A DNA stretch of 24,000 nucleotides. It comes from Bdellovibrionales bacterium. Lineage in GTDB: Bacteria > Bdellovibrionota > Bdellovibrionia > Bdellovibrionales > Bdellovibrionaceae. Both the position numbers and the translations under genes were made by a program. Shown here piece after piece: positions 1 to 24,000 of this stretch (position 1 is its first letter; every line of letters starts with the position of its first letter). The DNA is taken from NCBI GenBank assembly GCA_005793345.1, contig SXSU01000092.1:111316-135315 (forward strand). Reading direction: 5' to 3'. The notes under the pieces were generated by a model, which saw nothing but the letters and a program-made list of their open reading frames with translations, was not told the DNA's origin and made no database searches.

Positions 1-74
1 TATGATTCAGTCTGATTGCTGGCGCGATTATATGCGAGACAAAATCATGTGCCATTATATGAAAGAAAAATACG

Positions 75-797
75 ATGTTCAAAAAACTTTACATATCCTT
101 TTTAATTCTTAGTGTTCTTGCTGGTTTCATTTATATACTACAAATTGGATTGCAGGAAAAAACGATTTCGAAAATAAAATGGAGTCATTTTAATGATTCA
201 CGTGAAGTTGCAGAATCTATTGCTAACCGTTTACGTCAAGAAACAAAAGATCATCAAGTTATAATGTTTGGAGTCGACCCTGGTAACTTAAATCATCTTA
301 AAATTGTAAAAAGCTGGCTGGAGTTTAATAAAAGTCCTGGATGGAATATTGATTTAATTTACATAGAACCAGCACTTTCAGGAGGTAAAGAAATGTTTCC
401 CCAAGCGACTCCAATAGATATTCGTGAATTTGAGGATAAGACGGTGGGGTTATTGAATGATTTTTTTGAATCGAAAAAAAGAATTTTAATTATTGCTCCC
501 CATATTTACGTATCTCAATTTATAAAAGAAAATCCAGTGTCAAGAATACTAAAAAAATTAAAACCTGCTCAATCTCAATTGGTAATGGGCATAAGTTTGA
601 TTCCAATTTTGTCAGAGTCCTCTTTGACTTGCGTCTCTGCAGGTGTTGATTATACAGGTCAAAGTCCCTTGGGTTGTTTAGCACAAGAAAAATCTTTTTT
701 TTATCAAAAAAAGAAGTTTGAAAAAAATATGAGTGGAGCTTTAGATCAATATGGCTTAAATGATTATTTATTTTTCTTAAAAGGAAATCAAAACTAA
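75..797 (+). CDS. hypothetical membrane-anchored protein (240 aa)
   Basis: Intact ATG ORF from the track. N-terminal hydrophobic segment ISFLILSVLAGFIYIL looks like a signal anchor. No catalytic motif recognised. The next gene follows on the same strand after 32 nt. Confidence 0.55.
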   Translation: MFKKLYISFLILSVLAGFIYILQIGLQEKTISKIKWSHFNDSREVAESIANRLRQETKDHQVIMFGVDPGNLNHLKIVKSWLEFNKSPGWNIDLIYIEPALSGGKEMFPQATPIDIREFEDKTVGLLNDFFESKKRILIIAPHIYVSQFIKENPVSRILKKLKPAQSQLVMGISLIPILSESSLTCVSAGVDYTGQSPLGCLAQEKSFFYQKKKFEKNMSGALDQYGLNDYLFFLKGNQN

Positions 798-829
798 GGC
801 TAGAATTTTACTATTTTTTTAGGGGTGAA

Positions 830-2032
830 ATGAAATTTATAAATGCTTTCATAATTTTAATACTTAGTTATTTTTTATATGGTTTTTATTTATCATCATT
901 TAATGTTGATGTTTTTCCATCTCGGATTCATCATCAACATCCAGAGCCTTTTTATGACTATAAAGGTGTTACAAATGTTTATTCACAATTAAGTTTAGGT
1001 TCTGGTGATATAAAAGAAATTGTAACCGATGCAAAAGCAGCTAATTTAGATTTCATATTTATTACGGATTTAAATATTTTTGAAAATAACATTTTTGTAG
1101 ATGGATACCATGATAATTTACTATTATTAAGTGCTCAAAAATTTAGTTATCTTGATTCAAGACTTTTATTTTACTCATCCAAAAAAGTTTCGTTAGGGCA
1201 AAACTTAGGTGATTTAAACTTAAAAGTAACAGATTTGCTTTCACAAAATTCAGATTCTAATAAAGATTTTATTTTTATATTAACACACCCATTTATGAAG
1301 GGCTTTGGTTGGACGGGAGAGCTTCCAAACTCACTAGATGGTATTGAACTGATAAATTTTAAAAGAGTTCAACAAAAGCATTTTGAAGAAGAAAAGGCCG
1401 ATTCTTTTTTGAGTTTATTGATGTATCCATTTAATCCAGCGCTTGGATTTATTCGTTTATTTGATGAACCTGTTCAAGAACTGCAAATGTTGGATGCTCA
1501 ACAAAGTAAAAAATTTTTTACAGCTAGCCTGGGGCTTGAAGCAACAGCAAAGGCAGTCCCATTCACTGGCTCAACAATTCATTTTCCAAGTTATGAAACA
1601 ATATTTAGATTGGGAAGTCAGCATATTTTGTTGAGATCCGAACTAACAGGACAGGTTCAAAATGATAAGCAAAAAATTTTAAAAGCATTGAAATCCGGTG
1701 AGTACTATCTTTGTTTGGATGTACTAGGTAATCCAAAAGGATTTAATACATTTATTAAAACTGGAGAGCAAATTTTTTTAATGGGAAATGCTATTCCATT
1801 TAAAAGAAATTTGATTTTTAATTATCAATTACCAAAGCCTTTAGGAGATTTTGAGGTGATTGTTTATAAAGATGGAGCTGTATATAAGAAGTTCAGTCAA
1901 TCAAAACAAGATTTTCCAATTTTAGAAAAAGGTATTTATCGCTTAGAAGTTCGTCTTAAGTTAGGATTACCTTTCCCAATGAAAGCACGCTGGATACCTT
2001 GGATTTATACAAACTCATTTTATATTAATTAG
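830..2032 (+). CDS. hypothetical membrane-anchored protein with a degenerate PHP-like N-terminal region (400 aa)
   Basis: ATG preceded by AGGGGTGA (Shine-Dalgarno-like). N-terminal TM segment FIILILSYFLYGFYL. The segment HHQHPEP...NVYSQLSLGSGDIKEIVTDAKAANLDFIFITDLN follows the spacing of a PHP metallohydrolase N-terminus (HxH...S.DG...A...G...ITDH), but several His positions are substituted. Confidence 0.55.
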   Translation: MKFINAFIILILSYFLYGFYLSSFNVDVFPSRIHHQHPEPFYDYKGVTNVYSQLSLGSGDIKEIVTDAKAANLDFIFITDLNIFENNIFVDGYHDNLLLLSAQKFSYLDSRLLFYSSKKVSLGQNLGDLNLKVTDLLSQNSDSNKDFIFILTHPFMKGFGWTGELPNSLDGIELINFKRVQQKHFEEEKADSFLSLLMYPFNPALGFIRLFDEPVQELQMLDAQQSKKFFTASLGLEATAKAVPFTGSTIHFPSYETIFRLGSQHILLRSELTGQVQNDKQKILKALKSGEYYLCLDVLGNPKGFNTFIKTGEQIFLMGNAIPFKRNLIFNYQLPKPLGDFEVIVYKDGAVYKKFSQSKQDFPILEKGIYRLEVRLKLGLPFPMKARWIPWIYTNSFYIN

Positions 2033-2059
2033 TACCAATTCTTAGTCTAAAGTTAGATT

Positions 2060-2824
2060 TTAATCAGAAATTGGAAATTGAAAATCTACTTTTTTGCGAA
2101 ATAGTTTTTTAACTCGTATGCGCACTTCCTCATTTTCTTTTTGAATTTTTTCTTCTCGTGCAATTCTTTGATCGTGTAATGCACCAATTTTTTTTGCTAA
2201 ATTGTGATAAAAATTAGAAATCATTTCTATATTTGCAGGCTCCCTACTTTTTATACTTTGCTTGTAGTTTTGAACTAACTTTAAGTTTGAAGACTCAATT
2301 GTTGAAGTCAATAAATTCCACGTAAGTGCTGTAGGTATGCCCTCAGTATTTGATCCATTTGAATTGATAGGTCCAAACCAATTCATTGTTCCTGCGGGTA
2401 AAGAGTAATTTCCATTTTGAGGTTTATTGGGATTAATTGTAATTGAACCTTTTAATACAAAAACACTTGTTTTTGACTTTTCTTTATCTTGAGAAATTAT
2501 GATTTCACTTTCTGGTTGAATTATAAATTTACCGGCTATTGATTTAAATTTTGCGACATCTGTAGAAGTGGTCCATTTAATCGATCCTTTAATTATATTA
2601 TATTCTTGCAAATTTTGTCGATAAACCAAGGATTGGGAGCCAAACATTAGCGTATCATTTTTTGAAAGTTGCAACTGGGTACCAGATTTCTTAGAAATAA
2701 TTAAGCAGTCTTGATTTTTTTCTACAAGGCAATTTTGAGGAAATTGATAAAGCTCTAATGCTTTTACTTCAATATCAATTGCTGAAGCTAAGAAAAATAT
2801 AATTAGTTTTTTAAAGAAATTCAT
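2060..2824 (-). CDS. secreted or periplasmic protein, FecR-like beta-rich middle and charged C-terminal helix (254 aa)
   Basis: Track ORF 2060..2926 trimmed to the internal ATG at 2824. That start gives a signal-like N-terminus (MNFFKKLIIFFLASA) and sits 4 nt after the upstream gene stop. The longer form would overlap the upstream gene by about 98 nt. The stretch IKGSIKW...FKSIAGKFIIQPESEIIIS...SVFVLKGSITI resembles the FecR-domain pattern. The C-terminus is K/E/R-rich. Confidence 0.55.
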   Translation of the reverse strand: MNFFKKLIIFFLASAIDIEVKALELYQFPQNCLVEKNQDCLIISKKSGTQLQLSKNDTLMFGSQSLVYRQNLQEYNIIKGSIKWTTSTDVAKFKSIAGKFIIQPESEIIISQDKEKSKTSVFVLKGSITINPNKPQNGNYSLPAGTMNWFGPINSNGSNTEGIPTALTWNLLTSTIESSNLKLVQNYKQSIKSREPANIEMISNFYHNLAKKIGALHDQRIAREEKIQKENEEVRIRVKKLFRKKVDFQFPISD

Positions 2825-2828
2825 AAAA

Positions 2829-3509
2829 TCACTCCAAGCTTCTGAGCAATTTTTTGGTTTGATTTTGAATCTCAATATTTGAAGAGAATGCTTTTGAAGC
2901 CACAAGCCAAGTTTCTTTAGCTTCAAGAAAGCGATTTTTTTCTTTAAGTAACATGCCTACTCGAAGTAAAATCATCCCAGTTTTATCGCTTTCTGGAAAT
3001 AGCTCCATCATTTTTTGTGAAGTTTCGACACATAAATTTAACTCGTGGGTTTGATAATAACTTTCTGCTAAAATAAAATATAAATTTACTAAGTTTGGAG
3101 AAATAGGGTCAAGTGCAAGAATTTCATTCACAGAAGTTATGACCTGCCCATATTTTCTATCAGAAAACTCTTTCATAACCAAATCAATACGGGCATCAAT
3201 TTTAGAGTACTTAATGATATCAGGATTTTCTTTTGTAACAACACTTGCTAAGCTTCGTACCTGATAATCTTTTTTTAAGTCTGATTTAATATTCGGCAAT
3301 AGTGCTGCTACATTTTGTTGAAAAACTTGATATTTGTAAGTGAGTAAGTCTTGTTGCGCTTGGGATTTTAAAAGCGAAACTTTTAACTCATGATTGGCTT
3401 CAATATAATCTCGAGTATCACTGAAATACTCTCGAAACTTGTAGTACGACCATTGCCAAAAACTTAGCAAGGCCATCATAAAAATTAATAAGATTGAACC
3501 CTTTTTCAT
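2829..3509 (-). CDS. TPR protein, CpoB/YbgF-like (226 aa)
   Basis: N-terminal hydrophobic segment ILLIFMMALLSFW, then a heptad-like region. The C-terminal half (LDPISPNLVNLYFILAESYYQTHELNLCVETSQKMMELFPESDKTGMILLRVGMLLKEKNRFLEAKETW) matches the YbgF-type TPR pattern (P.S...A.y.lge.yy...A...f......P.S.k...all..g). Confidence 0.55.
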   Translation of the reverse strand: MKKGSILLIFMMALLSFWQWSYYKFREYFSDTRDYIEANHELKVSLLKSQAQQDLLTYKYQVFQQNVAALLPNIKSDLKKDYQVRSLASVVTKENPDIIKYSKIDARIDLVMKEFSDRKYGQVITSVNEILALDPISPNLVNLYFILAESYYQTHELNLCVETSQKMMELFPESDKTGMILLRVGMLLKEKNRFLEAKETWLVASKAFSSNIEIQNQTKKLLRSLE

Positions 3510-3631
3510 ATCTAATATATCGGCAAATCATGAAAAAACTAAAATAACTGCTTTTGATTAAATCTGATTGCTTATGAAACGTTCGTTCTGACTCAAAATA
3601 AGATTGAAAATATTTAGGCAAAACGCTGTTA

Positions 3632-4060
3632 GTGGTTTTATGGGCTAAAGTTTTGGGCTGGACTTCCGATAAGGTATTTGGATTATCTCGGTATCAAATG
3701 CCAATCTTAAAACAAGTGATTGGTGCCACGCAAACTTTTACATTGGCAGATTTTAATTTGCTGTCGATTTATGGTGGGGGCTTTGCAGGTTTAAAAATCT
3801 GGGAATCGGAATTTATTTCATGGATGCGATTGCAGTATCCAATTTCAGGAACAGGCGCAGCTAAACTTTCAAATGGTATTAGCTTTGATGGAGCCTTAAC
3901 ATACCTAAGCCCGTCAGCCTCAAAAAAATCGTATTGGGGATTGACGTGGGGAGGGCAGTATCATTCACTCAATTATAATATCCAAAGTGAAAATAATACT
4001 AATCGCACCTTCTCCATTTTTATTTCAAAAATGGATTTTATCTACGGCTACTCATTTTAA
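3632..4060 (+). CDS. outer-membrane beta-barrel-like fragment without a signal peptide (142 aa), possibly a gene remnant
   Basis: GTG-initiated ORF. It has alternating aromatic/Gly-rich beta-strand-like composition and ends ...FIYGYSF, a terminal aromatic-x-Phe typical of OM barrels. There is no N-terminal signal sequence. An ATG at 3530 (MKKLK) lies in the same frame but is separated from the ORF by four stop codons. Confidence 0.35.
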   Translation: MVLWAKVLGWTSDKVFGLSRYQMPILKQVIGATQTFTLADFNLLSIYGGGFAGLKIWESEFISWMRLQYPISGTGAAKLSNGISFDGALTYLSPSASKKSYWGLTWGGQYHSLNYNIQSENNTNRTFSIFISKMDFIYGYSF

Positions 4061-4064
4061 CATA

Positions 4065-4096
4065 CGAGTAAATTCATATTCATATGAATTTACTCG
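4065..4096 (+). terminator. perfect 14-bp stem / 4-nt loop hairpin just after the 3632..4060 ORF
   Basis: CGAGTAAATTCATA (4065-4078) pairs perfectly with TATGAATTTACTCG (4083-4096), loop TTCA. It starts 5 nt after the TAA stop. It is AT-rich and has no trailing T-tract, so terminator function is uncertain. Confidence 0.3.
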
Positions 4097-4260
4097 CGTG
4101 CTAACTTATAGTTAATCACAAGCAGGAAAATAACAGCTCATGATTTAGACGAAAGTCTGAATGACTCTCTCAAATGTAATCTTAGAGAGAAGGGGTAATA
4201 TCATATGACCAAACCTAGATATCTTAAATCTTGTATAGAAAAGGTATTTTTGGTCAACGT

Positions 4261-5697
4261 TTATTGTATAAGATCGTCAAATGAGATTATTTTATAGAAA
4301 TAATTGTTAATTATTTCTTCATCTTCAATATAGATTGTACCTTGGTAGATTAATATAGGCTTTAATGCAGATCTTTTTGGTATCGCAATCGCATCAATTT
4401 TTTGTTTTACTTCTTTTATAATTTCTTTTGTTATTATTTTTTTACATTTTATTTCACAAAGATAAAAGATATCTAATTTTGTATGTATCAACAAATCGAT
4501 TGCGCATCCTTTTTTGAATCGAGAGTTTTTCTTCTGGATATAGGGAGCTGATGAGTTTAGTTCGGTTTCTTTAATTTCGAGAACTTTATGAATTAAATCT
4601 TTATTTGCTAATATTAAGTTTTCAAACTGGTATCCAAGAATTTGTTCTATATTTTTTACTTCATTGAGATCATTAAATTTAATACCACCTTTTTCAATTT
4701 TACCTTTGAGAGGTTCAATTATTTTGAGGTAAAATCGAGTGTAGTTATCTTTTACGCGAATATGGCTTGATTTCATAACTTGGGATGTATCAGTTTTAAA
4801 ATAAAAATCTCTGCTAATAAATCCTGAAATTTCTAAAATATGTAGTGCCTCAGTAAGATCGCTATTGTGATCTATTTTTAGTTTTTTTGCTAAAGAGTTA
4901 GGAGTCAGTTTTTCGTCTAAACATAATCTAATAATTTTTTCCAAACCTTGTGATCTTCTTCTAAAAATATCTCTAAAAATTTTATCAAAATCTCTATATA
5001 GTATTCCTCCTTTATCAAAACAAATTTGAGCTAAACTTTTAGTGGATGCTTTTGATTTAACTATTTCTTCGAGGTATTTAGGAACTCCTCCTGTTATTGA
5101 TAAGGTAAGCATTTTTTCTAACGAACCCATATGAAAATTATTTTTGACCCAAAATTCATTGATTTCAGTTAATGAGAGCTCTTGTAAGTTAATATCAAGA
5201 GAGACTCGTCCTAAAAAATCAGTATTGTTTAAAATATTTTTTTCAATCCAAGCAGAAACTGATCCGCAGACTACAAGAATAAGTTGAGGGTTCTTTTTAA
5301 ATTTAGTATCCCATGCGGATTTTAATTTTGCAGCAAACAGTTTATCGCCGTTTCCTAGCCAAGAAATTTCATCTAGAAATATTAACCACTCTTTTTTATT
5401 TGTTAATTTTGCAAGGTAATCAAAAGCTTCATCCCAGTCACTTAATTTGGGCTGGGGAATTTTAAATTGTTCAGCTAATGAAATTGCAAAGTGTTGGAGT
5501 TGATCTTTAGCTGTCGATTCAGTTTCAGGCCCCAAACCTTGCACTTCAAAAAAATTCGAAAAAGATTTTGACCATTCTTCTATTAATGAACTTTTCCCAA
5601 TTCGTCTTCTGCCGAGCAGACAGACAAAACTAGCTGTTTTTTTATATTTTAAGTTATTTAATTGATTGAATTCAGTTTTTCTTCCAATAAATGACAT
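4261..5697 (-). CDS. AAA-type ATPase of the ATPase_2 (PF01637) + DUF234 architecture with a C-terminal PD-(D/E)xK-like motif (478 aa)
   Basis: Start moved to the internal ATG at 5697 (MSFIGRKTEFNQL, the usual N-terminus for this family) with GGGGAG just upstream. Walker A is LLGRRRIGKSSL and Walker B is LIFLDEISW. DUF234-like motifs are RFYLKIIEP and GYQFENLI. The C-terminal AIDLLI...LCEIKCK fits D...E-x-K. Confidence 0.8.
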   Translation of the reverse strand: MSFIGRKTEFNQLNNLKYKKTASFVCLLGRRRIGKSSLIEEWSKSFSNFFEVQGLGPETESTAKDQLQHFAISLAEQFKIPQPKLSDWDEAFDYLAKLTNKKEWLIFLDEISWLGNGDKLFAAKLKSAWDTKFKKNPQLILVVCGSVSAWIEKNILNNTDFLGRVSLDINLQELSLTEINEFWVKNNFHMGSLEKMLTLSITGGVPKYLEEIVKSKASTKSLAQICFDKGGILYRDFDKIFRDIFRRRSQGLEKIIRLCLDEKLTPNSLAKKLKIDHNSDLTEALHILEISGFISRDFYFKTDTSQVMKSSHIRVKDNYTRFYLKIIEPLKGKIEKGGIKFNDLNEVKNIEQILGYQFENLILANKDLIHKVLEIKETELNSSAPYIQKKNSRFKKGCAIDLLIHTKLDIFYLCEIKCKKIITKEIIKEVKQKIDAIAIPKRSALKPILIYQGTIYIEDEEIINNYFYKIISFDDLIQ

Positions 5698-5825
5698 AAA
5701 CTCCCCGCCAATACTACAAATGTACATTTAGCGGGTATATTTTGTCAATATACAAACTCCCCGCCAAATGTGCATTTATAGTATTAGCGGGGAGTTTATT
5801 ATTAATACAAACTCCCCGCCAAATG
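5694..5825. repeat. GC-rich repeat array in the tolR / ATPase intergenic region
   Basis: ATACAAACTCCCCGCCAAATG is perfectly repeated at 5750-5770 and 5805-5825. A 14-nt partial copy, AAACTCCCCGCCAA, lies at 5698-5711 and overlaps the ATPase ribosome-binding site. Inverted copies are GCGGGGAGTTT at 5787-5797 and a partial TTAGCGGG at 5728-5735. The arms 5754-5764 and 5787-5797 can form an 11-bp stem. Palindromes are AAATGTACATTT (5718-5729, perfect) and AAATGTGCATTT (5766-5777). Confidence 0.75.
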
Positions 5826-5829
5826 GAAA

Positions 5830-6246
5830 TTATTGATTAGATTCTTTGTCTACGCTAATTGCGAATTTTTTAATTCCGCCCTGTTTAACGGCATCCATTA
5901 CACTTACGACTTGTCCATGGGGGACCGCTTTATCTGCTTGGATGACGGCTTGAATTTCTGGATCTTTTTTAAATTCTTCGATAGCACGATTTTTAATTTG
6001 ATCTAAATCAGCAGGATTACCATTGAGTAAAGTCTTACCATCGCTTGAGATTGTCACATTAAATTGGGGTTTGCTTTCTGTTTTATCTGCACTTTGTACT
6101 TTTGGTAAGTTTACATTAATACTTGGTTTCATAATCATAGGAGCTGTGACCATGAATATAATCAATACAACAAGTATAATGTCAACTAAGGGTACTACGT
6201 TGATTTCTGCAAGGACCTCATCTTGATCACTATACTTTTGTGACAT
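5830..6246 (-). CDS. ExbD/TolR-family biopolymer transport protein (138 aa)
   Basis: The N-terminal AEINVVPLVDIILVVLIIFMV matches the ExbD/TolR signature (INvtPlvDVmLVLLiiF). Size is typical, and the gene sits 1 nt downstream of the TolQ/ExbB-like gene. Confidence 0.85.
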   Translation of the reverse strand: MSQKYSDQDEVLAEINVVPLVDIILVVLIIFMVTAPMIMKPSINVNLPKVQSADKTESKPQFNVTISSDGKTLLNGNPADLDQIKNRAIEEFKKDPEIQAVIQADKAVPHGQVVSVMDAVKQGGIKKFAISVDKESNQ

Positions 6247-6247
6247 T

Positions 6248-6877
6248 TTATAAACCTCTTTTTTTTGCTAATGCCAAACACAACTCTTTTACTAAATCTA
6301 AATTTAATAAAATACTTTTAACTTTTTTAAGAAAATAATTATAAGACATAACAGCGGGAATCGCTACAAATAGACCAGCGGCTGTTGCAACTAACGCAAG
6401 CGAAATACCAGCCATAACTGTTTGTTGTCCAGCTTCGGTGTTTTGGGCTAAATCATTAAACGCTTTCATAATTCCTAACACTGTACCAAGTAAACCAATA
6501 TAAGGTGCATTGGATCCAATTGTAGCAAGAAACCCTAGATGTTTTTCAAGTTCGGGTTTTTCAATTAATACCATTGAATTGAATACTTCTTCCAAACCTC
6601 TTGAGCCTGATTCTTTAATATGTTTTAAACCATAATTTACAGCTCGACCCTCTAAAGTTGTAATTTCTTTAGCTAGATCTTCAACTTCTTGAATGGACTG
6701 ACTTGAAATTGCTAATTTTAATTTGTACCTGATTTTATCACTTTCACTAGAAATTTTACGAAGGGTAAAGAAACGTTCTAGAATAAACCCAATGCTCAAA
6801 ATACTTAATGATATTAACAACCATAGTATTGCTTGGTCTGCGATTTGCGCAAATGCAAATATTTTTTCAGTTAACAT
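6248..6877 (-). CDS. MotA/TolQ/ExbB-family proton channel protein (209 aa)
   Basis: Three hydrophobic segments and the conserved PYIGLLGTVLGIMKAFNDL motif. It is tightly coupled to the downstream ExbD/TolR gene. Confidence 0.85.
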   Translation of the reverse strand: MLTEKIFAFAQIADQAILWLLISLSILSIGFILERFFTLRKISSESDKIRYKLKLAISSQSIQEVEDLAKEITTLEGRAVNYGLKHIKESGSRGLEEVFNSMVLIEKPELEKHLGFLATIGSNAPYIGLLGTVLGIMKAFNDLAQNTEAGQQTVMAGISLALVATAAGLFVAIPAVMSYNYFLKKVKSILLNLDLVKELCLALAKKRGL

Positions 6878-6937
6878 ATAAACTCCAAAGTGAGATTATT
6901 AATAAATATAGAGTTTCAGAATTTAAATCAAAAAGCA

Positions 6938-8827
6938 ATGGGTCTATTCGATATGCGCCAAGTCTCATTATTAAAAAATGCAATATTAATATTAAATATC
7001 TATTTTCTTGTGTGTTGCAATCAAATTCAATCGGAAAAACACTCTGTGCTTATTATTGCCATCGAAAAATTAGGAGCAAACGATTTTTCTTGTCATAATT
7101 ATGAAGATCCCGAGAATACTAATTCTGGTTTTAAGAGAATTTGTGAAGAAGGAATTCGATTTACCCATACTTTTACTCCATCAGTACTTAGTGCACCAGC
7201 AATAGGTGGAATGCTTACAGGAATACATCCATTTATTAATGGATTGAGAGATAATGGTGGGACATCACTTTCAGGTGCTTTAAAAACAATACCTGAACTT
7301 TTAATCGAACAAAAAGTAACTACTTTATTTATTGGAACATCACCCACCATAAAAAGACATTCGCGTTTACATCAAGGTTTCGAGAAGTTTGATGATGATT
7401 TTAATTTGCAAGTAAATAAAGAGTTCCGTTCTTCTAAAAATGCTGTTCAGATTTTTAAGGATTGGTATATAGATGAAGTTAAATTTAATAATTTTTTTGC
7501 CGTCTTACAATTGTCAAATTTACTTTTTCCATATGCAGAAACTACAAATGAAATGGGAGAACTTCGCCCATTAGGTTTTGAAGCACAACTTGAAGATCTT
7601 GACTATTCGTTATACCAATTATTTAAATTCTTAGATGATAGAAAAGCATGGGAAAAAAATTATATTTTCCTTGTTGGGTTAAACGGTAAAAGTAATTTTG
7701 AAAAGTTAAAAGATATTCCAAATGCAAGTTTATCTTCTGATATATCAAATGTAGTTTTTTTTGTGAAACCTCCAAAGGGCAGAGAAGAAACGCCACATCA
7801 TTGGAAAATTGATGAGTCAATTTCTTTATTAGATATTGGTCCGACACTTGCTGATATATTTAATGTTAATGAAAGCTACGAAAAGTTTTCTCATGAGTTT
7901 TTGAATTCAAAAGGTAAAGAATTAGAATTTAAATTGTTAAAGGGAGAGAGTCTTTTTAATCTAATCAATAAAAATAAAAATACAATTTCAAGTGATCGAT
8001 TAATTTTGATAGAGTCAGCCTGGTCAAATTGGATTAATTTAAGTGGAATTCGTTATTTACTTCGAAAAAATAATTGGGTGTACAACATTGAAGAAAAACC
8101 TTACTACTTTAATGATTTAATTGATAGAAACCAAACTAATAAAATTTATGATGAAGACCATGTTGATAAAGATTTTTTAGTTCACGTAAAAGAAGTAAAG
8201 CAAAACTTAGGACTAACTGAGTGGCGCCCGTTCGATGACTCAACCATTGAGATGTTTAGTATTATATCTCAGTATGATAAGTTTAAAAAAATCTCATCTA
8301 TTGATGAGCTTAAGTATTTAGAAGCACTTATAAGTTTAGTATTAATTAAACCAGATGTTAATACTGTTAATTTATTTTTATTTAATGAGTTAATTAAACT
8401 TAGAAAATGGAATCGAATAGAACAAATCAATAAGGTGGTTAAGAGTAATTTGATTGCTGAGTTAATAAAATATTTAAATTTATCTATCTCGCAAAGGCAA
8501 CAGTATCAATTTGTAAATTCATGCCTAAGTCTTTTGTTAACTGGTGCTGAACCTAATGTCCCTATTATAAATCAACCTTGCAGTAGTAATTTAATAAAAA
8601 TATTTAGTAATTATGTGTATTCAAATTTAGATTCAACTCAAAAAGAGTTACTGGCTCAAAAGTTTAGTCGAATTAAAAATAATTTAATTTTAAAAAAAGC
8701 AATTTACGACTTAGATATACAAAATATCGGCGTCTTTGGAGTTATTAATTTTTTGCAAGACGATTTATTATATTATGAAATAATAAAAGCTTTACCTCAA
8801 TTTCAAAGAACATTGCTAACACTTTAA
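6938..8827 (+). CDS. sulfatase / alkaline-phosphatase-superfamily protein with degenerate active-site motifs and a long C-terminal extension
   Basis: The start is uncertain: the track gives GTG 6890, I prefer ATG 6938, and ATG 6953 is also possible. There is a signal-like segment LLKNAILILNIYFLVCC. The N-terminal region VLIIAIEKLGANDF...GIRFTHTFTPSVLSAPAIGGMLTGIHPFINGLRDNG aligns by eye to the sulfatase pattern (DD...G..F.n.y....C.PSR..llTG..p..hG). About 300 C-terminal residues have no recognisable motif. Confidence 0.6.
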   Translation: MGLFDMRQVSLLKNAILILNIYFLVCCNQIQSEKHSVLIIAIEKLGANDFSCHNYEDPENTNSGFKRICEEGIRFTHTFTPSVLSAPAIGGMLTGIHPFINGLRDNGGTSLSGALKTIPELLIEQKVTTLFIGTSPTIKRHSRLHQGFEKFDDDFNLQVNKEFRSSKNAVQIFKDWYIDEVKFNNFFAVLQLSNLLFPYAETTNEMGELRPLGFEAQLEDLDYSLYQLFKFLDDRKAWEKNYIFLVGLNGKSNFEKLKDIPNASLSSDISNVVFFVKPPKGREETPHHWKIDESISLLDIGPTLADIFNVNESYEKFSHEFLNSKGKELEFKLLKGESLFNLINKNKNTISSDRLILIESAWSNWINLSGIRYLLRKNNWVYNIEEKPYYFNDLIDRNQTNKIYDEDHVDKDFLVHVKEVKQNLGLTEWRPFDDSTIEMFSIISQYDKFKKISSIDELKYLEALISLVLIKPDVNTVNLFLFNELIKLRKWNRIEQINKVVKSNLIAELIKYLNLSISQRQQYQFVNSCLSLLLTGAEPNVPIINQPCSSNLIKIFSNYVYSNLDSTQKELLAQKFSRIKNNLILKKAIYDLDIQNIGVFGVINFLQDDLLYYEIIKALPQFQRTLLTL

Positions 8828-8832
8828 AATAA

Positions 8833-9510
8833 TTAAAGCGAACAATTGCCTATCCAAAATGGTATTTGCGAGTTTCTATTTGAAAGTTCTGTTGCTAATA
8901 AACTAAGATCAGTTTTTATTTTAAAATTATGATTAAGAAATGTTGTTGGAAATTGTGGGCCTGCGGTAACAAAAAGTTGATCATCAGGTTCAAAGCGAAC
9001 ACTAGTTAATTGAGGATAACAAATATTATCTGTTCCCATAAGGTTTAATGGAATAGGTGGTTGCGAGGCAAGATCATTTGTTACGACTCCAGAACTACTA
9101 GTTAAAATAATTGGGTCAAAGGCTTTATTAATCAGAACAGTGCTGAAACTTCCAATTTGGCCAATAACTAATTCGTGACCTGAAATTCCTATTGAAATTA
9201 ATTCTAGTCCAGAAACATAACTTTGCTTATTATGTGCTCGGTAAATTTTCTCATTACTAATTAGTAGTGAAGTTCTCATTATATTAGTTAAAGGTGATAA
9301 ACTTGGTATTTTATCAAATGGTGAAGTCGACTCAAAATCATTTTTAGAAGCAGAAAAGTAATTTGAAATAGTTTCGGATACTTCTTGAAAAGGGTTAATT
9401 TCACCCCAAGAAAAGCCTATTGTTATTAATTTTAAATCTTTATCAAATAATACATCTGCTTTTGGAATTGCAAAATTTCCCCGATAATTATGTTGAGTAA
9501 AATTTTTCAT
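8833..9510 (-). CDS. PP2C-like protein lacking the catalytic aspartates (putative pseudophosphatase, 225 aa)
   Basis: The ATGA start overlaps the upstream gene stop. By eye, ITIGFSWGEINPFQEVSETISNYF aligns with avaDGmGGh.aGe.AS. GLELISIGISGHELVIGQIGSFSTVLI...ILTSSSG aligns with GtT.......l..a.vGDSR.yl....lT.DH. DDQLFVTAGPQ aligns with gD.lllcSDGl. The metal-binding Asp positions are not conserved. Confidence 0.45.
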   Translation of the reverse strand: MKNFTQHNYRGNFAIPKADVLFDKDLKLITIGFSWGEINPFQEVSETISNYFSASKNDFESTSPFDKIPSLSPLTNIMRTSLLISNEKIYRAHNKQSYVSGLELISIGISGHELVIGQIGSFSTVLINKAFDPIILTSSSGVVTNDLASQPPIPLNLMGTDNICYPQLTSVRFEPDDQLFVTAGPQFPTTFLNHNFKIKTDLSLLATELSNRNSQIPFWIGNCSL

Positions 9511-11486
9511 ATAGCACCATATTTTTTTAATTTGATCTTTGATTTTTGAAAGTATTCGCCAGCGGGAACGTCAAGCTCTAATATTTTTTTCCAACGTTCT
9601 TTTGCAGTTTCAACATTTCCAATATTTTCTTCAACAATAGCTTCCTGATATAGACCTTGCATTTTCTTTTTTAATTCACCAGTAATCAATGCAATTTGCT
9701 CAGGAATTTTTTCATCTTCTGGATCTAAGGTTTGTGCTTTTTCTAATAATAAAATTGCATCTTTAAAGTTTTCTCCCTCTGCCATTGATTTACTTTTTTC
9801 AATGGCTTCTTTTATTTTATTTTCACTATCTTTCATTAAGTTATTTTTTTTCTTTTTAGCTTTTTCTTTTAATTTTTCAGGATCAGGTAGTGTAGAACCC
9901 ATAACCTCATCTAGAGCTGCAATTCCTTTCAACTGATTTTTTTCAGTTAGAGCAAGAGCAGCATCATATTGATCTTTGAGGGCTTTTACTTGAGCTTCGA
10001 ATTGTGCTTGTTCTTGTAAGCGTAATTTTCTTTCTTCTTCAATTTTATTAAGTTGCTCTTTTAAACTTATAAGAGCTGGATGTTCAGGATTTATTTGTAA
10101 TGCGGGGGCAAGACATTCATTCAATTGCTCAATAGACATATCTTTATTTATAAATTGAGAACAATGTTTTACGACATTCTGAATTCGGTCTTCTAGCTCT
10201 CTTTTTTCAGATTCAATTCTTTCATTTTCTTCTTTACGTTTTAAATCTTCAATTGCTATTTTAACATAATTTTCTAAATCTTTTGAATCTTCATATTTAG
10301 GAATTTTTTCGTGTAATTTAAGTAATTCGGCTTGGGCCATTTGATAATTGGCTTGCATATATAAATTTTTAGCAAGATTATAAGTATGCTTAACATAATT
10401 TTGTTCTTCTGGACTTAATTTTAAAAATGGATCAGCAGCGGCTGAGGCCTTTGCCGCATCGTCAACACCATTCGAAGAATCATTACTGTTATTCAAAAAA
10501 ATTACTATTAATAAAAGTGCACCTACAATTGCGATGCGGATTTTATTTTGTTTATTGAGTTCAATTTTTAAACCCCAAAAATTAAGAATAGGATAGGGAT
10601 TCGCAGGTGCAGAAAAAGACTCTACAGCTGGTTGGGAGTTTAATTGTTCTTCTGATGGAGGATTAAATTGCGGTTCCCAAGACGCTAATTCATTTAAAGG
10701 CTCTTGAGGAGCTATTGGTAAATGATTGATTGCTTCGAGAGCTTTTATTTCAAAATTAGTATCTATCAATGTAAAACTTAGTTTAATATTTAAAACACTA
10801 ATTATATCACCACTTAATAATACAACGGGCTCACTTGGAGAAATTTTATTTCCATTTAGAAAAGTGCCGTTTACAGAATTTAAGTCTTGAATAAAAAATT
10901 TATTACCAATATTTGTAATTTTAAATTGTTTGCGACTAATCCTTTGATTTTCTAAAACGATATCATTATCAGCCTCTCGACCAGCAACAAAAATCTCTTT
11001 ATTCATTTCAATTTTTTTTGTTTCGTTACCATTTTCATCTAAGAAAATTATGATTGGTTTTAGATTATAACTATGGGCTACTGTCATTGTTTTTTCACTG
11101 ATAGCAACTGCATGTTCGTGCGCACTTAAATTTTCAATAGTTTGAACTGCTTTGGCTTGAGAGTTTTGCTCAACTTGAGGTTCTAAACTTAAAACTGTAT
11201 CTTCAAAAATAAAATCATATGGATATACTGTAAATAATAGTCCATTTTCTAACTCAATTTCATTTTTTGATTCGTTATTTAGAAAAAGCTCACCTATTTT
11301 TGAGACTAGCAGAACTTTCCATTTGGAGTTTGAGTAATAAATTTTTATATGTTGACGAGAAATTCCCTTTTCAGCTTCTAAAATAATTGCACAATTATCA
11401 CCTCGACCAGCAAAGTATTCTTGGGAAATATCGAGATCTAAAGTTTTAATAATTTCCGTTTTTAATTTGACAAGTATTTTTGCCAT
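9507..11486 (-). CDS. dual-FHA membrane protein with a long coiled-coil/TPR C-terminal domain (659 aa)
   Basis: FHA1 is at about aa 1-96 (G27-R28, S43-R-Q-H46). FHA2 is at about aa 143-240 (G169-R170, S184-R-K-Q187, SVNGTFLNG). A P/Q-rich linker follows, then a TM at IRIAIVGALLLIVIFL (aa ~316-331). The C-terminal 330 aa are rich in E/K heptads and TPR-like helices. The ATG directly abuts the upstream TAA. Confidence 0.85.
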   Translation of the reverse strand: MAKILVKLKTEIIKTLDLDISQEYFAGRGDNCAIILEAEKGISRQHIKIYYSNSKWKVLLVSKIGELFLNNESKNEIELENGLLFTVYPYDFIFEDTVLSLEPQVEQNSQAKAVQTIENLSAHEHAVAISEKTMTVAHSYNLKPIIIFLDENGNETKKIEMNKEIFVAGREADNDIVLENQRISRKQFKITNIGNKFFIQDLNSVNGTFLNGNKISPSEPVVLLSGDIISVLNIKLSFTLIDTNFEIKALEAINHLPIAPQEPLNELASWEPQFNPPSEEQLNSQPAVESFSAPANPYPILNFWGLKIELNKQNKIRIAIVGALLLIVIFLNNSNDSSNGVDDAAKASAAADPFLKLSPEEQNYVKHTYNLAKNLYMQANYQMAQAELLKLHEKIPKYEDSKDLENYVKIAIEDLKRKEENERIESEKRELEDRIQNVVKHCSQFINKDMSIEQLNECLAPALQINPEHPALISLKEQLNKIEEERKLRLQEQAQFEAQVKALKDQYDAALALTEKNQLKGIAALDEVMGSTLPDPEKLKEKAKKKKNNLMKDSENKIKEAIEKSKSMAEGENFKDAILLLEKAQTLDPEDEKIPEQIALITGELKKKMQGLYQEAIVEENIGNVETAKERWKKILELDVPAGEYFQKSKIKLKKYGAI

Positions 11487-12578
11487 TTAGTACCTGCCCT
11501 TTGATAGAATATCACACTCATCAAGTATTTGTTTTGCTTCTTTATAAATCGAATCATTAGGATCTCTTCGCAAAATTAAGACTTGTTGTGCGGCTGATTT
11601 ACAAAGCCTAAAATTACTTTTTTCACGATACCTTCTTGCTTGATTCATATTAAATTGAGTTAGGCTATCATACTTTTGTAGTGATAAATTTAAATACTTT
11701 TTAGCTAAAATATGATTCGGATCAAAAGATAATGCAGCTTGAAAAGATGAAATAGATCGACTGTATTGCCCATTGCGATAATCTCTAAAACCTTTTACAT
11801 AATAAGTTTGAGCAGACTCAAATTGACGATTTAAGGATCCATCTTCATTTATTTTTTTATTTATTTTATATTGTTCTGCTAACTCTTTTGATTCCTTAAT
11901 TTCATTTTCGTACTCTTCAATTGTTCTTAGCGCTGAACCTTTTTTGGGTTTCTTTTTTTCTTCTGGCATCAAAAATAAAACTACAGCAATTATTAATACC
12001 ACTACGATAAGCATATTTTTATTTGAATTACTGTTTTTATTTGCATTATTACCTTGGGATCCTTTTTTTGCAGGTATGGGTTTATAGGGATCAGGTGTTT
12101 GTTGTATTGGTTGTTGTATTTGTTGGCGAGTAAAAACTTGCAACTGGGCATTTTGTTTTTGAGTTTGAATTTGATGTGTTGTAGGTGGTTGTGAAATATT
12201 TTGTGGTGGTAAGCTAGGAGGATTTGCTGTTGTGATTGTATCGATCCAATCAAACGACAATTCTGAGTCTCCAATCACAATTCTTCCATTTGCAACCATT
12301 TCTACTATTTCTTTAAAAATTCCTTGGTAAAAAATTGGATTTCTTTTGCTTTGGTTTTCTATTTTTAAAATTAAGTTTTCCTTATTAACCCGAATATGTG
12401 TTCGACTCATTTTTGAATCATTTGGTAAAATAATTTGATTTTCGGGTCCTCGGCCAACTGTAAAAGTATTTTTATCCAAAGTAAACGACTCACCCTTGTG
12501 AGGGCCACCAGTAATAGTAACGACAATCTTTCGATGTTGGTTACTTAAAAGTGATTGAGCCGTTGCATTTTTTGACAT
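11487..12578 (-). CDS. FHA membrane protein with a C-terminal TPR-like domain (363 aa)
   Basis: FHA at about aa 18-111 (G42-R43, S58-R-T-H61). A Q/P/N-rich linker follows, then a TM at MLIVVVLIIAVVLFLM (aa ~189-204). TPR-like helices are present (YYVKGFRDYRNGQYSRSISSFQAALSFDPNH...). An AAGGAAG Shine-Dalgarno sits in the 11-nt gap upstream. Confidence 0.85.
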   Translation of the reverse strand: MSKNATAQSLLSNQHRKIVVTITGGPHKGESFTLDKNTFTVGRGPENQIILPNDSKMSRTHIRVNKENLILKIENQSKRNPIFYQGIFKEIVEMVANGRIVIGDSELSFDWIDTITTANPPSLPPQNISQPPTTHQIQTQKQNAQLQVFTRQQIQQPIQQTPDPYKPIPAKKGSQGNNANKNSNSNKNMLIVVVLIIAVVLFLMPEEKKKPKKGSALRTIEEYENEIKESKELAEQYKINKKINEDGSLNRQFESAQTYYVKGFRDYRNGQYSRSISSFQAALSFDPNHILAKKYLNLSLQKYDSLTQFNMNQARRYREKSNFRLCKSAAQQVLILRRDPNDSIYKEAKQILDECDILSKGRY

Positions 12579-12589
12579 AACTTCCTTTT

Positions 12590-14203
12590 TTAGTTCATTG
12601 GAATAATACTTATAATAAAATAACTGGGACTTGATTTTTCATAACAACAGACACAGTTAAGTTGATTATTTAATCCTGCAAACTCAAGTTCACTTTGGTG
12701 AATTTGACTTGGATCCTTTGAGGCTCTATCTAATAAATCGTGAATATTCTTTTGAAGAGCCTGATCTGGTATTAAACTTATTGGTTGATTGCGGAGATTT
12801 GATTCACTTACACCCATTAGATTTTCAAAAGCATGATTTAATGAAATGATATTTAGTTCTTTACTAAACCCTATAGATGCATAACCGATTAAGTTAATCA
12901 TATTACTTGCTTCTATCTCTTTATTAATAACTAAATTATTATTGTTAATATCATTTTCTCCCAAAGACGCAACTCGACTTAATATAGTATTTATATTTGT
13001 AATTAAGTTTTGGAATATCGGAAATTCAATTTTAATTGGCTCTGTTGTTTCAGATTTATTTTTGAGTGCCAAATCTACTTGAGTATTTAAAAAACGAATG
13101 GGATATTCTATCAGCCGAGAAAATAAAAAATAAAGTATTGCACCAATTATTAGTGCTAAAACTAATATTTGTATAAATAAACTAATTGTTCTTCCATCTT
13201 CTACAGCAAGAGATTCGATGTCATAAATTACAATTGCGTAGGCCTTTATAACAAAACCACCAGAGTCAGGATTATAGGCTGATATTGGTATTGAAACACC
13301 AATTTGTTTAGTGGCAATATTTTGTACAAACTCTTTCTGCTCTTTTCGAGCTTTTTCAATAAAGGGTATATCTGGAACTGAACCAATTTTAGTTGCAGGC
13401 GCCATAACTGATCCGTCTGATGCTCTTATAATATAAGTGTTTGATACACCCTCTTCAAGCTCTGCGAGACTAGTTGTAAGTGCAGTTTCATTTTCATTAA
13501 TAAGTGCTTGTTGATTAATATTTGCTAAGCTTCTTGCAATAGTGATTGCTCTTCGCTGAGCTTCTATTTGAATACTTTCAGTACTAATAGCTATCATCGG
13601 TATAGTTGCCAAAATAGTTAGAACTACTGCATATCCAAATAAAAATAAAGCAATGACTAATTTGAACTCCATAACTTCAGTGAGTTTATAAACTCCAGGT
13701 AATAAAACTGTATCAATGTAGTTATTAAATTTTTGCGCTGGAGTTTCCTCAAGTCTTACCTGCTGTACGTTTTGAGCAGGCTGAACAGTTTGAGAGTTAA
13801 GTTGTGGATAAAACTGTTGAGCGTGTGATTGATTTTGTTTTTGAATTTGAAAATGTGGAGAAATCTGCTGATTACTTTGAGATTTTACAACAAGTCCCTT
13901 TTGGGAAGGTGTTGGAACTTCTATAATATCACATAAAATGTCTGTTAATGAAATTTTATTACCTTTAGATAATTGAACTTTTTGAATTTTTAATCCATTT
14001 ACAATTGTGCCGTTTCTAGATTTATTATCTGTAATAAATATTTTATCATTTTCATCTAGTTCTATATAAGCATGTTCTTTTGAAATATTAGGTCCATCAA
14101 CTTTAATTGTACAATGTGATGATCGACCTATAAGAGTTTTACCAACTTTAAGTGGGTAGACAAGTCCTGATTGAGGTCCTGATAAAATTCTAAGCCCCCA
14201 CAT
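12590..14203 (-). CDS. FHA - TM - Cache-like extracytoplasmic domain - TM - HAMP-like - PAS-like protein (537 aa), no output domain
   Basis: Canonical FHA (G26-R27, S41-K-E-H44, S62-R-N-G-T66, N69-G70). Q-rich linker. TM1 at about aa 181-206, a loop of about 130 aa, and TM2 at about aa 340-361. HAMP-like segment SRLIEYPIRFLNTQVDLAL.... C-terminal PAS-like fold (LIGYASIGFSKELNIISLNHAFENLMGVSESNLRNQPISLIP...). The start overlaps the DUF192 gene by 14 nt. Confidence 0.85.
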   Translation of the reverse strand: MWGLRILSGPQSGLVYPLKVGKTLIGRSSHCTIKVDGPNISKEHAYIELDENDKIFITDNKSRNGTIVNGLKIQKVQLSKGNKISLTDILCDIIEVPTPSQKGLVVKSQSNQQISPHFQIQKQNQSHAQQFYPQLNSQTVQPAQNVQQVRLEETPAQKFNNYIDTVLLPGVYKLTEVMEFKLVIALFLFGYAVVLTILATIPMIAISTESIQIEAQRRAITIARSLANINQQALINENETALTTSLAELEEGVSNTYIIRASDGSVMAPATKIGSVPDIPFIEKARKEQKEFVQNIATKQIGVSIPISAYNPDSGGFVIKAYAIVIYDIESLAVEDGRTISLFIQILVLALIIGAILYFLFSRLIEYPIRFLNTQVDLALKNKSETTEPIKIEFPIFQNLITNINTILSRVASLGENDINNNNLVINKEIEASNMINLIGYASIGFSKELNIISLNHAFENLMGVSESNLRNQPISLIPDQALQKNIHDLLDRASKDPSQIHQSELEFAGLNNQLNCVCCYEKSSPSYFIISIIPMN

Positions 14204-14540
14204 AAAATTTATCTCCCTCTTTTAAATCAAATTTTTTAATTGATCCTGCACGCATTTCAATAACTGAGTTTGCAGCAATGACTGGCCAAGTTGCTCGCCA
14301 TGGGACAATGTTTTCTTTTAATCCACGAATCACTAATTTATCATCTAAGAATATACAATCGATGGGATAATTCATAAAAAATGTATGTATGCTATTGCAC
14401 ATTTTTATCCAAAGCATATGGTCATCTTTAAGCTCGTGAGTTCCCAATAAACCTTTCATTCTTTGAAATGAATTAGATGCAATAGTTAAATGTTGAGAGA
14501 TAAGTTTATTATCTGATTGAACTAAATATAACTTTTGCAT
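14190..14540 (-). CDS. DUF192-family protein (116 aa)
   Basis: FQRMKGLLGTHELKDDHMLWIKMCNSIHTFFMNYPIDCIFLDDKLVI matches the DUF192/COG1430 pattern (R..GLm.r..l....gmlF......fwM.nt..pLDi.f.d). The start overlaps the upstream stop (TAATG). Confidence 0.7.
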   Translation of the reverse strand: MQKLYLVQSDNKLISQHLTIASNSFQRMKGLLGTHELKDDHMLWIKMCNSIHTFFMNYPIDCIFLDDKLVIRGLKENIVPWRATWPVIAANSVIEMRAGSIKKFDLKEGDKFYVGA

Positions 14541-15445
14541 TATTTAGATCCTCCACTCATAAACTGAATTACAACAGGTCCAAAAACCATTATAAATACT
14601 GCTGGGAGAATTAGAAAAATAATTGGTAATAAAATTGTTTGTGAGGCTTTTGCACCGGCTTTTTCAGCACGGACAAATCTTTCAAGTCTCATTTGAATGG
14701 ATTGATCCTTAAGTACTTGTGAAATGCTTGCGCCAGTTGCATCCGCATCAGCAAGTACAGCAATAAAACTAGTGATCTCACCCATGTCGAGTCTTCGAGC
14801 CATTCCTCGAAGGGATTCAATTCTTGAGGCACCAAGTTTAATGTCTTTAAGAACAATTGAAAGTTCATCCGCTAAAACAGAATTTTCTGCTTTATCAACA
14901 ATTCTTTGTATAGCACCAATAAAATCAAGTCCGGCTTCAGTAGAGAGAGCAAGTAAGTCAATAAAAAAAGGCAAATCTATGCGAACAGCATTTATGCGAG
15001 AGGTTCGTACTCCATTTGCATGTATGTCTGGTAACATATATCCAAGTGGCATTATAAAAAGGAAAACAATATACGGAAAACCAAGATCTAATGCAAAATT
15101 CATTACCAGCAAGAAAAATGGAAACATTATGCCTAAGAATAATCGTAACCCAATGTATTCATCAACAGTAAGTTCCCGCGACATACCCGAGGTCATTAAA
15201 ATTTTTTCAACTTTTTTACGATAAAATTGATCTTTAATTTTTACTGCATACTTTAAAGTAAATTGGTGGACTAGTGGGAGACAGGCGTTAATGACTTGTG
15301 ACTTTGACTTAGGGCGCTCTTCACCTTTTGCCCAAGCTAAAAACTCAGTTTGATTTTGATTGCCAAATAATACACGCAAAAAAAGATAGACAGATATACC
15401 CGTCAGCATTAATGCGGTGATTAGTATTAAATCAGCTCTTCCCAT
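14540..15445 (-). CDS. type II secretion system F-domain protein, TadB/TadC-like pilus platform protein (301 aa)
   Basis: One N-terminal TM, central hydrophobic segments and a single T2SSF-type domain (LPFFIDLLALSTEAGLDFIGAIQRIV...LGASRIESLRGMARRL...ITSFIAVLADADATGASISQVLKDQS...AEKAGAKASQTILLPIIFLILPAVFIMVFGPVV). It is the first gene of its operon; the gene to its right is divergent. Confidence 0.8.
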   Translation of the reverse strand: MGRADLILITALMLTGISVYLFLRVLFGNQNQTEFLAWAKGEERPKSKSQVINACLPLVHQFTLKYAVKIKDQFYRKKVEKILMTSGMSRELTVDEYIGLRLFLGIMFPFFLLVMNFALDLGFPYIVFLFIMPLGYMLPDIHANGVRTSRINAVRIDLPFFIDLLALSTEAGLDFIGAIQRIVDKAENSVLADELSIVLKDIKLGASRIESLRGMARRLDMGEITSFIAVLADADATGASISQVLKDQSIQMRLERFVRAEKAGAKASQTILLPIIFLILPAVFIMVFGPVVIQFMSGGSK

Positions 15446-15474
15446 TTTTAATCCTTTGTGATCAAAATAGTTTC

Positions 15475-16800
15475 ATGTATAAATTAATTTTAGCTTCACA
15501 ATCCCCACGCCGAAAAAAAATTTTAACAGAAGCAGGGTACTTATATAAAGATCTCCCTGTTAACTTATCGGAAACTCCTGATAAAAACCTAAATCTGGAC
15601 GAACAAATAATTAAGATCGCACGCGAAAAAGCAGAAGCTTGTCTAGAGTCAAATAACTATTTGAAAAATCAAAGTTATTTAATATTAGCATCAGATACTA
15701 TGGTTATTGTTGATGGAGTAATGTTGGGTAAACCAATTGATAAAAATGAAGCTAAAAAATTTTTGCGACTTTTATCTGGTCGAGATCACTTTGTTAAAAC
15801 TTCTGTTTTTGTTTTAAATTGTCAAACTTTAGAACACATAGAGGGAATAGACACAACAAAAGTATTTTTTAAAAATTTAACAGATAACGAAATAAATTCC
15901 TATGTTGAAAGTGGAGAACCAATGGATAAGGCAGGAGCCTATGGAATTCAATCTTTGGGTGGAACATTTGTAGATTACATCGATGGCTCAATGAATACTG
16001 TTGTAGGTTTGCCATTAATTTTATTTGAAAATTTACTAAAAAAAAATAATTGGTCCATTGAAGAAACAGAGTCTTCCGATAATTTAGTTCAAGAAAATTT
16101 TTTAAAATTTAAAAATATTTTTGAAGCTGAATTATTAAGAAATAATCAGATGAAAATAGGATCATTAACAAAAGCAAAGTTATTGGCAGTTTCTAAAACA
16201 CATCCACTTTCAAAAATAAAATCTGTTTATAAAAAAGGCCAAAGACTTTTTGGCGAAAATTATGTACAAGAAGCGAACTTAAAAGTTGAAGAAGCTCGAT
16301 CAGAACACTTAGACATTGAGTGGCATTTTATCGGTAAACTTCAGCGAAATAAAGTAAAAGATGTTATTGGTCGTTTTGCTTTAATACATTCGGTTGATAA
16401 TTTAGATTTGGCAAAAAAAGTTTCATCAATTGCTGAGCAAAAACAACTTAATCAAAAGTGTCTTCTTCAGTTAAATATCGGAAGTGAAGATACAAAATCT
16501 GGTTTTTCTCCAGTGGAACTTTTAAGTTGTATGTCAGAGCTTATAAAGTTACCGAATGTCACTTGGCAAGGTGTAATGTCTATGCCACCATTAACTGAAG
16601 ACGAACAAAAAGTTCGTGGATTTTTAAGACAAACAAAGGATGTTTTTGAAAAAATAAAATCAAATTTACCTAAAGAATTTATTTCTGAATGGAAACATAT
16701 ATCAATGGGTACCACTCATGATTTTAAAATTGCTCTTCAAGAAGGATCTACATTTATTCGAGTTGGAACTGCAATATTCGGAGAAAGAGAATACACGTGA
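15475..16800 (+). CDS. maf-yggS: Maf nucleotide pyrophosphatase fused to a YggS-family PLP-binding protein (441 aa)
   Basis: Maf motifs in aa 1-190: LILASQSPRRKKIL, ASDTMV, DKAGAYGIQ. YggS motifs in aa ~225-441: LLAVSKTHP (PLP lysine), FGENYVQE, WHFIGKLQRNK, SMGTTHDF, FIRVGTAIFGER. This is a single uninterrupted ORF. Confidence 0.85.
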   Translation: MYKLILASQSPRRKKILTEAGYLYKDLPVNLSETPDKNLNLDEQIIKIAREKAEACLESNNYLKNQSYLILASDTMVIVDGVMLGKPIDKNEAKKFLRLLSGRDHFVKTSVFVLNCQTLEHIEGIDTTKVFFKNLTDNEINSYVESGEPMDKAGAYGIQSLGGTFVDYIDGSMNTVVGLPLILFENLLKKNNWSIEETESSDNLVQENFLKFKNIFEAELLRNNQMKIGSLTKAKLLAVSKTHPLSKIKSVYKKGQRLFGENYVQEANLKVEEARSEHLDIEWHFIGKLQRNKVKDVIGRFALIHSVDNLDLAKKVSSIAEQKQLNQKCLLQLNIGSEDTKSGFSPVELLSCMSELIKLPNVTWQGVMSMPPLTEDEQKVRGFLRQTKDVFEKIKSNLPKEFISEWKHISMGTTHDFKIALQEGSTFIRVGTAIFGEREYT

Positions 16801-17639
16801 GTTTAAGTCATATCATTCAAAATCCAAATCATAAGATTGGTTTTTTAGGTGCAGGAAACATGACAACTGTTTTTTTGCGTAGATTAATAGAGTCAAATAC
16901 TCTAACACCAAAACAAATTATGGTGAGTAATCGTACTGATGGTAAATTACAAAAACTAAAGTCAACTTACGATATTTTAATAGCAAACACAAATGAGCAA
17001 CTTGTTGATGAGTGTGATGTTGTAATTATTGCTGTAAAACCACAAGATTTTAATGAAGCTTTAGAGCCAATTGCATCATCTTTTAAACCCGATCAAATAG
17101 TAATTAGTTTAGCTGCGGGTTTAGCATTAAATTCACTTTATAAAATAGTGCCCAATGTAAGATGGGCCAGAGTCATGCCTAATACTCCTTCAAGAATCGG
17201 CCATGGGGTTATTGGATTGTGCACGCGTGATAAAAAAGATGTGGGGCTTGAAGAGTATATTAAATCTTTATTAGCTTCTCTTGGAACAATTATTTCTGTT
17301 GAGAGTGAAGAAGATTTTAATACAATTATGATTTCATCCTCATCAGGCACTGGTTTTGTTTTTGAGTTGATGAGTTATTGGCAAGAGTGGATTGAAGAAC
17401 GTGGGTTTACGGCTGAAGAGGCTCGTCAAATCACAGTTGAAACTTTTTTCGGAGCATCGCTATTAGCACAACAAAGTCCAAATATTTCATTTGTTGAATT
17501 AGTTTCAGCCGTAGCTTCTAAAAAAGGAGTCACTGCCGCAGGTTTGGATTCGATGAGAGAAACAGAAGTAGAGAGAGCCCTACGCATAAGTTTTGAAAAA
17601 GCTTGGATTCGCAATCAAGAGATTGCGAAATTAGTTTAA
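16797..17639 (+). CDS. proC: pyrroline-5-carboxylate reductase
   Basis: The GTG start overlaps the upstream TGA (GTGA). Rossmann motif KIGFLGAGNM, then VIIAVKPQD, RVMPNTP and the C-terminal ASKKGVTAAGL, all typical of ProC. Length is 280 aa. Confidence 0.9.
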   Translation: MSLSHIIQNPNHKIGFLGAGNMTTVFLRRLIESNTLTPKQIMVSNRTDGKLQKLKSTYDILIANTNEQLVDECDVVIIAVKPQDFNEALEPIASSFKPDQIVISLAAGLALNSLYKIVPNVRWARVMPNTPSRIGHGVIGLCTRDKKDVGLEEYIKSLLASLGTIISVESEEDFNTIMISSSSGTGFVFELMSYWQEWIEERGFTAEEARQITVETFFGASLLAQQSPNISFVELVSAVASKKGVTAAGLDSMRETEVERALRISFEKAWIRNQEIAKLV

Positions 17640-17650
17640 ATAATTGCTCC

Positions 17651-17781
17651 CTGCTCAATAATCCCCTCAATTATTAAAGCTGTGCATTTTTTTAAAGTAA
17701 AATGGAGTTGACTCCGAATTACTTTAAAGTAAAATGGAGTTGACTCCGAATTACTTTGTACTTTGACTCTAAACAAAAGGT
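17651..17781. repeat. direct repeat copy A (131 bp) containing a 32-bp tandem duplication of a palindromic module
   Basis: Once one 32-bp unit is removed, copy A matches copy B (18560-18658) at 97 of 99 positions. The module AAAGTAAAATGGAGTTGACTCCGAATTACTTT occurs at 17694-17725 and 17726-17757. Outer arms are AAAGTAA/TTACTTT and inner arms are GGAG/CTCC. Confidence 0.85.
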
Positions 17782-18081
17782 GGAATTGCCCAGATTACGC
17801 CTGAGACTCTAAAAGCATTGCAAGATCCTAATGGTGAGGTTAAAGATTTCATTTTTAGAAATATTCGGAAGAAAGATTTGAAAAATCCAAATATTGCAAT
17901 TCCTTTGGCCATTAGATGGCTATCACGTAAAAAAAGATTAGCAGAAGGAAAGCTGGGTAGAGCTGCAACTGCGGAGGAAATTATTTTGGAATATAAAGGG
18001 CTTCTAAAAAGCAAAAGTGAATTTAAAAACAACGCTGTCGAAAAATTTAGAGAAGAATATGGCAAGCTTACAGCGAAATAA
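17773..18081 (+). pseudogene. 5'-truncated lytic-transglycosylase (SLT)-like gene fragment
   Basis: The frame is open from the TAA at 17770-17772, which lies inside repeat copy A. It reads TKGGIAQITPETLKALQDPNGE...NIAIPLAIRWL. GIAQITPET resembles the SLT motif G-L-M-Q-I/V-x-P-x-T. The catalytic Glu-Ser region expected upstream is absent. The only available start is a TTG at 17818. Confidence 0.4.
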
Positions 18082-18586
18082 GCATTCGATCATTTTCGTA
18101 TTTTATTTATTTTTGCAAGGTTGTACTACAAGCTCATTTTATAACGTTGGTAAACCAAATGCATCAGGAACAGAAATAAAAGTTAGTCCAGATAGAATTA
18201 TCACAGAGTGTGAATTTATTACTGATTATGATGGAGATCAAAAAAGTCCTTATGGTTTTATGATACACATTTTAGACTTACAAAATACCGTGATCACCGT
18301 CAGCAATGGAGTAGTCCTTGAAAAAGAATATTGCTTTGAAAGACAGGTGGCAGTAGATAAGATTATTAAAAATGCCCAATCAGTTATAGTAAGTGGACGA
18401 GGAAATGCTGAAGCCCCGATTGTTAAGGGGGAGTTTAAACACACCTTTAAAAGACATGGCACTTATTATGGTAACGGTCGTAGTCTTAATTTTTTAGCTA
18501 TTTGGAATAATAGAGAAGATTGTTATAGTGGATTTAACGGTGAAGACGATCCTTGTCTGCTGCTCAATAATCCCCTCAATTATTAA
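18059..18586 (+). CDS. putative lipoprotein (175 aa)
   Basis: Track ORF trimmed to ATG 18059, giving MASLQRNKHSIIFVFYLFLQGC, a signal peptide with a lipobox-like LQGC. Five Cys in the mature part. The last 8 codons plus the stop lie inside repeat copy B. Confidence 0.55.
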   Translation: MASLQRNKHSIIFVFYLFLQGCTTSSFYNVGKPNASGTEIKVSPDRIITECEFITDYDGDQKSPYGFMIHILDLQNTVITVSNGVVLEKEYCFERQVAVDKIIKNAQSVIVSGRGNAEAPIVKGEFKHTFKRHGTYYGNGRSLNFLAIWNNREDCYSGFNGEDDPCLLLNNPLNY

Positions 18587-18658
18587 AGCTGTGCATTTTT
18601 TAAAAGTAAATTGGAGTTGACTCCGAATTACTTTGTACTTTGACTCTAAACAAAAGGT
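18560..18658. repeat. direct repeat copy B (99 bp) with one palindromic 32-bp module
   Basis: CTGCTCAATAATCCCCTCAATTATTAAAGCTGTGCA...GGAGTTGACTCCGAATTACTTTGTACTTTGACTCTAAACAAAAGGT. There are two substitutions relative to copy A. It ends 6 nt before the ATPase ATG at 18665. Confidence 0.85.
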
Positions 18659-18664
18659 TAGTTT

Positions 18665-19810
18665 ATGGCTTCGAAAACTAAACTCAAAGAACGTTTATAT
18701 GCATCCTACATACTTAAAGATCTTGGAAAAAAAATGGTTTTTTTAGGTGGCCCACGTCAAGTAGGTAAAACAACACTGGCAACAGAGTTTCTAAAAAAAT
18801 ATTATGATGGGCATCCTGCATATTTGAACTGGGATAATGAAATATCAAGAAAGAAAATATTAAAGTCTGAATGGTCAAAAGATGAACCCCTAATTATCTT
18901 TGATGAAATTCATAAAAAAAAAGGGTGGCAAAGTTTTATAAAAGGGATTTGGGATGTCTGGAAGAATACTCAAAAATTTCTAATTACTGGTTCGGCACGA
19001 TTAGATATTTTTCGTAAAGGAGGCGATTCAATGTTGGGTCGCTACCATTACTATAGATTACATCCATATTCACTTCCAGAACTTGGATATAGTGAAAAAA
19101 ATTTAACTCTCCTATTTAAATTCGGAGGTTTTCCTGAGCCATTAATAGAACAAGATGAAGTTGAGTTAAGAAGATGGCACCTTCAAAGAGTTGCAAAATT
19201 AGTAAGAATTGATTTAAGAGATTTAGAGTCAATAACTGATTTAGATAAAGTTGAAATTCTAGCTGATACTTTACCTTCAAGAGTGGGGAGTGGGTTGTCT
19301 TATAAATCATTGGCAGAAGATTTAGAAGTGTCAGATAAAACAGTAAAGCATTGGGTGCAGATGCTTGAAAACTTATATTATTGTTATTTGATACCTCCGT
19401 TTGGCTCTCCCAAAATAAAAGCTATAAAAAAAACTTCCAAATTATATTTGTGGGATTGGTCGCAGGTTGAAAATCCAGGATTTAGATTTGAGAATATGGT
19501 CGCCTCGCATCTCTTGAAGCTTTGTGATTTTTGGCAAGATGTTTTAGGTTATAAAGCAGAGCTTCGTTACATCAGAGATGAAACAGGTAAAGAATGTGAT
19601 TTTGTCGTGATTAAAGATCGTAAACCAATATTTGCCGTTGAATGTAAGTTGAGTGATACCGATGTTTCACCGTCTTTGATTTTTTTTAAATCAAAGTTAG
19701 ATATTCCAATGTGGTATCAAGTTCACTTGAATGGAAAAAAAAGAATTATTGAACCAAATTTTAAAATTTTATCCTTTGATGAGTTCTGCAAAGAAATCAA
19801 AGCAATCTGA
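18665..19810 (+). CDS. AAA_14 / DUF4143-type ATPase (COG1373-like) with a C-terminal PD-(D/E)xK motif (381 aa)
   Basis: Walker A is LGGPRQVGKTTL and Walker B is LIIFDEIHK. Also present are GSARLD...LGRYHYYRLHPYSLPE and FENMVASHLLK. The C-terminal ECDFVV...FAVECKLSD gives D312...E326-x-K328. Confidence 0.85.
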   Translation: MASKTKLKERLYASYILKDLGKKMVFLGGPRQVGKTTLATEFLKKYYDGHPAYLNWDNEISRKKILKSEWSKDEPLIIFDEIHKKKGWQSFIKGIWDVWKNTQKFLITGSARLDIFRKGGDSMLGRYHYYRLHPYSLPELGYSEKNLTLLFKFGGFPEPLIEQDEVELRRWHLQRVAKLVRIDLRDLESITDLDKVEILADTLPSRVGSGLSYKSLAEDLEVSDKTVKHWVQMLENLYYCYLIPPFGSPKIKAIKKTSKLYLWDWSQVENPGFRFENMVASHLLKLCDFWQDVLGYKAELRYIRDETGKECDFVVIKDRKPIFAVECKLSDTDVSPSLIFFKSKLDIPMWYQVHLNGKKRIIEPNFKILSFDEFCKEIKAI

Positions 19811-19859
19811 TAATTAATTCCTTGTAACATATGTCGGATTTAAGGTATAATTCCGATAT

Positions 19860-21008
19860 ATGATACAGCGAATATGTAATTTATCGAATTCACATAGCTT
19901 TTTCTTGTTTGGACCGCGAGGTGTTGGCAAAACTACCTTTCTTGAACATTGGGCTAAGGGGCAAAATGTTTTTTACGTTGATTTGCTTGACCCTGAAATT
20001 TCACATCGTTACTCCTTAAGACCTCAATTGTTGATTTCTGATTGGGAAGTGAAAAAAGCTGAATGGATCATTGTTGATGAAATTCAAAAAATACCTGAAC
20101 TGCTTGATGTTGTTCAAAAACAAATGCGAAAAAAAAATGTATACTTTGCTTTAACAGGGTCCAGTGCTCGAAAACTTCGAAGAGGCGCTTCTAACTTGTT
20201 AGGAGGGAGAGCTTTTGAATTTCATTTCCATCCGTTAACTCATATTGAATTAGGATCATCTTTCAATCTTTTAGAAGCTTTGAAGTGGGGAACCTTACCC
20301 TATATTGGTGAGCTATCTGATGCAAATAAAGTTAGAAGTTTATACTCGTATGTTTCTACTTACTTAAAAGAAGAAATTTTAGTTGAGCAGATAGTTCGAA
20401 AAATTGAACCTTTTCGAAGATTTTTAGAAGTGGCAGCACAGATGAACGGAAAAATTTTAAATTATGCAAAAATAGCAAGAGACTCAGGAGTTGAAGAAAG
20501 AAGCGTTGCTCGATATTTTCAAATCTTAGACGATACATTAGTAGGGTTTCACTTGTATCCATTTGAAAAGTCATTGAGAAAGCAGCAATCTCAAAAAGCA
20601 AAATTTTATTTTTTTGATACAGGTGTAACTCGTGCTTTGCAAAATAAAATCACCTTAGATCTAAACACTATGACAAAAGATTATGGTGATTATTTTGAGC
20701 AGTTTCTTGTATTAGAATTTTTTAGGTTAAATGATTACTATGAAAAGCATTTTGAATTTTCGTACTTTCGATCAAATGATAGTCTCGAGGTAGATTTGAT
20801 TGTTAAGCGTCCTGGGAAACCTGAAATTCTCATAGAAATAAAATCACATGATTATTTTAATGAAGAGGATTCAAAGAATTTAGAGATAATTTCAAAAAAT
20901 TTCCTAAACCCTGAAATGTATGTTTTATCTAATTGTAAAAAGCCTACTAATGTTCGAGGTGTTCAATTTATTCATTGGCAAGATGGGATTAAAAATATTT
21001 TTGCGTAA
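19860..21008 (+). CDS. AAA_14 / DUF4143-type ATPase paralog with a C-terminal PD-(D/E)xK motif (382 aa)
   Basis: Walker A is LFGPRGVGKTTF and Walker B is WIIVDEIQK. Also present is GSSARKL...LGGRAFEFHFHPLTHIE. The C-terminal motif is EVDLIV...ILIEIKSHD. It lies 49 nt downstream of the first paralog on the same strand. Confidence 0.85.
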   Translation: MIQRICNLSNSHSFFLFGPRGVGKTTFLEHWAKGQNVFYVDLLDPEISHRYSLRPQLLISDWEVKKAEWIIVDEIQKIPELLDVVQKQMRKKNVYFALTGSSARKLRRGASNLLGGRAFEFHFHPLTHIELGSSFNLLEALKWGTLPYIGELSDANKVRSLYSYVSTYLKEEILVEQIVRKIEPFRRFLEVAAQMNGKILNYAKIARDSGVEERSVARYFQILDDTLVGFHLYPFEKSLRKQQSQKAKFYFFDTGVTRALQNKITLDLNTMTKDYGDYFEQFLVLEFFRLNDYYEKHFEFSYFRSNDSLEVDLIVKRPGKPEILIEIKSHDYFNEEDSKNLEIISKNFLNPEMYVLSNCKKPTNVRGVQFIHWQDGIKNIFA

Positions 21009-21135
21009 AATTTGTCATTAAGAGTAAAAAGCTAGACTTTTGATTTAAAAAATTTAGTTTTAAAATTTAGTTTTAAATTATATCCTTAACTAAAAATTAA
21101 CTTGGGTTTGAAAATACTTTTGCCGAATAAAAAGT

Positions 21136-22425
21136 ATGTTTAAAAATGTTAAAGTATCAGAAGATAATATAAAATACTTAAGATGGTTATATGTAATTAG
21201 CTTAATAACTTTTGCTATTTATATTTTAAAATATAATTTTATATATCATTTGTATGAATATAACTTGGTAATTCTCCCTACATTTTTAATTATATTTTTA
21301 TGTGGTCCACTTTATTATTTTACAAAAAATAACAAATTAGCATCTATTATTATTTTTGTATTATCAACTTTTCTTGTCTCTTTTTTTATTTATACAGCAG
21401 GAGGAATGAATGCTCCTGGAATATTTTGGGTTTGTATTTATCCATTTGTAGGAGGACTTCTTTTTGGTTTGATAGGAAGTATTTATGGTGGTGTAACAAT
21501 GATTATAAGTTATTTTATATTCATACTTTTAGATTATTATAAATTAATTCCCTATCATCAAGCAATCCAAGCTGAGTTTGAAAATGAAAAAGTAACAAAT
21601 ATTTATACTTTCTCAATTGTAATGATTATAACAACTTTTTATTTTTTAAAAAATGAATGGAATACTCAAGAATCATTAAAAGAACATCAAAAAGAAATTG
21701 AAGTATTATTTAAATTATTAATGCACGATGTGGCAACTCCAGTTACAGCAATTCAAGGAGCCGTTAACTTTATAAATAATAAAGGAATCGAAACCGAAAT
21801 TACCAAAAAATATTTTGGAACAATCGAAAGATGTTCTCAGATAATTATTAATATTTTATCACAAGCAAGAAGTATGACTGCTTTATCTGATGGTAAAATT
21901 CAGTTTAAAGGTGAGGCAACAAATTTAAATGAACTTTTAATTAGTTCTGTTGAGTTTGTTAAAATTAGAGCTGAAAGTAAAAAGATAAATTTTATTTTAA
22001 AATTAGATCCTAAAGAACCAACTATCTTTATTGATCAGAGTTTATTTAAGTTGGCGATTCTTTCAAATCTTTTGACAAATGCAATTAAATTTTCTTCTGC
22101 AAATTCTGAAATTATTATAAGTTCATTATTAGATAATAATAATGTCATAATTGAAATTAAAGATCATGGGATTGGAATACCTAAGGAAATATTAACTAAA
22201 TTGTTTGATGTAAAAGGCAAAACGACTCGGGCGGGAACTCAAGGCGAGTTAGGTACTGGATATGGTATGCCAATAATGAAATCCTTTGTTGAAAAATTTA
22301 ATGGAAGAGTTGAAATAGAATCCGTTGTTGCAACTGAAGAAAATAAAAGTAGTGGTTCAACTTTTAGGTTAATATTTCCTATTTATGTTGCTCGAAAAGC
22401 TTTTAAAAGCTTGGCTAAGGTCTAG
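21136..22425 (+). CDS. sensor histidine kinase with a polytopic (about 6 TM) N-terminal domain (429 aa)
   Basis: H-box is LLMHDVATPVTAIQG (His197). N-box is LLTNAIKFS. G1 is IKDHGIGIP and G2 is GTGYGMPI. The N-terminal 175 aa are almost entirely hydrophobic helices. No response regulator is adjacent. Confidence 0.85.
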   Translation: MFKNVKVSEDNIKYLRWLYVISLITFAIYILKYNFIYHLYEYNLVILPTFLIIFLCGPLYYFTKNNKLASIIIFVLSTFLVSFFIYTAGGMNAPGIFWVCIYPFVGGLLFGLIGSIYGGVTMIISYFIFILLDYYKLIPYHQAIQAEFENEKVTNIYTFSIVMIITTFYFLKNEWNTQESLKEHQKEIEVLFKLLMHDVATPVTAIQGAVNFINNKGIETEITKKYFGTIERCSQIIINILSQARSMTALSDGKIQFKGEATNLNELLISSVEFVKIRAESKKINFILKLDPKEPTIFIDQSLFKLAILSNLLTNAIKFSSANSEIIISSLLDNNNVIIEIKDHGIGIPKEILTKLFDVKGKTTRAGTQGELGTGYGMPIMKSFVEKFNGRVEIESVVATEENKSSGSTFRLIFPIYVARKAFKSLAKV

Positions 22426-22450
22426 TTTCCAAATGTAAAGAACTTAAATC

Positions 22451-22480
22451 TTGATAGTCATCCAGGTCTTTTGTCATAAT
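22451..22480 (+). promoter_or_regulatory. sigma-70-like promoter candidate upstream of divIVA
   Basis: TTGATA (22451-22456), an 18-nt spacer, then CATAAT (22475-22480). GGAG lies at 22508-22511, 8 nt before the ATG at 22520. Confidence 0.35.
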
Positions 22481-22519
22481 TTGGGGAGATCAAAATTACC
22501 TCAGAGCGGAGTTTAGTTT

Positions 22520-23083
22520 ATGAAAGTAACCCCCGTTGATATTGCACATAAGAAGTTTAATAAAAGTTTTATGGGTTTTAATCAAGATGAAGTTTCACAA
22601 TTCTTATCGGAAGTATCACATCAGCTTGAAGAGTTAATAAAGGAACGATCTCAATTAAAAGATCTTGTGCGTGAAAAAGATTTAGCGTTAATTGAATATA
22701 AAGAACGAGATCAAATTTTAAAGACTACAATTACAAATGCATCACAAATGGTTGAGCGGATGCGTGAAGATAGTGAGAAGCAAGTGCAATTGATGATAGG
22801 TGAAGCAAGATTAAAAGCTAATGAGATTGAAAGAGACGCTCACCAAAATCTTAAAAATATATATAATGAAATTAATCGATTAAAGAAGTTAAGATTACAA
22901 TATGAAGCAAATATGAAGGCTATGGCTCATGCACATTTGTCACTACTCGAAGAAGGACAAAAGCACTTAGGGTTTCCGACTTTAAACTCATCAGAAGAAG
23001 CAAGCTTAAATGAACTTGCAGAAGAAAGTAATTTTAATAATGTAGTAACAGGAATTTCTCCTCTTTCTGTAGATATGATTTAG
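22520..23083 (+). CDS. divIVA: DivIVA-family cell-division / polarity protein (187 aa)
   Basis: The N-terminus MKVTPVDIAHKKFNKSFMGFNQDEVSQFLSEV matches the DivIVA lipid-binding domain signature (lTp.di..k.F....rGY...EVd.FL). The rest is coiled-coil-like. Confidence 0.85.
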   Translation: MKVTPVDIAHKKFNKSFMGFNQDEVSQFLSEVSHQLEELIKERSQLKDLVREKDLALIEYKERDQILKTTITNASQMVERMREDSEKQVQLMIGEARLKANEIERDAHQNLKNIYNEINRLKKLRLQYEANMKAMAHAHLSLLEEGQKHLGFPTLNSSEEASLNELAEESNFNNVVTGISPLSVDMI

Positions 23084-23133
23084 ATTTCATCAAGAAATAT
23101 TTTATAAACAAAATTATCAATTAGGAAAATTTT

Positions 23134-23871
23134 ATGAAAAACATTAGAAAATTATTTCAACTTAGTCTTGTAAGCATAATTCTAGTTTTTATCCAAATTC
23201 CAATCGCAATTGCTAGGGGTGGTGGTGGCGGTCATACGTTAGGTGGATTACTTGCTTTCACCTCTCCAAATCAAAGTGATATAAATAATTTAATCTCAGC
23301 TGCAAACACAAGAGAAGGTGGAATATCCACAAAAGAACTTGGTAGTGGTTATGAATTAACTGGAACTTATCAATATCGATTTAGTGGAACAATGTTTGCT
23401 ATTATGGTAAGACCATCTTATTTTATGCAAAGTCAAAAAGGCAAAGGTACTTCGGGTGGTTTTGATTATGTGCTTTCAGGTTGGACTTTATTTCCTATGT
23501 TTAAAATGATTCCTTTAGAAAATAGTTTCATTAAATTTTTTATGCAAACAGGTGTTGGTTACGGAAGTATGTCAGGTATGATCAGTGAAGCAGGTTCAAT
23601 GGTAACTTTCAAAACAGGTTCTTTTGGAGGTGTGTTAGGGTTGGGTGCTGAATTTTGTTTTACTGATGAGCATTGTATGAGTTTAGAGGGCAATATGCGA
23701 TACCTACCATTCGAAAGAAATATTGCAACCGATGTTGTTACAGGCAATGGCTTTGCTGCTGGCAGTTTAACTAATGCTGTAAAAGGTCAAGAAGTTGAAT
23801 TAAACAATAGAGATTTAGGAACAACAATGTCTGGGATGTTAGCTACAATTGGATATGTTTATAATTTTTAA
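23134..23871 (+). CDS. outer-membrane beta-barrel protein (245 aa)
   Basis: Signal peptide MKNIRKLFQLSLVSIILVFIQIPIAIA. Gly run RGGGGGH. Alternating Gly/aromatic strands. The C-terminal GYVYNF ends in Phe, as is typical of BAM substrates. Confidence 0.7.
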   Translation: MKNIRKLFQLSLVSIILVFIQIPIAIARGGGGGHTLGGLLAFTSPNQSDINNLISAANTREGGISTKELGSGYELTGTYQYRFSGTMFAIMVRPSYFMQSQKGKGTSGGFDYVLSGWTLFPMFKMIPLENSFIKFFMQTGVGYGSMSGMISEAGSMVTFKTGSFGGVLGLGAEFCFTDEHCMSLEGNMRYLPFERNIATDVVTGNGFAAGSLTNAVKGQEVELNNRDLGTTMSGMLATIGYVYNF

Positions 23872-23967
23872 ACTCATGAATAAGTTTAAGTTGCAGTTAT
23901 AGTAAAAATAAAATTGGAATATATCTTTATAAAAAACGATATTTTTAAAAAAATAGAAGGGGTGAGT

Positions 23968-24000
23968 TTGTATCTACATGCTCAACCTAATTCTTCAAAA
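23968..24000 (+). CDS. 5' end of a probable DUF167/YggU-family gene (partial, runs off the window)
   Basis: GAAGGGG Shine-Dalgarno at 23956-23962, followed by TTG 23968 (or GTG 23962). The peptide (VS)LYLHAQPNSSK resembles the conserved N-terminal strand of YggU proteins (L.l.v.P.a...). yggS and divIVA are nearby. Only 11 codons are visible. Confidence 0.3.
   Translation, partial: MYLHAQPNSSK

Follow-up and report, generated by a model that had tools for sequence, protein, structure and literature searches.

The closest described system is the tadC locus of Bdellovibrio bacteriovorus. Bd0470-Bd0475 were reported to form an operon that is needed for predation (PMC6561027; PMC12034629), and the Tn-seq fitness of all six genes in predation was very low, 0.002-0.03 (PMC6561027 supplement). 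The Bd0470::tn mutant could not attach to, kill or round prey (Duncan et al. 2019 mBio, PMC6561027). In the case of Bd0474::tn, prey attachment was retained and killing and rounding were lost, and Bd0474 acts after prey attachment (PMC6561027). Polar effects of the transposon in a coupled operon could have inflated the apparent need for upstream genes. Bd0470 was equated with TadC and KilH in the literature. The tadC locus was described as set apart, beside FHA, TPR and PAS genes, and as part of a complete Tad machine with genetically dispersed components, in which TadC was polar and essential (bioRxiv 10.64898/2026.07.08.737194). A bacterial two-hybrid assay showed binding of Bd0474 to Bd0075, a periplasmic TPR protein (Front Bioinform 2025, PMC12034629). 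The likeness of Bd0475 to serine phosphatases was already remarked in a 2019 supplement. In the Kil system of Myxococcus, the FHA genes MXAN_4648 and MXAN_4649 adjoin kilH, the TadC ortholog (PMC8460266).

Six minus-strand ORFs filled positions 8833-15445 of the window, the whole stretch of 24,000 nucleotides that was analysed, exactly where the original prediction had placed them. The features were as follows.

14540..15445, minus strand: tadC, 301 aa; Tad pilus inner-membrane platform protein of the T2SSF family, ortholog of Bd0470 / KilH (Pfam, synteny)
14190..14540, minus strand: DUF192 protein, 116 aa; ortholog of Bd0471, predicted to be cytoplasmic (Pfam, hydropathy)
12590..14203, minus strand: FHA - TM - periplasmic loop - TM - cytoplasmic PAS protein, 537 aa; ortholog of Bd0472 (Pfam, hydropathy)
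13946..14137, minus strand: FHA domain of the 537-aa protein, residues 23-86 (Pfam coordinates)
11487..12578, minus strand: FHA - TM - periplasmic TPR protein, 363 aa; ortholog of Bd0473 (Pfam, hydropathy)
9507..11486, minus strand: FHA - FHA - TM - periplasmic coiled-coil/TPR protein, 659 aa; ortholog of Bd0474 (Pfam, hydropathy)
8833..9510, minus strand: putative PP2C-fold pseudophosphatase, 225 aa, cytoplasmic; ortholog of Bd0475 (AF2 and Foldseek)
15446..15474, no strand: 29-bp divergent intergenic region between tadC and the maf-yggS gene (ORF coordinates)

All five predicted junctions were confirmed by reading the sequence. The tadC stop and the DUF192 start met in TAATG at 14540, and the DUF192 gene and the 537-aa gene overlapped by 14 nt (ATG...TAG) at 14190-14203. 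The ATG at 12578 of the 363-aa gene was preceded by a gap of 11 nt, AAAAGGAAGTT. The TAA of this gene abutted the ATG of the 659-aa gene at 11487/11486, and the 659-aa and 225-aa genes overlapped in ATGA at 9507-9510. This tight packing of overlapping and abutting genes implied translational coupling, although it was not proof. The divergent spacer was 29 bp long, and the operon promoter must sit partly within the neighbouring maf-yggS gene. A promoter-like site, a consensus match only, was located at 15549-15520 on the minus strand. The same 29-bp spacing was found in B. bacteriovorus (locus L001; maf end 9971, tadC start 10001).

The six genes occurred together, as expected of the predicted unit. 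The array was complete, colinear and in the same orientation in 63 of the 64 evaluable Bdellovibrionales loci, which exceeded chance, and junction overlaps were kept across related loci. Sequence identity dropped to 21-40% across the order. In B. bacteriovorus HD100, the array (TadC, DUF192, FHA, FHA, 2xFHA and a 228-aa protein; Bd0470-Bd0475) was like the present one in its six genes, order, strand and overlapping junctions. The flanks were also alike, with Maf, YggS, ProC and DivIVA upstream in this order in B. bacteriovorus, and sulfatase, ExbB and ExbD downstream. However, maf and yggS were fused here, and two AAA_14/DUF4143 ATPase genes and a histidine kinase gene lay between proC and divIVA. 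The host differed from B. bacteriovorus in its GC content of about 30%, and its nearest relatives by TadC identity were Pseudobdellovibrionaceae metagenome-assembled genomes. Identity to B. bacteriovorus was 61% for TadC, whereas the five other proteins were strongly diverged (DUF192 43%, the other four 29-38%). Judging by gene order, flanks and TadC identity, the operon is the counterpart of the B. bacteriovorus tadC locus Bd0470-Bd0475, which is needed for prey invasion. This meant that an uncultured relative of Bdellovibrio carried a new copy of a system already known but mechanistically unsolved. The operon was not the undescribed combination that had been claimed, and was essentially the tail of an annotated Tad locus variant.

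The T2SSF, DUF192 and FHA assignments of the original prediction all scored above the Pfam gathering cut-offs. TadC matched T2SSF with E 4.6e-14, had 2462 homologs and was syntenic in 80 loci. It is the platform subunit of a Tad machine, split from tadB. Since the locus was described as part of a dispersed but complete machine (bioRxiv 10.64898/2026.07.08.737194), TadC was not the orphan it had been taken for, and the accompanying guess of a Tad-like machine encoded elsewhere was borne out by the published B. bacteriovorus machine. That this organism has tadA, tadB, rcpA and flp was assumed from B. bacteriovorus. The DUF192 protein matched its model with E 1.7e-18, and its gene was present in 80/80 loci. 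No TM helix was found in it by hydropathy scan, and a signal-like N-terminus was seen in 0 of 80 orthologs. Its coupling to tadC suggested a platform-associated cytoplasmic factor.

The three membrane proteins carried four FHA domains in total. FHA was matched with E 4.8e-17 in the 537-aa protein, E 4.9e-5 in the 363-aa protein and E 6.9e-27 over two stretches in the 659-aa protein. The 363-aa protein also matched Yop-YscD_cpl (E 3.4e-8) and TPR_2 (E 3.1e-4), both above the gathering cut-offs. As predicted, the hydropathy scan showed a linker and then a TM helix after each FHA region. The helices were located at residues 188-206 of the 363-aa protein and 316-334 of the 659-aa protein. The TPR and coiled-coil/TPR modules that had been placed beyond the membrane in these two proteins were upheld. 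However, the 537-aa protein had two TM helices (residues 183-201 and 342-360), so that only residues ~202-341 were periplasmic and the C-terminal domain was cytoplasmic. This domain was a PAS domain, with PAS models matching 24/35 orthologs. The Cache-like module suggested for this protein was weakly backed, with PF24820 matching the periplasmic loop in 3/35 orthologs and dCache_1 in 1/35. Invariant cysteine pairs in the periplasmic parts, C326/C355 of the 363-aa protein (30 orthologs) and C442/C458 of the 659-aa protein (34 orthologs), agreed with the hydropathy topology. The four canonical FHA domains are predicted to be cytoplasmic, and the sensor-like, TPR and coiled-coil domains periplasmic.

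The phosphothreonine-pocket Arg, Ser, His and Asn of the FHA domains were invariant across 30-35 orthologs. In the 537-aa protein, the invariant residues were G26, R27, S41, K42, H44, S62, N64 and G65 (35 orthologs), and in the 363-aa protein they were G42, R43, S58, R59 and N80 (30 orthologs). For the 659-aa protein, they were G27, R28, S43, R44 and H46 in the first FHA domain and G169, R170, S184, R185, N206 and N211 in the second (34 orthologs). The best solved relatives of the 537-aa FHA domain were M. tuberculosis FhaA, GarA and OdhI. The kept pocket and these relatives supported FHA domains that are probably competent as phosphothreonine readers.

No sequence match to the 225-aa protein was found in Pfam, NCBIfam or PDB. 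Its AF2 model (pLDDT 90.5, pTM 0.88) gave top Foldseek PDB matches that were all PP2C/PPM phosphatases, namely tPphA (E 9.3e-11, TM 0.64), PstP, T6SS PppA, RsbX and SpoIIE. No Asp was found among the common residues at the four mapped metal positions in 36 and 62 family members; the positions held S/A/P34, S/R/Q/A121, S/A183 and P/T/S/A217. An alignment, itself below significance (E 0.33), served to map D119 and D193 of tPphA only, and the other two positions were placed by secondary-structure reasoning. Since the mapped Asp positions were not conserved, the model and its matches supported a cytoplasmic PP2C-like pseudophosphatase, as the catalytically degenerate fold of the original prediction had implied. 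T62 was invariant and lay within the loop D58-x-E-V-T-S-P-F. The family was small (349 cluster representatives among 1.84 billion), and look-ups from two divergent homologs led back to the same operon.

Consistent with the kinase-free operon that had been predicted, no Hanks catalytic-loop motif was detected in the window or within ~10 kb on either side in 86 related loci. The operon probably encodes a phosphothreonine-dependent subcomplex with accessory and regulatory roles at the Tad inner-membrane platform, with the kinase encoded in trans, a mechanism that we infer. The three FHA proteins would form this subcomplex around TadB/TadC. On the periplasmic side, their domains would connect with partners in the envelope and perhaps register contact with prey. 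In the cytoplasm, their FHA domains would dock where a Ser/Thr kinase, encoded at another site, has phosphorylated threonines. Such threonines could lie in cytoplasmic components of the Tad machine, in the disordered linkers of the FHA proteins themselves or in the pseudophosphatase, at its invariant Thr loop. The PP2C-fold protein might act as a non-catalytic adaptor or occlude an FHA domain, and not as an eraser. Contact between it and an FHA protein is suggested only by a borderline published AlphaFold-Multimer score, an ipTM of 0.604 for Bd0473 with Bd0475 (PMC12034629). Together, the FHA proteins and the pseudophosphatase may license the Tad machine to act in the stages that follow attachment.

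Because the FHA regions also matched the T3SS YscD cytoplasmic-domain model, a purely structural role was considered, in which the proteins form a phosphorylation-independent ring or alignment subcomplex like T3SS SctD (YscD/PrgH) or T4aP PilMNOP. An FHA-like ring would lie under the platform, the periplasmic domains would bridge to the secretin, and the PP2C-fold protein and DUF192 would play accessory structural parts. We regard this reading as rather unlikely. All three proteins matched PF16697 Yop-YscD_cpl (E 4e-13, 3e-8 and 6e-16), their N-terminal FHA domain, single TM helix and large periplasmic domain resembled SctD, and the kinase was absent in cis. MXAN_4649 was matched to PrgH by its authors (PMC8460266), and the Bdellovibrio and Kil Tad systems are without some canonical accessory proteins. 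However, FHA scored higher than YscD_cpl in 2/3 proteins, and the full-length SctD model TIGR02500 gave 21.6 and 12.2 bits, far under its cut-off of 86. The pocket residues GR, SxxH and NG were invariant in the orthologs; to our knowledge, they are not retained in YscD- or PrgH-type domains. The nearest solved relatives of the FHA domains were true phosphothreonine readers, and the periplasmic parts were TPR, coiled-coil or sensor-like in place of ring-building domains. A scaffold role and phospho-dependence are in any case compatible.

It is very improbable that the 225-aa protein works as a phosphatase through a non-canonical catalytic centre, completing a reader-eraser pair as in T6SS Fha1-PppA with a kinase encoded in trans. 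The PP2C fold was clear, T6SS PppA (6jkv) was matched with E 1e-9, and the acidic D58, E60, E103 and E113 were conserved in the family. However, these residues lay in the helix1-helix2 loop and strands, away from the mapped metal sites with no common Asp, and the Pfam PP2C and SpoIIE models failed, with SpoIIE matching 1/62 members (E 0.037). A signalling module with no functional tie to the Tad pilus, for instance one for gliding, polarity or cell division, that is only cotranscribed with tadC is scarcely credible: divIVA, maf and proC are conserved neighbours and the Bd0474 mutant attaches whereas the tadC mutant does not (PMC6561027), but the genes stay packed with tadC in the 63 loci despite the low identity, low predation fitness is common to all six (PMC6561027), and the FHA genes of Myxococcus also flank a TadC ortholog in a differently arranged cluster (PMC8460266).

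The operon was also compared with other known systems. The actinobacterial cluster fhaA-fhaB-pstP-rodA-pbpA-pknA-pknB acts in cell-wall growth, and its products include two Hanks kinases and an active PstP. It likewise sets several FHA proteins beside a PP2C-fold protein, and the FHA domains here were closest in sequence to FhaA, FhaB/FipA and GarA. However, the present operon is kinase-free, has a degenerate PP2C fold and a Tad platform protein as the partner. With P. aeruginosa T6SS Fha1, PpkA and PppA it shares the pairing of an FHA reader with a PP2C-fold protein, in both cases encoded alongside a machine that spans the envelope. In contrast to that system, kinase in cis and T6SS genes are absent, the PP2C fold is without mapped metal ligands and the four FHA domains are membrane-anchored. 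Known PP2C-fold pseudophosphatase adaptors, the C-terminal domain of E. coli RssB and eukaryotic TAB1, lack a functional metal centre and bind proteins. The 225-aa protein may be likened to them by its PP2C fold, which probably lacks a functional metal centre; it has no sequence relationship to them, stands alone at ~225 aa and has an invariant D-x-E-V-T-S-P-F loop of its own. M. xanthus Kil cluster 2 contains MXAN_4648 (FHA+TPR), MXAN_4649 (FHA, PrgH-like), kilH (TadC) and kilG (TadB) (PMC8460266). It differs in that tadB and tadC stay together, with pilin and cpaB genes, that neither a DUF192 nor a PP2C-like gene is listed, and that its ATPase KilF itself bears an FHA domain. By published gene layout, however, both systems have a TadC ortholog flanked by FHA genes, one with TPR, the Kil cluster also names no kinase, and both are Tad-derived machines used in predation.

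The locus is orthologous to the tadC operon of Bdellovibrio and belongs to an uncultured relative, and the finding as stated in the original prediction was already in the literature. Six minus-strand ORFs were listed, each at the coordinates claimed for it.

Six-gene operon, from the ORF listing
14540-15445, minus strand: tadC, 301 aa
14190-14540, minus strand: DUF192 gene, 116 aa
12590-14203, minus strand: FHA/PAS protein gene, 537 aa
11487-12578, minus strand: FHA/TPR protein gene, 363 aa
9507-11486, minus strand: 2xFHA protein gene, 659 aa
8833-9510, minus strand: gene of the protein with a predicted PP2C fold, 225 aa

The coding strand was read across the five junctions, and all of them overlapped or abutted as predicted. 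The tadC and DUF192 genes were joined by TAATG at 14540, and the DUF192 and 537-aa protein genes shared a 14-nt overlap (ATG...TAG, 14190-14203). TAA, AAAAGGAAGTT and ATG stood in succession between the 537-aa and 363-aa protein genes (12578-12590). The TAA of the 363-aa protein gene lay directly against the ATG of the 659-aa protein gene (11487/11486), and ATGA at 9507-9510 joined the 659-aa and 225-aa protein genes. No Rfam family or tRNA was detected in the window. Neither promoter-like sites (25 vs 32.6 expected from shuffles) nor terminator-like sites (4 vs 2.9) were enriched in the window, and these predicted sites gave no evidence of internal transcription signals. The start codons of tadC and the divergent maf-yggS gene were 29 bp apart (15446-15474), and the same 29 bp was measured in the B. 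bacteriovorus locus L001 (9971/10001). Because the spacer is so short, the tadC and maf-yggS promoters must overlap the adjoining coding sequences.

TadC matched the Pfam family T2SSF (PF00482; E 4.6e-14, 52.9 bits, cut-off 25.2). Its homologs number in the thousands and are labelled 'tight adherence protein C' in the sources. Full-length identity to the T2SSF protein of B. bacteriovorus was 61%. The TadA ATPase, TadB, the RcpA secretin, the Flp pilin and the prepilin peptidase were absent from the Pfam matches of the 24-kb window. In B. bacteriovorus, these components are encoded at other loci (PMC8460266; 10.64898/2026.07.08.737194), and a 2026 preprint described the Tad machine as complete but dispersed (10.64898/2026.07.08.737194). 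TadC is encoded apart, in a 'tadC locus' beside FHA, TPR and PAS genes, and it is essential and located at the invasive pole (10.64898/2026.07.08.737194). Supplementary file 2 of PMC8460266 lists Bd0470 as orthologous to KilH, the TadC of Myxococcus. Since Bd0470-Bd0475 had already been described, the window TadC is not the orphan that it was taken for, and the combination is not an undescribed system. The window was colinear with Bd0470-Bd0475, flanks included.

The window shares with B. bacteriovorus a divergent upstream flank of maf, yggS, proC and divIVA, and a downstream flank of a convergent sulfatase gene followed by exbB and exbD. In the window, maf and yggS formed a single 441-aa ORF (15475-16800, plus strand), with Maf at residues 3-190 and a YggS-type PLP-binding domain at 221-438. 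They are separate adjacent genes in B. bacteriovorus (193 and 219 aa), and the single ORF was also found in 7 related loci (L013, L018, L045, L052, L067, L070 and L076). Two tandem AAA_14 + DUF4143 ATPase genes were located between proC and divIVA (18665-19810 and 19860-21008, both plus strand). This pair looks like a lineage-specific insertion because proC and divIVA are close neighbours in B. bacteriovorus. A separate ATPase_2/AAA_14 gene was located at 4261-5727 (minus strand). A histidine kinase gene (21136-22425, plus strand; HisKA and HATPase_c, with a weak N-terminal MASE11 match) sat in the lowest-GC stretch of the window (0.233, 21001-22000) and was not found at the corresponding position in the B. 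bacteriovorus locus. The sulfatase-superfamily gene (6890-8827, plus strand) converged with the operon end, with the stop codons 5 bp apart. The position of the sulfatase gene, then exbB and exbD, was kept in most Bdellovibrionales loci, and tblastn did not detect the sulfatase gene in the five closest relatives (L005-L009). No Pfam family was assigned at E <= 0.01 to seven ORFs of 142-400 aa (75-4060, 18017-18586 and 23134-23871). The ORFs at 2060-2926 and 2829-3509 overlapped by about 100 nt, so one start assignment is likely wrong.

The co-occurrence of the T2SSF, DUF192 and PP2C-like genes with the FHA genes was checked across genomes. A scan of the genome collection with the TadC alignment gave 387 relatives, and the best 80 of the 387 loci were compared. 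All 80 were from Bdellovibrionales, and the closest were Pseudobdellovibrionaceae metagenome-assembled genomes with 72-73% TadC identity. In B. bacteriovorus, the array consisted, in order, of TadC (302 aa), DUF192 (115 aa), two FHA proteins (556 and 384 aa), a 2xFHA protein (675 aa) and a 228-aa protein. In the window, the genes downstream of tadC (DUF192, FHA(PAS), FHA(TPR), 2xFHA and PP2C-like) were likewise colinear, on the same strand and tightly packed. Tblastn and profile-HMM synteny showed the complete colinear array in 63 of the 64 loci long enough to judge, which ruled out a chance juxtaposition of the six genes. The sole exception was an ORF-boundary artefact, and all shorter arrays ended at contig ends. 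The same operon was reached when the look-ups were seeded with two divergent members of the 225-aa protein family. The identity of the related loci to the window dropped steeply along the operon: TadC, 58-73%; DUF192, 36-50%; 537-aa protein, 32-49%; 363-aa protein, 26-60%; 659-aa protein, 28-42%; and 225-aa protein, 21-33%. Gene order and overlapping junctions were kept throughout.

The orthologs have been studied in B. bacteriovorus, the only species for which the predation requirement of the operon is known (PMC6561027). The Bd0470::tn mutant showed no attachment to prey, no killing and no rounding, and the Bd0474::tn mutant attached to prey and showed neither killing nor rounding; both were complemented (Duncan et al., PMC6561027). 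In Tn-seq, each of the six genes had a very low fitness in predation, at about 0.002-0.03 (PMC6561027 supplementary tables). Bd0470-Bd0475 form one operon (PMC12034629). Bd0474 has two cytoplasmic FHA domains and an extracytoplasmic TPR domain, and it binds the TPR protein Bd0075, as confirmed by bacterial two-hybrid (PMC12034629). For Bd0473 and Bd0475, AlphaFold-Multimer gave an ipTM of 0.604 (PMC12034629).

The T2SSF, DUF192 and FHA calls were all confirmed by Pfam matches above the curated cut-offs, with four FHA domains over three proteins. The FHA matches (cut-off 20.7 bits) were E 4.8e-17 and 62.6 bits for the 537-aa protein, E 4.9e-5 and 24.1 bits for the 363-aa protein, and E 6.9e-27 and 94.1 bits for the two stretches of the 659-aa protein. 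The 363-aa protein also matched Yop-YscD_cpl (E 3.4e-8) and TPR_2 above the curated cut-offs. A single TM helix had been predicted for each of the three proteins. The hydropathy scan agreed for the 363-aa and 659-aa proteins, in which one helix followed the FHA and linker. It disagreed for the 537-aa protein, which had two TM helices (183-201 and 342-360). These are predicted to enclose a periplasmic loop of some 140 residues and to leave the C-terminal domain, which was PAS in 24 of 35 orthologs, in the cytoplasm. Matches of the loop (residues ~202-341) to PF24820 in 3/35 orthologs (best E 0.0011) and to dCache_1 in 1/35 (E 0.067) weakly supported the name 'Cache-like'. A single-sequence AF2 model of the membrane and PAS half was unusable (pLDDT 44).

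GR plus S-x-x-H or S-R was invariant in all four FHA domains across 30-35 orthologs. The invariant residues were G26 R27, S41 K42 H44 and S62 N64 G65 in the 537-aa protein, and G42 R43, S58 R59 and N80 in the 363-aa protein, where H61 was nearly so. In the 659-aa protein, G27 R28 and S43 R44 H46 were invariant in FHA 1, which lacked the N-G motif, and G169 R170, S184 R185, N206 and N211 in FHA 2, which had Gln in place of His. The four domains keep the phosphothreonine-contacting Arg and Ser and are predicted to read phosphothreonine. Their closest solved relatives, FhaA, GarA and OdhI, are real phosphothreonine readers. Cysteine pairs C326/C355 of the 363-aa protein and C442/C458 of the 659-aa protein were invariant in 30-34 orthologs, which suggests periplasmic disulfides and fits the predicted topology.

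Searches of Pfam, NCBIfam and PDB sequences gave no match for the 225-aa protein, and a word-indexed homolog search returned two proteins only. Orthologs were gathered by synteny, aligned (alignment A2) and used for a profile search. It gave 99 homologs, and Pfam recognised a domain in none of them. This search made possible a confident AlphaFold2 model (62-sequence alignment, pLDDT 90.5, pTM 0.88). The top 50 Foldseek matches in the PDB were all PP2C/PPM phosphatases. The best was tPphA (E 9.3e-11, TM 0.64), and others were S. agalactiae STP, PstP, T6SS PppA, Stp1, RsbX, SpoIIE and plant and human PP2Cs. The model thus predicts a PPM fold, a beta-sandwich flanked by helix pairs. Pfam PP2C/SpoIIE profiles did not match the window protein, and SpoIIE matched 1/62 family members (E 0.037). 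In the profile search of PDB sequences, tPphA was the only match, and this non-significant alignment (E 0.33) was used for two Asp positions only: the tPphA metal ligands D119 and D193 aligned to R/S and S. With the other two metal positions placed by secondary-structure reasoning, the equivalents of DGxGG, VGD, SDG and DN were S/A/P34-W35-G36, S/R/Q/A121, S/A183 and P/T/S/A217-F/Y218, and none of the four had Asp as a common residue (36 and 62 sequences). The modelled fold and these column counts support the predicted PP2C-like pseudophosphatase. The phosphatase-like nature of Bd0475 was anticipated in a 2019 supplement (PMC6561027).

In a set of 1.84 billion proteins, this small family has 349 cluster representatives; all consist of a single domain and are about 190-250 aa long. 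Its most conserved feature was a loop that joins helices 1 and 2 (residues 58-66, D-x-E-V-T-S-P-F-(D/E)), with T62 in 98/98 sequences. The corresponding loop is variable in canonical PP2Cs such as PstP. With a Thr and a hydrophobic residue at +3, the T62 loop might, speculatively, resemble FHA-binding motifs.

The DUF192 protein matched Pfam DUF192 with an E value of 1.7e-18, and its gene overlapped the tadC end. A published supplement marks Bd0471 as 'secreted protein / has signal sequence'. This label is doubtful because a signal-like N-terminus was found in 0/80 DUF192 orthologs; the protein is probably cytoplasmic and the annotation probably wrong. A literature search on DUF192 returned nothing relevant to pili.

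The Hanks catalytic-loop motif was absent from the window and from 86 loci of about 20 kb, in agreement with the predicted lack of a kinase. A literature search on Bdellovibrio Ser/Thr kinases gave nothing usable. A kinase, if there is one, would act in trans. The original interpretation was therefore supported in part: the pseudophosphatase and the missing kinase stood, and the orphan TadC in an undescribed combination did not.

We propose that the three FHA proteins form an accessory and regulatory collar round the TadB/TadC platform. Their cytoplasmic FHA domains would recognise phosphothreonines made by a kinase whose gene lies at another locus. In the periplasm, the TPR, coiled-coil and sensor-like domains would connect to partners in the envelope and may detect contact with prey. 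The pseudophosphatase would be a non-catalytic adaptor, or an FHA ligand through its invariant Thr loop. Jointly, the accessory proteins would license Tad activity after attachment. The most specific form of this proposal is, in our judgement, unlikely to hold as a whole. In it, the FHA proteins, the pseudophosphatase and DUF192 would be a dedicated phosphothreonine-gated collar round the TadB/TadC platform that licenses the Tad pilus for those steps of prey invasion that follow attachment. The T62 loop would be a phosphorylated ligand or decoy for an FHA domain, and the dead phosphatase fold would have become an FHA-docking switch driven by a trans kinase and periplasmic prey-contact sensing.

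The chief alternative is an SctD-like structural ring, independent of phosphorylation. The YscD_cpl matches and the SctD-like layout of the FHA proteins were consistent with such a ring. However, the phosphothreonine pockets were conserved, and the full-length SctD model failed (TIGR02500, 21.6 and 12.2 bits vs a cut-off of 86); of the T3SS SctD/YscD models, only the cytoplasmic-domain model PF16697 matched window proteins. The ring and the phospho-dependent collar are compatible in part. With these scores and the core genes absent, a T3SS-type locus was rejected. A T6SS-type locus was dismissed as well, since TIGR03354 reached 29.9 bits (cut-off 120) and no T6SS families were among the window Pfam matches; unlike the Fha1-PpkA-PppA pathway, the operon has neither a Hanks kinase motif nor T6SS core genes.

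Bdellovibrio needs Tad pili to invade prey and Myxococcus needs them for contact killing, and the literature names the FHA-rich genes beside tadC as the candidates for turning prey contact into pilus activity. The window brings no new system to light. Comparing about 80 Bdellovibrionales genomes does sharpen the problem: the six-gene array was unvarying across the loci examined, and all four FHA phosphothreonine pockets were kept, yet no kinase was found in cis. The analysis adds this order-wide invariance and testable residue-level predictions, and the conserved residues are concrete, cheap mutational targets in the genetically tractable B. bacteriovorus. In the Kil cluster of Myxococcus xanthus, a Tad-like system, MXAN_4648 (FHA and TPR) and MXAN_4649 (FHA, PrgH-like) directly flank kilH, and FHA enrichment has been discussed as a hallmark of Kil clusters (PMC8460266).

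Follow-up and report, generated by a model that had tools for sequence, protein, structure and literature searches.

A candidate promoter-operator dyad conserved upstream of ATPase-nuclease genes and its probable local duplication in a Bdellovibrionales genome

The proC-divIVA interval and its direct repeats

The window analysed here is a stretch of 24,000 nucleotides from the genome of a Bdellovibrionales bacterium (contig SXSU01000092.1, positions 111,316 to 135,315 of the forward strand; all coordinates below are those of the window), in which a 4.9-kb block is inserted between proC and divIVA. The block includes, in this order, repeat copy A, an SLT gene fragment, a lipoprotein gene, repeat copy B, two ATPase genes, and a histidine kinase gene (Table 1). 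The preliminary description of this DNA proposed a comparison of the same interval in related strains for empty sites. In 16 of 20 informative, more distant relatives divIVA is located directly 3' of proC with an empty gap, and in L009, L019, and L026 other, unrelated genes are situated between them. The closest relatives are 57% identical in proC (GTDB species genomes) and 79% identical in ATPase 1.

Table 1. Features of the inserted block and its anchors (window coordinates)
Feature	Position	Strand	Basis or remarks
proC (pyrroline-5-carboxylate reductase), left anchor of the inserted block	16797..17639	+	Pfam F420_oxidored + P5CR_dimer
Inserted 4.9-kb block between proC and divIVA	17640..22519	+	Synteny comparison of L009-L029
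Repeat copy A, 131 nt	17651..17781	+	Orphan lipoprotein 3' end, 16-nt spacer, two modules, 24-nt leader with SD-like AAAAGG
Orphan last 8 codons and stop of lipoprotein gene	17651..17677	+	Identical to 18560-18586
Two tandem 32-nt modules, A1 (17694-17725) and A2 (17726-17757)	17694..17757	+	Conserved ancestral form of the putative ATPase 1 promoter-operator
Predicted composite sigma-70 promoter	17708..17735	+	Promoter scan, 10/12 match
Junction-centred dyad CTCCGAATTACTTT/AAAGTAAAATGGAG	17712..17739	.	Putative operator between the -35 and -10 boxes
5'-truncated SLT-domain gene	17782..18081	+	C-terminal ~100 of 222 codons; without catalytic 'ALIASES' region
Intact lipoprotein gene, 175 aa, lipobox LQGC	18059..18586	+	All invariant family residues kept; best homologue 76% identical
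Repeat copy B, 99 nt	18560..18658	+	Lipoprotein 3' end, spacer, one module, leader with SD; directly 5' of ATPase 1
Single module B	18603..18634	+	Derived state, one 32-nt unit lost; without composite promoter and junction dyad
ATPase 1: AAA_14 + HTH + DUF4143 (PD-(D/E)XK fold)	18665..19810	+	Pfam; PADLOC PDC-S01, E = 6e-44
Separate palindrome 5' of ATPase 2, ATATGTCGGA..TATAAT..TCCGATAT	19829..19859	+	
ATPase 2: second, divergent AAA_14 + DUF4143 gene	19860..21008	+	Pfam; PADLOC PDC-S01, E = 1.5e-52
Membrane histidine kinase, last gene of the inserted block	21136..22425	+	Pfam HisKA + HATPase_c
divIVA, right anchor of the inserted block	22520..23083	+	Pfam DivIVA; synteny

The two repeat copies were located by three concordant routes, namely sequence reading, a repeat finder, and pairwise alignment, and the description given earlier was borne out: 97 of 99 positions match, while two substitutions (18602 and 18611) and one 32-nt indel make up the difference. 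Copy A starts 11 nt past the proC stop codon (17637-17639), and copy B, as previously noticed, adjoins the first ATPase with a gap of 6 nt before the ATG. In content the repeat comprises the final 27 nt of the lipoprotein gene and the predicted promoter, operator, and leader of ATPase 1. The 32-nt module within it, said to be present three times, indeed has exactly three occurrences, with 0 expected according to 100 shuffles.

The SLT reading frame opens at the first base past copy A, and DNA homology to intact SLT-lipoprotein cassettes (L003, L004, and L005) begins exactly at 17782 and extends only over 17782-18561, in agreement with the truncated gene that had been recognized at the end of copy A. 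The overlap of the SLT fragment with the lipoprotein gene is 23 nt, the same as in the intact cassettes. A Pfam search assigned the lipoprotein to no family; its closest homologues possess related C-terminal tails (..DPCLLLKHLNK and ..DPCLKLNKPLN), and hence the identical 27-nt stretch is a real gene end which is orphaned in copy A, as had been proposed. Viral contigs scanned with the intact 222-aa SLT protein contained no relatives, and the SLT-lipoprotein cassette is not obviously phage-borne.

Repeats are typical places for misjoins, and as the contig was assembled with MEGAHIT from a metagenome, the duplication might be a chimera of strain variants produced by assembly. However, the copies of 99 and 131 nt are both shorter than the final k of 141, which we take to be indicated by the contig name (k141_, MEGAHIT naming), they are told apart by the two substitutions and the indel, and the same neighbours are found on a second long contig. 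Moreover, in a separate Logan assembly (L002) there is a break exactly 30 nt short of the repeat's right-hand end, and with a k presumably equal to 31 a break k-1 nt before the repeat end is as expected of the assembly graph at a true branch. An assembly artefact is therefore extremely unlikely.

The ATPase genes and their 5' regions

Both ATPases match the PDC-S01 HMM and possess the corresponding architecture of an AAA ATPase with a PD-(D/E)XK domain, the DUF4143 being classed as this fold (PMC3424549). The PDC-S01 system, an ATPase fused to a PD-(D/E)XK nuclease for which experimental validation is pending, has been reported as the fourth commonest candidate defence in prokaryotes with approximately 29,500 bacterial and 10,000 archaeal instances (PMC12988326). 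ATPase 1 alone is represented by more than 100 clusters at 67-79% identity.

In copy A the two adjoining modules jointly give TTGACT-16 nt-TAAAAT and a dyad of 26-28 bp. The predicted -35 box TTGACT (17708-17713) is the centre of module A1, and the predicted -10 box TAAAAT (17730-17735) belongs to the left arm of module A2, so that the adjoining modules would constitute a sigma-70-type promoter with a dyad between its boxes; transcription would probably start near 17742, about 7 nt past 17735. This dyad is homologous to the zero-spacer palindrome TCCAnTTTACTCA/TGAGTAAAnTGGA, the dominant form in the family. Copy B differs: past its TTGACT (18617-18622) the hexamers TTTGAC, TTGACT, and TGACTC stand at 16-18 nt, none of them -10-like, and the promoter scan found no site at module B. 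Nevertheless copy B may still be functional, its hairpin being stabler than those of copy A, and a weak promoter-like site was reported by the same scan nearby, at 18502-18529.

The comparison of ATPase 1 orthologues included 8 independent loci with 72-79% identity and different neighbours. In seven of these non-syntenic orthologues two tandem 32-nt modules (L047, L049, L051, L052, L131, and L133) or three (L053) are placed directly 5' of the ATPase gene, with 0 mismatches to GTAAAATGnnnTTGACTCCGAAnTACTT in L051-L053, while the eighth (L132) retains one complete and one degenerate module. The sequence TTGACT-N16-TAAAAT is present in all seven multi-module orthologues, identical to that of copy A and absent from copy B. 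Thus the module is linked to the ATPase 1 gene and not to a genomic place, and two, occasionally three, tandem modules are the normal state in the ATPase 1 subfamily. As two modules are the conserved state, copy B would have lost one and copy A gained none, which reverses the polarity of the preliminary description, where a 32-nt tandem duplication had been ascribed to copy A.

In more distant homologues, down to 47% identity (Bdellovibrionota, Burkholderiales/Bradyrhizobium, and Thermodesulfobacteriota), the same dyad overlaps the -10 box. A family-wide survey of 75 homologues with 47-76% identity against 196 control ORFs of the same contigs revealed a palindrome (11/13 or better) in the 90 nt 5' of the gene in 41 homologues versus 5 controls, and a strong -10 box ending 6-9 nt 5' of the start codon, ATG or GTG, in 32 versus 2; SD-like motifs were found in 12/75 and 55/196, respectively. 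An in-frame stop lies within the motif, and the same start codons were picked by independent gene callers.

A -10 box situated 6-9 nt 5' of the start codon without SD implies leaderless mRNA, which is thus probable for most family members as judged from these sequences. The family at large has this layout, with the -10 box about 7 nt 5' of the start, and so does ATPase 2, whose -10 box (19846-19851) is separated from the ATG by 8 nt without SD; a homologue in L069 shares the ATPase 2 arrangement (ACTCCAT..TAAATT..ATGGAGT directly followed by ATG). The ATPase 1 subfamily, in contrast, has a short leader with SD, which seems to be an addition in the subfamily of the window. In published work (PMC3160421) leaderless genes are marked by a TANNNT box located some 12 bp 5' of the start codon, and such genes, known also from M. 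tuberculosis (PMC3898074), resemble the 32 homologues above by a -10 box near the start and no SD. In contrast to a phylum-wide leaderless habit, however, the signature here tracks one gene family through Proteobacteria, Bdellovibrionota, and Thermodesulfobacteriota.

With an nhmmer profile of the region, 83 matches (E < 0.01) were obtained in 1.09 Mb, most of them formed by the loci from which the profile was built, with 13 matched loci outside the profile set. All matches are at the 5' ends of ATPase homologues, the sole exception being copy A of the window, and they appear on both strands, as a palindromic site requires. The position before DUF4143 ATPase genes, raised as a question by the preliminary description, was thereby found to hold beyond the window. 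Among distant plasmid homologues, that of a Rhabdochlamydia plasmid has a similar layout of two repeats and a -10 box, and that of Thermus HB8 pTT27 was not clear.

The preliminary description named a ubiquitous REP-like intergenic repeat as the finding which would speak against its proposal. The module does share with REP/BIME elements a short, imperfect, intergenic, hairpin-capable palindrome in several copies, and it could be a dispersed element of this kind without specific link to the neighbouring genes. Against this, no scatter was observed: in the window and its 6-kb extension (approximately 30 kb of the source genome) the module is confined to the two repeat copies, and an exact scan of JGI metagenome contigs with the 20-mer core of the module gave 0 matches. 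The homologous instances in the 1.09 Mb precede ATPase homologues in a fixed register to the start codon, include promoter hexamers inside, and have arms which co-vary with the linked protein, none of which is like REP/BIME. Accordingly, a REP/BIME-like nature of the module has hardly any probability.

The dyad as a putative operator and its candidate binder

In the dyad alignment all 13 pairs contain changes on both sides. The doubly changed cells number 71, compared with 20 +/- 3.8 in shuffles, a level attained in 0 of the 500 shuffles. Paired cells constitute 84% versus 33-40% in slid controls; many rows of the alignment were picked by palindrome search, which inflates this percentage and leaves the between-class compensatory changes unaffected. 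Hence the 5' region holds a symmetric site which overlaps the promoter of its own gene and is kept by compensatory change, as in an autoregulatory dyad. Its centre is at -27 or -16 from the start codon.

Alternatively, the module might act at the RNA level, either as terminator of the lipoprotein gene or as leader hairpin or attenuator of ATPase translation, or both. Folding of the module, proposed earlier as a check, did give a significantly stable hairpin (-9.1 kcal/mol, z = -3.9 for the modules of copy A; -11.9 kcal/mol, z = -5.1 for module B, where the copy B substitution strengthens the stem), all three modules were flagged by the terminator scan, module B would be within the mRNA if transcription began at copy A, and the ATPase 2 hairpin abuts the start codon. 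Nevertheless, the inner GGAG/CTCC stem is not kept in orthologues (GACC..CTCC), and a stem of 5-6 bp without U-tract (tail ATTACTTTGT) is not that of a rho-independent terminator. The position of the module is fixed relative to the downstream ATPase and not to any upstream gene, and in most homologues the dyad is 5' of the inferred transcription start. Among the mismatches in the arms 18 are G.T and 18 are A.C, a symmetry without the strand-specific G-U tolerance of RNA, and Rfam at gathering thresholds had no match, such as a structured leader, in the window or in 17 loci. According to these data an RNA-level function is unlikely, and the site probably acts as a DNA operator rather than as an RNA hairpin.

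As to the binder, DNA homology between non-syntenic relatives (76-89% identity) extends from -52 to -60 as far as the stop codon (0 to +4 nt), with unrelated flanks, and consequently the ATPase is the only protein which always travels with the operator. The half-site classes each pair with their own recognition-helix signature (DHKT/SDKT, SP(N/H)T, SQPT, SHRA, AHET, and SFET), a correlation of HTH and operator that is confounded by phylogeny since each class is one clade. In the AlphaFold model of ATPase 1 the AAA+ fold and the C-terminal domain are confident, while residues 176-260 (the HTH region) have pLDDT of 31-38, so that the DNA-binding module is supported by sequence, namely a weak Sigma70_r4_2 match in Pfam and a conserved HTH-like pattern. 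A sequence search of the PDB found no relative, and Foldseek against the PDB returned generic AAA+ proteins only (clamp loaders, Hda, RuvB, and TnsC), which do not inform on DNA binding. The dyad may be recognized by the HTH of the ATPase itself, acting as a dimer, which would lead to autoregulation of a potentially toxic ATPase-nuclease. In the searched literature and in Rfam no description of the control of PDC-S01 genes was found.

Such a circuit would have much in common with the C-protein/C-box circuits of type II restriction-modification systems (PMC2632904, PMC2175313), in which paired palindromic sites are likewise located directly 5' of the regulator's gene at a fixed short distance to the start, leaderless translation is frequent, a potentially toxic nuclease is controlled, and the whole unit is horizontally mobile. 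The C proteins, however, are small Xre-type HTH proteins, while the presumed regulator here is the HTH within a 380-aa AAA_14-HTH-DUF4143 ATPase; the half-site is AGTAAAnTGGA, unlike the consensus of the C-box, and C-protein promoters are without a TATAAT-like -10 box, which is clear here. The window system would therefore work like C-protein circuits by analogy and is not a member of their family. Another parallel is that of archaeal Orc1/Cdc6, where the gene of an AAA+ winged-helix protein stands beside origin recognition boxes, repeated dyads which the protein binds. The AAA+ gene beside repeated dyads is common to both, own-protein recognition being suggested here by sequence, but the elements of the window, unlike the Orc1/Cdc6 dyads, hold promoter hexamers and abut the start codon, and nothing in them points to a function in replication initiation.

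Origin of the duplication and its meaning

The second copy of the repeat was placed 0.9 kb upstream by local rearrangement, which set it against the interior of an SLT gene on its right-hand side and against a point just past proC on its left. That the repeat represents the ATPase 1 promoter-operator copied in this way, and that the gene-proximal copy has since decayed, is the likely account. Copy A would retain the complete two-module promoter, and in copy B slippage between the perfect tandem repeats would later have removed one 32-nt unit. Copy B would thereby have been deprived of the composite promoter as well as the junction dyad, and the transcript is consequently predicted to begin at copy A and to reach ATPase 1 after crossing the SLT remnant and the intact lipoprotein gene. 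The lipoprotein gene would thereby have been captured into the ATPase transcription unit.

The rearrangement requires two illegitimate joints, 17650/17651 and 17781/17782, and two routes may be considered. The first would be a tandem duplication of the segment containing the SLT 3' part, the lipoprotein gene, and the promoter, after which the first copy would for the most part have been deleted; the second would be a Campbell-type or homology-facilitated integration of a fragment with the same content at a resident copy of the repeat. The joint 17781/17782 fits a duplication of 17782-18658, while the joint 17650/17651 and the loss of the first copy have to be assumed additionally. Microhomology at the junctions, TCTAAA-like at 17781/17782 and TTG near 17650/17651, is too weak to favour a mechanism. 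In common with scars of Campbell-type integration or tandem duplication the window has the order repeat-segment-repeat, the segment being naturally contiguous with the right-hand repeat, and one truncated gene at the novel joint, and similar bracketing repeats are known from other ATPase loci (L088, L091, L106, and L111); the difference from simple scars of this type consists in the second illegitimate joint.

The preliminary description left several readings of the junctions side by side, of which the duplicated 5' leader or operator has been supported by the tandem modules 5' of non-syntenic orthologues, while att-like duplication and cassette boundaries have not. In the latter case a recombinase acting on the palindromic module would have inserted the 0.8-kb segment. 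A discrete segment bracketed by direct repeats which hold an imperfect palindrome does recall integron attC or att sites; furthermore, the SLT-lipoprotein cassette is found in many contexts, beside ISL3 genes in L003, and L099 contains three copies of a repeat of about 350 nt between gene blocks. On the other side, a Pfam search covering all window ORFs with at least about 140 aa detected no integrase, transposase, or resolvase domain, in accordance with the absence of a recombinase noticed earlier. The left repeat adjoins a gene that is truncated within a domain and the right one begins within the lipoprotein ORF, and repeats which cut through genes delimit no complete cassettes. The palindrome is present at ATPase 5' ends only, conserved with the downstream promoter and absent from the SLT-lipoprotein cassette boundaries elsewhere; the repeat does not bound the unit common to different genomes, and an insert that had arrived with target duplication would not run on in frame and unbroken into the repeat. 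For these reasons the recombinase-mediated origin is very unlikely.

Long imperfect direct repeats of local DNA bracket or abut the ATPases in the window and at L082, L084, L088, L091, L099, L106, L107, L111, L126, and L132. It may be asked whether the AAA_14-HTH-DUF4143 genes are self-contained mobile cassettes, composed of an operator/promoter of about 60 bp and the ORF, which recognize their own operator and leave the bracketing repeats as footprints of entry. Circular intermediates could then integrate via carried host DNA, or breaks made by the nuclease at the operator could be repaired with duplication. This possibility is regarded as unlikely; if it were true, the repeat of the window would have arisen through the biology of the ATPase system itself rather than as a random scar. 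A precise transposon-like element was considered as well, on account of the sharp homology boundaries, and was rejected as the default reading: the bracketing repeats of L088 enclose 72 and 111 nt of extra flank, and the profile search showed no motif 3' of the genes and so no terminal repeat built from it.

Under the favoured account of a copied promoter-operator, the apparent recombination site of the window can be reread as a promoter-operator that was duplicated and whose proximal copy decayed, with a foreign lipoprotein gene captured between the ATPase and its promoter. The minimal transferable unit is defined as the stretch from -60 to the stop codon. Beyond this locus, sequence comparison points to a dyad module which several bacterial phyla share in the 5' regions of related ATPase-nuclease genes, these genes forming an abundant family of candidate anti-phage function. 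A conserved and gene-linked dyad in the promoter, usually with a leaderless start, offers an experimental handle on PDC-S01, and it predicts that a likely toxic enzyme would be under tight autoregulation in the manner of restriction-modification controllers.

The proC-divIVA interval and the direct repeat

The contig stems from an uncultured bacterium of Bdellovibrionales/Pseudobdellovibrionaceae-like affiliation. After the Maf-YggS gene and proC, the window carries in order repeat A, an SLT fragment, a lipoprotein gene, repeat B, two AAA_14/DUF4143 ATPase genes, a histidine kinase gene and divIVA. Because divIVA lies within about 35–215 bp after proC in 16 of 20 informative relatives, and three others hold unrelated genes there, the intervening 4.9 kb are an insertion into a gap tolerant of insertions. 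Zero recombinase domains were detected among the window ORFs scanned, in agreement with the preliminary description. A single ORF combines Maf, a nucleotide pyrophosphatase, with the PLP-binding YggS (Ala_racemase_N), and most relatives keep this fusion or adjacency.

Features of the window
Feature	Position (nt)	Strand	Remark
Third AAA ATPase gene	4261-5727	minus	ATPase_2/AAA_14, 488 aa
Repeats 5' of third ATPase	5694-5825		
Maf-YggS ORF	15475-16800		441 aa
Insertion	17640-22519		
Repeat A	17651-17781		
Predicted promoter	17708-17735		
Junction dyad	17712-17739		spans two adjacent modules
Leader after last module, A	17758-17781		
SLT fragment	17782-18081		
Lipoprotein ORF	18059-18586		
Repeat B	18560-18658		
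Substitutions between copies	18602, 18611		
Leader after last module, B	18635-18658		
ATPase 1	18665-19810	plus	AAA_14-HTH-DUF4143
ATPase 2 palindrome	19829-19859		
ATPase 2	19860-21008	plus	AAA_14 and DUF4143

The direct repeat of the preliminary description is present at the coordinates given there, its copies aligning over 99 positions with two substitutions, and pairwise alignment gives copy A an extra 32-nt unit. This unit (the module), AAAGTAAA(A/T)TGGAGTTGACTCCGAATTACTTT, has exactly three occurrences in the 24 kb (expected: 0), and folding indicates a hairpin of significant stability for its composition. Within the leader that follows the last module, TTTGACTCTAAA is similar to the module centre GTTGACTCCGAA and may be what is left, in degenerate form, of one more module. 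As described, the repeat opens with the final eight codons and stop codon (27 nt) of the lipoprotein ORF, and the orphan gene end in copy A, 11 nt past the proC stop, is real, because the closest lipoprotein homologs have related tails, including in DNA alignment. The truncated SLT-like gene reported at the end of copy A was likewise recovered as a frame beginning at the base directly after that copy, which encodes only the last ~100 of the 222 residues of an SLT-domain protein, without the catalytic region. An assembly artefact is unlikely, because the assembler's k, taken as 141, exceeds the length of either copy, and because an independent assembly, presumably with k = 31, breaks exactly 30 nt before the repeat's right end.

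A putative promoter-operator of the ATPase family

The intergenic part of the repeat belongs, as judged from orthologs, to ATPase 1, which has more than 100 relatives at 67–79% identity in differing gene neighbourhoods. Two tandem modules stand directly 5' of such relatives at six loci (L047, L049, L051, L052, L131, and L133), three perfect tandem modules at 2895-2990 of L053 (72% identity ortholog), and one complete plus one degenerate module 5' of the ortholog in L132. Since tandem modules precede ATPase 1 relatives in differing neighbourhoods, the two-module form is the conserved state, kept in copy A, and one unit was lost from the gene-proximal copy B; the polarity of the 32-bp duplication assumed in the preliminary description is thus reversed. 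The three modules of L053 therefore indicate that module number varies by slippage both ways. The inner GGAG/CTCC stem of the window hairpin is not conserved, most orthologs having GACC..CTCC, and conservation falls on GTAAAATG, TTGACTCCGA, and TACTT. Where two modules adjoin, they create TTGACT-16 nt-TAAAAT, a predicted promoter identical in 7/7 multi-module orthologs; copy B, nearest ATPase 1, lacks both this composite promoter and the junction dyad. The full promoter-operator would sit 0.9 kb 5' of ATPase 1, ahead of both the SLT remnant and the lipoprotein gene, which is intact, and the simplest prediction is a transcript that begins near 17742 and reaches ATPase 1 after crossing the lipoprotein gene and copy B.

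The family was sampled as 80 metagenomic loci with homologs at 48–76% identity, whose starts were determined and are the same ones picked by gene callers; family-level statements refer to homologs with 47% identity or more and, anecdotally, to a few distant cases (ATPase 2, the third ATPase, the L132 paralogs, and a Rhabdochlamydia plasmid). Most sampled loci carry a 32-nt-periodic element with a zero-spacer palindrome, TCCAnTTTACTCA directly joined to TGAGTAAAnTGGA, as its core, centred 27 nt before the start codon or, in an intermediate group, 16 nt. A TATAAT-like box follows, ending 6–9 nt before ATG/GTG, with no Shine-Dalgarno sequence. The palindrome matches at 11 or more of 13 positions in 41/75 homologs versus 5 of 196 control ORFs on the same contigs, and a strong -10 box 6–9 nt from the start was counted in 32/75 versus 2/196, while SD-like motifs occur in 12/75 and 55/196, respectively. 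The published mark of leaderless genes is a TANNNT box about 12 bp 5' of the start codon (PMC3160421). The intermediate group (L054-L059) bridges both architectures, having a window-like TTGACT centre and a majority-like CATGAG junction.

As to the link to DUF4143 ATPases, which the preliminary description had proposed to check, a profile of the region gave 83 matches in 1.09 Mb, all at ATPase-homolog 5' ends save window copy A; therefore the module is gene-linked rather than REP-like, with copy A as the one displaced instance. The family ranges over Bdellovibrionota/Oligoflexia, Burkholderiales, Bradyrhizobium, and Thermodesulfobacteriota. One protein cluster (L096/L108; 90% identity, 85 members) joins MAGs labelled Bradyrhizobium and Burkholderiales, which suggests recent transfer between proteobacterial classes, or a binning error.

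The dyad is maintained by compensatory change: 13/13 pairs change on both sides, doubly changed cells number 71 versus 20 ± 3.8 in shuffles, and 84% of cells are paired versus 33–40% with the partner slid, with the caveat that many rows had been chosen by palindrome search. A DNA operator fits better than an RNA hairpin, because arm mismatches are without strand bias (18 G.T versus 18 A.C) and most of the dyad lies 5' of the inferred transcription start. Rfam contained no family for the dyad/module region.

Repeats were also observed before other ATPases. Directly 5' of the third ATPase, another member of the broad class, are three direct copies of TTTGGCGGGGAGTTT, 55–56 nt apart, plus one inverted copy forming a 40-nt, 90%-complementary inverted repeat; the last copy adjoins a likely true start at 5696 (MSFIGRK...). 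The palindrome of ATPase 2, ATATGTCGGA...TCCGATAT, is unlike that of ATPase 1 and encloses a TATAAT box ending 8 nt before the ATG, and no SD is present; the ATPase 2 homolog on L069 (minus strand) shares this layout but not the arms. On L132, four AAA_14/DUF4143-type genes cluster at 1731-6471 of a single contig, three of them preceded by differing repeat or palindrome elements (for example GACTATTTTCGTGTTAnTCGCGAA, twice, before the gene at 1731); the 211-aa gene at 5174 showed no such element. The distant homolog (39% identity) on the Candidatus Rhabdochlamydia oedothoracis plasmid (L134, 1449-1500) has TGCAAAATAGTC and, at a distance of 33 nt, TGCATAATAGTC; an ATG follows the latter after 4 nt and lies 48 nt 5' of the annotated start. 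Since this ATG matches the family N-terminus, the annotation probably places the start too far 3'.

Origin of the duplication

The SLT-lipoprotein pair is part of a small cassette, often with a BrnA-like (BrnA/CopG-like) gene of ~83 aa and an HTH_3 gene, which is found, often truncated, in many unrelated locations across Bdellovibrionota. The window shares 72–82% DNA identity with intact cassettes at 17782-18561 only, from the first base past copy A into the lipoprotein tail, and the 72-nt intergenic part of the repeat was not found 3' of SLT-lipoprotein cassettes elsewhere. Neighbours of the pair in L003, L004, L005, and L006-L008 include ISL3 transposase, Fic, and Peptidase_S74 tail-fibre-like genes; in L006-L008 a 5'-truncated lipoprotein is its sole remnant, and many database "SLT" matches are C-terminal fragments of 57–58 aa.

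There is no break between the lipoprotein gene and copy B, nor between copy B and ATPase 1, therefore the novel joints are 17781/17782 and 17650/17651; microhomology at them is weak. A target-site duplication fails, because the "insert" adjoins the repeat directly and in frame. This leaves two routes, each in need of two illegitimate events. In one, 17782-18658 would have been duplicated in tandem and most of the first copy then deleted; in the other, a fragment made of SLT 3' part, lipoprotein and promoter would have integrated at a resident repeat by a Campbell-type or homology-facilitated event. No sister strain of the source was found in the collections searched.

Long imperfect direct repeats of local DNA are about five times commoner around the cassettes than in control loci: ATPase-centred loci yielded 13 pairs in 400 kb and controls 4 in 633 kb, three of the four control pairs coming from one IS-rich locus. 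Of the 13 pairs, 9 bracket ATPase gene(s). The cassette-flanking repeats are of 40–1062 nt and 82–95% identity; they bracket the cassette in L082, L084, L088, L091, L099, L106, L107, L111, and L132, while in L126 and L072 both copies are 5'. The L091 repeats run precisely around the conserved unit (-64 to stop+5); the left copy in L111 duplicates, with its 5' end truncated, a gene whose complete version lies to the right; and in L099 a gene 3' end with downstream DNA is present in three copies, the last one orphan. L126, like the window, has a palindrome-bearing repeat beside the ATPase and ~0.9 kb 5', with one gene between. A precise transposon is argued against by L088, where the repeats enclose extra flank. 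The recurrence may reflect cassette integration, operator breaks, or general instability of defence islands.

The ATPase as candidate binder of its operator

Related ATPase genes in unrelated contigs (76–89% DNA identity; L062, L068, L078, L088, L096, L108, L109, and others) are homologous from 52–60 nt before the start codon to within 0–4 nt of the stop, their flanks having nothing in common. The homology spans operator/promoter and ORF alone, therefore the ATPase is the only protein always accompanying the operator and is a putative binder of it. Its HTH follows the AAA+ domain and precedes the PD-(D/E)XK-type DUF4143 domain, and each operator half-site class pairs with its own signature at the putative recognition-helix start, the remaining HTH being conserved, a correlation confounded by phylogeny. 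Confidence in the structure model is high for the AAA+ and C-terminal domains but not for the HTH, and the model therefore neither supports nor weakens the proposed binding.

About 30 kb of the source genome were read, and all functional statements derive from sequence comparison. Both ATPase 1 and ATPase 2 match PDC-S01, a PADLOC candidate-defence family of AAA ATPase and PD-(D/E)XK proteins, which is reported to be the fourth most common candidate defence in prokaryotes, validation pending (PMC12988326). The closest known regulatory design is that of the controller-protein/C-box circuits of restriction-modification systems, in which palindromic sites are paired, translation is often leaderless, and a toxic nuclease is kept under control (PMC2632904). 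The ATPase element would work like such a circuit, yet outside that family.
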